Source of the DNA: Botryllus schlosseri
Lineage: Eukaryota
Reading direction: 5' to 3'
Assembly (NCBI GenBank): GCA_051294905.1
Contig: CM119371.1
Location: forward strand, 6,264,001-6,328,000
Length of the DNA stretch: 64,000 nt
Positions 1 through 64,000 of the stretch are shown here, one piece after another. Every line of letters starts with the position of its first letter. Position 1 is the stretch's first letter. Below the pieces are notes generated by a model. The model ran no database searches and had not been told where the DNA came from. It worked only from the letters and a program-made list of their open reading frames with translations. Made by a program: the position numbers and the translations under genes.

Positions 1-720
1 AGATATAGTTATCAAGGTACATGCCCCTGATTGGAATCGCTGGCCTTTTTGCCTGATATATCAGGTGAGCAGCGATGATTATCCAAGTTGAAGTAATTTA
101 ATAAAAAAATATAATATAGTGTGAGCACAGGACACCGATTCCAAACAGGTACATGCCACTTACTACTCACATGAACTATTCAGATCAATATATATATGGT
201 TGTCTGAGTCGAAAATAGCATTTATGGTGAGTGAGTGAGTAAAATGAGACCAAAAATACTGCACAATTCGTCTTGAAAACAAGCCCAAAAAACTGAAGCA
301 TCAAAAATTATCTCAATAAGCTAGCTGTGTCTGTAAAGTCCTTAAAGTATTGTCCCATGGTCTCTCTTACTATCCCCCTTCACTCAGAACCTAACATTGA
401 AAAGGATGCCCCCAAAGCAGTGCTTCTATTATCGATCAAGTTGGGTGATACTTTTGAGACGTAAAGTACTTGGTAACAATAATTGGTCTTTTCTTCAAGA
501 CTTTTTGTTCTAAAAAAACGATTTGAGACCAAATTTGTATAATTTTATGCTCTTGGGCCATGACAACTTTCCGGTCTCATTTAAGACCACAAACAATGTT
601 GTTTCATGATTAGCGAAATCCGACTTCAATACAAGACCATAAAATTGGATGAATCAAACACTGTCTTAATAAGAACAATATGTCTTATAAGATGCGCTTT
701 ATTGGTCTTATTTCAAGACA
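1..720 (+). mobile_element. Partial copy of non-autonomous CACTA-type element (same family as 39300-40635)
   Basis: Colinear similarity to ~39430-40470 (agatatagt.atcaaggtacatgcc, aagacc/ggtctt motifs). A further CACTACAAAAA left-end fragment starts at 732. Confidence 0.7.
26..149. mobile_element. 124-bp MITE with 8-bp TSD
   Basis: TIR CCTG(A/T)TTGGAATCG. TSD TACATGCC at 18-25 and 150-157. The empty site is present in the paralogous CACTA copy near 39447. Confidence 0.8.
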
Positions 721-3562
721 TGTCACAGATACACTACAAAAATAATAAGACATATTTGTTCTATGATCTTGAAGTGGCTTATTATTGCCAAATTGTTTTT
801 TTTCTATTTACAATTCGAACTGACAGCTCTATACATTTACTCATCTTGTATTTATCTTTCCTTTTCATTGCATTCAACTCTTTTGTTTACTTCTTTCTTA
901 CTGTTACTTTGTTATTGTTCTGGCTTACCACTGTACGACTTGTTTTTAATTTATCTCTTGACTCGAGACTCAACTTTACCAACACTTTTTTTCACTCAAA
1001 ACTGTCTGTCTGTCTTGAAGTAATTGACATACTGGTAACACTCCACCCTATCCATCCAATTGTATTTTCAGAGAGCTTCATACAGAAGAATGCCCTGGTC
1101 CAAGCAGCAACACCAAATAGAAGAAGACTTGCCTCTTGAAATAGTTGCGGATTTATTCTATCTTCTCGAACTTGGTGATATCTGACAAAAGATCTTGGCC
1201 AACTATTGATAAGCTTTCTGCCAGACCAAGACCTTAGCCACAATGCTATCTGGGACTTTCAAAGTATGGATTTTGGAATGGCAAGCTCAGCTGGTGAAGA
1301 AGACATCGGATCTTGGACACTGCGTTGTCTCACTGTAACCGATGTAGCAAATGAACAGTTGGTTCATGAGCGAGGATTTTAATATATATATTATACCAAT
1401 AATGTTGAAAATAGTAGAAAAATCACTCGTTTTACTATTGTGTCGTCAGACTGCTTAATCTTAAAGTATCTTATTTTGTCATTGCAAACTATTGTACAAT
1501 GGTTGTTCTAAAGCACGGGGGTGTGAAACTGAACTTGCGGCTGAAAATGATCGTAAACTGTGCGTTTTTATTACAAAGCAATTTGTTACCATTTACTTGT
1601 ACTTTGCTGTACAATTTATTTTGGGACGATGGCAAGCAGAGAAGAGGCACTTTGCAGTCTAGTATTCTTTTTCACCGTCCTAGTGTTAGAGCGATGGATG
1701 GATGGATGGATGTGAATTTACTAGCTTGGGAGATAGGAGAAAAGTCAAAATTATTTCGCAAATTTCTTGTTGGCAACCCTGGTGAATATTCTAAAATATC
1801 AATGGTGGATGGGGCTTGTTGGATGTGGGATATTTATAAGAGTCACATGATTCTGAATAATATTTTTACGGGTTCATATACATGTATTATACAGGGATAT
1901 GCGAATAATTTATAACCTGTCTTTGTTGACGTCCACTACCTCTAGGTTCACTGGCAAGGCAATCCTGTCTACGTCAGCGAAAGAACCTGAGTAAACCAAT
2001 AAACAATTCAGAAAATACAAGCTTCATACTCTTGATTACTGTGTAAAGTGTTCCTGTCATTTGTGAGACCGGAAGACTATGTTTGCAGCAGTTGAGTAGG
2101 CTACAAAGGCAAAAATACAGTTCCACGCTTGAGGCAACTGTAGTGAAGAGTTAGGATGGGGAATTTCGCTTGCAATGACATGAAATAACTGATCAGTAGT
2201 GTAGCAACAAGTTCAACTAAAATTTCGGGCCATCGCCTCATAGAAAACGAGAATAATTCGATCAATATGTTTCTATTGCCATAATGGGAAAATCAAAATA
2301 TACGCTACATTTTAGGATGGTAGGGAATTTTCCTACCAGTAAATCACGACATAAAAATGTGATTACATATTTCCAAGATTTACTGATGAAAACTTGATAT
2401 GGTACGGTAGAGTTCGACCATTGAGACGGACTCCATTTTAAAATGCAAGGATGCAATGGATGGCGATTTCATAATGCACCCACCAAGACCGTTAAATTAC
2501 ATCATCAGCAACTAATATTAATTGTATCCATGATTCAGAAAAAATGGATCCACTTTGATTGTCCTTCTGCGACAACGTTCACCTGACAAAGTGAGCTCTG
2601 TTTTGGCTACTAACAAAATCAGTAGCCTTGAAAAAAGTGACCTAGTGAGAATGTATTTTTCGGATATTGTTGGGCGTCCATGAAATGTAAAAATACCTCG
2701 ATAGAATTAATCAAGTGTTCTATTTGCATCTAGTTCGGGCACTGTCGTGCTTGGCTGGGGTTGCTTAACATCTAGCTTGCAAGCCACTGCGTCATCTATA
2801 ACGTTGAGATGCGGCTAATCCATCACATAGCTCTTTGTTATGCAAATCAAACAGAATATAACGAAACTAGATATAGTTTTATGGCATGTTTTTTAAATCA
2901 ATTCTTTACGCTTAGCACAAAACCTGATAAAAGTTTCAGTAATAAGTTGCAGTAAAAATAGAAAATACCTTCGAGTCACAAGTCAATTCGAGTAATTGCA
3001 CATTCGGGCCCCAGCCAAGTCACAATGTCATGTCAAATTTTCGATACATGATCAAACCCGTTGCATTTTGCGGGATGGATTTACAATAATTATGAATGGA
3101 GAAACAAATATCGAGTTGATTACACCTATAACAGGGTGTTGTAAGGCCTTTACATGTACACAGAACTATTAGACCAATTCGGTAACTGATATATTATGAA
3201 ACCTTGCAATGACATCATATCGTATATGTTGCAATCCACAATTCACCTACACATCCATGAATGCGAGTCAATTCAATCCAATCCAAGTATTTGAGACGAC
3301 GAGTCAGTTTTGCAAAGTGACTAAGTCATGTCATCGGACTGAGTCGTCCCAACACTGGTCATTACTAAACAAGGCTGCGGCACCTTCGTCCAAACTTACT
3401 CAATTGATATTAAATCGATAGCATCGTCACAGTCAAATGAATGCTGCCGTTTTTAAATAGCAAAGTTATCATGATACACATAAACCAGCCAAGCCAACCA
3501 CTATTACAATCGTCAAGTAGTGCACCATTAAATTACCACATCAATTAATGTATGATCAATTC

Positions 3563-3935
3563 TCAAGATGACCGCGAACATGCTGTCTCGTCGTCAGCAG
3601 ATAAAACTCCAAATTCGTCCGATGTACACGATGACGTCGTACTACTGACGTCATTCCTGTCTGTTTCGGATTCGGACTCAGTGGACTCGTAAGCGTAAGT
3701 CTTGGAGAAGCACGTCGTCGACGTCTTCCTGATCATGTTCTTCAATGCAACCTGCATCCTGCTGCGCTTTTTCTCCGTTTTGCTTCCGCTGGTGGCGGGT
3801 TTGGCTGGTGTGTTGTCGATTGCGACTTTGGTTTGAGATGCTGTCTCGCTCGTATAGAAACCCAGCTTGTGCAGATCGGAGAGCCAGCAATTGTACCGGT
3901 GGATACGCTGTAAGCTTTTTCCTTGCAGACCTAAA
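3563..3935 (-). CDS. Protease-like gene, exon 8 (terminal)
   Basis: Acceptor ttgtacag. (H)LGLQGKSLQRIHRYNCWLSDLHKLGF...ACSRSS*. Confidence 0.75.
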
Positions 3936-6900
3936 CTGTACAACAAAGTTTGATGATCAGCATGAGGTTACTTCTGACCAGGGTCAATCTGACTTTTATA
4001 GTGTTGACTCGAGTCAAGTCGAGTCATTTTCAATTCACCACCAAGTCCAAGTCAGCGAGCAGAGGAGTCACGGTATTATGACTCAAGTCCAAGTCATTGT
4101 GTTGACTGCTCAGTTTTCAGCAAAAGTCTTCTTAAACCCACTTTTTATAACTCTGTTTCGTGATATCGGATGGTTCGAATTTATAACATACTAATTTTCC
4201 TCATTTTCACAGTTTCTGATCGAATTTTCAAGTACTAGTACCAATAGACGAAATCCCAATAGTGTGGTTACTTTAGAATTCTTCAAAATGACCATGAAAT
4301 GTCTGTCTGAGTCTCGAGTCATATGATTGCATTCGAGTTATCCACAATGACTCGAGTCCAAGTCGAGTAAATTCACAGATTGAACTCTAGTCGAGTTCAG
4401 TCATTTCGGTATTTTGAGAAAATGACTCGAGTCATTACAACCCTGCTTCTAACTAGCATGGAACTTTTAAATGGGGTATAGACCCAGCCGACCTGCAATG
4501 AGGACCACTGTCTCTCCTGATCGCTCACCCTTTGCATTCAACCCGGTAAGAGAGGTCAAAGTATTCATGGTTGTTACTCGAGTGGAAGTAGTAACGCCGT
4601 GAATTTATACGACATACGCACTTGGGCTAGGCAAGAGCAAGCAGTCAAAGCTACTTTCAGTGCACCCAAAAGGTATAAGTAACCTACTTGTAACTGATAC
4701 AGTCCATCCTCAAGATTACCGGACCACGACTGACCTATCGATCTCGCTTCCAATGACATGCCGCCCTATTTCTTGTCGCTTTCTTTTTTCTATACTGTAT
4801 TCTTTACTTTCATTCAGTGTGCATGCCTCCTCTTTACTACGCCTAGGCCAAGGTGGGTGTCCGATTCCATTGACAAATCCAAGTCGCTTCGACATCTTCC
4901 TGTCTATTCATTGTATCGCATTTTTTGTGGTGTATTGAACTGATAAAATTGCTAATAAACCAATGATGATTACCTCTTCAAATACCAATAGTCCAAATGA
5001 CGATACTGGCGGAAGTGTTTACGAATAACAAGCTGATAGAGAGTATCCTGAACGGCAGAATGAATAGTTTCCAACTTACTGATAGATATGTCGTGCGAGT
5101 GCATCCGCTGTTACGTTTCTCACTAATCGAAAGTACACCCAATACCAGATCCACGTCTGGCACATGACGTCGTTCTTGTCCGTCTACAAAATAAAATAAC
5201 ATCTCTACATGCTCCGGAATATCGCTAAGTTGAAGTAATCACTTGAAAGTTGATGCCTTTGGCCGCCTGGAAGAATTTGATCGGACGTCCCAGCCGAGGA
5301 CTCAAATAATGATGCATCCACATACGGACTTCTTCAGAACCCCGTCGATCTCCGGATGGTCCTGCTGTGAATAAAACAACTCAACTTTATGATATGCTAT
5401 TCTTTCAAGAAGCGTACAACATATGCACAGCGGTATTCATCAACTATATAATTAATTATTGCCCCATGTAGAGTCTCTCACCAGTTAATATAACCGTCTA
5501 TGACATCAAACTATGCTTTATGATTGCAAGCATTCTGGTTGCTCTTTTATTAATTTTTTGATATTACGATAAGGGGGCACGAAAAAATATCATCAAGGGC
5601 GTCGTGTCTAAACAAGTTTGAGAACCACTGCATTAGTACTTTAGATCATCACATCTGCGAAGTATTAATGATTGTTCGGTTATGTCACATCAGACTCACA
5701 CTAGGTCATGCTCATCGAGTCATCCAATTATTGACTAATGCTGAACAATGCACCAATGCAGAGCCTCATTAGTCATTTTTGTTAGTCGTGATTATGCATC
5801 TTTCCATTTCGAAAGCAGCCACCTATTATTATTATTATACTGAGTCTGAGTACTGCGTATTGTTCAAGTCTTGCCAGCACCAATTACTGGAGCCACTCTT
5901 ATAACTCTGTTTGGTGAAATCAAATGGTTCGCATTTATAATATATATACTAATTTTCCTCACTTTTAACAGTTTCTGGTCGCATTTTCAAGTACCAGTAC
6001 CAACAGACGTAATCCCAATAGAGTGGTTACTTTACTGTTCGTCGAAAATACAATGAAATGTCGGTCTTGGCCGTCTGAATCTCGAGTCATTTGACTTGGT
6101 TCGAGTCATGCGCAATGACTCAAGTCCAAGTCGAGTCAATACACAAATTGACTCAAGTCGAGTCAAGTCATTTCCGTATTTTGAGAAAATGACTCGAGTC
6201 AAGTCTAGTCATTAAAAAATCGTGACTCGAGTCATTACAACCCTGCCACTTCCACATGGAATTGAGTTGATATGTAAAACGATAGAGCTGCTTGTACTTG
6301 GCCGACTACTTTGGACATCTCTGCATATGCATTACGGGGTTATAGATAGTAGTTACAGTAGGTATAGTTGAAGAAATGGTTAGCGCTTCAGCGTAGAGAT
6401 TATGTAGTGCCACATAAACGGATTTCTAAACGGAAAGGGAATATTTCAAAATTGATTTAATTCCGCCGACATCACAAAGTCGTGCTGTTTGAAAAGCTAA
6501 TTTTGTTGGAAAAGAGTAGGGTTTGTATTGTATGAACATGGAACAGCGATGATATTATGGAAAGTATGAGCTCACCAGGGTCGACATACTCCACGTAAAT
6601 ATGGGCAGGCGTTTCCTTGATGTACGCGACCGTTATATGCTGCGGGAGACCGATCAAGATGATTGTGTTCTGCGGAATACGAACGCATCATTGAGGTCGA
6701 AATTCAAACTTGATGTAATATCATGTACGCACTAAATAAAGTCTTCGCCGCCATCTCCCTGGCAGCAAAATACTCGCTGGTGCTATTTTCGGCCTGTACA
6801 CTCCATCGGAATCGGTGCTGAATCGAACATCGCAGTCTGGGCACGGATCCTCATCCAGTGGCTGTCAACAGAGCAATGGAGGTATAATCGGAAGCCAAAA

Positions 6901-9836
6901 ACTTTAACATGCTATATACTCAATAGAGGTGTTCAATAACAAAGTACTTTTGACTGCTAGCGGTAATCAAGTAGCATTTTTATGCTTTCATTACCAAATT
7001 GGTTATTCTTTCACACTACTTCCGATTCTACCTAACAGATCTTGACTCAAAAGAACTCATATTGTACCGGTTGCAATGACTCGAGTCACGTTATTTTGGT
7101 GACTCGACTTGACTCGAGCCATTTTTTCAACTACGGTAAATGACTCGACTCGAGTCAATTATTGTATTGACTTCACTTGACTTGACTTGTACGAGTGCAT
7201 GATTGGAACGAAGTCAAATGACTCAAGTCTAGGATGACCGACACATACATTTCATTGTAACTTCGAAGAATAGTAAAGTCACCACTAGGGCTGGGCACAA
7301 TGATTCGAGTACTTGAATCTGAATCGAGTATTAATTTTAATGATTTGAGTCGAGTAGCAAAAGAGGATTTTTTCGAGTACTGAAATTATACGCTCCTCGT
7401 AACTGAAAGTTAATTTACAACCGACAATTATAGTTTTGATACTATTTTCCACTGAGGAAGCCTTGAAACCTTGATTGGCTGTGTCGCAGCATAATAGACA
7501 TAGTACAAAGCTGCGAACGTTACTGAAAATAACACATTTCCGAAGTGATGATCGTTCCACAACATTGTCAAGAAGTGCAATGAAGTCGGTATATGGTCGA
7601 AAAAATACCGAATTATCATTAATGTGATGGGTTACAGGCATTATTTTCTTCGTTGGTGGCATAAAATGTACATATTTGAACTTTGACATGGTACATTATG
7701 TTGTGACGTCATAATGAGTGATACTCGAATACTCGACTCGAAGCATTTTACGTGATTCAGAATCGAATCACTCAGGTACTCGATTTTGCCCAGACCTAGT
7801 CACCACATGATTGGTATTTCGTTTATCAGTAGTCAGTACTGATACTTGGAAAATAGGACCAGAAAGTGTTTAGACTGAGCAAAATTACGATATTATGAAT
7901 GCGAGCTATTCTATATCATTCGAGCAGAGTTGAAAACATAAACACTGGGTTGAACCAAATTGAACTGAAAATGAGCAGTGAACATAATGACTCGGACTCG
8001 AGTCTAAAGACTATGACTCGACCTTTTACTAGCTGACTTGACTTGGGGGTGAATTGAAAATGACTCACCTTGACTCGAGTCAATACTATAAAAATTAGAT
8101 TGACTTTTGACCCTGTTTTTTACAATTGCACATTGGCCCCCCCTTATCGTCATATCACAAAATGAAAGCAGAATGCTAGCAATCCCATTGGATAGTTCGA
8201 CGGGACAGAAGCTGATGACTGTTGATGAGAATTCTCAAATATGAAATTCGGACTGTACACAGATAATTACCTATGAATTGGGGGTAAATTGCACACGGCG
8301 CGAAAAAATTTCAGCTGACTGCAGTTTCGTGCCACCCTTCAGATGCTTTCACGCCGCCCAGTTTGAGAACCACTGATCTACAATGTTCTTTTCAATTCTC
8401 TACTATTTTATATTATGCAATTGTATATTGAAGTTCTGTACCTCCAAGAGTGTCTCAGATAATTGACTCCAATAGAAATACGAAGAAACAGGGAAATCAA
8501 ACAATAATGTTGCACTGTAACTGACCTTATCATACATAACCTTCCACTTGGGATGCTTCCACAAGTCATAGTTGATGCACGGGGGTAAAACTGATACATT
8601 CACCGAATGTGAGTCCATGAATCGCTTCATTATGCAGTTGGTGTGGTATTGCATCAGACGCCATTTCTCATACAGTGATATCGACCGACCTGTCCAGGAA
8701 AAGTATACATTTCTCAACCCACAACGACCATAAATTATATCCGTCAGGAGACTAATCGTCTATATTTATATATATATCACTTTTTGGAAGTACTCAAGTA
8801 GGTTTGCCTACTTTCGCTATTAACTCAAGTGGTGATGTTTCATACTACCTTCACTACTAAGACTACAGATATATACTTTTTTAAACAGAACTATTCTTTT
8901 ACACTCCAAACTCGGTAAAGTAGAACGTAGCTTTGGGACGTGCTTGCATCAAAGACAGATGGTCATAGGAACTGGTTGAAATAGCCCGTGTATTACAGTA
9001 TCTAAATATATTTGCTAAAATTGCACCTATTTCTAGTGTCATTAGGATTTTATGTGATAATCCTGACGATATATCTTGCAATTTCAAAAGTAGTTACCTC
9101 CAATTCAATGCTAAATTTGTACGACCCCTTGATAAAATCTACTGTTTTGAAACTGCTTAATTCAGTACTCTTCAGATCTTTCAAATTCTACTCCCACTTG
9201 AAGTAGTTTAGACATGTCCTAAGAGTAACGACTTCTATGCTTGTGTAGAAAATTATGGCGTTCATCCAACTTCTACTTGAGTACTGACGCTGACTACTCC
9301 CACCACATCTCAATGCCAAATCTACCAAGGAATATCATATGTTTTCATTTGGAAGCATTGCATTCAAGTTATAGAATATAAATGTAGATTAGCCTATTGG
9401 CACACATAACATAGGCTTACCTCCAGCTGCTTTTAGTTTAGCTCTTCGTGGAATGAAATGACGATTTCCCGGCGGCAAATGAACGCTACCATAATCGCCA
9501 TAGGTAGCCTTCCCATCTAAGTCAAACCTGAAAAATATAGCATGAAAAGCATGTTGAAATAATTCTTACCTCTGCATAGGCCTATTGATGCTATATCTCC
9601 CTTTTACTGACACACCAGACAAATCAGAACACACGACGGTTTATCGCTTACCTCGGCTCGATGACATATTCATTTATTCTTGACGATGTAGACGTCTCTT
9701 GACAATCGTGAATGCCAGTAGAACAAGACGGCCTATCACAATCACTGACTCTGCAGTAACGGCCTATTCGCTTGGAGCTGTCTATGTTATCGCACGACAC
9801 ATCTTGACGGAGTTTTCCCTTGAACATTAAATTCAT
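3563..9836 (-). CDS. 8-exon gene, ~425 aa, putative clan CE-like (Ulp1/adenain/viral-type) cysteine protease with Ser/Thr/acidic C-terminal tail
   Basis: Exons 9836-9652, 9527-9421, 8689-8526, 6861-6733, 6669-6576, 5364-5243, 5183-5080, 3935-3563 (1278 nt). All 7 introns are GT-AG with matching phases (2,1,0,0,1,0,2) and there is no internal stop. Motifs LPQH..EYVDPAG..INFQTDKNDVMCQTWIWY. Start codon uncertain; protease call is inference. Confidence 0.8.
3980..4445 (-). mobile_element. GACTCGAGTC-rich hAT-type MITE, partial copy
   Basis: Reverse-complement similarity to 49514-50074; ends ...cattacaaccctg. Further copies at ~5890-6245, 7068-8115, 27503-27903, 48775-48867. Confidence 0.75.
4698..4971 (+). 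mobile_element. LINE 3' end fragment (family of 60890-63152)
   Basis: Near-identical to 62871-63140, including the ctaataaaccaatgatgat tail. Confidence 0.9.
5080..5183 (-). CDS. Protease-like gene, exon 7 (putative catalytic Cys)
   Basis: ttttgtag/gtaagt boundaries. TDKNDVMCQTWIWYWVYFRLVRNVTADALARHIY. Confidence 0.8.
5243..5364 (-). CDS. Protease-like gene, exon 6
   Basis: ttcacag/gtgatt boundaries, followed by a 59-nt intron. GPSGDRRG...KGINFQ. Confidence 0.75.
6576..6669 (-). CDS. Protease-like gene, exon 5 (putative catalytic His and Asp)
   Basis: ttccgcag/gtgagc boundaries. NTIILIGLPQHITVAYIKETPAHIYVEYVDP. Confidence 0.8.
6733..6861 (-). CDS. Protease-like gene, exon 4
   Basis: ttgacag/gtgcgt boundaries, followed by a 63-nt intron. 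PLDEDPCPDC...RRRLYL. Confidence 0.75.
7286..7798. mobile_element. 513-bp hAT-type MITE nested in a GACTCGAGTC MITE
   Basis: TIR TAGG(G/T)CTGGGCA. TSD GTCACCAC at 7278-7285 and 7799-7806. Partial copy at ~33900-33998. Confidence 0.85.
8526..8689 (-). CDS. Protease-like gene, exon 3
   Basis: ttttcctggacag/gtcagt boundaries. RSISLYEKWRLMQYH...KVMYDK. Confidence 0.75.
9421..9527 (-). CDS. Protease-like gene, exon 2
   Basis: tttttcag/gtaagc boundaries. FDLDGKATYGDYG...KLKAAG. Confidence 0.75.
9652..9836 (-). CDS. Protease-like gene, first coding exon (start uncertain)
   Basis: Donor gag/gtaagc in phase 2 matches exon 2. First ATG after the in-frame TAG at 9872-9870. Confidence 0.55.
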
Positions 9837-11847
9837 CTCATTGGGCCCTAACCTATCATGTGGAAACAACTAACGACCTAGCCCGGCTTCATGTGCTATC
9901 GCGTTGGTGGCGCTTGTAATGAGAGATTGCGTTGGCGAAAAATATTTTTGGACATGCATTATTACGTCACAGTTGCTGGTCTGAACAAAATATCGTGATG
10001 AACAGCTGTTGACGATGCGTACTATTTTTTCATCAGTAGTCAATTTGCTGGTGGAATGACTGCATTTGATTGTCGTGCAGCATTGATTCATATCCACATA
10101 ACTAATTCAGACTACTTTCATATACTACGTATAACAGATCTGCCTTTATCCATGGCCGTGACCTAGTAAAAGCCAAAGTCACTCAACTATGACTTTGGTA
10201 AGAGCTGCGCGCCAGACTTGATGTCAATCAACTATCATCATCATCATCATCACCATTGGTTTATTAGCAATTTTATCAGTTCAATACACCACAAAAAATG
10301 CGATACAATGAATAGACAGGAAGATGTCGAAGCGACTTGGATTTGTCAATGGAATCTGACACCCACCTTGGCCTAGGCGATGTAAAGAGGAGGCATGCAC
10401 ACTGAATGAAAGTAAAGAAGATAGTATAGAAGAAGAATGCGACAAGAAATAGGGCGGCATGTCATGGGAAGCGAGATCGATCATCACCATTGGTTTATTA
10501 GCAATTTTATCAGTTCAATACACCACAAAAAATGCGATACAATGAATAGACAGGAAGATGTCGAAGCGACTTGGATTTGTCAATGGAATCTGACACCCAC
10601 CTTGGCCTAGGCGTAGTAAAGAGGAGGCATGCACACTGAATGAAAGTAAAGAATACAGTATAGAAAAAGAAAGCGACAAGAAATAGGGCGGCATGTCATG
10701 GGAAGCGAGATCGATAGGTCAGTCGTGGTCCGGTAATCTTGAGGATGGACTGTATTCAGCCTGATTTGATACCGGTACTTGGAAAATAGGACCTGAAATT
10801 CTTTAGACTGAGGAAAATTATTATTTTGTATTTAGTATTTAGTATTAGTGTATTTTGGTTCGATGAAAATAAAGACTCTCTCTCTCTGGAAAATAGGACC
10901 TGAAATTCTTTTCGGTCGATCATATGATATTTGGACGACGTGGACGCGCGTGTGTTGTACTCAGGGCTGTGAAGTCGGTAAATTTTACCACCGACTCCGG
11001 CTCCGACTCCGACTCCACACATTTTCAATATACCGACTCCGACTCCGACTCCGACTCCTGGGTCTTTAAACGTACCGACTCCGACTCCAGCATTATTAAC
11101 AATTTACTTCGAAAATTATATGCCACATTGTCGGTTGAATGACTATCATACAACCATTAAACATATGCAAACATATGATTAACTGTGGTATGCTAAATTG
11201 TTTCATTGTGGCACAGCTCGAATTATCCAATTACCATGAAATAAAGATTTGGTAAATATCCTTCCTTATTCAAGTTTTTATAACATGGACTCTCTAATAT
11301 CCTGAAATGTATGAATCATTCAAATATGGCAGATATCCAATCCTGTATAATAAAAATATAGATAAAAAATCCAAGGGTATAGCTCTTGTGTATGAGTCAG
11401 CAACTAATAAAGCGATTGAACTTACTAATTTTGTCATTGCACACTATCCTGATTACAAGCACACACACTCTTACTAATAATAGACATTGGTCATTAATGG
11501 AATTTAATTAAGTAGTCAAAGACCATAGCCTATGTCTAGTCTACATGTACTTAATCAAGTATTCAAGGATTGGGACTTGCAGTCTTTCTTAATCATTTGT
11601 TCACCCAAACAGCTAAGCTACACTACAAATATTTTTAATTTTGACAAGTGGGAAGCACCGTTTGGTCATATTTACATCATTTTTACAATTTTACAAAACC
11701 AGCCGATGCATTTTCTCTGTCACAGTATCATGGTATCATTCCAAAAATTGCATCAATTTTGACTACATCGCGAAAACACATCTTGCGATTTTCTTCCTCT
11801 CTGCAACTGAATTGTAATTTGCAAGTTATATCTAATTTTATCTATAT

Positions 11848-12686
11848 CAGGGGTGGGCAACTTTTTCGGCGCAAGGGACACCTGAGATTTGCGAACCATT
11901 GCGCGGGCAACTGGAATGTTGATAACCTTTTTTTGTCGTCGATAGGAGCGAACCTAATTAGGTAACATTGCAAAGTAGTCTTATATTAATACGCTCTAAA
12001 ATTGATTACAATATGTCATGCAACTGTGCAGTGCGCAATCAGGCCCTGTTCGCGCGAAGCGCGAAATTTTTTTGCAAGATAACGACTGAATTAGGCTATA
12101 GCTATATCAATAAATATGTCGCTAACATACATTGGGGGTTGCATCTGTATACCACTGGGCTCATTTGGCAAGGACAGGATTATTCGACGTTTAGACATAG
12201 CAAAATCGACGGTATCAGTGAACATGCCTCTATCATTTCGTGTAAATGTTTTGTCGACGATCTCGCTGCGAATGCACAAGCGAAGCCGCATCTCCTAATT
12301 GCGAATATAGTTAGAATCAATTCAGTGAATAATATGTATTTATAATTTTCAGACCGGGGCTCAAATACTGAATGCAAGAAATCTAGTGACAATGAATCAT
12401 CCGAAGTACCGAGAAAAATTTCAAGTCAAATAAATCTGCTATGAAATATTCTACTTTATGGTCATCTACGAAGATCTGGGATAAATGTGGCTGGCCCCTG
12501 GATACGTCAATGCGTTAGAACTGTTGTTTTAGTCATCAACAAATTTCGCGGTCATGCTAATCAAATTTTGGTTGGCCTTGCAATTGGACCTGATGTCATA
12601 AATAATTTCGAGAATTACCTCGCAGGCCACACTTAACCTTCTCGTGTGCCAAATTTAGCCTGCGTGCCACGGGATGGCCGCACCTG
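11848..12686. mobile_element. Older hAT-type MITE nested in both GACTCC elements (also 17441-18286)
   Basis: Ends CAGGGGTGGGCAAC / GGCCGCACCTG. Degenerate 8-bp TSD atctatat/atctgtgt. Confidence 0.55.
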
Positions 12687-12718
12687 ATCTGTGTGGTTAA
12701 TAATAACAGTGATTCGTG

Positions 12719-15708
12719 CAGGGATATATAGAACTCCGGGATGGCTGACTCCGTCGATTGCGTCATCACGGTCATACACAAGTAGGGTCATTTTCGCGCA
12801 CTCACTTCAGATAGGATTGTTGACAGTGCTTAGTCTGTGCGTAACTTGGAGACCTGGCATTACCTTTCTGGTTTGTGATTGCTGGTAGATGCGTATGATA
12901 TCAATATTTTTAATTGTTTATAAAGCTAGAGGACACATGTAATGTTCAGGTAGTTGATAATTTTAGCAGTATTGGTTAGCGGTATGGAGCTTCAGCTGCA
13001 GGTTATGAACGGCGCTACCGGTATGTCAGTACCGTACGATATATCGCTGGTATTCGGAATATCTCTGCTTATCGAGTATGTTTTGCTACATTGATGAGCG
13101 TTAGTGTATATCAGGATGTAGCAGAATTACATTTCAGGATGATTCTAATATTGATTACGTTATGCATTAATGACTGATCTGATGCTATAGAACTGCATAA
13201 TAAGCCTTAAAGTCCTTAAAGTGGCAGCCGCCAGTTTAGAGTGACTTCGTCTGTTAGGATTTTATGTAATAGGTTAATCGATGATTAGAGTGTATCCATG
13301 CTGCGCTCCTATTTGTAGTTAACATGATGCAGAACAAAGGAAAGGAAGGAGTAGGCCTATCGAACGAGCCTAACGATTCTATACCTACCCATGGTTTGCC
13401 ATAAGACAGTTATATAGTTGTATAGCTTGAAATGACCGAAAATTGTAGCCTGTACCAGTATGCAAGTTGCATTTCAGTCAGACAGTCAGGATGGTTTTTA
13501 GAATTTTACGTAAAATACAAACCCTAGGAGCATGGTAGTGTTAGAATACAATAAATGGTAGTTAGAAGTTTACATAATTGTATAAAAGTCCAGGCACCAT
13601 TTAAATTGAATCTCTTTTTACAGATACGGTGCCGATAAGGCTACTAGTGACACATAAATATGTTTGGTAATGACTGGCAATCAAATGCCACTATACTGGA
13701 AAGAAACCACCGTTGCAGTGAACTGAATGACGGACACAAAATATAGCATTTGCTGGCCACTGAAACTTTTGAAGATACAAAACAGGACTATTCATCACAT
13801 AAATCGACTTGATGTCGGCCACTCCCTCATGATGGATAAGTTAACTGTATCGTCAGGATGTGGCAATTGGGAAAAGCTGTGGGAAAAACTCTGGAAACTA
13901 CATCAAAGTTTAAAAGGTTTTGTCAAATCCTTGCAACACAGCCAGGACCTCTCCTCAGCATGCATGGGTAAGTTTGTCTGATTCTGGTGAGCTATATCAT
14001 ATGAAGGATTGAAATCCATCTAAATATATTGTTGTGTGTGTGTTGAGCGAATCAACTGCTTATGACTTGAGGTACTATGCTACAGTAAAGATCATCCTGC
14101 CATTTTATCAACTGTGCATTTTGTTGACATTATACTCATAGCTGGAATATTATGGCAGTTAAATCAGCGGTTGGCACTTCTCGTCCTATTTGATCTTGCA
14201 CACCTTGGAACTTAAATTGCATATAGGACTAATGTACGCAAATAAAAACTAAATATTGGAAACAACATTTAATGTATTTTGATATTATATGTGGTGCTAA
14301 TGAAGTTTCTGCAAGGGTACTGCCAGTTTGATTGCTTTTGAAAGAAATACCAGCAGCTTATCAGTTATCTAGTCCCTCTATTCCTCTGCTAAAGATTGCT
14401 AAATTGTACTGTCCAAATTTAAATATCTTTTTGTAATAGCCTTATAGCTTTCCCATATAACTTTTGCTAAAAGAGGTGTAGGGTATTTCGTTCCGTAAAC
14501 TTGCAGCATTGTGACGTGCGTCAAGACCAAAGTAGACTATGAGCTCTATATTACAACACCATGCAGAAAAATCCGATTCAATCTGAAATTTGATGTTTCA
14601 TTCTCTAATGGACAAGTGTCCAGCTTCATGCATTTATAATTGGAAAAATATAACATATTTGGCGGTTGAGAACCACTGGGTTGAATCCCCACATCAAGCT
14701 ATTCTTAATGATTGGGCTTATGGTTGATTTGTATCTCTAAGTTATTAATTTTTGTTGCAGATTCCTGAAACAAAATGCTACGTTCCATCCTGTACAGCAC
14801 ATCATCAGTGGATATCCTGCTATACTATACTTGCGTTACCATCTGGAAATTTGTGTCTTGAGTCTCAGCAGCGACGCTTAGAGATAGAGATGATATTCTG
14901 TTTGGCCTGCACCATCGAGATGCTATACGACCGTAAGGTCACCTAGTCTGCACCCGTTTCTTTTTCTTCTCCATGCTATCCGGGAATGCTGAGTGCCTAC
15001 CCGGATAGCCGCGGATACCAGTTTTCGAGTCTTTTGTATGACCCGACCAGGAATCGAACCTACAACCTATTGATCGAGAAGCCGGACGCATCACCATTAC
15101 ACATAATTTCCAATACTTGTGAATTAGTATCGAACCCTCCAGAAGCTTGATTCGGGATGTACTGCACACCCAATGACGATAAAGCTCAGGAATGTCTATT
15201 GCTGAAAAAGTGGAGAAATATTTGGCGTGTTGTAGTATTCGAAAGAGCCCGTACAATTCAAAAAGTCTCAGTCATCATATATTTACTCCTCCCTGATTGA
15301 CTTATATTACTTCTCCCAAATACTTTTCAAAAATATCATCCGCACTGAAAAAGATTGGAAAACAATGTATTGAACGTTTAGAAAATGCTGATTTTCTTCA
15401 TTATCCACCTTTCTATGTATTACCTCTGGGTAAACTGTATGAAATTAATGAAATTCAACGTTGTAAGAGTTTGCTTATTTGTCTATATAGCATAAAGAAT
15501 GAGGTATGGGAAGACCCATGTTTTCTAGAATGTCTTGCTTACTCACCAGGAAGGCGGCAAAAGGTGAAGGAACCTGATTGTATAAACACCTACATCGCTA
15601 ACTTGCGAAAAAAGTGAAGATTTCGAGGTAGATTGCAGCTTGATATATAGCCCTACTTATGTATAGGCCAAAAAGAAGTCAGCCATCCCGGAGTTCTATA
15701 TATCCCTG
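12719..15708. mobile_element. 2990-bp TIR DNA transposon (hAT- or P-type), no transposase ORF seen
   Basis: Perfect 32-bp TIR CAGGGATATATAGAACTCCGGGATGGCTGACT. TSD GATTCGTG at 12711-12718 and 15709-15716. Absent from the sister copy 17160-19243. Confidence 0.92.
14960..15102 (-). mobile_element. tRNA-derived SINE fragment
   Basis: A-box-like gtgtaatggtg and B-box GGTTCGATTCC (15060-15050), followed by a non-tRNA body ggtcatacaaaagac...ggcactcagcat. The body resembles the MetaSINE central domain from memory (unverified). Confidence 0.65.
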
Positions 15709-15940
15709 GATTCGTGGTACAAAAAAAAATTCTATTGAAAATTCTTTGAAAGCAAATGTTTTCATGATGGAGAAGTTGGAGTCGGAGTCGAAGTCATTGT
15801 CATTCTCACAAACTCCGACTACGACTCCAGTCAGTATTTTCCCACCGACTCCGACTCCGACTCCAGCTATTATAGTTTTCGCGACTCCGACTCCATCAAG
15901 CGAAAATTACCCCGACTCCGACTCCGACTCCACAGCCCTG

Positions 15941-16880
15941 GTTGTACTTGTGCGCTTTTGATTCAGAGGTAAAGAAGTCATTGAAATATTCGGGGCAACG
16001 ACCGCAGTGAAACTGATACATAAACTTGGCGATTTCTAGTTTCCGCATATCTTCTATGTTTAGGACGCCAAATCTCTTCAGCAGCGACTTATTGGATGGG
16101 CAGCCAGGCCCCTTTGGAGCCCTAGCTATGATTCGGAGTACTTTATGCTGTAGTTTCTGCAGTGGCTTGAGTGCAGTTTTACTGGCAGCCCCCCAACAGA
16201 GGATGCCATAATGTAACTTCGATTGGATTAAGGATTTAAAGAGTATCAGAAGAACCCATGCTGGCACGAAGCGCCCAAGGCTGTAGAACAGGCCGCACTT
16301 CGGTGATAATTTAGTTTCTAGGGACTGAATATGACTCTTCCAGGACATGTTCGAGTCCAGTAAAACTCCGAGATATTTGGCATTATCTGTGTTGGAAACG
16401 GGCTGACCAGCGATATTAACGGTTAGGTTATTTTTTGAATTTACTGTCAGCAATTGCGATTTCGAGGCGTTTATGCAAAGGTTGTTCTGGGCCGTCCACT
16501 CATGGACTTTGGGCATTTGGTCACCAGTCAGGGCATCCAGCTCTGCCGTCGAAGATGCGGAAGAGAGGAGGTGAGTATCATCAGCGAACAGTGTGGTGTT
16601 CAATGAGGAGGTTTCAAAAATGTCGTTGACATATAAGGTGAAAAGGACCGGTCCAAGTACTGAGCCCTGGGGCACACCACAGGTCACCGGGTGAGGAGAG
16701 GACAAGGTGTCTGAGATCGCAACCATTTGTTGGCGTCCAGTGAGGTAACTTTTCATGAGCTCAAGTTGTGGGCCCCGAAGTCCGTAACGCGCCAATTTCG
16801 AGATGAGAATTTTATGATCTACGCAGTCAAACGCTTTTTTTAGGTCGAGAAAAATGCTACATCCCACATTTCGCTTCTCT
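15941..16880 (-). pseudogene. Reverse transcriptase fragment of LINE ORF2
   Basis: FLDLKKAFDCVDH, GVPQGSVLGP, LFADDT and YLGVLLD motifs; truncated at both ends. Confidence 0.9.
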
Positions 16881-17159
16881 ACTGTTTTTTATAGTAATTC
16901 TGGTTCTAGTTTTGCAAAGTGAGTAGTTAGAGTTAGAGTTTCGCATTTAAAAGAGAAATTAATTGCCAAGGAATTAAAATAGCCGTGTCGTCGTTTGGCG
17001 CGAATCGTGATACCGATGAATTGCTGTGTGATGTTCGGGCTTATTTATTATATTTTGTTTCTGTCTCCACGACTTGTAAATTTATTGAATCAACGTACGG
17101 CGACGTAACGGTTCTTGCGAATCGTGAAATTGAATTGAATGAATAGGCTACGTTGTATT

Positions 17160-19243
17160 CAGGGCTGTGGAGTCGGAGTCGGAGTCGGTGGAGTCGGAGT
17201 CGGAGTCGGGGTAATTTTCGGTTGATGGAGTCGGAGTCGGAGTCGTGAAAACTATAATAGCTGGAGTCGGAGTCGGAGTCGGTGGGAAAATACTGACTGG
17301 AGTCGGAGTTTGTAAGAATGACCCTGACTTCGACTCCGACTCCGACTCCAACTTCTCTATCGTGAAAACATTTGCTTTCAAAGAATTTTCAATATAATTT
17401 TTATGAACCACCAATCACTGTTATTAATAACCATACATATCAGGTGCGGCCAGCCCGTGGCATGAAGGCCAAATTTGGCAGAGGAGAAGGTTAGGTGTGG
17501 CCTGCGAGGTAATTCTCGAAATTATTTATGACATCAGGTACAATTGCAAGGCCAACCAAAATTTGATTAGCATGACCGCGAAATTTGATGATGACTAAAA
17601 AAACAGTTCTGACGCATTGACGTATCCAGGGGCCAGCGACATTTATCCCAGATCTTCGTATACGACCATAAAGTAGAATTATTTCATAGCTGATTTATTT
17701 GACTTGAAATTTTTCCCGGTACTTCGCATGATTCATTGTCACTAGATTTCTGCATTCAGTATTTGAGCCCCCTTCTGAAAATTATAAATACATATTATTC
17801 ACCGAATTGAGTCTAACTATAGCAATTAGGAGATAACGTGTCGTACAACATGCGGCTTCGCTTGTGCACTCGCAGCTAGATCGTCGACAAAACATTTGCA
17901 CAAAATGATAGAGGCATGTTCACTGATACCGTCGATTTGGCTATGTCTAAACGTCGAATAATCCTGTCCTTGCTAAATGAGCCCAGTAGTATACAGATGC
18001 GACCCCCAATGTATGTTAGCGACATATTTATTGATATAGCCTAATTCAGTCTTTATCTTGCAAAAAATTTTCGTGTTCGCGCGACCAGGGCCTGCTTACG
18101 CACTGCACAGTTGCATGACATATTGTGATCAATTTAGAGCATATTAATATAAGTCCTGTTTGCAATGTAACCTAATTCGGTTCGCTCCTATCGACGACTA
18201 AAAAAAGGTTATCAACATTCCAGTTGCCCGCGCAATGGTTCGTAAATTTCAGGTGTCCCTTCCGCCGAAAAAGTTGCCCACCCTTGATATAGATATAATT
18301 AGACATTACTTGCAAATTACAACTCAGTTGCAGAGGGAAGAAAATCGCAAGATGAGTTTTCGCGATACAGTCAAAATTGATGCAATTTTTGGAATTATAC
18401 CATGATACTGTGACAGAGCAAATGCATCGGCTGTGGTTTTGTAAAATTGTAAAAATGATGTAGGCTAAATATGACGAAACGATGCTACCCACTTGACGAA
18501 ATTAAAAAATATTTGTAGTGCAGCTTAGCTGTTTGGGTCGAACAAATGATCAAGAAAGACTGCAAGCCCCAATCCTTGAATACTTGATTAAGTACATGTA
18601 GACTAGACATAGGCTATGGTCTTTGACTACTTAACTAAATTCCATTTATGACCCATGTCTATTAGTAAGTAGGAGTGTGTGTGCTTGTAATCAGGATAGC
18701 GTGCAATAACCAAGTTTGTAAGTTCAATCTCTTTATTAGTTGCTGACTCATACACAAGAGGTACACTTGGATTTTTTATCTACATTTTTATTATACAGGA
18801 TGGGATATCTGCCATATTTGAATGATTCATACATTTCAGGATATATTAGAGAGTCCATGTTATAAAAACTTGAAAAAGGAAGGATATTTAGCAAATCTTT
18901 CTTTCATGTTAATTGCATAGTGGATAATTCGAGCTGTGCCACAATGAAACAATTTAGCATGCCACCGTTAATCATATGTTTGCATATGTTTAATGGTTGT
19001 ATGATAGTCATTCAACCGACAATGTGGCATATAATTTTCGAAGTAAATTGGTAATAATGCTAGAGTCGGAGTCGGGAGTCGGAGTCGGAGTCGGTACGTT
19101 TGAAGGCCCAGGAGTCGGAGTCGGAGTCGGAGTCGGTACGTTTAAAGATTCAGGAGTCGGAGTCGGAGTCGGCATATTGAAAATGTGTGGAGTCGGAGTC
19201 GGAGCCGGAGTCGGTGGTAAAATTTACCGACTCCACAGCCCTG
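17160..19243. mobile_element. 2084-bp non-autonomous hAT-type element with (GGAGTC)n arrays, inverted relative to 10962-15940
   Basis: TIR CAGGGCTGTGGAGTCGG. Perfect TSD GTTGTATT at 17152-17159 and 19244-19251. Confidence 0.92.
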
Positions 19244-19279
19244 GTTGTATTACACGCATATATATATGTGTGTGTATAT

Positions 19280-20220
19280 CAGTGTTGGGATCAAGTCACT
19301 ACCTTCGAGTCACGAGTCATTTCGAGTCATTGCACATTTTGACTCGAGTCAAGTCAAGTCAATCGATTTTCGAAGGTGACTCGAGTCAAGTCAAGTCACT
19401 CCATTTTTGGAGGTGACTCGAGTCAAGTCGAGTCAAGTCAAGTCAAGTCACGAGTCAAGTCACAATTCAAGTCAAGTTGCCTTTTCGAAGTATGAGGCAT
19501 GATTGCGTCATTGCATTATGTTAGCTGTCTGAAATACAGATTGAGTGTTCATTGATTATGAATAGAGTTAAATAGAGTTAAATATATACACGCAAGAAGT
19601 CACTGTATCGCTAAAATACGTAAGCATATCTTTAGTTTGTAGTTACCAGCTAAAATAGAGAACAGAGAAACGAATTGATAAGATGCAATACATTACATTA
19701 CCCATTCACATATTGATATGATACAAATCGAGCCTGCGACAATGGTTGAGGACTAAATAAACTATATTCGAATTCAATTTCAATAAAACAGGAGGTTTGG
19801 TTAAGGTAAGAATAGAAAACAGAAATAGACATTTTGCTATCGAATGACTTCACTACACTAGTTTACGATAACGTAAGCTCTAAGATTCGATCACTTCGTT
19901 TGCGGTCAATTTATTTGTGAGAGAACAATGGAGGCCCAGTAAAACGCACGATCATTGAATGATTGAACGCATTCACGGGTTAAACCAGCGTTTCGCAAAC
20001 AATACGAACATATGCAAGTTGCTGTGATTTTTATCGACCCCGTTTACTTGATGACTTGAAATTGACTCGTGAATTTTGCTCCGAGTCACGAGTCAATCCG
20101 TATTTCTGAATCGCCGAGTCAAGTCAAGTCAAGTCATTTTAGCAAAGTGACTCGAGTCAAGTCAAGTCATAAGAAAAAGGTGACTCGAGTCAAGTCATGA
20201 CTCGAGTCATCCCAACACTG
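19280..20220. mobile_element. 941-bp hAT-type MITE with (AGTCA/GAGTC)n subterminal repeats
   Basis: TIR CAGTGTTGGGAT. Perfect TSD GTGTATAT at 19272-19279 and 20221-20228. Partial copies at ~2966-3357 and 48882-48990. Confidence 0.92.
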
Positions 20221-20839
20221 GTGTATATATATCATAGCCACTAGAGATTATATGCGCAAAACATCGTACGATTTATTTCCCTTTTCATACGATGACTAGG
20301 TATCACAAATGTCCTACCAGAGGTTTTCATATCAGGGAATTAGGTAATGTTTCACAAGACTCCCCATTGATTAAATAATAAAATGGCGTTAAACAATATA
20401 TTCCGTTATAATGGGCACCCAACCGAAATACATAACAAGCCGACGGCAATAATGGTGGTACAGAAAATACACATGCACAATATTCGATATCAGATATAGG
20501 AATGATCGAGACGACGTTATTGCTGGAGGTCAACTAGTCTGATCACACCTGCATCAAACAGGTGTACTTGTCTCTGTACAGTCTGGTTGTGACAAATGTT
20601 CGGTAAAAAAAGGAAATAAAAAAGAAAAATTAAAATTCGATATGAAATTAAATTTGGATTTGGATGTTAATCTCAATTTCGCCACATGTAACCCTAACAT
20701 GCAAAAAGGTCGTATATTAAATATTGTGGTGATTAATCTGCTAAAATCGTTTGATTTGATAAATTTCAATATAAACTGATTCGTGCTAAATCAACAGAAC
20801 ATCATACATCGCCTCCGGGTTTACGAGCCATTCATGTTC

Positions 20840-20903
20840 ATTGGAGCGTAACCGAGTTCGGCCAATCAGGTGACAACAGATTTTCTGGTACAAGTTTTCG
20901 AAT
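20840..20903 (+). promoter_or_regulatory. Putative PLK1 G2/M promoter: two NF-Y boxes, MYB site, CHR element
   Basis: ATTGG 20840-20844, TAACCG 20849-20854, CCAAT 20862-20866, TTCGAA 20897-20902. Possible non-coding exon donor aag/gtacca at 20931 and acceptor tttttcag at 21448. Confidence 0.55.
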
Positions 20904-21474
20904 CGCCGCAGTCTCGCAGTGACGACAAAGGTACCAATTTTTAGGAGATATTTATGCTTGGTATTTGAGTATTCATACGTTGTTTCAAAGCGAGAAGCCA
21001 GAAATTCTTTCGCATCGGTATTTTAAATTGACGAATAGAGACTCCTTTCGAATGAAGAAGCATTAGTAATTTGTTATAGCTAACAATTTCAAAGAAATCA
21101 CTGCTGCCGTTGCTTGATTCGTTTTGAAATTATATGATATATCATATTATCTATATGCGTGATGTTCTCGCTTTTAACCACCAAGCGCAATTCTAGATTA
21201 GTTTTGAATGGTTTATACTTATGGATTATATATTACTGAATGCTTCATTTTGCATTGTACACTGTTATATATTTATAACTTTCTACGATGGTATGATACT
21301 GGACTGGTCTATACTGGACCAATACCTTTCTATTACTGTATGAGGGTATATTTCCTTGAAATATAAATTGAAATTGAAATAGACATAAGTTATTCCATGA
21401 CAGTAACAGCACAGCATACATCCAGATCATTTGTGAACATTTTTTCAGTTTGCTTTGCATTTGATTAAACGATA

Positions 21475-21648
21475 ATGTCGAAAAAAGTTGACGTTGCTAC
21501 AAAAGAAATCCCGGAAGTCCTGTGCGATGACTCAACTGGGAAACGATACACGAGAGGTCGGTTTCTTGGCAAAGGCGGATTTGCAAAATGCTTCGAGATC
21601 ACAGAAGTAGGAACGAAGCAGGTTTTAGCCGGTAAAATTGTACCAAAG
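21475..21648 (+). CDS. PLK1: PLK1 exon 1
   Basis: MSKKVD...GKGGFAKC...AGKIVPK/gtaagc. Confidence 0.95.
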
Positions 21649-24600
21649 GTAAGCTACCTTCATTGATATATCTAATCAGACTTGTACTAGCTATACCAAT
21701 CTGGTTGGTTAATGGTCAACTAATTAATGTTTTTTTTTTAGTAGTTTTAGGTCTAATTCCTGATTTTGAAGAGTGAGTGGTTGTAGTTCAACTTATCGTT
21801 GCGCATAGCAAAAAAAATTATGAATTAGAACAACTGGAAAACATTTTTTGTCGTTGGCGTGAATTGTGATATCAGTGTTCTGTTGTGTGATGCTCTTGCA
21901 ATCATTGCTAGCTCAAGAGTCATCACTGCTACTATAACAGCGGTGCAGCCAAGGGATGATTTTCAGGGGTCGAAACCTGTCATTTCAAACATGTATTGAT
22001 GTTCATGTGGAAAGCTGATTCGATACCGGTAAAATGAAAATTATTAAACTGCTTCATAAATGAATTGAGGTGGTTTTTTTTTAGTACGGTAGTTGCGGAT
22101 TCTTAAATGCAGTTATATATAGATCTAGTTCTATACTTGCTAGTTTAAAAGATCCATTAGTTTGTACCATTGTGGGAGTTGCAAATAAATTAGTCCGATA
22201 TAGTCTGCTTGTGTTTTGCAGCTATCACAAGTTAGTCTTTAAAAAATTGATGTGCAAATTAATTATGCATACATTGCGACAAAATAGCATATCTAATAAA
22301 CAAAATTAGACAATTCGGTGGACCATACGTTTCAGAAATGAAATGTCAATAAAAATACAACCGGGATAATGTAAAATTCCAAAACAAAGTGTATAGTATC
22401 ATGTGAATAACAACTAATGTATATATATGATATAATCATAGAGGAGTATTCGCTACTAACAGTGATGTCAGGGGTGGAATTTTGTGGGTTGAAACCCATC
22501 TCATTTCAAACTAGAAACGCCTGTCCTTGAAATGACGAGTCTATCTCCAATATATATCTCTTTCCTCATTTACAGCTTCGCATTCTAATATTCCAATTTT
22601 TGGAGGCCTATAAGTAGGCTATTGATACAATTGCGTAGGCCTACCGCAATTCTGTTTTAATTTCAGGCACTTCTCGTGAAGCAGCATCAGAAAGACAAAA
22701 TGGCTCAAGAGATCAGTCTCCATCGCAGTTTGAATCACAAGCACGTCGTTGGATTTCACGGATTCTTTGAAGACAAGGATTTCGTCTACATCGTTCTCGA
22801 GTTGTGCAAAAGAAGGGTAAAACATGACTGCATCTCTTGACTGTTTCAGTGACAGTGAGGGCTGAGCAAAATGGTTTAAGTTTGTGAATCTTGATTCGAG
22901 GATTGATTCTAATGATTCGTACAGGGTGTTGAAAGATAATTTTTTGTGGTAGGCCTACTGAAATTATATTTTTTGCTACTAAGAGTTAATTTATGAATGT
23001 GAATGTGGTGAACTTTATATCGAGTGATGAAATTTACTGCTACCGCATGTTGTACAGTAACTTACGCCAAAAATTTCCTGTATAAGCTTTCAACCTCAAT
23101 TCATGATCATGATCAAAGACTTGGTACTTGAAATATGTACTTGTATAAACATAGAATTATAATAGCGTACTTGGTCCTGGGACACTGTTCACAGCAGTCT
23201 GATATCAATCCAGGCAACCTACTTGAAAGCCTATTTCAAGTACCAAGTCTTTGTTCGTAATTACCTCTGATCTGATTCTTGAAACGACTATGAATCTACT
23301 AGCATAGTATCGTGAACTATTGGTGGGTAATTTTATAATTGATAATGATTGCGTTTCCTACCTTAACTACCATTTTTCTTTAAATCAGAATTTTATGCTT
23401 CTTTATCTTCACTTCTAGGGGTTGGAACTGAGACAAATTTGATGTTCATCATTATTCTAACCAACCTGACAATTTTATCAACTTGTCAATTATAGCTACT
23501 GGTACCAAAAGAACAGCCCTATTGCGCACTGCTTATGCTTTTTTACTAGCAAGATTATCATAAATATTTTCTGTTTTAGGAGGCCATGCATTCAAGGATT
23601 TTCCATGTAGTTATAGAGCTTGACATTGTATCAAAAGTTTGTTTATAATACGACTGATTAAAATGTGCTCAACACATATTAGCCTATATTTTTGTTTTTC
23701 TTATTCTATCAATCCAATTAGCTTTGGTTTTTGTTGCCAGTCGCTGATGGAACTTTACAAAAGACGGCGCGCCATCACAGAGCCGGAGACTCGTTACTAC
23801 ATGCAACAGATTCTGCTTGGCGTTGTTTATCTTCACGATTGTAAGATCATTCACAGGGATATTAAGGTAATGTTATGATTTGGAAATTATCAAAACTCCG
23901 AATAGAACTTGCGGTTGACCGTCTTGCTGTTCGAGAGACCATTGGCTATGTCATGTTCCTTGTACATGTTAACTGACTTTTACACTGCGGTACCAATCTG
24001 GTTCGTTGGCTGTCAACTAACTAATGCTTTTGAAGTAGTTCTAGCTCTAGTTGTAGATTTTCAAAAGTGAGTAAGCCTAGTTATTGATTTACATTTCAAA
24101 ATATTTATTGTTGCACATCAACTAGAAAACATGTCATCAGTTGGCGTGAATAGTGGCACCGGTGTTTCATTGTGTGGTGTTCTCGCAGCCATTGCTAGCT
24201 CAGAGTCGCATGTCACACACAGAACGGCGTAGCCATGGGGTGGGTTTTAGGGGTCAAAGCCCCATTCTTTTCAAATGCCGATTTTATCTCTAATATTTTG
24301 CAAATCAGCAATTTGTATCATCAGTTTTGGTTGGTTGCATGGGTTCTAGTTGTAGTTGCGAATTTTGAAAAGTGGGTAGTTCTAGCTGTAGTTGTGCATT
24401 TTGAAAATTCTGGATATGATCTATCATCCGACCCTATGTCTAAGATATAGGTGATCTTCAACATGATATTCTAATACACCGTACATGAAAAGTGTGACTT
24501 GCCTAGGCGATGAGGTAATTGTTTGCTGTAGTGCGTGTTGAAAACAGTAACGTCAGCTTCACAACACTGACATATAGCTACAGATAGTTGGCAATTTGGC

Positions 24601-27600
24601 ATTCATATAGATGCAATGATTAGATTAGATGTACCGGTATTATAATCCAAGTTAAACACAATGCAAAGAGTGGGTCTGTTTTTATATCAAGTAGTGGTTG
24701 AACTGATTGGCTTCGTGTGATAGTCACTGATTACTTTTTTAACTCGCAACTGGAACTATTGGCAGCTTACTTAATTTTCATAATTCGCAACTAGTAGAAC
24801 TACTCATTTTAAAGACTCGCAAACACTCACTTTTCAATACTGACTACTGGAACTACGACTGTTTACCATTCAAACTGTGCAACTAGAAATGATCCTAGAA
24901 CAGGGGTTGCCAACTCAAAATTAGTATCGGTACACTTTTGAGCCGCAAGAATGTAATATCGAGACAAAAGAGGCCTCACAGTTTTATAACTTTACGTCGG
25001 TCAGAGTTACCACAAAAGTAATAGGTTTTAAGAGAAATACAATAACGACAAAAATATTAGTAGGATTACTTTCATTTTGCTTTTTACTATGTGCTGCGCA
25101 CGATGCCTGACAAAACTTTACATCAACTAAGGAATCGATATTGGGGTGATAGACTACTATCTCCTCGTCAAGCGCGATCTTGTGCGGTAACCCATTCTCG
25201 AGCGTCTCAATCGTGCGATTGCACGTTAAGGCAATTTGCCCATTCATATCAGCTGATTCTCGCTCAATGGAATGCTCTTAACATCGCCGAAAGCGGCTCA
25301 GTTAGTAAGGAGTTAGTGATGTTGGGCACAAGAGAATAGCTGAGTTTGGAACATATACCACAATATTTGGCAACTTAAATCGATTTCATCATTTAAAAGC
25401 GAGTTCTTCGAAATCTCGAATCAGATCATGGACCACAAAATATGACCCGTGCTGGTGACCCCTGTACTAGAAGTACTCAAAATAGCAGTAGTTAGTTACA
25501 TTGAGTAACTAGATTGGTAGTTTGTAGATGCCTGAATACGAAATTCTTGTATTGACAGCTTGGTAATCTATTCCTAAACAACGACATGGAGGTGAAGATT
25601 GGAGATTTCGGCCTGGCCACCAAAGTCGATTTTGACGGGGAAAGAAAGAACACTCTGTGCGGCACGCCCAACTATATCGCCCCGGAAGTTCTCGGAAAGA
25701 AGGGCCACAGTTTCGAAGTGGACACCTGGTCGCTGGGTTGCGTTTTGTAAGTATGAGGCGGAGTTGTAGCTAGATCGTAATCGCCAGTAATATCAAATCA
25801 AGCCATGACATTTTGAAAGAAACGCTATCGACCAGTACGGGTAAAGAAAACATCGTGTATTTTCTTGGGCCCTGCGGATATCACCGGACATCACTTTGCA
25901 TCATATCTGGAGGGTGTCTGGGGTGTGTTCACGTTGTTCTAGAACTCGTGTATCATCTCTGGAGCGTTTCCGGGGCGTGTTCAAGTTTATCTACTGATCA
26001 GGCATCATGTGTGGGGTTTGTTTGTTCGCCACGTGGCAGCAGATGCAGAATTTCTGGCGATCATATAGCTGCCGTAACTGTATAACTGGTCTTGATCGAA
26101 AGCTAGTTTCACATCAGAATCGCACCCAAAATCATCCTTGACATCAGAAACCTGCATATTTCAGAACTATCAGATTGTCGTGACACAATGACCAGTTGCG
26201 GCACTCCGATTGTTTGGACAACGCCTATATGTCAGACGCTGGGGTGGTTCTAGTGCCCTGATTCTATTTTAAATTGTATTTCTCGAATTAATGCGGTGAT
26301 ATCTCTCAATCAATTCGGTTTCTTAAATCCTACGCTCCGTGATGCCAGCTATCAAATGGCCAGAAATTCTACATTTGCTGCCTGCGGCAATCAAACACAC
26401 CGCAGACTTGATATGGGAGTGCCAGAACCACATACACAGGTGAACACCCGCCAGACATATAAAGCAGAGTCATACCTGAGTATATCTGCTGGGTCATTTT
26501 CGTGACGTCACACCGTGGTAGTAGAAGGGCAGAAAACTATAGTCTGCGCTTACTGCATTGGGAAATATCTACTACAACTACCGGTACTCACTTTTGTAAA
26601 ATAGCAACGAGAACTAGAACTAGTCACTTTTTTTAACTAGAACCACTCGCATTTTAGAAGCCACAACTAGAACTATTCAATTTTCAATAGCCATGACTAG
26701 AACTACTCACTTTTCTATACTAGCAACTACATCTAGTCACTTTTCAAGAGCCATAACTAGAAATAGAACTACTGACTTTTCCGAACTCTCTCCACACTTG
26801 AAAATCTACAGCTAACACTACCGAAAAAAATGGTTAAGGTAAACATCAACCAATCAGACAGGTGATTCGTACAAGTGTAAATAGTTCAAAGTTAACGTTT
26901 GCTGACCAGTGAGACTTTTGCATGTCAAGTTGAACGTGCATGTTATTTCATATTTCAGGTATACTTTGTTAGTGGGCAAGCCTCCGTTTGAGACTCAGAC
27001 GTTGAAGGAAACCTACTCGAGAATCAAGAAGAACGATTACAGAGTCCCGGCTTACGTATCGCCTGCTGCGTGTGTTCTTATCAAAAAGTGAGTTGATGCT
27101 GGTCACTTCAAACAGACATCGTCGACGAGACAAATTTCAGTGTTTCAGAATTAGAATTAAATTATAACTACATAGGTTTTTCTCAACTAGATTTGAATTA
27201 GAATTACTGAAATTGCAAAAAACTTGGACATTGAATGAATTTCACTTCATATCAAATCATAGTTTGATCGCCATAAGCGAGGATGGCAAATATCTGCACA
27301 GCAAGCTTGCCTCGTTTCACACCATACAGGAATTAAAAAGATTGTCGGGAATTCGCTTTGAATTAGTCCACTTCAGCAACTAGAATTATATAGTCCAAAT
27401 CTAGTGTAAAACACATATTCGGTATCGATTCAATTATTTCAAATCACAATATTGATTCATATTAGATTTGAAAATCCAAAAAATGAGGACCCCAAAATCC
27501 ATAGGCTGTAACCAAGTCACAAGGCTCGGAGTCGCAAGTCAATCTGACTTTTCTAGTTTTGACTCGAGTCAAGTCGAGTCATTTTCAATTCACCACTGAG

Positions 27601-30600
27601 TCAAGTCCAAGTCAGCGAGCAGCGGGTCGAGTTCAAGTCATGGTATTATGACTCGAGTCCGAGTCATTGTGTTGACTTCCAAGTTTCCAGTTAAAGTCTT
27701 GTTAAATTCACTTTTTCAAACTCTGTTTGGCGATATTGAATGGTTCGCATTTATAATATACTAATTTTCCTAACTTTTAGCAGTTTTTCAAGTACCAGTA
27801 CCAATAGACTTGGCCGTTTTGAGTCCTGAGTCATATGATTTGGTTCTAGTCACGATAAAATCGTGACTCGAGTAGAGTCATGACTCGAGTCATTACAACC
27901 CTGCTGAGTGGTTTGATTTTTCAAATCATTATCTTCATTTGTATAATAATTTCAAATCGAAATAGGCTGACTTGGAAACCTAAATAATTCTAGTTGTTAA
28001 TCAGAACAAGATGACAGTAATATAATTCTAATCTAATCTGAAATATTGTTTATCTATGATTCTAATGTAATTTGGAATAGTTGACAATTTCTAGTTTTCC
28101 AAGTGTGAAAATAGGCTTATCCTGATACATGAACCTCTTCTCATCCACGTCCGTTAATATTTTGATATATTTAATAAAAATCTTGATTTGTAATATAGTT
28201 TTTTATCCAAAAATCCTGATTCCCAAACAATCTTTTAAAAATGTGACTTAATATCTGTGGTTTTATCACCAGAATGTTGGCGAGCGACCCGTCCCAACGA
28301 CCCTCTGTAAAGGAAGTGCTGGCCAGCGAGTTTTTCAACGGCTACATTCCACAGAAACTGCCCACAACCTGCTTGACCATGGCGCCCAGGTTCTCGGAAA
28401 GCCAACTACAACAGAGACGTCCGCTGCAGAGTCTGAACAGTGAGTTTTTTGTACTGGGTTCAAACATGGCGTTGGGTCACAGTCTGGCTCGGCAAAATCC
28501 AGTGCCTGGGTGTTTTGATTCTGGATCATGTAGACTTGGAGTATTCGATTAGCACTCATTATGAGGGTATAAATCACTGGTTCCCAAACTGTGGTCAGTT
28601 TACCACTAGTATGGGGTAGTATGGATTACTAACCTACCGAGATAGATACGCAACTCTCGCAAAACCCATTGTTACGCTCGAGCACGCAGTCTCATATTGC
28701 TGAGCAATCTAAAAGCATCATAATTGCTAGTGCTATCGCTGGCAAACCGAGGGCTGCAATTCAATAAAACTGGTCTTGATAGAAAGCCAGCGTCACACTG
28801 ATTCCGACAATACCAATTGAATCTTGTCAAGAAGATGGAACCACCTTAAAACAGCCCTCAAAGTATGAAAATCGACATTGTTCTACACGATCGCTTGACG
28901 AAATTGGCCATTGTTATGTTCATTGTGTTGCGGCGGTGCCATTGTTGGAACAATGCCGATTTTCAGAATTTGAGGATTATTTCGGGGTACAATAGCCCTG
29001 ACAAGATTTTAGTTTATAATTTCGAAATCATTACCTATGACACTAGCTTTCGATTAATCCAATCATATTGAATTACAGCGTTCAGGTCCCTATAGCAGTA
29101 CCAATTATGCTACTTTTAGGTTTATCAGCAATAAGAGACACTGCTTGCCCATGCGTGACCATCAGCAGTTACGTATCTGTATGTAGGACTAGGTTAGTAA
29201 TCTACAGTGGGAACATCTCAAGTGTTACTCAATTATGAATTTAAAAAAAATGTTTGGATCAATATTTTTAATTTTCTTTGTATTCAAGTAACATTGGGCC
29301 TTGCCAAACTAGATAAGGTACAAGTGATGCAGTGTAGCTTCATGTCCCCGGTAACGGAGAATCTCCGATGTAGTAATGTCTTTTTAGCACGACCCAGCTA
29401 CTCCATTTTGTCCAGCACTATCGATGAACTTATATCAGCAATATCTTGCACCACATCACCGAGTGGCCGATTCGAATGCTTACTTAATTGATTTCATTCC
29501 GAGTATAGAGTACCATTTTTTTGTGAAGTTATAAAGAAAAAGGGAACCCAATATTTCAAATTTCAATCTATTATAGGCCTACGCTGCCAATAAAATATAT
29601 TTGTTCAACCTTTTATTACAAATACCGCAATATTGTCAAGCTGTTAAACCTTGTTATTCTTGATTCATTTTTTTCAGGTGGCGCTAATACAGAGTCGCAG
29701 AAAACAGTGGGTGACAAACCACAGGCTACCGGCATATGCAGTAACGAATCGCCAGACTTCCACATGGCAGAATTGGAAGCACAACTCAAGAAATTGATCG
29801 ATACCAATCCAACTTTGAAGTCGGCTATAAATATGGGTTGGTTTTCATATTTTTACCACTGATTTTTTTGAGTTGAATCCGTTCCAACCCACTTTTTCAA
29901 TTCTGCTCGAGTGATATGAAATGGCTCACATTCATGATATCGTAGTTTGAGTCATGCACAATGACTCTAGTACAAGCCGAGTCAATACAAAAATTGACTC
30001 GAATAAGTCGAGTCACCAAAAAATCGCGACTCGAGTCATTACAACTCTGTTCGAGTCATGCACAATGACTCGAGTACAAGCCGAGTGAATACCAAAAGCG
30101 ACTCGAATAAGTCGAGTCACAAAAAATTGCGACTCGAGTCATTACGACCCTAGTATTGAGTCATATGACTTGCTTCGAGTCATGCACAATGACTCTAGTA
30201 CAAGCCGAGTCAATACAAAAATTGACTCGAATAAGTCGAGTCACCAAAAAATCGCGACTCGAGTCATTACAACTCTGTTCGAGTCATGCACAATGACTCG
30301 AGTACAAGCCGAGTGAATACCAAAAGCGACTCGAATAAGTCGAGTCACCCAAAAATTGAGACTCGAGTCATGCACAATGACTTCAGTACAAGCCGAGTTC
30401 ATACCGAAAGTGACTCGAATAAGTCGAGTCACAAAAAATTGCGACTCGAGTCATTACGACCCTAGTATTGAGTCATATGACATGCTTCAAGTCATGCACA
30501 ATGACTTCAGTACAAGCCGAGTCATTACCAAAAGTGACTCGAATAAGTCGAGTCACCAAAAAATCGCGACTCGAGTCATTACGACCGGAATAAATTCCAA

Positions 30601-33600
30601 TTTTAAGGCATGTGAAAATTACACTCCAATGTTTGCTCCAATCAGAATGACGATTTATTGTGAGCACGGGATTGTAGTTTATGGCACTTACTTATGGGTA
30701 TGAAATAATGTAATTAAGATTTGACGGTATTTGCTGATCTAACGTGAGAAGACAAGGTTTTGGCATATTCGAAAAATTGAATAGGAAACGATAGCATTGA
30801 GATAATCTGCTTACATGTGAAATTTGTTTATTTTTACAAATATTTTTGTTTTACAGATGAGGCGGAAGACCCAGCAGCTGTCCCGGTGCTCTGGATTAGC
30901 AAATGGGTGGATTATACGGATAAGTACGGGCTAGGTATGGAAATCTTGGAATCCTAAATATCCCTGCTTGTGTGCACAGAAGCGATGCCAGATGCGTCTT
31001 TTCTGTATATAATAAAATGGCTGAAAAATGAAAATAATTGGTCTCTAGAATATGGCCTGAAGTGGCAACTCTAATATTTCTATCATGATTTTGGGTTGAA
31101 ATTTTTATCATATATTGATGACTTCTTGTAGTACGAAGTGAGTTTTTCGCTACAAAGTTGATAATCGCTGCTCTAATCCAATTTTAATCTAATTCGGAAT
31201 TTTATTCAATTGCCAAGTTGTTGCAAATTCACTACTGGTAGTACTAATTCTAATTTAATTTGCAAAACTGAAACTTTGGAGGTCTTTCCAATTGTAATGT
31301 AAATTGGAAAAAGTTTTCTAGCTGTGCAACAATGGTCCTTATATCTTGTGTCCATTTTTGGAAATTTTGACTTTGACCATACAATTTGGACCTAAACCAG
31401 TTTTGTTTTCGATTTACCTTGAAAATGGAAGTTCATATGTCCACTTCACCATAGGCGCCGACTTTTATTATTTTGCGAGGTGGCGGAGTCTTGTAACGTC
31501 ATAATTGTTCCATATTGATGATGTCATCGTCGCACTAAAACGTACTTTACTACATGCCGCTGGCGTGTAACGATTCGCGTGACGTTTTAATATCGGCCCT
31601 GCACTATTGAATATCAAACCATGCAGTCGAGTCATTAAATGGAATCTTAAGACGGTACGATCATTCGAAAGAGTAACTACGCAACCAACCTGTCCGACGG
31701 AATGCATCGAACAAATATCAGGTTTTACGTCATTAGGAATCTGGAGTTGCATTAATGTTATTCACGCGCAATGCGCCGTGTGAGTAACGAAGTACACCAC
31801 GCACTAGCCTGGCAAGTAACACCACACCTCTTGAATATTTCAAGCAGTCGATAATGATGATTACAAACGCGAAATCGCGCAGCCAATCAGTAATTGAAGG
31901 CCAAATCATGACTTGAATTCCAATTTGCAAGCACACACACCCTTCAACTTCGCGCTCCGATTACCAAGACTATCACAAGCTAGCTAGCTATGTCGGCGCC
32001 TGGCTGGTTGAGGAGATCTAGGATGGTGCTTCTCGGCACAGGCTAGGCGCCAAATTATTGGGATTTTGATTTTTTTCAATTTACCAATATAGCATTAATT
32101 CAATTCTGGTCAAGCACATGTGTAAATGATGATCATATGATCTCTTCGTATTGACGATTTTGAGCGTATGATAAGCTTGCCAGCAACGATATAGAACTTG
32201 TTGTGGTCCAAAATATTGTCCAAATTTTGATAAATTCGCTTCAAATTTCAGGCTACCAACTATGTGACAACAGCAATGGGGTTTTGTTCAACGATAGCAC
32301 GCGAATACTTCTGTACGCTAACGACGAGCAAGTGGAGTACATCGACAGAGACATGGCGGAATCTTATTACACGCTCCAACAATATCCGAACACGCTAACC
32401 AAGAAAGTAACCCTGCTCAAGTATTTTCGCAACTACATGTGCGAGCATTTGCTCAAGGTGGGTCGAGTTTATCGTGATCTCATTTGGAATAAAAGTGTAT
32501 TCACAACCATTCGTAAATCAGGTGCATAAAAACTCTCAAGTTGGTATCTTTTGGCAATTTTGACAAGATAGGGTGACAAATTTCGTCTACACTCTCAAGC
32601 ATGATTTTCTTCACTACTGCCTTTATAGCAGACTTATACAACTGGATGATTCTAGTTGTTAAATTGGACTGAATAGAGCGGAATGCTGGAAATTGGATTT
32701 ATAGTCTAATTTGTGAAATGTTAATTTGCTCTAATTCTGATCTAATTTACGTTTTTCCTGAAAATGCTACAGGGTAGCTGTATAGTGTGAAGCCAACCAA
32801 GCTTGCTATACAACTATTTGCCACTCTCGTTCAAGTTTTCGTGGGTTCGGTAATTATAATCAACTTTGTCAGAAAAACAGTGTTGCTACAATTCTAATTC
32901 TAATCTAATTCAGAAATCAACAGTACATCTATCAATCTAATTGTAAAATAATTTGGAAAAAACCATGTTGCTATAAATTTAATTTAATTTGAAAAAAACT
33001 GTGTAGCTATAATTATAATTCTTGTATAATTTGAAAAAAGCTAGTAATCGTTCTAATTTTGGAAACAAACTGTATTGCTAAAAAAATCCAATGTCCAGAG
33101 TCACTCGAAATGACGTTCGACTCGAAGGTACCGATTACATCGCAACACTTGAAATGAGTGGCTGCGTTTCAACTAAGAAGTGTAGGTCTGAACTGCGAAT
33201 ACCGGCACACTTTCTTGACCGTGGATTTGCGTTTCAGGCCGGGGCGTCCATGGCGCCAAAGGAAGGTGACCAGTACGCTCGTCTGCCCTTCCTCAGAACG
33301 TGGTTTCGGACGAGAAGCGCCATCGTGCTGCATCTCAGCAACGGGACCATGCAGATCAACTTCTTCGAGGTAATATGAGATTGTGTTCGGGATATGGCAG
33401 GGGCGGGAAACTTCTCCAGTCGGCAAGGCCGCATGCGGGAAACTAAGTGCTTGACCGGCCAGATTCTTCAATCGATACATTAATTGCATATTTATCCACT
33501 TACCGACAATCTGAACCAGGGGCGGGCAACTTCTCAAGTCGGCGGGCTGGATATAGGAATATTACGTAGGCCTACTTGGTGGGCCGGATTGCTGAATCGA

Positions 33601-34501
33601 TATATTATTCGCCCATTTATCCACTTATACAAGTAATCGTATTTAATGAATGTGTTTTAACGACGGCATTGTCACTTCAAAGCCATTTCAAGGACAATGT
33701 GGATTTTAGAATAGAGTTGTCATACAGGCGCCGCCATGCCTGGTTCTCTCTGATTAATCAACACACGGTGCAATTATTAATTAAGATTTCAAGGCGTTCG
33801 ATAAGTCCAGTACCCCAAATTTACAAATATATCAACTCATTAGGGTAGAGTAGGTAACGAGATAGCGTCGTAGTTCAACCGTGTGGCCTAATAATCTCGA
33901 CATTGACGTCATCATGAGTGATCCTCGATTACTCGACTCGAAGCATATTACGTGGTTCTGAATAGAACCACTCAGGTACTCCATTTTGCCCAACCCTAGA
34001 TATGACCAATCGAAGTTTGCATTTGAAAACATAATCAAAACTATAATTTCCGTTTATAGCAAGGAATGCATAATTTCAGTGTTGAAAAAAATCATCTCTT
34101 GCAATACTTGAATCATAAGAGTGAATACTCGATTGAGATTGGAGTCCTTGAATCATTATTGCCAGCACTACTTATGACCCTGACTATTTTAAGCATCTTT
34201 TACTGGTGATAGATTAGAGATATACTAGCTTACTTCTACTTGAGTATCAGCACTGACTACTATGAACAATTGTGCGACTGCTTCAATGTATTTTTCTATG
34301 ATCCAGGACCACACCAAAGTGATTCTGTGTCCTCTGATGGGCGCCGTGACTTACATCGACCGTGAACGAAACTTTCGCACGTACAAGCTTAGCCTGATCG
34401 AGAAATACGGATGCAGTCGCGAACTGGGCCATCGTTTGCGGTATGCCAGGACCATGCTGGAAAAACTCATGTCCAACCATTCGTCTGCTGCGCAAAACTA
34501 A
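21475..34501 (+). CDS. PLK1: Polo-like kinase 1, 11 coding exons, 567 aa
   Basis: Exons 21475-21648, 22667-22816, 23741-23866, 25559-25746, 26959-27087, 28273-28439, 29678-29836, 30857-30934, 32252-32457, 33238-33369, 34307-34501 (1704 nt). All GT-AG and phase-consistent. [30 protein letters not shown]-box RRPLQSLN, Polo boxes WISKWVDY and DHTK. Confidence 0.97.
22667..22816 (+). CDS. PLK1: PLK1 exon 2
   Basis: tttcag/[16 protein letters not shown]...LELCKRR/gtaaaa. Confidence 0.95.
23741..23866 (+). CDS. PLK1: PLK1 exon 3
   Basis: gccag/SLMELYKRR...IIHRDIK/gtaatg. Confidence 0.95.
24901..25464. mobile_element. 564-bp hAT-type MITE in PLK1 intron 3
   Basis: Ends CAGGGGTTGCCA / TGGTGACCCCTG. 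TSD TCCTAGAA/TACTAGAA. Confidence 0.7.
25559..25746 (+). CDS. PLK1: PLK1 exon 4
   Basis: gacag/LGNLFL...DFGLATK...[12 protein letters not shown]...WSLGCV/gtaagt. Confidence 0.95.
26570..26820 (+). repeat. Degenerate (CAACTAGAACTACTCACTTTT)-type tandem repeat, MITE-associated
   Basis: Same motif at ~24740-24900, 38680-38940 and 41380-41760, and on the minus strand at ~21740-21800 and 24340-24410. Confidence 0.6.
26959..27087 (+). CDS. PLK1: PLK1 exon 5
   Basis: tttcag/[12 protein letters not shown]...VLIK/gtgagt. Confidence 0.95.
28273..28439 (+). CDS. PLK1: PLK1 exon 6
   Basis: caccag/[10 protein letters not shown]...RRPLQSLN/gtgagt. Confidence 0.93.
28771..29060. mobile_element. ~290-bp palindromic MITE
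   Basis: Long imperfect TIR ctggtcttgat(c/a)gaaagc(t/c)ag(t/c)gtcac. Copy at 37415-37715; fragments at 26086 and 38364. Confidence 0.6.
29678..29836 (+). CDS. PLK1: PLK1 exon 7 (linker)
   Basis: ttttcag/GANTESQK...LKSAINM/gttggt; phase 1-1. Confidence 0.88.
29940..30590. repeat. Tandem array of the GACTCGAGTC MITE terminus in PLK1 intron 7
   Basis: About 6 reiterations of gagtcatgcacaatgact...gactcgaataagtcgagtcac...gactcgagtcattac. Related array at 41950-42335. Confidence 0.8.
30857..30934 (+). CDS. PLK1: PLK1 exon 8
   Basis: ttacag/[26 protein letters not shown]/gtatgg. Confidence 0.95.
32252..32457 (+). CDS. PLK1: PLK1 exon 9 (Polo box 1)
   Basis: tttcag/[15 protein letters not shown]...[13 protein letters not shown]/gtgggt. 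Confidence 0.95.
33238..33369 (+). CDS. PLK1: PLK1 exon 10 (Polo box 2)
   Basis: tttcag/AGASM...[26 protein letters not shown]/gtaata. Confidence 0.95.
34307..34501 (+). CDS. PLK1: PLK1 exon 11 (terminal)
   Basis: atccag/[11 protein letters not shown]...[12 protein letters not shown]...QN*. Confidence 0.95.
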
Positions 34502-34732
34502 CATTGTATGACAAAATACGACTTGCTAACTTTGTGTACGATTTCCGATGGAAATGATTTGGGTGATCACGTATGTGCTGGATCAAAACCAGGGCTTTGT
34601 GAACAGCAGTTTGAAAGGCGTGGCATAGCGTTTGAATTTGACTTGACGTCTCTTTCCTACTTTATCTCCACTGCCTCTCTCTGGCAGGAGTTTCTTACCT
34701 TTCCCTTGTAACGCGAGTTAATTATACTTATC

Positions 34733-34738
34733 AATAAA
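34733..34738 (+). promoter_or_regulatory. Putative PLK1 polyadenylation signal
   Basis: AATAAA 231 nt after the stop codon; also conserved in the duplicate (44703-44708). Confidence 0.55.
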
Positions 34739-35382
34739 TATCATGCGTCGGATTGACATCGTGTGTCACAGTGCTTCGCTTTTGGCAGAGACGTGACTTG
34801 TACAATTTACCAGGCTAGTCAGTTGACGAATATCTATTTGTTTATTGACTATTTCTAGTTGCACAGCACATTCTACAGTAAAAATCTAGTTGTAAAACTT
34901 CTAGCCAACTACTAAAGAGTGGCATGACAAGGGGTGGGTTTGATGGCCGTAATGCCCCCTCAAATATCTAGTTGCCAGTTTTGAAAAGTGAAATACGGTA
35001 GAAGTCTGTAGTGCCGGCGTGCTTCAAATTTTTTATATTACCCAGTCAGACTTGAATGTCCACTGTCCAGGTATCTCCTGTCTTCCAATTGGATCCAGTA
35101 ATATATTTCACGAAATGCTCCTATGCCTTCAATTTAATCATCCAGTTTCTGGTTTTCCTGAAAATGCTAATACAACTCTAGTAAAGAGGGGGGCGTATAT
35201 TTATTTCGAGACCACGTTCATCGCAGTATATTGTATGTAATAACTCAGAAGACTTTAGGTATGCCTTCATCATGAGTTCATGGTCCCATTACACAAGCAT
35301 ATAAACATATTTAAACAAAGTTTTGGATGCAATAACAGTTAGTGACAGAACAAATATTTTCAACAAAATCAAGCAACACATA

Positions 35383-35793
35383 TTAGTTGATGAATCCCTC
35401 CACAATCAAGTCGTCACTGGGATTAGTACCGGTTACATACGAATCATTAACGCTATTTAATTCGTACATGATCTGTGGCAATCTTGAAGTCATCTCAATA
35501 CCGTTTTCTGTCACGTAGAGCCAGTGGGCTGGCAAATCTACACCTTCTTTTTTCTTCTGTACCATGTTTCGGTCTGCTTCGATCGCTATCCATCTTTCTC
35601 GGAAAGTGATATCAATCTGGCCGTCCGGAAATCTGATCAGTCCTTCTATGTTTTCCTTATCGATTCCGGTAATTTCGAAAAATTTCATCAGTTCTTCTCT
35701 TCCAGGTATGCATCCCATTTTAATTCTCATGTCGCATGTTCTGTCTATGGACGACACAGATCCTGCTGCATTGGCAGACGTAGTTTCTTCCAT
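35383..35793 (-). pseudogene. N-terminal fragment of L1/Tx1-type ORF1 (ZCCHC3-like gag)
   Basis: PGREELMKFFEITGIDKENIEGLIRFPDGQIDITFR resembles the N-terminal region of Tx1 ORF1/ZCCHC3 proteins. No zinc knuckles. Internally deleted duplicate at ~46120-46423. Confidence 0.5.
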
Positions 35794-37050
35794 AGCTTTC
35801 CTTTAATTCACTCTCATGTAACACTCCTACCATAGCAATTTACAACGTAGATGGCACGGAGTGGAGTATGGATCTAGGAACTAGTGGTTTGCAGCTCTCC
35901 CAAGTGGGTAGATAACCCAATATGACGAAACCATTGCTGCTGTGCAGATTTTGCCGATGGGTCACTGAGCTATATAAACGTGGCGTGGGGTGAACAGATT
36001 TGTAGTTCAGATAATTCGTGGATATATGGATTTTACTAGATAGCGACTGCTAAATATTTATTGAAATAATTCGAGATATCGGTGTTCAATTTATCTTTTC
36101 ATCCTGATAGATCTCTGCACATCGCTATTGCCGCGACGTCAGCTGATCCCACTCCCGCCGCTCGGCCGCATCCTTCCTCTTGAGTTTCTCTCTCGTTTCG
36201 CCAGACAGCATTGTTGCGTCACACTGCCAATCTACTCAACAATGAATAATTTGGGGCTGATTGTGGGGGTTCCAGGGCCATGAGTGGAATAAAATTTATA
36301 TTTTCGTAATCAGTGCAAAGTTAGCTTTCGATTGATACCCAATTCATCAAATTTATTGCTCGGCAAGCCGGTCAAAAATAACCGTCAAATTGCCTGTAGC
36401 CAAATGGAAATTGTGACGTGATACAATTTCATTGAACCGTGAGATTTGCTTGTGTCGACACCTTATAGGACACTATGGTCAAACAGTACCAAATGAGCAT
36501 GGATTAGGATTCGGATTTGAAAAAAAACGGATTTATGAAATTTTTAGCAATTTTTTCGAATTTCAAGTTGGACCCAGATTAGGATTAGATATACAAAAGT
36601 TATGGATAAGGATTCGGATTTTTTGGCATCTGTGTATGTGTTTATATAGCTCAGTGGTATGACCGCATAAGATTGGAAAATTAAGACAGATTGTAAGCAG
36701 AAATTACGCCATCTGGTATTTTGAAAAAGAAACTGAATCATTTCTATAGTGGCTACTGGTTGGAATGAGCCAAATTTGGTGTGCAGGCTTCAATTAGGTA
36801 ACCTAACATTGAGAAAAAAGTCATTTTTGATCACCTCAAGTTCAAGTGCACATGTATAATTAATTAATGATCAATCACAGAATCCATTTATAACAGGTAA
36901 CTAGGTGTCCTTCAACTTTAAGATGTGATGTCATGTGTCAAGGTATATCGAATGTTAACATGGAGTAGCAACGACCGCTTTTGCAGCCTCGTTCCGCTTC
37001 GCTGAGGCTTTATTCAGACTTGATTTGGAGCAGCGACTGTAGGATTTCAA

Positions 37051-38312
37051 CAGTGTTGCCAATTTAGCGATTTTCGCGCTAGATCTAGCGATTTTTCATC
37101 CGGTTTAGCGCCAAAAAATATGGATCTAGCGCCTAGCGATATTTCTAGCGATTTTTGAAAAGTATTTAGCGATAATTTAGCGCTTTTTTGCCGAAAATCA
37201 CTAACAAAGATCAGTTCTGACCGACGACTGCATTGGCTATACCGGCCACAAGAGTGCGAACTTCGATGATATATAATTATAGATTACTAACCTACGGATA
37301 AATGCGCAACTCTCGACGGTTACGCATGGGCAAAGAGTGTCTCTTCTTACTGAGTAATCTGTAGCATAATTGACAGTGCTATTTCTGACAACCAGAGCGC
37401 TAAAATTTAATATATAATTGGCCTTGATCGAAAGCTAGTGTCGCAGTGATTTCGAAAATACAAATTAAAATCTCGTCAGAACAATGGAACCATGCACCCT
37501 GAAACAGCCCTTAAAGTCTGAAAACCGGCGTTGCTCCAACAATGGCACCGCCGCTACACAATGAACATAACAATGACCAATTTCGTCCAGCGATTGTTCC
37601 GATCAATGCCGATTTTCAGACTTTAGGGACTTTTTTGAGGTCATTTCATTGCCTTAACAAGAATTTAATTCGTATTGTTGGAATCAGTGTGACACTAGCT
37701 TTCGTTTAAGACCAGATTTAATAAATTTCATACCCCGGGTTGGTCCTCGGATTATTTAAGATCTCTACTTATACTTGCTGGCAAACCTGGTTCAAGTCGT
37801 GTTGTGTCGGGTCAAATCGCAGTAGTTTCCAAGTATTCCAACACAGTTCAGAGAAGTCAAGCGCATTTCCACGGAACATCGCATCACACCTTTACGGACG
37901 CATCGAGCAAGGCACGCTTATATAGTGAGCGGTTATGCCTGCAAACCTGGTCAGTGGTCACGCAGAGCGATCATTGCGCAAAGCGATCTGCGTTATCGAA
38001 ATGCACTGCACGTTTTGTCACGCTTAGAGATGACTATTACGTATTATGAACTAGAAATATGATAAGTGACTTTGGTCCCAGACGAGTAAAATATAGCTGA
38101 GAAGAATGTATTGATATTATGGTTCAATTTAACACCTTTAGCGATTAATGAAGATTTAGCGCTATTTTTTAGCGCTTTTTTCTCAATATTTAGCGACATC
38201 TAGCGATTTTTGACACCAGTTTTAGCGATTTTCTACCATCCGGAGTTGGCAACACTGCTTCGTTCCGCTTCGCTGAGGCTTTATTCAGACTTGATTTGGA
38301 GCAGCAACACTG
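37051..38312. mobile_element. hAT-type non-autonomous element with TTTAGCG subterminal repeats and a doubled right end
   Basis: TIR CAGTGTTGCCAA / TTGGCAACACTG (ends 38257). Second GCAACACTG at 38304-38312. TSD GATTTCAA at 37043-37050 and 38313-38320. Confidence 0.85.
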
Positions 38313-38413
38313 GATTTCAAGCAATCCAAAAGTTATCTTCCGGAGAGCAGAATTTAACGAATGTGGTCTTGATCGAAAGCTACTGACATACTGACTCCGA
38401 AAATATAAATGTG

Positions 38414-41400
38414 AAATGCTTTGATATCACGGATGTCGGGATCAAACAAGTTCTCACTTGTAAAATTGTACCAAAGGTAAGCAAAGTTTGTTGACACAAG
38501 GAATCTATGTGTCGGACATTTGTTGTTGTATCTGGAGTATGGACCAATGCTTTCTTTTGTGAAAACCCTGACGGTGGAAACAAGGATTCGGTGAAATGCT
38601 TACAAGTTGTCATTCTCACATAGTTTCAAGTTAATAAATCCGTATTGATATAGAATGGGGCTACTCATTATTCAAAACTAGGAACTAGAACTAAGCTACC
38701 GGTGAACAATTTTAAAAATCCGCAACTCGATCTAAGAAATAGAGCTACTCAGTTCTCTAAACCAGCAGCTAGAAGTAGAAGTATATATCATTACTAATTT
38801 TTCAAAAATCAACCAGGAGGAGAACTGCTCACTTTTCAAAACTAGCAACTCCAACTAAAGCTAGAACTAATCATTAAACAAAACTAAAAAACGATAGCCT
38901 AGTTAGCTGACCGTCAACTACCTGGATTGGTAATTAGAACAAGTCTGAATTTCAGACACTGTTCGTGAATGAGATCAGTTTCCATTACAGTTTGAAACAC
39001 AATTGCACGTCATTGCATTTCACGAATTCGACCATGATTTTCCATGTATAGGCTAATGCGCAAACTTTTTGTCCTAATATTCGGGGTTTGCATTTTGCAT
39101 GGGTACAACAAGCCTTGAATAAATCTCTCTTGAAATAACACTTGAAATGATACCTTCATGTTTGTTTTCAATCGCGTATCACATTCAGCCATTGTATCCT
39201 GCCCAGTAATTCGTATTATCAGGTGTTACACGCTACCAACTAGCACAAAGCTGTTGCCAGTTAGCGTGAGTTGTCTACGCTACACAACAGCACTCCATAT
39301 ACTACAAAAAAAATAAGAAAAATTTGATCTTATTATCTTAAAGTGACTTTTTATGAAAAAATGTCTTAAAGACCAATCGGTCTTAACAAGACAAATGATG
39401 TCTCACGGTCATAAGACATTATTATCACTAGATATAGTCATCAAGGTACATGCCACTTACTACTCCATGTACTATTCAGATCAATATATATATGGTTTTC
39501 TGAGTCGAAAATTGCATTTATGGTGAGTGGGTTAAATCAGACCAAAAATACTGGCAATTCGTCTTAAAAACAAGACTAAAAAAACTGAAGCATCAAAAAT
39601 TATCTCAATATGCTCGCTGTGTCTGTAAAGTCCTTAGAAAAGTAATATTCCCTGGTCTCTCTCACTCTCCCCTTCACTCAGAACCTAACATTGAAAAGGA
39701 TGCCTCAAGTTGGGTCTTACTTTTGAGACGGAAAGTACTTGGTAAAACTAATTGGTCTTCAAGACTTTTTTTGCTAAAAAAACGATTTCAGACAGAATGT
39801 ACTTGGTAAGACTAATTGGTTTTGAGACTTCTTTTTCTAAAAAATCGATTTGAGACCAAATTTGTCTAATTTTATGCTCTTGGCCAATGTCAACTTACCG
39901 GTCTCATTTTTAAGACCACAAACCATGTTGTTTCTTGATTAGCGAAATCCTACTTGAAAACAAGACCAAAAATACTGACACATCAAAAACTGTCTCAAAA
40001 AGCCAGTTATGTCTCATGCTCTTGGCCCATGTCAACTTTCCGGTCTCATTTTTAAGACCACAAATCATGTCATTCCTTGATTAGTGAAATTTGTCTTAGA
40101 AACAAAACCAAAAATAATGACACATCATAAACTGTCTTAATAAGCTTGTTATGTCTTGAAGCTCCTGACCCATGTCAACTTTCCGGTCTCATTTTGAAGA
40201 CCACAAATCATGTCGTTTCTTGATTAGCGAAATTTGTCTTAAAAACAAGACCAAAAATACTGACACATCAGAAATTGTCTGATTAAGCTAGTTATGTCTT
40301 AGAGCTCCTGACCCATGTCAACTTTTCGGTCTCATTTTTAAGACCGCAAATCATGTCGTTTCTTGATTAGCGAAATTTGTCTTGAAACCAAGACCAAAAA
40401 TATTGACACATCAAAAACTGTCTTAATAAGCACAATATGTCTCATGAGATGTGTTTTATTCGTCTTATTTTTAAGACCAAATAATTGTGACAATTATATA
40501 TGGTCTTAAACAGCTGAATCTGTCTCAATTTTAAGACCTCAATTCATCAGTTAGACTGAAATTGCTGAAAATGAGACGAAATCATCCTCATTTCTTAAAT
40601 TTGAGACCAAATTTGTCTTATTTTTTTTTGTAGTGTATCCTGCTGAGTCGGTTTGCTGTTTGTAAGCGAGCAAAATTAGGTCATTCATTGCTGCATTTGT
40701 TCGAGGGAGCAATCGCTTCTGTGATATTGATAGACCTTTAATTGCGTCACGGGCCTCGCAGGCTTTGGCTGGTATCTACGATCGTTTAGAGACAATGCCG
40801 TTGAGTGTATAATGATTAGCAATCGTTTTTCATGTTTGATCAACAGAGTGACAATGAACACTGAAGCATAACCGTTGCTGGTAACTCGTCATACGCGCAA
40901 CTTTGTCAACACGAGAAGCTTGGTTTTGCGCATGCACTATTCATGTACTGCAAATGCAGGGTGCGTACTATGCATGGGTACAGGCTTTGACCAGAATTTA
41001 CATGCCATTTCAAGGGTGCGTATTATACTTGTAGCCGTATTTTACATGGAAAAGTACGGTATTATTTCCAATGATTTGAGTCGGTAGTGAGAATGAGTTT
41101 TTCCACTGCTGAAATTATGCGCTCCTTGCCACCAAGAATTAATTGATCAACAAAAAATATGGTTTCGATACCATTTTCTACGGTACAAACCCCGATTTAT
41201 CATATTGCAGCTAAAGAAACACAAAGACGCGCCATCACTGTACCAGAGACTTGTTCTTACATGCAACAGATTCTGCTTCGAGTCTTTTATCTTCACGATT
41301 GTAAGATTATTCACGGATATCAAGGTAACATCGCCTGCAGTGTTACCAGGCTCGTACAAACTACTGAATATTCAATATGTGCAACTACAACTACTAGCTT

Positions 41401-44400
41401 TTCAGAACTCACAACTAGAACTACTCGCTTTTCAAAACTGACAACTAGAACTAGACTAGTCGCTCTTCAGAAAAAAATCCAGGCACTTTTAAATACTCGG
41501 AACCAGAACTGCAACTATACTTAGTTTTCAAAATGGGCAACTGCAACTAGAACTACTCACATTTTAAAAGTCACCAGTTTCATGAATCACCGATTCATGG
41601 CAGACGTGATTTCTAGTTGCTAGCAGCTAGCAGTTCTTGTTGCAGCTAATTTATTTGATAACCCAACTAGAACTGTCAGCCCCTTTTCAAATCCGCATCT
41701 AGAACCTGAAGGACTCAAAAAATTAACAGTTAATTGGCCATCAACTTGCGAGATTGGTAGTTTGTTCGAGTTTGTATTGCGAGATTAACAACCTATTTAT
41801 GTACAATGAAATAGTACACAGGTTCTCTCGGTCCTAACAGTTACTGGCCCTATTTCCAAGTATCGTATCAGGACGGATGGACGAATTCACAATAATGTGG
41901 TGACTTAAATATTCTTCGAAGTGACCATGAAATGTCTGTCTTGGCCATCCTAATCTAGAGTCAAGTCGAGTCACCCAAAAAAAATGCGACTTGAGTCATT
42001 ACAACCCTAGTATTGAGTCATGTAGAATGACTCGAGTACAAGCCGAGTCAATACTAAAAGTGACTCGAGTCATTGCAACCCTATTATCGAGTCATATGAC
42101 TTGCTTCGAGTCACGCACACAATGACTTCAGTACAAGCCGAGTCAATACAAAAAGTGACTCGAGTCAAGTCGAGTCACCGAAAAATCGTGACTCGAGTCA
42201 TTACGACCATGGTATCGAGTCATACGACTTGCTTCGAGTACTGCACAACGACTTGAGTACAAGCCGAGTCAATACCCAAAGTGACTCGAATAAGTCGAGT
42301 AACCAAAAAATTGCGACTCGAGTCATTATGACCCTGGGAATAAATCCCAAATTTTAAGGCATGTAAAAAATTACACTCCACTGTTTTCTCCAATCAAAAT
42401 GACGATTTATTGTGAGCACGGGATTGTAGTTTATGGCACTTACTTATGGGTATGAAATAATGTAATTTAGATTTGACGCTATTTGCTGATCTAACATGAG
42501 AAGACAAGGTTTTGGCATATTTGAAAAATTGAATAGGAAACGATAGCATTCAGATAATCTGCTTACATGTGAAATTTTTTACAAATGATTTTGTTTTACA
42601 GATGAGGCGGAAGACCCAGCAGCTGTCCCGGTGCTCTGGACTAGCAAATGGGTGGATTATACGGATAAGTACGGCCTAGGTATGGAAATCTTGGAATCCT
42701 AAATATCCCTGCCTGTATGCACAGTAGCGATGCCAGATGTGCCTTTTCTGTATTATAAAATGGCTGCAGAATGAAAATAATTGGTCTCTAAAAATTGGTT
42801 CATTATATCGCCTGAAGTGGCAACTCTAATATTTCTATCTGACGCTAATACTTGGTTGCAATTCAATAAGTCGTAATATCAGTACTGCGCGCGGTCAATT
42901 AACGAAAGACATGTTTCTAATTAGCGAGATTCGTCCTGTGCATTGCACTGCACAATGTAATGCGACACGATCTCCGCTGAGCTGATTGCGAAATCAGGTC
43001 ATTCACTGTCGCGCGTTCGACAATCATTACTAGCCTGATTTACTGTGCTCCAACAAACCTAATTCCGCTGGCTTGCATAATCACATCTGCAATAGGCCCT
43101 GTGCGCAGTGCGCACGATATCGTCACTGGCGTTCACAATCACATCTGCATTGGCTTGGTGTGCACAATATCTTCGCTGTCCTACACAATCGCATCTGGAA
43201 GAGGCCTAGTACTCAAGAAATCGCTAGCCTAACTACCGCGTCTTGGGCCTACCTTGCTTTGGCTACTATTTCTCGATGGCTTGGATAAAATGCTATTAAG
43301 TATATGCTGATTAGCGATTGTGATTAAAGAGTGACGTCTCGTAACTGAATGACATTGAATGTCCGCAATCATGTTCGACGCGTGCGCACATGCGTACTTG
43401 ATTTCCACTAGTCTCCAGTCATAGTCCAGTAGGCTTGAGTTATAAAAGAGGTAAGGTTTGAACCACCTGAAATCGGTGTCATTATAGCACGGATAAAATC
43501 TCGTACATTTTTACTTGCGCAAATCTCGATGCTACGTAAGACGCATTGATGAGCGGGCGTATTCAGTTGTTGGACGCTTGGCGCACGAATTTACTTGTTC
43601 GACGCGTTGATAAGCACGCGTATTCGAATGTTCGACGCGTGCGTATTTCATTGTTAACGACCGATCAGGGAGTCTCTAATTAACGGCACTTCCAGACTCG
43701 CCGACAAGCTTATCATATGCCTGTAATCGCGAACACGGGGATGTTGTATAATCGTTATTTATATCACATGTACATCTACATTTCAACTAAGCTGTGTAGG
43801 TTTGAACTTTGAATACCGGCACACACTTCCTTGACTGTGGACTTGCGTTTCAGGCCGGGGCATCCATGGCACCAAAGGAAGGTGACCAGTACGCTCGTTT
43901 GCCCTTCCTCAGAACGTGGTTTCGGACGAGAAGCGCCATCGTGCTGCATCTCAGTAACGGTACCATGCAGATCAACTTCTTTGAGGTAATATGAGATTGT
44001 GTTTGGGATATGGCAGGTACTCGATATTTCCCATCCCTAGATACGACCAATCGAAGTTTACATAGGAAAATAGAATCAAAGGAATGTATAATTTCAATGC
44101 GGAAAAACATCTCTCACGACTCGAATTTATTCTTGATACAGATTGGAGTCCTTGAATCAATATTCTCAGCCCTACTTATGACCCTGACTACTTTGAGCAT
44201 CTTCCACTGGTGAGGGATTAGAAATATACTAGCTTACTTCTACTTGAGTAGCAACACTGACTACTATGAACACTTGTGCGACTGCTTCAATGTATTTTTC
44301 TATGGTACAGGACCACACCAAAGTGATTCTGTGTCCTCTAATGAGCGCCGTGAGTTACATCGACCGTGAAAGAAACTTTCGCACGTACAAGCTGAACCTG

Positions 44401-44505
44401 ATCGAGAAATACGGATGCAGTCGCGAACTGGGCCATCGTTTGCGGTATGCCAGGACCATGCTGGAAAAACTCATGTCCAACCATTCGTCTGCTGCGCAAA
44501 ACTAA
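38414..44505 (+). pseudogene. PLK1: Partial tandem duplicate of PLK1
   Basis: Remnants of exon 1 (38414-38476), exon 2 (38956-39029, with indels) and exon 3 (41211-41324, frameshift in HRD). Intact copies of exon 8 (42602-42679), exon 10 (43854-43985) and exon 11 (44311-44505). Exons 4-7 and 9 not found. Confidence 0.9.
39300..40635. mobile_element. Non-autonomous CACTA (CMC)-type element with ~142-bp internal tandem repeats
   Basis: Ends (T)ACTACAAAAAAAATAAGA / TCTTATTTTTTTTTGTAGTG, flanked by TA/TA. Repeat units start at 39877, 40018, 40161 and 40304. Confidence 0.85.
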
Positions 44506-46495
44506 CATTGTTTGACAAAATACGACTTGCTAACTTTGTGTACGATTTCCGATGGAAATGATTTGGTGATCACGAATGTGCTGGACCAGGATTTTGTGAA
44601 CAGCAGTTTGAAAGGCGTGGCATAGCGTTTGAATTTGACTTTGCCTCTCTCTGGCAGGAGTTTCTTACCTTTCCCTTGTAACGCGAGTTAATTATACTTA
44701 TCAATAAATATCATGCGTCGGACTGACATCATAAGTCACTGGGCTGGGCTTTTGGCAGAGACGAGGCTTGTACAAATAAGCGAGCTAGTGAGTTGACGAA
44801 TATCTATTTGTTTATTGATTATTTCTAGTTGCATAGCACATTGTGCAGTAGAAACCTAGTTGTAAAACTTTTAGAGAACATGCAGCCTTCACCAGCCAAC
44901 TACTACAGTGGCATGACAAGTGGTGGGTTTGGTGGCTGTAATGCCTCCTCTAATATCTAGTTGCCAGTTTTGAAAAGTGAAATACAGTAGCTTGAAGAAG
45001 TCTGTAGTGACGGTGTGCTTCAACTTTTTTATATTCTTCAATCAGACTTCAATGTCCAGGTAACTCTTCTCTCGTCTCGCTTCTAGTTAGATCCGGTAAT
45101 ATGATTCACAAAATACTCCTATGCCAGTGGTTCTCATCCTTTGTCTTCACTGACCCACCCCCCCCTGTTTTCAGTTCCAATTTAGCTCAATTATCGTGCT
45201 ATCGTCATCTGGCTCAAGCAAATGATAGCTTTAGGCTTTGTGTTAAACCGCAACAAAATGACTTTTCTTGAAAATAAGATCATTCTATTTATGTAGAAAA
45301 TTGGTGGACTTCTATTATTTTTCAGCGAATTCTGCAACTGCATTTCTTGAAATATGCGGCCGTGTCTTGAAAATCAACGCAAAATGGTACCAAAATTGAC
45401 AAACATTTCTTTAATGAACGTATAACGTCAAGCGTGCAGTCATTTCTATCTAGCAGCATATCTTGAAGTTATTATGGAAAAAGGGTTTTGCATATCACAG
45501 GAGAAAATGTATTTTTGTAAACATGTTGAATTCACCGTGATTGACCTCACTCATCCAAGATTTTTTCACAATACCCAACAAAACAACTCTAAACAGAAAG
45601 CTGTTTTTACGATATCAGCAGGCTTTTGACAATTTAGCAATGAAAATGAGTCTGCATAGTCGGACATTTCATCTCAGAGTGTCATTCTGTTGATGTGAGC
45701 ACTGGAATTTTACTTAGTAATGAACGAAAGTGACTCGTGATTTTCCGAATTAAAAAAAATACAAATTAGGTTATCAACTATTTTGAGGCTTTGCGGACCC
45801 CCTGAAAACGCTTCGCGTACCCCCGGTTGAGAACCACTGTCCTATACCTTTATTTTAATCATCCAGTTTCTGGTTTTCCAGAAAATGCTGATACAACTGC
45901 AGTACAGGGGACGTATATTTATTTCGAGACTACATTCATTGCAGTATATTGTATGTAATACCGTTAACTCGGTATGCCTCCATCATGAGTTCATGGTCCC
46001 ATTACACAAGCATATAAACATATTTAAACGTAAACTTTTGGATGCAGACATGCGGTTAAATTAGGCAATAACAGTTAATGACAGAACAAATATTTGCAAC
46101 AAAATCAAGCAACACATATTAGTTGATAAATCCCACCATAATTAAGTCGGCACTGGGATTAGTACCGCTATTTCATTCATATATCAACGGGGACAATCTT
46201 GAAGTCATCTCAATACCGTTCTCTGTCACGTAGAGCCAGTGTGCTGGCATCTCTATACCTTTTTTCTTCTGTGCCATGTTTCGGTCTGCTTCGATAGCCA
46301 TTCTTCTTTCTCGGAAAGTGATATCAATCTTCATGGTTGGCATCCCATTTTAATTTTCATGTCGCATGTTCTGTCTATGGGCGACACAGATCCTGCTGCA
46401 TTAGCAGACGTAGTTTCTTCCATATATATCTTTTCTTGTACTCTCTATAACGCAACACTTCTACCATAGCAATTCGCAACGTAGCTGGCATGGAG
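43780..46495 (+). repeat. Segmental duplication of 33168-35860 (PLK1 3' end, UTR and flank); 42337-42838 duplicates 30588-31083
   Basis: Colinear high identity including introns and UTR, with indels and one hAT insertion. Confidence 0.9.
45125..45839. mobile_element. 715-bp hAT (Charlie-like) MITE
   Basis: TIR CAGTGGTTCTCA. TSD TCCTATGC/TCCTATAC. Empty site in the paralogous sequence at ~35119-35126. Confidence 0.9.
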
Positions 46496-47206
46496 ACCAG
46501 TGATGAGGGGACTGTGATATTTTTCGGTCAAAGTCCGATCCTGAAAATTTTCAATTCAGTCCTACTCCATCCTGATTCAAAAATATTTTCAAAATCGAAA
46601 GTCCCATTCGATAACTGAAATAACAGAAGAACATGTTACAGAGAATAATTAGGCTCTCTGAAATATAACTCTGGTTTGTGACAAGATGTATAATTCCATT
46701 GTTTGCCTACACTCGAAACAACAGTAGGCCTACATGAAACAACAATTTTCATTTCACATTTTAGCAACACGAATGCAAATGACTAAATTAGCAAGATGGC
46801 TATCAATACCTTAATCATCACATCATGAACAATGCGCATGTACATCAGGGTTGATTATAATAGGTTTTATTTTTATAAATTTGACTGACTAGTTGATAAA
46901 ATTGTTAGGTCGGTTCAATGAACAAACGCTACGCATCAAATTCGATTCAATTCCAGCCTGTAAAAGCGAAGTTATTACAACTGGAGAATTTTCAATATAC
47001 TAAGAAGTATACACATTTTTTTCAAATTATACTGGCTGCCCATCCCTATGAAGTTTTGTAAGAAAATGGTGCATTACAAATTTGATTCAATTCCGACCAA
47101 TGGAAGCGTTAAAAACATGGTATTTACTCTGGGAAATTCTTCAATCAATAATTATTGAGCTACAACACTATTTTGAAGAGCTTCTTGGAGGTACAGCACT
47201 TTATTA

Positions 47207-47394
47207 TACAATTGAATAGTATATTATTATTGAAAAGAACCCGAATAGTTTCGACAGACACTCGTCAAGGGTACCATACTGGTAATCATCAGCAACTAGT
47301 GGATAATTGGTAAGAACATTGTATATCAACAATCGTATCACAAAATATGTCAACCGAAAATATCCGGGTTCATTCCAATATGAATATACTATTC
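47207..47394. mobile_element. Penelope-like pLTR fragment with inversion
   Basis: 47207-47349 is the reverse complement of ~60337-60468; 47348-47394 repeats the pLTR end on the plus strand. Confidence 0.75.
47239..47272 (-). ncRNA. Degenerate minimal hammerhead ribozyme (C3U variant)
   Basis: ACCC-UUGACGA-GUGUCUGUC-GAAA-CUAU-UC-GGGU. Confidence 0.55.
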
Positions 47395-48059
47395 AGATTC
47401 AACACTATTTTTCTAGCCCAAAATTTTCCACTTCAATGAATTCACCTACACCGGTTGTAATTCGACTAGTAGCATCTTCAGCCAGTAAATTTGAAAAAAA
47501 GAAGTTATTTCAATCCAACCCTATTGTACCTATACACCCGGATATCTCTCCTAATCGATACAACAACCTGTAGCGTATACCTCGCCGATTGAGTTGTATT
47601 TTTGGCTTGTGAAAATGCAATGCACCTTTTGAATCTGCATAGACAAATACATCACTTCCAATCGCAAAAACAAATATTTGACAGTGTCAGATATTTCAAT
47701 CGCTTTTTCGCACTATAGTTATAGTATTTTTGGGAACACAGATTAGTGGAGATAATGGGGAACACTTCCCAATTATGTATGGTACTTGTACAAGTACCTT
47801 GGATTGGCCCCATTTCCACCCGCTTTGAAAAACAATTGATTTCTGCTGTCGGTAAATGTTACGATACAGTCAAAACCAATGTGATTTTTACAACAACACA
47901 ACTGCTCCCTTCAACACGCAAAGACGTGCTTCCTGCACTTCAACAAAGTAATGTAGTGTACGAATATAGGTGCCACTGTGATTGTGGCTACGTGGGAAGA
48001 ACGTCAAGACGGAGTAGGGGTTAAACCCGCTCAGAGGCCAAACGCCGAGCGGCGGCCGA

Positions 48060-48345
48060 ATGTCTATACGGCGTTTGGCGTCTGGTTTTCCGAGACGCCA
48101 AGTAGCTATACGGCGTTTGGCGTCTGTTATGTTCAGACGCCGAGTAGCTATACGGCGTTTGGCGTCTGATATCGTGAGACGCCGAGTAGCTATACGGCGT
48201 TTGGCGTCTGATATGGTGAGACGCCGAGTAGCTATACGGCGTTTGGCGTCTGCTATGTTCAGACGCCGAGTAGCTATACGGCGTTCGGCGTCTGGTATGT
48301 TGAGACGCCGAATAGCTAATAGCTACACGGCGTTCGGTGTCTCGG
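48060..48345. repeat. ~39-bp tandem repeat in the left arm of element A (mirror at ~54300-54460)
   Basis: Unit agacgccgagtagctatacggcgtttggcgtctg + ~5-7 variable nt, about 7 copies. Confidence 0.9.
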
Positions 48346-49074
48346 TAAACTGAGCAGAGGCTAAATCCTTTCATGGCGCGACTATTGAGTTCTCGCAACT
48401 ATATGACACCGAAGATTGCATATTGTTACATTTTTTTCATAATAAGCGTTGGCAGAATCCCAAATGATTGTATGCTCGGATTCAAAAAAGACCTACTTGA
48501 TCACCTCCTGTCGTTATACTACTTACTCGACTCACAATTGTTTTGCTGACCTGAGTTATCTTCTTAAAAATGGATTTACTCATTCTATGGCTTATTCAAG
48601 AATAGTATATCAGGACTGATAAATGAAAAATAGGCCCTAAACCTGCCTTTTATCTGTTACAATAAACATGTTCAGAGTGGGAAAAATGAACATATGAATT
48701 ATCCGAGGCCTTCGATATCACCCCCGAGAGTTCCACAGAAGTGACCTGAAGCAGAACTGGATGGGGGAACATTAAACACCATGACTTGGACTCAACTCAG
48801 TGCTCTCGGAATTGACTCGGTGGTGAATTGAAAATGACTCGAGTCAAATTGACTTGGTTACAACCCTGTCACCACCCCATATCAGTGTTGGGATGACTCG
48901 CTAAAATGACTCTAAATGACGCTAAAATGACTTGATTCGAGTGAGTCAAAATGTGCAATGACTCGTGACTCGAAGGTAGTTACTTGAACCCAACCCTTTA
49001 TTTGTACACTTGCAATGAATTTCAGACCCAAGTCTGTAGATACAGTATGTAATGAAACCACAATAAGAAATATG

Positions 49075-49305
49075 CAACGAATACCACAGTAAAAATTATC
49101 AAGAAACAAGCAACAAAACCACAGTAAAAGTCACAAAGAAATCAGCAGTGGAACCACAGTAGAAGTCACAGAAAAATAAGCAATGGAACCACAGCAAACG
49201 TCATTGAGAAATCAGCAATGAAACCACAGTAAAAATCACTTTGAAACAAGCAACGAAACCACAGTAAAAGTCATTAGTAAATACGCAACGAAACCACAGT
49301 AAAAT
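49075..49305 (+). repeat. 35-bp minisatellite, 7 copies
   Basis: ccacag at 49084, 49119, 49154, 49189, 49224, 49259, 49294. Confidence 0.85.
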
Positions 49306-49513
49306 GTCCCCAATAAATATATCAACATCAGAATTTACATCTGGGTACATAGCATGCAATAAAAATCAGGATCAGGTATCTGCTGTCCCGGCCAACAGTG
49401 CTCGTGCGTCCATCGACCACAGCCGTCACACGCATCCTGGAAACAAGTTAGAATCAATATACCTAACAAATGTAATCTCGTAATTGCTTAGGAAAGATGT
49501 GGTACTGATGGAT

Positions 49514-50074
49514 CAGGGTTGTAATGACTCGACTCGAGTCACGATTTTTTGATGACTCGACTTGACTCGAGTCATTTTCTTAAAATACGGAAATGACTCG
49601 ACTCGAGTCAATCCGCGTATTGACTCGACTTGGACTCGAGTCATTGCTCATGACTCGAACCAAGTCATATGACTCGAGACTCAGACGGCAAGACCGACAT
49701 TTCATTGTGATTTCAAAGAATAGTAAAGTAACCACCGTATTGGGATTTCGTATATTGGTACTGGTACTTGAAAATGCGACCAGAAACGGTTAAATGTGAG
49801 GAAAATTAGTATATTATGAATACGAACCATTCGATATCACCAAATAGAGTCATAAAAGTGGGTCTAACATGACCTTAACTGGAAACTGAGCAGTCAACAC
49901 AATGACTTGGACTCGAGTCATAACACCATGACTCGGACTCGAACCTCTGCTCGATGACTTGGACTCGGACTTGACTCGGTGGTAAATTGAAAATGACTCG
50001 ACTTGACTCGAGTCAAAACTATAAAAGTGAGATTGACTTGTGACTCGCAGCCTTGTGACTTGGTTACAACCCCG
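49514..50074 (+). mobile_element. Full-length 561-bp GACTCGAGTC hAT-type MITE
   Basis: Ends CAGGGTTGTAA / TTACAACCCCG. TSD TGATGGAT/CGATGGAT. Confidence 0.88.
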
Positions 50075-50892
50075 CGATGGATCAAAAATTGCAAAATGAT
50101 CTCTGGCCCTCAAATCTTCAGCCGAGAATATATCTTTTGCTGGCTCAACACTTTGATCCAAGCTCTACGTACATGAATATCCACTTTTTCAAAAAATATT
50201 CATGAACGTTCAAAATTTGTTGCTCGAACGCATGATTGGTCCCCACTCGGTAGGTCCTAAGGCACACGAGTGACACAACCATGGGACCACCTTCAAGAAT
50301 AAAATAGATTATTTGATTATATCAACTCAAATGTTGGAGTAAAATCACGTTTCGATTTACGCCCAAAACAACAAAATTATTGGCACATACATATTACCCG
50401 TAAATCGACATTTTGACTTTCAATTACCTCGTTATAGCGATAAAGCACCACAGGAGACTATGATTTGCAGCCTCTATATGTGTAGGCGTGTTTCTGTTGT
50501 TAAGTGATTAGTTGATTCAAACATTTTGCTTGATTTGGTTATGGTACCATAGGCCCCCCACCCTATAAATATGGTAATTGAATTGAAAATAGTCAACTCG
50601 AGGATGGTATTGAATTAAAAAAGACGTGACATTATATACCATGATACAAGCCCTACACTTCACATTAAAAATAACGGCTGGTTTGTTAGTGTGAAAGATT
50701 CTGCCAGAATGCATTTGTAGACAAATTCGCATACTGTAATCATAGGATTATCTCAGATAATTTTTCAAGTATTTTCGGTCCCACTGTCTCATCGGTACCA
50801 CATCTCCCCTACCCATTTCATGTTTTTTTGGGTTTTGACCACTGCATTCAATGCAATAATCTCCCAATTCTTATTCATCTGCATGCAAAACA

Positions 50893-51440
50893 TACTACCC
50901 GCACTTCAACAAAGCAATGTAGTTTACGAATTTAAGTGTCACTGTGATTGTGGCTACGTGGGAAGAACGTCAAAGCGATTGCAGGAACGCATAAATCAGC
51001 ATGTCCCTAGATTCATTAGAACACGCTCGATGAAAAGCTCACCCTTAACTCACCCGCTCAAGATTGATGCGGAACAATCAAAGGCCATGAATTCTGCAAT
51101 TGGCAAACACTTGTTGGATAATCCCGCCTGTGCGAAAAATTATCGAGACGACAGATTTCGCATACTCGGAAAGGGTCGCTCACACTTTCATTTGTGCGCC
51201 TTGGAGTCGACTTTTATCAAAATACACCAGCCAAGGCTGTGTCAACAAAAAGAGTTCGTGTATCATCTAAAAATAGTACATTGAACGCTCTCGTATTCGA
51301 CATTTCGTGCTGGTGACGTCATATTTTGTGTTACGATTGTTGATATACGCTGTTCTTTCGAATTCTCTACTAGTTGCTGACGATTACCCCTGACGAGTGT
51401 CAGCCGAAAATATTCGGGTTCATTTTAATATGAATATACT
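50893..51440 (+). mobile_element. Second Penelope-like 3' fragment (GIY-YIG endonuclease + pLTR)
   Basis: ORF to 51284: LPALQQSNVVYEFKCHCDCGYVGRTSKRLQERINQH...KIVH*, followed by the same pLTR as 60303-60468. Confidence 0.9.
51386..51419 (+). ncRNA. Minimal type I hammerhead ribozyme in Penelope pLTR
   Basis: ACCC-CUGACGA-G(UGUCAGC)C-GAAA-AUAU-UC/GGGU; predicted cleavage after 51415. Confidence 0.75.
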
Positions 51441-53438
51441 CAGTGGCGGCTCGTGACAATATCGGGTGGTGGGGCAAGGGCTGCAAGCGACTTTTTATCA
51501 AGATGACGTCACAATGGCGTTTTCCAACGTAAACAAGTAACTTGGTGGTACGGACTACGGTAACACGAACTTCCCGACAACAGTGATTTTAACGTATGTG
51601 CCGCGAGAGGTCTGCCGGTGAGCTGTGACTTGAAGTGTGGTAACTGCGTAAACGGCGTACGGAACAAAGATTCGACACGGTTCATGTTCGCACTATACCT
51701 GACTAATTATCTGCAGCAATGGAAATGACTATAACTCGAGAGATTGCGTAAGCCTAACTGGAAAGGTCAACGAGTTCGGACACATACGCAATTGTTATCT
51801 CATAGATTGGACATGTCATATTGAATCCAAAACATAATTCTGAAGAACTACGGATAGCGGCCTCGGAAATTCGGTCCCGGTACAGCATAGGAGATTTTGG
51901 CCTTGAGGCTGGAGACTGTCACACGACACATACGGCTTACGCGGTCTATAGTGTCTATATGTCTGCTGCACAATCGCCTTGGGAAAATATATTACCGAAT
52001 AAATACGTGGATGAAAGCCGAAAACTTGGTACACTGTTACATGAAATCATCGAGAAATAGCCTCATGACCGTTTTCGGTATGGTACACTGTCAAAATTAA
52101 TACGAACAGACAACACCGAATTTTGCGTAAAATTTACTGAGGAATAGGCTGATCAAGCGATCAGCTCTTAGCCGCCATCGAAAACGAAACAGCTATCGCG
52201 CTTGACAGGGGTTGTAATTGTAAGCAAATGGCCTGAAGGCCACAATTTCATGGTGAAATTGACATTGGAGAATATAAAATAAAAGTAAATATTTGAATGC
52301 AAACCGAGGATGTTAGTAAACTGTTTCATGATATCATCATCTCATCACCTATCTCAGTATGGAACACAGTTAGCGTTAACACAGATACACCGGCTTTTGC
52401 GTGAAATCCGCAATGCGTTAGGTGGGCTAAGTGTCAGATCAGCGCACATCTCTACCATACTCGACCTTGATAACGAAATTGCTGCCCTAATCATTGAGTG
52501 CCAACCTTGAGACTAGGTACAGCGTTCGATACTAAAATCAAGACATACCATGCAAAAGCTCATGACGGATCTAGGTAAGGAGCATCGTTAAAATCAATGG
52601 AGACCAATACCGGCTTTACGTAAAATATGTTTGCGATAAATGACGAGTCAGCTCTCACTCGACTTAGGAAACGAAATTACCACAAACACAGTACAGTGAC
52701 AAACTTGAAACTTGGTACAGCGTTCGATACTAACATTAAGACTTACCGTACCAAATGTCATGACCGATCTCGGTATGGAACATCGTCAAAATCAATGGAT
52801 ACCAATTCCGGCTTTTGAGTAAAATCTGTTTGCGATACATGACGGTCAGCACACACTCAACTTCGGAAACGGAATTACTACCCTAAACTTTAAGTAGAAA
52901 CCCTGTAACTTGGGACAGTGTTAAATACCACCATCACGACATGACATACCAAGTTTCAAGAATTATCATGGTGTGAAACACCATCAAAATCGACCTATAC
53001 CAGCAAAGGTCGACTAAACGCATATGACGGTAACCGAGTTCAGATATAGATACGATTGTTACATCACACCTTGAGGGCGACTAGGCTATGTTGCCCCGGT
53101 TGCTCGGTAATTTTATGAATAGGAGAAAGTAAATCACTGTTTCTTTATTGTGCGCGGCTTTGAGAGAATAGACAGTGAAAGCTTGTTATGAGCGCTACCG
53201 GGGCATGCCCCGGCTAGGCATTCGCAAAGCGAAAACACGGAAGAGAATTCGATTTTCGCAGAGACTTCGCTATATATGGGCTGGGCATTTACAAGCGAAA
53301 GGACAAGAAGAATACGATTTTCGCTGTGATTTCGGTATATATAGATTGCTGTGCGTCTCTAAATGGTAAAGAACTGTTATTGAACAGAATTTTAGGTGGG
53401 GCAATGCCCCAGTTGCCCTATAGGACGAGCCGCCACTG
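51441..53438. mobile_element. 1998-bp non-autonomous hAT-type element
   Basis: TIR CAGTGGCGGCTCGT. Perfect TSD AATATACT at 51433-51440 and 53439-53446. Degenerate ~200-bp internal repeats at ~52510-53000. Confidence 0.9.
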
Positions 53439-54647
53439 AATATACTATTCAATTAAAACATACTACGTATTTAAAATAGTTTTAATCCAACATTGACTAA
53501 CATACCCGTCGCATCCAGTAAGATTTGACCAAACTGCTGGCGGTAGCTTTCGCAAGCTCGTCGAGAATGATCAAAATCCAGGTTTGCATCGGGTAGAGTT
53601 CGGCGGCCTATTACGTGAAAGTAGATTGCAAATCAATTTTCTCAAATCTCAATACGTGAACGCATCACAAACCTTCAAAGCAAGTATTCCACAATTTCAT
53701 CCATCTTTTTGAACATCAATCCTGGTCTTTAACCTTGAACTTCTCACAACCGAAGATCATTTGGAGTATACTTGTGAAGAATTTTACGGAGAAATATGGA
53801 AACGAAATTTTAGGTGTGTCTTGAACACGATCTCAGTGACGCGAACTGTTGATTTACCACAGCATACGTGAAGTGGAGATACAAAGGATTTTGCAGCTGT
53901 TTCAGTATAGTCTAGAATCAATCACCAACTAACTAAAGTTGATTTGGGATGGACTGACCCTATGGGCCTACTAGAAAACAATAAAATATCTTGTTACTAC
54001 ACGTCACATACTGTAATCTTCTTGCGGTAGTTAAGTTCCCAGCAACAAATCATGCAGTATCTGTAGTAACGTGACTGACGATCTGTCTAATGCGAAACGT
54101 GTATGTTCTCAAGCTGCCAGATCTTCAGTGTCGACCCAGCACCGAAGCACACGCGATGTCGTCACTTAGTAGCGTGTAAGTGTACAGGTACACACGAAAC
54201 AACCATCAAATCACTTGCCCCCTGGCCAATGATATGACATGCTTTGCTTAGATTTAGCTGCAGAAAACTCCTGTTCAAGCCTCAACCTTCAAATCAAACC
54301 CTATTCTCAACATACCAGATGCCGAACGCCGTATAGCTAGTCGGCGTCTGAACAGACACCAAACGCCGTATAGCTATTCGGCGTCTGAACGTAACAGACG
54401 CCAAACGCCGTATAGCTACTCGGCGTTTCAGAAAACCAGACGCCAAACGCCGTATAGACATTCGGCCGCCGCGCGGCGTTTGGCGTCTGGCGTTTGGCCT
54501 CTGAGCGGGTTTAACCCCTGTTGTCAAGACGTCTGCAGGACCGCATAAACCAACATGTCCCCAGATTTATCAGAACACGTGCGTCACGCGATGTGAAAAG
54601 CTCACCCTTAACTCATCCACTCAAGATTGATGCTGATCGATCGAAAG

Positions 54648-57600
54648 GAGGAAGGTTGGTTCGATTGGTTTGAAATAAGGACAGATTTGTTTGAAATGAG
54701 GAGAGTCTCATGTTTGAAATGAGGATAGTCATGTCAGAAATAAGGATAGTCATGTTTGAAATAAGGATAGTCGCTATATTCACTATAAAGTCAGTTACAG
54801 TACCAGGCACGACGTCCCAGAGGTAACCCAGTCCGAACACATCCCAGACATGATGTCCGAACACGCCCCAGACACGATGTCCTAGCGTCAACACAGTCCT
54901 AACACACCCCAGACATGATGTCCGAACTCGCCCCAGACCCGATGTCCGATTGGCAGCACAGGCCGAACACACCCCAGACATGATGTTCAAACACGCGCCA
55001 GACACGATGTACCAGTGTCAATACAGGCCCAACACGCCCAAGACACCATGTATGAATGGCAACACAGACCGAACACGCCCCAGACACGATGTCCGAGTGT
55101 CAACTCAGATCCGAAAACAACCCAGACACCATGCTTGAATGGCCGAACATGCCCCAGACACGATGTCCGATTGGCAGCACAGGCCGAACACACCCCAGAC
55201 GTGATGTCCAAACACGCCCCAGATACGTTGTCCGGGTATCAACATAGGCCGAACACACCCAAGACATCATGTCCGAATGGCAACACAGGCCGAACATACC
55301 CCAGACATGATGTCCAAACACGCCCCAGACACGATGTCCGAGTATCAACACAGGCCGAACACGCCTAAGACACCATGTCCGAATGACAATACAGACCGAA
55401 CACGCCCCAGACACGATATCCGAGTGTCAACTCAGTCCGAACACAACCCAGACACCATGTTTGAATGGCCGAACACGCCCCAGACACGATGTCCGATTGG
55501 CAGCACAGGCCGAACACACCCCAGACGTGATGTCCAAACACGCCCCAGATACGTTGTCCGGGTATCAACACAGGCCGAACACACCCAAGACATCATGTCC
55601 GAATGGCAACACAGGCCGAACATACCCCAGACATGATGTCCAAACACGCCCCAGAAACGATGTCCGAGTATCAACACAGGCCGAACACGCCCAAGACACC
55701 ATGTCCGAATGACAATACAGACCGAACACGCCCCAGACACGATATCCGAGTGTCAACTCAGTCCGAACACAACCCAGACACCATGTTTGAATGGCCGAAC
55801 ACGCCCCAGACACGATGTCCGATTGGCAGCACAGGCCGAACTCACCCCAGACGTGATGTCCAAACACGCCCCAGATACGTTGTCCGGGTATCAACACAGG
55901 CCGAACACACCCAAGACATCATGTCCGAATGGCAACACAGGCCGAACATACCCCAGACATGATGTCCAAACACGCCCCAGAAACGATGTCCGAGTATCAA
56001 CACAGGCCGAACACGCCCAAGACACCATGTCCGAATGACAATACAGACCGAACACGCCTCAGACACGATATCCGAGTGTCAACTCAGTCCGAACACAACC
56101 CAGACACCATGTTTGAATGGCCGAACACGCCCCAGACACGATGTCCGATTGGCAGCACAGGCCGAACACACCCCTGACATGATGTCCAAACACGCGCCAG
56201 ACACGATGTCCGAGTGTCAACACAGGCCGACACGCCCCAGACATAATGTCTGAATGGCAGCACATGCCGAACACAACCAAGACATGATGTCGGAACACGC
56301 CCCAGACACGATGTGCGATTGGCAACACAGTCCCAACACCCCCCCCTCCAGACACGATGTTAATAAGGTTGGTCATGTTTGAAATAAGGTCAGTCTCGTG
56401 TTTGAAATAAGGATAGTCATGTTAGAAATGAGGATAGTCATGTTTGATATAAGGATAATCATGTTTGAAATAAGGTTAGTCTCATGTTTGAAATGAGGAT
56501 AGTCATGTTAGAAATGAGGATAGTCATGTTTGAAATAAAGATAGTCGCTATATATTCACTATGAGGTCAGTTGTAGTACCAGGCACGATTTCCCAGTGGT
56601 AACCCAGTCCGAACACATCCCAGATCCAGTCCAAACACATCCCAGACATGATGCCCGAACTCGCCGCAGACACAATGTCCGAGTGTCAACTCAGTCCGAA
56701 CACAACCCAGACACCATGTTTGAATGGCCGATCTCGACCCAGACATGATATCCGAACACGCGCCAGACACGATGTCCGAGTATCAACACAGGCCGAACAT
56801 GCCCAAGACACCATGTCCGAATGACAACACAGACCGAACACGCCCCAAACACGATGTCTGATTGGCAACACAGGCCGAACACACCCCGGACATGATGTCC
56901 GAACACGCTCCAGACACGATGTCCGAGTGTCAACACAGGCCTAACACGCCCAAGACACCATGTCTGAATGGCAACACAGACCGAACACGCCCCAGACACG
57001 ATGTCCGATGAGTGTCAACTCAGTGCGAACACAACCCAGACACCATGTTTGAATGGCCGATCTCACCCCTGACATAATGTCCGACCACGCACCAGACACG
57101 CCGAAGACACCATGTCCGAATGACAACACAGACCGAACACGCCCCAGACACGATGTCTGATTGGCAACACAGGCCGAACAAACCCCGGACATGATGTCCG
57201 AACACGCTTCAGACACGATGTCCGAGTGTCAAGACAGGCCTAACACGCCCAAGACACCATGTCTGAATGGCAACACAGACCGAGCACGCCCCAGACACAA
57301 TGTCCGAGTGTCAACTCAGTCCGAACACAACCCAGATACCATGTTTGAATGGCCGAACACGCCCCAGACACGATGTCCGATTGGCAGCACAGGCCGAACA
57401 CACCCCAGACATGATGTCCAAACACGCCCCAGATACGTTGTCCGGGTATCAATACAGGCCGAACACACCCAAGACATCATGTCCGAATGGCAACACAGGC
57501 CGAACATACCCCAGACATGATGTCTGATTGGCAACACAGGCCGAACACACCCCGGACATGATGTCCGAACACGCTTCAGACACGATGTCCGAGTATCAAC

Positions 57601-60093
57601 ACAGGCCGAACACGCCCAAGACACCATGTCCGAACGGCAACACAGACCGAACACGCCCCAGACACCATGTTTGAATGGCAATAGCACAGGCCGAACACGC
57701 CCCAGACATGATGTCCGAACTCGCCGCAGACACGATGTCCGAGTGTCAACACAGGCCGACACGCCCCAGACATAATGTCTGAATGGCAGCACAGGCCGAA
57801 CACAACCCAGACATGATGTCGGAACACGGCCCAGACGCACTCACATGGTGTCGACTCCTACAGACTACAGAGAAATATGCACGACAACGCATGATCTTGA
57901 GATTTTTTCTAGCTAGCATTCATGAATATTCTTGTTTGCAATACATTTGATTACATTCCAAAACATACTTGTGCTTTATTGCTTGCGACACGTAAAAATG
58001 AGGTAAAATGTGCATTATGGCTGTATTAAGTAAGTTCAACCTTATAAATTTGCGACACAAGATAGCGAAGTTATTGGGGCGTGTTCGGTTTGTGTTGCCA
58101 TTCGGACATGGTGCCTTCGGCGTGTTCGGCCTGTGTTGATACTCGGACATCGTGTCTGGCGCGTGTTCGGACATCATGTCTGGGGTGTGTTCGGCCATTC
58201 AAACATGGTGTCTGGTTTGTGTTCAGACTGAGATGACACTCGGACACCGTATCTGGGGCGTGTTCGGTCTGTGTTGCCATTCAGCATGGTGTCTTGGGCG
58301 TGTTAGGCCTGTCTTGACATGCACTCGGACATCGTGTCTGGGGAGTGTTCGGACATCTTGTTTGGGGGGTGTTCGGCCTGTGCTGCCATTCAGACATGGT
58401 GTCTTGGGCGTGTTCGGCCTGTGTTGACACTCGGACATTGTGTCTGAGGCGTGTTCGGACATCACGTCTGGGGTGTGTTCGGCCTGTGTTGACACTAGGA
58501 ATCGTGTCTGGGGCGTGTTCGAACATCATGTTTGAGGTGTGTTCGGCATGTGCTGCCATCCGGACATGGTGTCTTGGGCGTGTTCGGCCTGCGTTGATAC
58601 CCGGACATCGTGTCTGGGGCGTGTTTGGACATCATGTCTGGGGTGTGTTCGGCCTGTGCTGCCAATCGGATATCGTGTCTGGGGAGTGTTCGGACATCAT
58701 GTCTGGGGTATGTTAGGACTGTGTTGACGCTAGGACATCGTGTCTGGGGCGTGTTCGGACATCATGTCTGGGATGTGTTCGGACTGGGTTACCACTGGGA
58801 AGTCGTGCCTGGTACTGCAACTGACTTTATAGTGAATATAGCGACTATCCTTATTTCAAACATGACTATCCTTATTTCTAACATGACTATCCTCATTTCA
58901 AACATGAGACTAACCTTATTTCAAACATGACTATCCTTATATCAAACATGACTATCCTCATTTCTAACATGACTATCCTTATTTCAAACACGAGACTGAC
59001 CTTATTTCAAACATGACCAACCTTATTAACATCGTGTCTGAAGGGGGGGGAGGGGTGTTGGGACTGTGTTGCCAATCACACATCGTGTCTGGGGCGTGTT
59101 CCGACATCATGTCTGGGTTGTGTTCGGCATGTGCTGCCATTCAGACATTATGTCTGGGGCGTGTCGGCCTGTGTTGACACTCGGACATTGTGTCTGCGGC
59201 GAGTTCGGACATCATGTCTGGGGTGTGTTCGGCCTGTGCTGCCAATCGGACATCGTGTCTGGGGCGTGTTCGGTCCGTGTTGCCATTCGGACATGGTGTC
59301 TTGGGCGTGTTTGGACATCATGTCTGGGGTATGTTAGGACTGTGTTGACGCTAGGACATCGTGTCTGGGGCGTGTTCGGACATCATGTCTGGGGTGTGTT
59401 CGGCCTGTGCTGCCAATCGGACATCGTGTCTGGGCCATGTTCAGCCATTCGAACATGGTATCTGGGTTGTGTTCGGTCTGAGTTGACACTCGGACATTGT
59501 GTCTGGGGCGTGCCCGGTCTGTGTTGCCATTCACACATGGTGTCTTGGGCGTGTTAGGCCTGTATTGACACTAGGACATCGTGTCTGGCGCGTGTTTGGA
59601 CATCATGTCAGGGGTGTGTTCGGCCTGTGCTGCCAATCGAACATCGTGTCTGGGGCATGTTCGGCCATTCAAACATGGTGTCTGGGTTGTTTTCGGATCT
59701 GAGTTGACACTAGGACATCGTGTCTGGGGCGTGTTCGGTCTGTGTTGCCATTCAGAAATGGTGTCTTGGGCGTGTTAGGCCTGTATTGACACTCGTACAT
59801 CGTGTCTGGCACGTGTTTGAACATCATGTCTGGGGTATGTTAGGACTGTGTTGACGCTAGGACATCGTGTCTGGGGCGTGTTCGGACATCATGTCTGGGA
59901 TGTGTTCGGACTGGGTTACCACTGGGAAGTCGTGCCTGGTACTGCAACTGACTTTATAGTGAATACAGCGACTATCCTTATTTCAAACATGACTATCCTT
60001 ATTTCTGACATGACTATCCTCATTTCAAACATGAGACTCTCCGAATTTCAAACAAATTTGACCTTATTTCAAACCAATCGAACCAACCCTGTA
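54648..60093 (+). mobile_element. 5.4-kb foldback-type DNA transposon B with satellite arms (MULE-like, 9-bp TSD)
   Basis: TSD GATCGAAAG at 54639-54647 and 60094-60102. Ends GAGGA-AGGTTGGTTCGATTGG...CCAATCGAACCAACC-CTGTA. Inverted arms 54651-57836 and 58075-60089 around a ~240-bp spacer. Confidence 0.92.
54830..59930. repeat. Modular CCGAACACGCCCCAGACACGATGT satellite with 326-bp higher-order repeat, inverted about 57837-58074
   Basis: Near-identical blocks begin at 55277, 55603 and 55929. 21-23-bp (tgtttgaaataaggatagtca) arrays at ~54665-54775, 56375-56545, 58845-59015, 59970-60075. Confidence 0.92.
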
Positions 60094-60403
60094 GATCGAA
60101 AGCCATTAATTCTGCCATCGGCAAACATCTGTTGGATAATCCGATTTGTGCGAATAATTATCGAGACGACCGATTTCGAATCGTAGGTCGAGGCCGTTCA
60201 CAATTGCATTTGTGTGCCTTGGAATCAACTTTTATCAAAATACACCAACCAAAACTCTGTCAACAAAAGGAGTTCGTGTATCACCTAAAAATAGTACATT
60301 GAACGCTCTCTCATTCGAAATTTCATGCTGGTGACGTCATATTTTGTGATACGATTGTTGATATACAATGTTCTTTCCAATTCTCTACTAGTTGCTGACG
60401 ATT

Positions 60404-60437
60404 ACCCCTGACGAGTGTCAGCCGAAAATATTCGGGT
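60404..60437 (+). ncRNA. Minimal type I hammerhead ribozyme in Penelope pLTR
   Basis: Identical to 51386-51419; predicted cleavage after 60433. Confidence 0.75.
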
Positions 60438-60889
60438 TCATTTCAATATGAATATACTATTTAATTGTAGATTTGAATGTCTGAACAATAACTGAGAATT
60501 AAATTATCACAAGTGAATCCATAAATTACAGCGTAAAAGATATTGGAATGTCAGCAACTCTTTACGGTCATAGTTACTACCACATTAACTAATTTACCCG
60601 GCCAACTCGTCATGATCATTCCTGAAATCAACACAAACATGACCACTGACTTGAGTTAACCATAAAACAGCATCAAGTTTTAAATCCGCTTGTAGCTGAC
60701 GGATTATTTGAATGCATCGATAGAGAATATTGTTGAACTCGTGAGTATTCTATTTCAATGAACTTTCGTTTTTTATACCGACTGCGAAAGTTAATATCGA
60801 ATCGTAAGACTTGAAACAAATCACATATTTGTTTGATGATAACACAGACATGACAAAAAACATTACCGAGATTTTATAAACTAGTCACC

Positions 60890-63152
60890 TCTACGGCGCC
60901 TTTCGAGAAGTCAAAGAAAATTGAAGCGAAATCCGTGGATGACCACAAAGCTGATTCAACTTATTCGTAAACGTAATCGATGGCATAACCGATTAGACAC
61001 CAAGAACTGCCCAGAACATGAACGAGAAAGATTTCGACGTTTCAGGAATCGCACCGTGCATCTCATTTCCAAGGCAAAAGCAAAGTACAATGAGAGATTT
61101 TTCAACAGACACATAAAGGACACTCGAAAAACATGGTCAGGACTTAACTCTCTCCTACATCGGAAAAAAGGCCATAAGTCTGTTTCGGAAATTGTGAATT
61201 CGGATACCGGAAACAAACTTTCAGACCCGGCGGCCATCGCGAATCACTTCAATGAATATTTTTGTAACGTAGGCCCAAATATTGCTTCTTCTATTACAAA
61301 ACCTGTGTCGGCCAGGTCAGAGGTGAGATCGATATCCCAGTCAATTGTGCTTGAACCTACGACCAAATACGAAGTAGAAGTAGCCATCCACAAACTGAAA
61401 TCGCACAAGGCCGACGGCTATGACCAAATCCCATCATGGTTTCTAAAAATGATAAGCCTGCATATCGGTCAATATATGGCCCATTTTTTCAACTTCATGA
61501 TAGAAAATGGAGTCTACCCAAGCTATCTAAAAAAAGCCAGAGTAGTCCCTGTACACAAAGCTGGGGATAGAACTAATGTCACCAACTACCGTCCGATATC
61601 CGTTCTCCCATGCATCGGGGTTGTATTCGAAAAGTTGCTCCTCTCCCGCCTGTCCTCATTCCTCGCCAAAATGTCTGTCATTTCCCCTCAACAATTTGGC
61701 TTCCGAAACAAACACCAAACCGCACATGCCCTCCTAACAGTGGCCGAACAGTATTATGATATCTCAGAGAAGCGAAATGTGGGATGTAGCATTTTTCTCG
61801 ATCTAAAAAAAGCGTTTGACTGCGTAGATCATAAAATTCTCATCTCGAAATTGGCGCGTTACGGACTTCGGGGCCCACAACTTGAGCTCATGAAAAGTTA
61901 CCTCACTGGACGCCAACAAATGGTTGCGATCTCAGACACCTTGTCCTCTCCTCACCTGGTGACCTGTGGTGTGCCCCAAGGCTCAGTACTTGGACCCGTC
62001 CTTTTCACCTTATATGTCAACGACATTTTTGAAACCTCCTCATTGAACACCACACTGTTCGCTGATGATACTCACCTCCTCTCTTCCGCATCTTCGACGG
62101 CAGAGCTGGATGCCCTGACTGGTGACCAAATGCCCAAAGTCCATGAGTGGACGGCCCAGAACAACCTTTGCATAAACGCGTCGAAATCGCAATTGCTGAC
62201 AGTGAATTCAAAAAATAACCTAACCGTTAATATCGCTGGTCAGCCCGTTTCCAACACAGATAATGCCAAATATCTCGGGGTTTTACTGGACTCGAACATG
62301 TCCTGGAAGAGTCATACTCAGTCCCTAGAAACTAAATTATCACCGAAGTGCGGCCTGTTCTACAGCCTTAGGCGCTTCATGCCAGCATGGGTTCTTCTGA
62401 TACTCTTTAAATCCTTAATCCAATCGAAGTTACACTATGGCATCCTCTGTTGGGGGGCTGCCAGTAAAACTGCACTCAAGCCACTGCAAAAACTACAACA
62501 TAAAGTACTCCGAATCATAGCTAGGGCCCCAAAGGGGCCTGGCTGCCCATCCAACAAGTCGCTGCTGAAGAGATTCGGCGTCCTAAACATAGACGATATG
62601 CGGAAACTAGAAATCGCCAAGTTTATGTATCAGTTCCACTGCGGTCGTTGCCCCGAATATTTCAATGACTTCTTTACCTCGGAATCAAAAGCGCACAAGT
62701 ACAACACACGCGCGTCCACGTCGTCAAAATATCATATGATCGACCGAAAAGATCATCGCTCTATCAAATATGCCGGACCTGATGTGTGGAACAGTATCCC
62801 GCCGGCCATCCGACAGTCGACGAGCATGTCCACATTCAAGTCGAAATACAAGCAATTACTACTAAGTAAATACAGTCCATCCTCAAGATTACCGGACCTC
62901 GGCTGACCTATCGATCTCGCTTCCCATGACATGCCGCCCTATTTCTTGTCGCTTTCTTTTTTCTATACTATCTTCTTTACTTTCATTCAGTGTGCATGCC
63001 TCTTTACATCGCCTAGGCCAAGGTGGGTGTCAGATTCCATAGACTACTCCTTGTCGCTTCGACATCTTCCTGTCTTTTCATTGTATCGCATTTTTTGTGG
63101 TGTATTGAACTGATAAAATTGCTAATAAACCAATGATGATGATGATGATGAT
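60890..63152 (+). mobile_element. 5'-truncated CR1/L2-group LINE with (TGA)n tail
   Basis: RT ORF, ~225-nt 3' UTR, AATAAA, then tgatgatga... to 63152. No TSD seen; 5' boundary approximate. Confidence 0.92.
60921..62906 (+). CDS. LINE ORF2 reverse transcriptase (APE endonuclease missing), 661 aa open frame
   Basis: PWMT, KADGYDQI, NYRPISVL, QQFGFR, FLDLKKAFD, GVPQGSVLGP, LFADD, YLGV motifs. Starts at TTG with no true initiator. Confidence 0.9.
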   Translation: MKRNPWMTTKLIQLIRKRNRWHNRLDTKNCPEHERERFRRFRNRTVHLISKAKAKYNERFFNRHIKDTRKTWSGLNSLLHRKKGHKSVSEIVNSDTGNKLSDPAAIANHFNEYFCNVGPNIASSITKPVSARSEVRSISQSIVLEPTTKYEVEVAIHKLKSHKADGYDQIPSWFLKMISLHIGQYMAHFFNFMIENGVYPSYLKKARVVPVHKAGDRTNVTNYRPISVLPCIGVVFEKLLLSRLSSFLAKMSVISPQQFGFRNKHQTAHALLTVAEQYYDISEKRNVGCSIFLDLKKAFDCVDHKILISKLARYGLRGPQLELMKSYLTGRQQMVAISDTLSSPHLVTCGVPQGSVLGPVLFTLYVNDIFETSSLNTTLFADDTHLLSSASSTAELDALTGDQMPKVHEWTAQNNLCINASKSQLLTVNSKNNLTVNIAGQPVSNTDNAKYLGVLLDSNMSWKSHTQSLETKLSPKCGLFYSLRRFMPAWVLLILFKSLIQSKLHYGILCWGAASKTALKPLQKLQHKVLRIIARAPKGPGCPSNKSLLKRFGVLNIDDMRKLEIAKFMYQFHCGRCPEYFNDFFTSESKAHKYNTRASTSSKYHMIDRKDHRSIKYAGPDVWNSIPPAIRQSTSMSTFKSKYKQLLLSKYSPSSRLPDLG

Positions 63153-64000
63153 CATATTACTCTACACATCTATCAATATCACACTGCGAGTCGTCAAACT
63201 TTTTGTTTAAAGTAACATTTCACTTCTGGAATCTGGTTCGTTATAGACATACAAATTGTAGTGAACTCAACATCAAAACAAAAGAACTTTTTAGTTGAAT
63301 CAAATCAAATCATTCGTCTCCGACTTGTGCTTTTTTAGATTGCACGCGACAATTCGTTTCGAATGAGTTGTAACCAAAGTTAAGATATCTTTGTTTCCAC
63401 GGGTATAGCGGATGAATCAAGGTAACACAACCACGAATCGACGTTTCTGAGTATTTCACGGATGTAATAAACTTGTTAGTGTCGCCTATCTAAAAGTAGG
63501 CATATGCGTTCGATTTCCAGACCGGCTGTTGCGCTGTTTAGGATTCACTTACAATAACCAAGTGTGAGGATTTAACATCAATGTCGTCACTGTCGGAATT
63601 TGCAACAGACAATTGAAACATTACACAGTGTGAAAATATATCTTTGATATCAAAGCACTATCCCAAGCACACGATTAATTCACAACTCCGTTCACACTTT
63701 CTATAGAACGTACTAAATGTAAAATATCGCGAGGTTACACTCTAAGACTTTGTGATCATTACAAAAGTAAATTGGGATATGTTTGCTAGACGCACCCAAT
63801 TAACTAGAAGTGTCTAGTGCACTACACTCGTAATATCAAGGAAGTACTCGCTACACTGTAATTTGCTAAACGTGTTTTGTATTGTTGTTCATAGTATTGA
63901 TTAAAATTGTTTTTGAACCCTCAAATAATAATTCCCGACATGAAACCAAGCCGCTGAAAGTCGTTACCATTACAAAAAAAAATGTGTACTATGTTTGCCA

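Follow-up and report, generated by a model that had tools for sequence, protein, structure and literature searches.

A gene of eight exons on the minus strand of a 64,000-nucleotide stretch of Botryllus schlosseri DNA (hereafter the window) encodes a predicted cysteine protease of clan CE. The explanation that we favour as a whole, and regard as likely, is that this is an expressed tunicate host gene whose clan CE protease domain represents a family without a Pfam model and most likely cleaves after Gly-Gly-type ends. Signalling by ubiquitin, SUMO and NEDD8 is controlled by clan CE proteases, which also carry out the maturation of several large DNA viruses. The locus marks a further branch of this clan that standard domain models miss, strongly conserved within a chordate subphylum, which shares it with protists and giant viruses. 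The presence of a Ciona orthologue, together with good genetics, offers a tractable entry to the role of a large, uncharacterised giant-virus family, and could show whether tunicates own a ubiquitin-like (Ubl)-type protease that is absent from other animals on record.

Gene structure and expression

The coding sequence runs from 9836 to 3563. Joined by coordinates, its eight exons total 1278 nt and read without interruption through 425 codons to a terminal stop. All seven introns are GT..AG (124, 731, 1664, 63, 1211, 59 and 1144 nt). The structure read by the first-pass annotation (eight minus-strand exons, seven GT-AG introns including two of 59 and 63 nt, and a stop-free frame of ~425 aa) is confirmed. 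An in-frame stop (9872-9870) precedes the start ATG at 9836. The features of the gene are as follows.

9837..9905 (minimum extent), minus strand: 5' untranslated part of exon 1; transcript contig record 15 (run X3) reaches 9905
9652..9836, minus strand: exon 1, coding part, aa 1-62; splice basis, record 15 and X15 loose ends at 9529 and 9650
9421..9527, minus strand: exon 2, aa 62-98, FDLDG..PPGNRHFIPRRAKLKAAG; from frame joining and transcripts
8526..8689, minus strand: exon 3, aa 98-152, with a long conserved helix SISLYEKWRLMQY.., ending ..KWKVMYDK
6733..6861, minus strand: exon 4, aa 153-195, PLDEDPCPDCDVRF..KIAPASIL; from frame joining and transcripts
6576..6669, minus strand: exon 5, aa 196-227, holding His206, Glu222 and Asp225; joints 5364>6576 and 6669>6733
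5243..5364, minus strand: exon 6, aa 227-267, the last residue being Gln267
5080..5183, minus strand: exon 7, aa 268-302, holding Asp272, the candidate nucleophile Cys275 and Arg286
3563..3935, minus strand: exon 8, coding part, aa 302-425 and stop; final domain helices, then a predicted disordered tail
3300..3562, extending below 3300, minus strand: 3' untranslated region; record 15 (X3) has 113 letters past 3300

The exons fall in open stretches of 35–134 aa across three frames, and of the stop-to-stop frames of at least 150 aa just one overlaps the gene, in antisense to it (3733..4194, plus). An alternative exon 3 donor at an upstream GT (8540), giving a protein of 420 aa, was ruled out: the transcripts use 8526, and the relatives have five extra residues at the end of exon 3 that match this donor. 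Rfam and tRNA scans of 3300-10100 gave no match.

All seven junctions, for which RNA mapping had been proposed as the check, are spanned by one 1723-nt transcript contig (record 15, run X3). Its blocks (3300-3935, 5080-5183, 5243-5364, 6733-6861, 8526-8687, 9419-9525 and 9650-9905) are consecutive in record coordinates, and the 94 record letters outside them are exon 5. Five CT..AC joints are tabled (3935>5080, 5183>5243, 5364>6576, 6669>6733 and 6861>8526) in up to three runs, 6861>8526 being present in three; the other two joints come from record 15 and from X15 loose ends (8691, 9419, 9529 and 9650) that read into the adjoining exon. X15 record 7 spans 3309-3831, taking in most of the listed 3' untranslated region. 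Run X21 is certainly RNA, and X1, X3 and X15 are RNA by guess only. Three raw X21 reads, from the ~6% of the run that was read, cross 5364>6576. X21 coverage of the exons there comes only from pairs with the first mate on the plus strand, which fits minus-strand RNA in the usual stranded library. Where the transcript contigs differ from the exons as read in the window, 11 of the 12 listed changes are synonymous. It is virtually certain that the locus is a genuine, expressed and spliced eight-exon tunicate host gene.

Relatives and range of the family

The spliced protein is collinear with proteins of 394–429 aa at 59–74% identity, and its alignment to seven relatives is free of gaps over every junction. 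Their named sources are only Ciona savignyi, C. intestinalis and Clavelina, at least three named tunicate species from two orders. The Clavelina annotation stops exactly at the exon 5/6 border, and for this reason we suggest that the position of that intron is shared. The gene had been described as hidden. This holds for the open-reading-frame track and not otherwise, the Ciona orthologue F6YSY4 / H2Z8I1 and that of Clavelina being already on file as uncharacterised proteins. The locus also carries an annotation warning: its relatives are filed under 'uncharacterized protein', and one is truncated at an intron.

A HMMER search of 1.84 billion representatives returned 83 proteins at E <= 1e-3, and among 64 profile hits the only named cellular carriers are the three tunicates. 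The family motifs H-[IV], E-x-[FV]-D, Q and D-[VIL]-x-C-[QHN]-T-[WY]-I occur together with profile-level homology, and two N-terminal elements, W-R-x-M-Q and DPxPDxDV[KR]F, are conserved and specific to the family. Cellular protist-like homologues were also found. The two sister clades of the tunicate clade are marine eukaryotes, which could be other animals. This is a new clan CE family, common to tunicates, marine eukaryotes, protist-like cells and giant viruses, and it lies outside the Pfam models. None of the papers listed by full-text literature searches treats its tunicate members.

Proposed catalytic residues and predicted fold

The four residues proposed as catalytic lie at precisely the codons first assigned to them: His206 at 6639-6637, Asp225 at 6582-6580, Gln267 at 5245-5243 and Cys275 at 5162-5160. 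The codon of Glu222 is 6591-6589. The order His, Asp/Glu, Gln, Cys along the chain is present and conserved, matching the His-Asp-Gln-Cys catalytic order of clan CE. Conservation of His, Asp and Cys, on which the first proposal would stand or fall, is complete: together with Gln and Glu they are invariant in 20/20 divergent relatives, and all five are likewise invariant in 15/15 of a second set, some of whose rows are viral. Across the 20 sequences, with identity down to 21%, the sole invariant columns are H195, E211, D214, Q256, D261, C264, T266, I268 and R275 (P0001 numbering).

The structure searched was the model of P0001, the closest relative (74% identical to the window protein). It has the Ulp1/adenain-type alpha/beta fold. 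DSSP places H195 first in a strand (195-203), D214 after the next (208-213) and C264 first in a helix (264-277); papain-like and CE enzymes have this arrangement, with a His and an acid on adjoining strands and a Cys opening a helix. The top matches in two independent structure searches were clan CE enzymes only. Structural scores reached 11.9 for ChlaDUB2, 11.8 for SnCE1, 11.6 for SseL and 10.5 for Ulp1, with rows of the YopJ family ~3 Z units under the proteases. Foldseek matches to the PDB were weak (E 6.8e-4 and worse; query-normalised TM 0.16–0.31). These searches and the invariant His, Asp, Gln and Cys (20/20) uphold the original assignment to clan CE.

We consider it highly probable that residues ~55-345 form a clan CE (Ulp1/adenain-fold) cysteine protease domain, as judged from the P0001 model, with a variable N-terminus ahead of it and a disordered tail behind. 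The N-terminus (exon 1) is rich in Cys and begins MNL, against MNW, MNK or MNR in the relatives. The tail (exon 8) has a basic patch (KKRSRMQ..K) followed by an acidic, Ser-rich end; the equivalent tail of P0001 has pLDDT <50.

Sequence profiles of known families

Pfam models of clan CE reached their cut-offs in none of 24 full-length proteins (6 tunicate and 18 distant) and in none of the 8 exon pieces. For PF02902 (Peptidase_C48; cut-off 20.7 bits) the count is 0/8 exon pieces, 0/6 tunicate proteins and 0/18 distant relatives. Its best score was 16.0 bits (E 0.011), across the His-Asp stretch of the distant relative P0072, and viral P0118 has no PF02902 match. P0049 touches PF03290 (Peptidase_C57) at 13.9 bits against a cut-off of 24.5 (E 0.023). 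No Pfam scan of exon pieces, tunicate proteins, distant relatives or P0118 matched PF00770, and PF03421 (Acetyltransf_14) gave nothing at E <= 10 for the tunicate proteins or at E <= 1 for the distant relatives. A search of PDB sequences with the tunicate profile returned no chain at all at E <= 10, and the 20-sequence profile found no CE chain either.

Several other matches were set aside. Exon 4 matched FixH (E 0.042) and Zn-C2H2_12 (E 0.11) at chance level, the single exon pieces giving nothing else, and matches of full-length relatives to Pns11_12, NADH_B2, DUF325 and similar Pfam models are noise, all below cut-off. The one PDB chain that the 20-sequence profile matched was the CBFA2T2 NHR2 helix (E 0.015), along the long N-terminal helix; we treat this as a chance match of helix to helix, because in the structural alignments that N-terminal helix belongs to the CE domain.

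Comparison with named clan CE systems

SENPs are recognized by a His-Trp dipeptide and a Gln-x(5)-Cys-Gly signature of the QQxNxxDCG type. The first-pass annotation had reported that neither SENP HW nor QxNxxDCG is present, and we agree: Ile rather than Trp follows the His, the Gln-Cys spacing is 8, and PF02902 stays below cut-off everywhere that it was scanned. The family differs from Ulp1/SENP/NEDP1 (C48) in all these respects, the 24 full-length proteins scanned lacking a PF02902 match at cut-off. In addition, its helix begins CQTWIWYW where SENPs have DCG, and the elements W-R-x-M-Q and DPxPDxDV[KR]F are peculiar to it.

The bacterial CE effectors ChlaDUB1/2, SseL/ElaD, SnCE1, RickCE and OtDUB are 7–12% identical to it in structural alignments. 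They are secreted proteins with other accessory regions, and a sequence link to the window family at profile level was not obtained. African swine fever virus (ASFV) pS273R (C63), poxvirus I7/OPG083 (C57) and adenain (C5) resemble it in structure, but their Pfam models gave no match at cut-off. They are associated with virions and act on viral precursors; the tunicate gene is spliced and belongs to the host. YopJ acetyltransferases (C55) score below the proteases in structure; the window family keeps the Gln before the Cys, and from its matches no regulatory IP6-binding subdomain of the YopJ kind is evident.

The giant-virus family (P0118, P0119, P0159, AT-rich metagenome contigs and Fadolivirus) shares H, E-x-F-D, Q and D-x-x-C-Q-T-W-I with the tunicate protein. 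Its members are intronless and ~26% identical to that protein, with a reduced N-terminal part, and they are either shorter (215–327 aa) or fused to other domains (by their BFVD names; one frame is of 650 aa).

Proposed mechanism and alternatives

From the conserved residues and the modelled structure, the window protein is very likely an active protease. Cys275, predicted to open a helix, would be the nucleophile. The general base would be His206, the first residue of a predicted beta-strand; an acid on or just past the following strand, either Asp225 or the no less invariant Glu222, would orient it, and Gln267 would contribute to the oxyanion hole. By analogy with the structural relatives that have been studied, cleavage would most likely follow a small-residue, Gly-Gly-type C-terminal tail; the enzyme is probably an active clan CE family member that cuts after such ends. 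Our leading guess is that it removes or matures a ubiquitin-like modifier, and we hold the chances that it is directed at a Ubl to be about even.

Several points count against the favoured reading: no CE model of Pfam and no CE chain of the PDB was matched by sequence, the Foldseek E-values are weak, the SENP motifs are absent, and two invariant acids, Glu222 and Asp225, vie for the third place in the triad.

The enzyme may instead be an active CE protease that is no Ubl deconjugase and processes one or a few proteins at internal Gly-Gly-X or Ala-Gly-X sites, the kind of site at which adenain, poxvirus I7 and ASFV pS273R cut virion precursors. We think this rather unlikely: bacterial and eukaryotic Ubl proteases score equally high or higher in structure (ChlaDUB2 11.9, Ulp1 10.5), no virion is known that a host gene conserved among ascidians would mature, and no candidate substrate is encoded nearby within the window. 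The same His-acid-Cys centre could also use acetyl-CoA, in which case the protein would be an acetyltransferase of the YopJ kind or, as ChlaDUB1 is, both protease and acetyltransferase. This is improbable given the ~3 Z units that separate YopJ rows from the proteases, the failure of the tunicate proteins to match Acetyltransf_14 at E <= 10, and the invariant Gln 8 residues upstream of the Cys, since a Gln in this position is the protease oxyanion signature of clan CE. It is more improbable still that the CE fold is catalytically dead and serves as a Ubl-binding scaffold or decoy. The sequences flanking His and Cys (QHITVAY and FQTDKNDVMCQTW) are unusual, which speaks for it, but the His, both acids, the Gln and the Cys are invariant down to 21% identity, as expected of a working site. 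Finally, a non-host origin (assembly contamination, or a gene carried by a transposon or recently inserted by a giant virus), for which relatives on giant-virus contigs, retroelement open reading frames in the window and repeat-filled introns would speak, is scarcely credible against seven spliceosomal introns used in transcripts, orthologues at 59–74% identity in at least three named tunicate species, the Clavelina break at the exon 5/6 border, an 11:1 excess of synonymous changes among the listed exonic variants, and viral homologues that are only ~26% identical across ~100 residues.

Giant-virus homologues and possible origin

The resemblance to giant-virus proteins that was noticed at the outset is confirmed by three lines of evidence. 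A tunicate profile aligned by hhalign to a viral profile (proteins of two IMG/VR contigs and one relative) gave 94.6% probability and E 7e-8 over 86 columns. All BFVD structure matches at E <= 1e-3 (18/18) are giant-virus proteins; the best have E 2.5e-7 and 4.0e-7, and Fadolivirus A0A7D3UNY0 has a TM of 0.58 on target at 20% identity. In the ESM Atlas, hypothetical proteins of Nucleocytoviricota make up the nearest clusters, and C48/ElaD, YopJ, C57 and C5 clusters come next.

The giant-virus bin of P0118 (524 kb) gave no PF02902 match, yet contains another copy of the family that is more distantly related. Used alone in a viral scan, P0118 found only its own contig, and a word-based homologue search returned only P0118 and P0119; for this reason, viral counts from pattern scans are lower bounds. 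Ulp1-like proteases are described as widespread in Nucleocytoviricota (PMC11915834).

In unrooted, long-branched trees the tunicate clade is not nested within a viral clade. The first suggestion, that a viral gene was domesticated in the animal, is possible, but cellular protist-like homologues exist alongside the giant-virus ones. A bolder version holds that stem tunicates acquired the protease from a giant virus, or swapped it with one, that it then gained introns, and that it is now a lineage-restricted Ubl-type protease with a specificity unlike that of all SENPs and DUBs, possibly acting against giant-virus infection or co-opted from it. We consider this doubtful. Against it stand the protist-like homologues, the unrooted, long-branched tree and the marine-eukaryote sister clades that could be other animals. 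Tunicates do keep horizontally acquired genes, cellulose synthase among them. In favour of such a transfer, tunicates are the sole named cellular carriers among the 64 profile hits, giant-virus proteins are nearest in structure and features, and viral-like rows hold the deepest branches of the unrooted tree.

Gene structure and transcription

The gene under study is spliced and conserved. We read the minus strand of 10100..3300, tabulated its open stretches and assembled the coding sequence from eight exons.

Coding exons of the candidate clan CE protease gene, joined by coordinates
9836-9652, minus strand, exon 1 (coding part)
9527-9421, minus strand, exon 2
8689-8526, minus strand, exon 3 (donor at 8526 according to relatives and transcripts)
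6861-6733, minus strand, exon 4
6669-6576, minus strand, exon 5
5364-5243, minus strand, exon 6
5183-5080, minus strand, exon 7
3935-3563, minus strand, exon 8 (coding part)

The exons sum to 1278 nt (425 codons and a stop) and are separated by seven introns of 124, 731, 1664, 63, 1211, 59 and 1144 nt, all GT..AG. The first-pass annotation had proposed just such a gene of eight minus-strand exons, seven GT-AG introns and about 425 residues, and the rebuilt sequence bears it out, including the two tiny introns of 59 and 63 nt and the exact positions of the four catalytic codons (His, Asp, Gln and Cys). It had also remarked that the ORF track shows only fragments or wrong frames of the gene. The coding pieces are spread over three frames inside open stretches of 35–134 aa, and the only overlapping stop-to-stop frame of at least 150 aa lies on the opposite strand. 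An alternative exon 3 donor, at a GT upstream of 8526 and giving 420 aa, was ruled out by relatives and transcripts.

Sequencing runs of one organism contain about one-fifth of the words of this stretch, the share expected from exons alone. A 1723-nt contig of run X3 (record 15) spans 3300-3935, 5080-5183, 5243-5364, 6733-6861, 8526-8687, 9419-9525 and 9650-9905, in unbroken succession along the record, and the 94 record letters absent from this list equal exon 5. RNA mapping to the seven junctions had been suggested as a check: five are tabled as joints with CT..AC ends (GT..AG on the minus strand), each in one to three contig runs, and at the other two, loose ends of X15 contigs at 8691, 9419, 9529 and 9650 continue into the adjoining exons. 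Of the four runs compared, only the raw reads of X21 (about 6% of the run sampled) are certainly RNA, the RNA nature of X1, X3 and X15 being a guess, and X21 has three reads across the joint 5364>6576. Its exon coverage derives only from pairs with the first mate on the plus strand, which fits minus-strand RNA in the usual stranded library. Eleven of the 12 exonic differences listed between window and transcript contigs are synonymous (58 more lie beyond those listed); the twelfth alters one residue in the variable tail.

Relatives and taxonomic range

A search with exon 3 by itself brought up seven longer proteins, 80–96% identical. The spliced protein aligns with all seven end-to-end at 59–74% identity, gap-free at every exon junction. 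Three sources are named, Ciona savignyi (H2Z8I1), Ciona intestinalis (F6YSY4, partial) and Clavelina lepadiformis; the others come from 1.4–1.9-kb contigs, which we infer to be transcripts. The Clavelina entry P0006 (244 aa) parts from the family right after ..VEYVDP, exactly where exons 5 and 6 of the window gene meet, and its remaining residues are unrelated. This suggests that Clavelina has an intron at the position of intron 5, read through by the annotation, and that the deposited model is likely truncated.

A HMMER search of 1.84 billion representatives with the tunicate profile gave 83 proteins at E <= 1e-3, including 14 at E <= 1e-30, and a word-seeded profile search gave 64. The only organism names among all these matches are the three tunicates; the remainder are marine records without an organism name, two EukProt gene models and one NCBI 'hypothetical protein'.

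Predicted fold and active site

At cut-off, no Pfam model matched the eight exon pieces, six tunicate proteins or 18 distant relatives. Family-relevant echoes are limited to two sub-threshold matches among the distant relatives: P0072 with Peptidase_C48 across the His–Asp stretch (16.0 bits, cut-off 20.7) and P0049 with Peptidase_C57 (13.9 bits, cut-off 24.5). The family, invisible to Pfam, is new; the clan CE around it is well known. Full-text literature searches listed no paper on this family.

Across 20 aligned sequences, with identity as low as 21%, invariance is confined to the columns H195, E211, D214, Q256, D261, C264, T266, I268 and R275 in the numbering of P0001, the closest relative; they correspond to H206, E222, D225, Q267, D272, C275, T277, I279 and R286 in the window protein. 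We modelled P0001 as a stand-in for the window protein, with the same alignment as input (mean pLDDT 74.3; 174 residues at 90 or above; both ends disordered). Most 10-residue blocks within residues 90–330 average 85–97, and residues 131–150 fall to 66. Foldseek against the PDB listed clan CE enzymes only: first ASFV pS273R (E 6.8e-4), then a de-sumoylating protease, PopP2, AvrA, ChlaDUB1, SseL, SnCE1, Ulp1, SENP5/7/3, OtDUB, monkeypox core protease and NEDP1. The CE fold shown by this relative's model and the invariance of H, E, D, Q and C support the clan CE reading put forward in the first-pass annotation. The long N-terminal helix (equivalent to residues 95–150 of the window protein, ..YEKWRLMQY.TNCIMK..) gave a marginal match to the CBFA2T2 NHR2 helix (PDB 9k22, E 0.015), probably by chance.

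Cys275 would act as nucleophile, His206 as base, Asp225 or Glu222 as orienting acid and Gln267 as oxyanion helper, and cleavage would follow a Gly-Gly-type tail, by analogy with studied relatives. We give a ubiquitin-like modifier, the leading substrate class, about an even chance. A dedicated processing protease of the kind used in viral maturation is a tentative second reading and on balance unlikely. A YopJ-like acetyltransferase is improbable. A dead scaffold is more improbable still, and that the gene does not belong to the host is scarcely credible.

Homologues in giant viruses and cells

Ulp1-like proteases are described as widespread in giant viruses (PMC11915834). The first-pass annotation had seen a likeness to giant-virus proteins, and both profiles and structures point the same way. 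A profile of three viral-side proteins matched the tunicate-only profile from the His to the Cys helix (94.6% probability, E 7e-8, 86 columns). In BFVD, the 18 structure matches at E <= 1e-3 all belong to giant viruses, including Yasminevirus (2.5e-7), Fadolivirus (4.0e-7; 207 aa; TM 0.58 on target), Moumouvirus, Tunisvirus, Orpheovirus and CroV; entries annotated as ASFV S273R or 'Ulp1 protease' come lower in the ranking. ESM Atlas neighbours, taken as leads only, are Nucleocytoviricota hypothetical-protein clusters (0.92–0.94), then C48/ElaD, YopJ, C57 and C5 clusters.

Of 32 candidate stretches from an IMG/VR pattern scan with the family alignment, one was confirmed; its 8.7-kb contig belongs to a giant-virus bin. 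When the viral sequence led the scan, two of nine stretches were confirmed, one on that contig and the other on a 37.9-kb viral contig. The bin (524 kb, 39 contigs) has a second, more distant family copy within a 650-aa frame; a PF02902 search of it found no match.

A metagenome scan gave 217 candidates, 18 of them confirmed; 13 of these 18 loci were assessed for composition and ORF density and nine for neighbouring Pfam domains. Two loci (GC 0.50–0.54) share a metallo-beta-lactamase/tRNase Z-like neighbour, one having a split Glu/Gln-tRNA synthetase adjoining the family member, and look like a compact cellular genome. Eight others have GC 0.23–0.31 and dense ORFs, with Erv1/Alr, thymidylate synthase, dCMP deaminase, MazG, DNA methylase, NIF phosphatase and RING finger neighbours among the four whose neighbours were scanned; we infer giant-virus DNA. 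The family therefore occurs in both cells and giant viruses.

On the 37.9-kb viral contig (2609-4267) the family member comes directly after a RING-H2 finger gene, and on a 32-kb AT-rich metagenome contig (L021; 9476-10456 and 16350-16754) about 6 kb separate the family member from a RING finger gene. These neighbours hint weakly at a connection with ubiquitin-type ligation.

Phylogeny

Quick IQ-TREE trees of 44 and 38 rows (SH-aLRT support only; unrooted, midpoint root for drawing) unite the ascidian rows and two clades of marine records without organism name (support 99), all sharing the full-length architecture. A long branch parts this clade from the protist-like and viral-like rows, the latter long and deep. 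In these unrooted trees, with several long-branch warnings, the tunicate clade is nested in no viral clade. Tunicates as the only named animal carriers fit transfer into the tunicate stem and, equally, ancient descent followed by widespread loss; either of the two sister clades without organism names may consist of other animals.

Repeats and other features of the window

Introns 3, 5 and 7 carry interspersed repeats with many GACTCGAGTC-like words.

3983-4383, 5963-6242, 7069-7286 and 8040-8104, interspersed repeats
4697-4970, intron 7, unit of about 270 nt bounded at either side by sharp loose ends
54650-60090, block of GC 0.51 whose GC and AT skews change sign at about 58 kb
15896-16888, minus strand, reverse-transcriptase open frame (RVT_1, E 9.4e-25)
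60885-62906, plus strand, reverse-transcriptase open frame (RVT_1, E 7.8e-35)

Direct copies (4204-4383 and 5963-6151) are 82–85% identical and inverted copies 75–79% (6022-6242 and 7069-7286) or 91% (3983-4047 and 8040-8104). Summed contig depth over these repeats, up to tens of thousands, places them in an element family of very high copy number that may be MITE-like. The unit at 4697-4970 has raw RNA read depth of about 50–107 on both strands, far above the host-gene exons, and Rfam and tRNA scans found no Rfam family and no tRNA in it; it probably represents a dispersed repeat that is transcribed. The 54650-60090 block is built of repeat arrays at 326-nt spacing in opposite orientations, with arms 83–98% complementary, and is hence a satellite palindrome; its open frames of 171–174 aa had no Pfam match. 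Both RVT_1 frames are retroelement remains or copies.

Follow-up and report, generated by a model that had tools for sequence, protein, structure and literature searches.

Two foldback elements with unrelated arms and similar ends, inserted 125 bp apart in a truncated Penelope copy of Botryllus schlosseri

A stretch of 64,000 nucleotides from Botryllus schlosseri (the window) contains two foldback elements, A and B, lodged in one fragment of a Penelope element. They are probably non-autonomous members of two families of a single Rehavkus-like, Mutator-related group that landed there independently, their spacing being a matter of chance (probability about 0.72). Both have a target site duplication (TSD) within the 8–11 bp range of MULE/Mutator elements and long terminal or subterminal inverted repeats. 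Together they supply two well-bounded new families and a terminal signature usable for collecting a little-described MULE-related group, and A links this signature to the remnant of an Ulp1-like/PHD gene. Table 1 gives the features of the locus.

Table 1. Features of the A/B locus, numbered by position in the window
Feature	Position	Strand	Basis
Host Penelope, 5′ piece: linker, then beginning of the GIY-YIG endonuclease, VYEYRCHCDCGYVGRT	47797..48011	+	start placed by eye from codons
Left TSD of A, 9 bp, GTCAAGACG	48003..48011	+	exact repeat, empty-site joint
Element A, 6511 bp	48012..54522	.	TSD, inverted arms, empty site
Left end of A: GAGT as unpaired tip, then palindromic GGGTTAAACCC and a 42-bp repeat in 6.1 copies	48012..48318	+	
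35-bp minisatellite, 6.9 copies, between PHD stop codon and 3′ arm	49064..49304	.	
Final exon of the dead gene in A, with the C-terminal PHD half and the stop	49335..49436	-	AG acceptor
TA-flanked MITE nested in A	49491..50809	.	TIR 17/22, TA on both sides
Presumed hAT-like MITE within TA-MITE, CAGGGTTGTAA ends	49514..50074	.	8-bp duplication, 1 mismatch
Predicted exon: N-terminal CxxC half of PHD finger, with stop and frameshift	50813..50878	-	by-eye reading
Second Penelope copy, 5′-truncated, in predicted intron of A	50899..53454	+	
Presumed hAT-like element, 2.0 kb, CAGTGGCGG ends, in inner Penelope's tail	51441..53438	.	8-bp TSD AATATACT
Predicted exon 3′ of Ulp1-type cysteine motif, frameshifted	53506..53607	-	AG/GT ends
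Putative Ulp1/C48-type catalytic cysteine motif QKDG*NCGI, internal stop, then GT donor	53673..53711	-	
Right end of A, with 4 copies of the 42-bp repeat, the palindromic motif and GTT as unpaired tip	54305..54522	-	
Right TSD of A (GTCAAGACG, 54523-54531), 116-bp Penelope spacer, left TSD of B (GATCGAAAG, 9 bp, exact, 54639-54647)	54523..54647	+	
Element B, 5446 bp, gene-less foldback, tips GAGG / GTA	54648..60093	.	
Unique loop of B, ~235 bp, no ORF recognised	57840..58074	.	
Right TSD of B (GATCGAAAG, 60094-60102), remaining endonuclease ORF, host 3′ tail	60094..60460	+	stop 60300-60302

The boundaries, 9-bp TSDs, common orientation and non-complementary tips that the original prediction assigned to A and B were all borne out: the duplications are exact repeats, with no further duplicated base on either side, and empty-site forms exist. 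Contigs from four of 24 listed runs were compared with positions 47600–54830; an A-free joint (48002 to 54523) occurs in all four, with nine shared letters in three of them. The insertion points, predicted to lie ~120 bp apart, measure 125 bp from each other. A composite transposition of A, spacer and B as one unit was rejected because the outer flanks bear different TSDs.

Compared with canonical endonuclease-bearing Penelope-like elements as described in bioRxiv 10.1101/2021.04.23.441226, the host is only a 5′-truncated piece of ~0.7 kb without reverse transcriptase, its homology running from near 47797 over ~180 codons. Its three parts, in the order of Table 1, show 94, 98 and 99% amino acid identity with residues 56–126, 130–171 and 168–236 of P0001, an uninterrupted Penelope copy that is continuous across both insertion sites. 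Leaving out A, B and one TSD copy of each yields a frame free of stops up to the TGA at 60300–60302. The expectation that such removal would restore a GIY-YIG ORF is therefore correct for the frame, although what is restored is a truncated fragment rather than a working gene. EN+ Penelope elements have a GIY-YIG endonuclease with a CCHH motif at the C-terminus of an RT ORF; of this motif, two Cys and a candidate His were read by eye. Among 15 relatives, three are full-length RT+EN proteins and six contain RVT_1. A search for a TSD of the host Penelope found none. As for the hammerhead ribozyme that EN+ elements have in the pseudo-LTR, the Penelope tails carry a CTGACGA..GAAA pattern, seen by eye, which has no Rfam match and a predicted fold other than hammerhead; none of the seven Rfam matches over 47000–61000 reached the gathering score.

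Satellite arms are difficult to assemble, and among the contig pieces listed none spans the stretch or bridges an A junction at the locus. An assembly artefact would nevertheless have to account for two exact and different TSDs, a continuous host frame at 94–99% identity to P0001 and three more nested TSDs, none of which misjoining would yield, and is extremely unlikely.

Without its nested insertions, A measures ~2.6 kb or less. Its arms of ~200–300 bp are 94.5% identical across 201 columns; the 5′ tip GAGT is followed by AGGGGTT and the 3′ end reads CCCCT-GTT. Judged by gene direction, the left end is the element's 3′ end. A retains a broken spliced gene with a PHD finger at its end and an Ulp1-type cysteine motif upstream. 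The last exon matches Pfam PHD_2 (E 0.0068, under the curated cut-off), aligns with a PHD of P0018 and holds the sole CxxCx4HxxC of the window. The cysteine motif follows a pattern that is presumably that of Ulp1/C48; it has a single match in the six frames of the window and none in 3 Mb of simulated sequence. This stretch has no Pfam match at E 0.1, and the Ulp1 label is a putative one, given at the level of the motif. The introns are GT-AG and span 65, 59 and 55 nt after discounting nested inserts, and a joint from 49435 to 53505 with CT..AC ends is present in one of four runs. A search with two exons of A found no homologues. A further homology search with the gene remnant gave three matches, one generic PHD protein and two repeat artefacts; P0016 and P0017 were rejected as homologues of A's exons on the latter ground. 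A Pfam scan of the unique interior of A, over 24 frames, detected neither a DDE transposase nor FLYWCH, and no DDE sequence was found in B either.

This anatomy resembles that of Rehavkus, for which a 9-bp TSD, a PHD finger and a minisatellite ahead of the 3′ TIR are described (PMC6446971) and which has been placed within the MULE/Mutator superfamily or next to it (PMC6446971; bioRxiv 10.1101/2024.12.02.626372). A and B share with it the 9-bp TSD, found in five of the six families listed in PMC6446971, and long inverted ends with tandem repeats; A alone adds the PHD finger, as a broken two-exon remnant, and the minisatellite ahead of the 3′ TIR, B being without PHD. In contrast to Rehavkus, no transposase is left in A or B, the Ulp1-type motif ahead of the PHD in A is absent from the features listed for it, and the arms of B, at 2–3 kb, exceed the listed 26–412 bp (PMC6446971). 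Rehavkus was compared by its described anatomy, and its termini may already show GAG/GTW tips. The broken PHD gene of A, the Ulp1-type motif upstream of it and the minisatellite before the 3′ arm are new here. As for the predicted assignment to MULE-related foldbacks, the Rehavkus-like part stands, more strongly for A given its PHD exons, Ulp1-type motif and minisatellite; the status of FB-NOF as a MULE, also invoked, was not confirmed, the FB-NOF paper being cited in PMC4079207 among exceptions to the equation of foldback with Mutator.

Element B is nearly pure arm. Its left arm extends over 3.19 kb and its right over 2.02 kb, lengths that could still be off; each comprises two blocks of 21-bp repeats and a modular 24/41/65-bp satellite, and 2015 of 2024 right-arm bases are matched in inverted form by the left arm. 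The 5′ tip GAGG is followed by AAGGTTGG and the 3′ end reads CCCT-GTA. Elsewhere in the window, just 15–20-bp matches to the satellite occur, near 25915–26022. B is assigned to the MULE type solely by its TSD length and tips. It could instead belong to another superfamily whose foldbacks leave a similar footprint, as it has no coding remnant and foldbacks have evolved in several superfamilies (PMC3169594, PMC4079207), but its 9-bp TSD and tips match those of A, whose anatomy is Rehavkus-like, and such an origin is unlikely.

The arms of A and B are unrelated, as had been claimed: blastn (word 7, E≤1) finds no match between the elements, and 6–9-mers common to one 42-bp unit of A and the left arm of B are no more numerous than in simulation (p 0.07–1.0). 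Their ends share the signature GAG[T/G]-A[G/A]GG ... CCCT-GT[T/A] with a 9-bp TSD. The tips alone agree at 5/7 positions (P 0.015), and tips plus first arm bases at 10/14 (P ~5e-4). A window-wide scan for GAG...GT[AT] segments bounded by 9-bp direct repeats returned seven candidates, of which only A and B have inverted arms (19–20 of 20 matches vs 4–6); the scan found no other GAG/GTW foldback in the window. Arm patterns of A and B had no matches in metagenome contigs (0 and 0). For the four runs, the best 15 of 1440 joints were examined together with 24 of 6519 loose ends, and none of them lies at a tip. No further copy of A or B with its flanks emerged from these comparisons.

How far this likeness extends to the enzymes can be weighed against Muta1 of Aedes aegypti, in which the arm repeats mediate binding and cleavage depends on them (PMC5499845). 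A single transposase might recognise, in both families, only the tip with the adjoining ~10 bases of the arm (AGGG..TT), the satellite arms being interchangeable padding; this would also fit chance spacing. The terminal agreement, the equal TSD length and the common polarity (chance 1 in 2) suit it, as does the 10-bp terminal motif of Muta1, which by itself is bound by transposase and permits end joining (PMC5499845). Donor cleavage in Muta1, however, requires a subterminal repeat besides the terminal motif (PMC5499845), the arm repeats of A and B are unrelated, and the palindromic terminal motif of A is absent from B. One enzyme for both families is possible, yet clearly the less probable reading. 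The similar ends show kinship and are not proof of one enzyme, since the arm repeats are unrelated; for the same reason two related enzymes are favoured, and those acting on A and B are probably related yet distinct. By analogy with Muta1, a DDE transposase supplied from another locus of the genome would bind the arm repeat arrays, cut at the directional tips and insert the element via a 9-bp staggered cut. The tips common to A and B would then be a conserved cleavage signature of the group, and A would have arisen by internal deletion, retaining from the gene of its parent the 3′ end (an Ulp1-like protease end and a PHD finger). Muta1 resembles the present elements in its 8–9-bp TSD, its palindromic terminal motif (GGGTCTACCC, against GGGTTAAACCC in A) with subterminal repeats, and the unequal repeat numbers at the ends of its non-autonomous copies; it differs in ends described as symmetric through the last base, without unpaired tips (PMC5499845).

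A foldback with 9-bp duplications and asymmetric tips beyond its arms has been published before, namely Tm1 of root-knot nematodes, a Mutator/Foldback element of the Phantom subclass with composite arms (PMC3169594). A and B resemble it in the TSD, in composite arms of variable repeat number, in tips beyond the inverted repeat and in the unrelated elements nested inside. The 7-bp tips of Tm1, CGGTTAA / CCTACCC, contrast with the 4-bp GAG[T/G] and 3-bp GT[T/A] found here, and its transposase carries FLYWCH, not PHD (PMC3169594). A and B thus work like Tm1 without being members of it, the tips differing in length and sequence and no FLYWCH match being found.

The nesting order inside A is directly visible. 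A carries at least four nested insertions, which it would have gathered after its own formation, and one is a second copy of the host's Penelope family, so that insertion is reciprocal. This inner copy is 86–89% identical to the host pieces, matches Pfam GIY-YIG at E 4e-4 (slightly under the cut-off) and is flanked by a 12-bp TSD, AAAACATACTAC, at 50887–50898 and 53455–53466. A joint from 50886 to 53455, representing A without the inner Penelope, occurs in 4/4 runs. Captured cargo in the style of Pack-MULEs was rejected for it, since it has its own TSD and copies of A without it exist. The TA-flanked MITE splits a predicted splice donor of A, and its end recurs with other flanks in 112 records of run X1; the MITE within it, which we take to be hAT-like, has more copies in the window.

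The spacing of 125 bp most likely arose by chance, in DNA crowded with nested insertions, and not by targeting. Under a uniform model with 1000–5000 elements in 0.3–1 Gb, both inputs being assumed, ~0.1–10 pairs within 125 bp would be expected, falling to 0.02–0.1 where copies are scarce or the genome is large. That a target of ~0.7 kb received two independent insertions spaced by 125 bp could alternatively reflect steering to Penelope endonuclease DNA as a safe haven, as Dada goes to small-RNA genes, or a strong local hotspot within it. Penelope DNA outside the host amounts to 771 bp, 1.2% of the window, a share at which two insertions per copy would be rare. The two positions differ, however: the target sites agree at 4/11 positions (C-G on the left border, a single inner A and the final G) with no motif beyond, whereas Dada uses specific sites (PMC3706591), and Tm1 is described as lacking a target consensus (PMC3169594). 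Neither site is occupied in the inner Penelope copy, in P0001 or in P0002, and, as a weak indication, none of the best 15 of 1440 joints connects an A tip to another Penelope position. A literature search at the level of listings yielded no account of MULEs that target Penelope. Such steering or a hotspot, both put forward in the original prediction, has the A/B pair as its one instance and is very improbable.

A resident arm might also have homed the second element, its bound transposase recruiting the incoming transpososome alongside. The spacing, the same polarity and the kindred tips would fit, but this is a single pair, the arms have no binding repeat in common, and unrelated elements moved by different enzymes lie equally close inside A (TA-MITE and Penelope copy, 75–87 bp apart); homing is accordingly quite improbable. 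Equally doubtful as steering is the combined reading that a single transposase with directional ends moves families with unrelated arms and also directs them into Penelope endonuclease DNA or beside each other. If true, targeting or cross-mobilisation of unrelated arms would be notable, few DNA transposons being target-specific (Dada and partly Pokey; PMC3706591), and a DNA transposon would have a retroelement or its own kin as a safe haven. Dada and Pokey are likewise DDE elements within multicopy sequences, but their targets are conserved RNA genes, which Dada enters at fixed positions, leaving a 6–7-bp TSD (PMC3706591), whereas A and B occupy two different sites of a dead retroelement (n = 2).

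Under chance spacing, A and B would have landed independently in a dead, 5′-truncated Penelope copy, from a very abundant family, in which insertion would be costless, the 125 bp between them being aided by an insertion-saturated neighbourhood. Summed contig depth of Penelope is 24–75 times that of A's unique interior in all four runs, a rough ratio rather than a copy number.

A and B are real, well-bounded, non-autonomous foldbacks of Rehavkus-like type, without a transposase, inserted in a dead Penelope fragment. The two elements' duplications of the target site (TSDs, 9 bp each) allow no extension at either one. A begins with GAGT-AGGGGTT and ends with CCCCT-GTT, B begins with GAGG-AAGGTTGG and ends with CCCT-GTA, and these terminal sequences place the left four and right three bases outside the inverted repeat in both. 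Seven GAG...GT[AT] segments lie between 9-bp repeats in the window, but inverted arms occur in A and B only (2/7). The arms of A are 94.5% identical over 201 columns, with six copies of a 42-bp unit in one and four in the other, while B has one arm of 3.19 kb and one of 2.02 kb on either side of a 235-bp loop. The pair of same-orientation foldbacks with 9-bp TSDs, differing arms and GAG/GT(T/A) tips is borne out, with exact TSDs and unrelated arm sequences. Over the tips and the first seven arm bases, however, 10 of 14 positions are the same in A and B (P about 5e-4). In B, the terminal 21-bp block is repeated internally in both arms (56339-56600 and 58800-59050), and this repeat is 98% complementary between arms versus 89-93% for the outer arms, which suggests that the arms may have been copied from one another after the duplication. 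A short stretch at 25898-26022 resembles the B satellite unit (15-20-bp matches) and is possibly an old arm remnant.

Features of elements A and B, with window coordinates
Feature	Coordinates	Strand	Remarks
Element A	48012-54522		Exact 9-bp duplication on both sides
Element B	54648-60093		Exact 9-bp duplication on both sides
Exon of A gene	49335-49436	minus	C-terminal half of PHD finger and stop
TA-flanked MITE nested in A	49491-50809		hAT-like MITE inside
CxxC exon of A gene	50813-50878	minus	
Exon of A gene	53506-53607	minus	
Ulp1-type cysteine motif of A	53685-53711	minus	

The minus-strand pieces of A are predicted remnants of one spliced gene. Its introns are GT-AG and 65, 59 and 55 nt long with inserts discounted, and its exons carry stops and frameshifts. 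The cysteine motif, which we take to be of Ulp1 type, is the sole match in the window, against none in 3 Mb of simulated sequence. One of four sequencing runs, X16 (of unknown kind), contains a joint 49435->53505 with CT..AC ends, a mere hint of a spliced transcript from an A-family copy. A homologue search with the exons returned no close homologue, and B contains no coding remnant. In A, the stretch from the PHD stop to the GAG-end arm includes a 35-bp minisatellite.

Rehavkus elements are described as having a 9-bp TSD, a PHD finger and a minisatellite ahead of the 3' TIR, and A matches them in all three (PMC6446971). The predicted MULE-related affiliation is provisionally supported for A by these features, although no DDE domain is found in it (0/24 frames); on TSD and tips alone, B would be placed in the group of A. 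Ulp1 domains are known from plant MULEs (PMC2528002), and Tribolium Rehavkus arms contain tandem repeats of up to many kb (bioRxiv 10.1101/2024.12.02.626372). Tm1 shares with A and B both the unpaired tips outside the foldback arms and the 9-bp TSDs, which have no target consensus in Tm1 (PMC3169594). The portion of PMC13359780 on MULEs gives conserved G/C terminal bases and does not mention asymmetry. Because asymmetric tips and 9-bp TSDs recur in Tm1, and repeat arms in Rehavkus, the shared tips mark a group; they may already occur in Rehavkus ends (Repbase; FASTA supplements of PMC6446971). That a single enzyme moves both families is rather doubtful, since the unrelated arms point to two, presumably related, enzymes.

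Leaving out A and B gives the host a stop-free frame, as the original prediction held, and P0001, an independent 236-aa protein matching the host endonuclease, is continuous over both sites (94, 98 and 99% match to the three host pieces). Three of 15 matches are relatives of 821-840 aa with an upstream reverse transcriptase; canonical endonuclease-bearing Penelope-like elements have this architecture (bioRxiv 10.1101/2021.04.23.441226). The host starts near 47797 and is thus a 5'-truncated piece of ~0.7 kb, non-functional already. Contigs were compared for four runs out of 24 listed. All four contain the joint 48002->54523, with nine shared letters in three, which independently confirms the A footprint. 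All four also contain 50886->53455, indicating other A copies without the inner 2.6 kb. This inner segment is another copy of Penelope, flanked by a 12-bp TSD and carrying a 2.0-kb element in its tail; this element and the one inside the TA-flanked MITE are presumably hAT-like. Without nested inserts A would span about 2.6 kb or less. Also inside A, at 48775-48975, the truncated ends of two hAT-like MITEs from different families adjoin; no TSD was found there. At 47207-47392, some 400 bp upstream of the host and possibly belonging to its insertion, stands an inverted and direct piece of the host family 3' tail (84% identical), an arrangement typical of Penelope. By eye, both Penelope tails (60375-60445 and 51355-51422) contain a hammerhead-like core CTGACGA..GAAA; neither has an Rfam match, and the predicted fold is not a hammerhead.

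The insertion sites, first put at ~120 bp apart, are separated by 125 bp, for which chance is the most likely explanation. Outside the host, 771 bp of the window (1.2%) belong to the host family, which is, as a rough ratio, 24-75 times deeper than the unique interior of A in the four runs. Besides the host, at least six insertions are counted in the cluster, Penelope has inserted into A too, and two mechanistically unrelated insertions inside A lie 75-87 bp apart. The A and B target sites agree at 4 of 11 positions. Under assumed inputs of 1000-5000 elements and 0.3-1 Gb, about 0.1-10 such pairs are expected from a uniform model, but the pair would be rare (0.02-0.1 expected) were the families small and the genome large. 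The shared polarity also counts against chance. No further A or B flank was seen, with no tip among 15 joints out of 1440 or 24 loose ends out of 6519. The arm patterns have no match in metagenome contigs. Targeting of the insertions would be a very improbable reading. The target-specific DNA transposons known so far insert at fixed sites within RNA genes (PMC3706591), and a limited literature search listed no paper on a MULE that targets Penelope.

Elsewhere in the window, a LINE reverse transcriptase ORF (673 aa, 60885-62906, plus strand; RVT_1 E 8e-35) lies 425 bp from the host tail. A truncated copy (15941-16880, within 15896-16888, minus strand) is 98% identical, and the LINE family is therefore young. 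One element with CAGGGCTGTG ends and GGAGTC repeats is present twice, in opposing orientations and at 89% identity (10962-12718 and 17160-19243), the latter copy with an 8-bp TSD; the end of the former harbours a nested 3.0-kb element (12719-15708; 8-bp TSD GATTCGTG). Exons of a polo-like kinase gene, in keeping with an intron-rich eukaryote, are scattered among repeats at 28247-32529, with a POLO box at 32164-32526 (E 6e-18).
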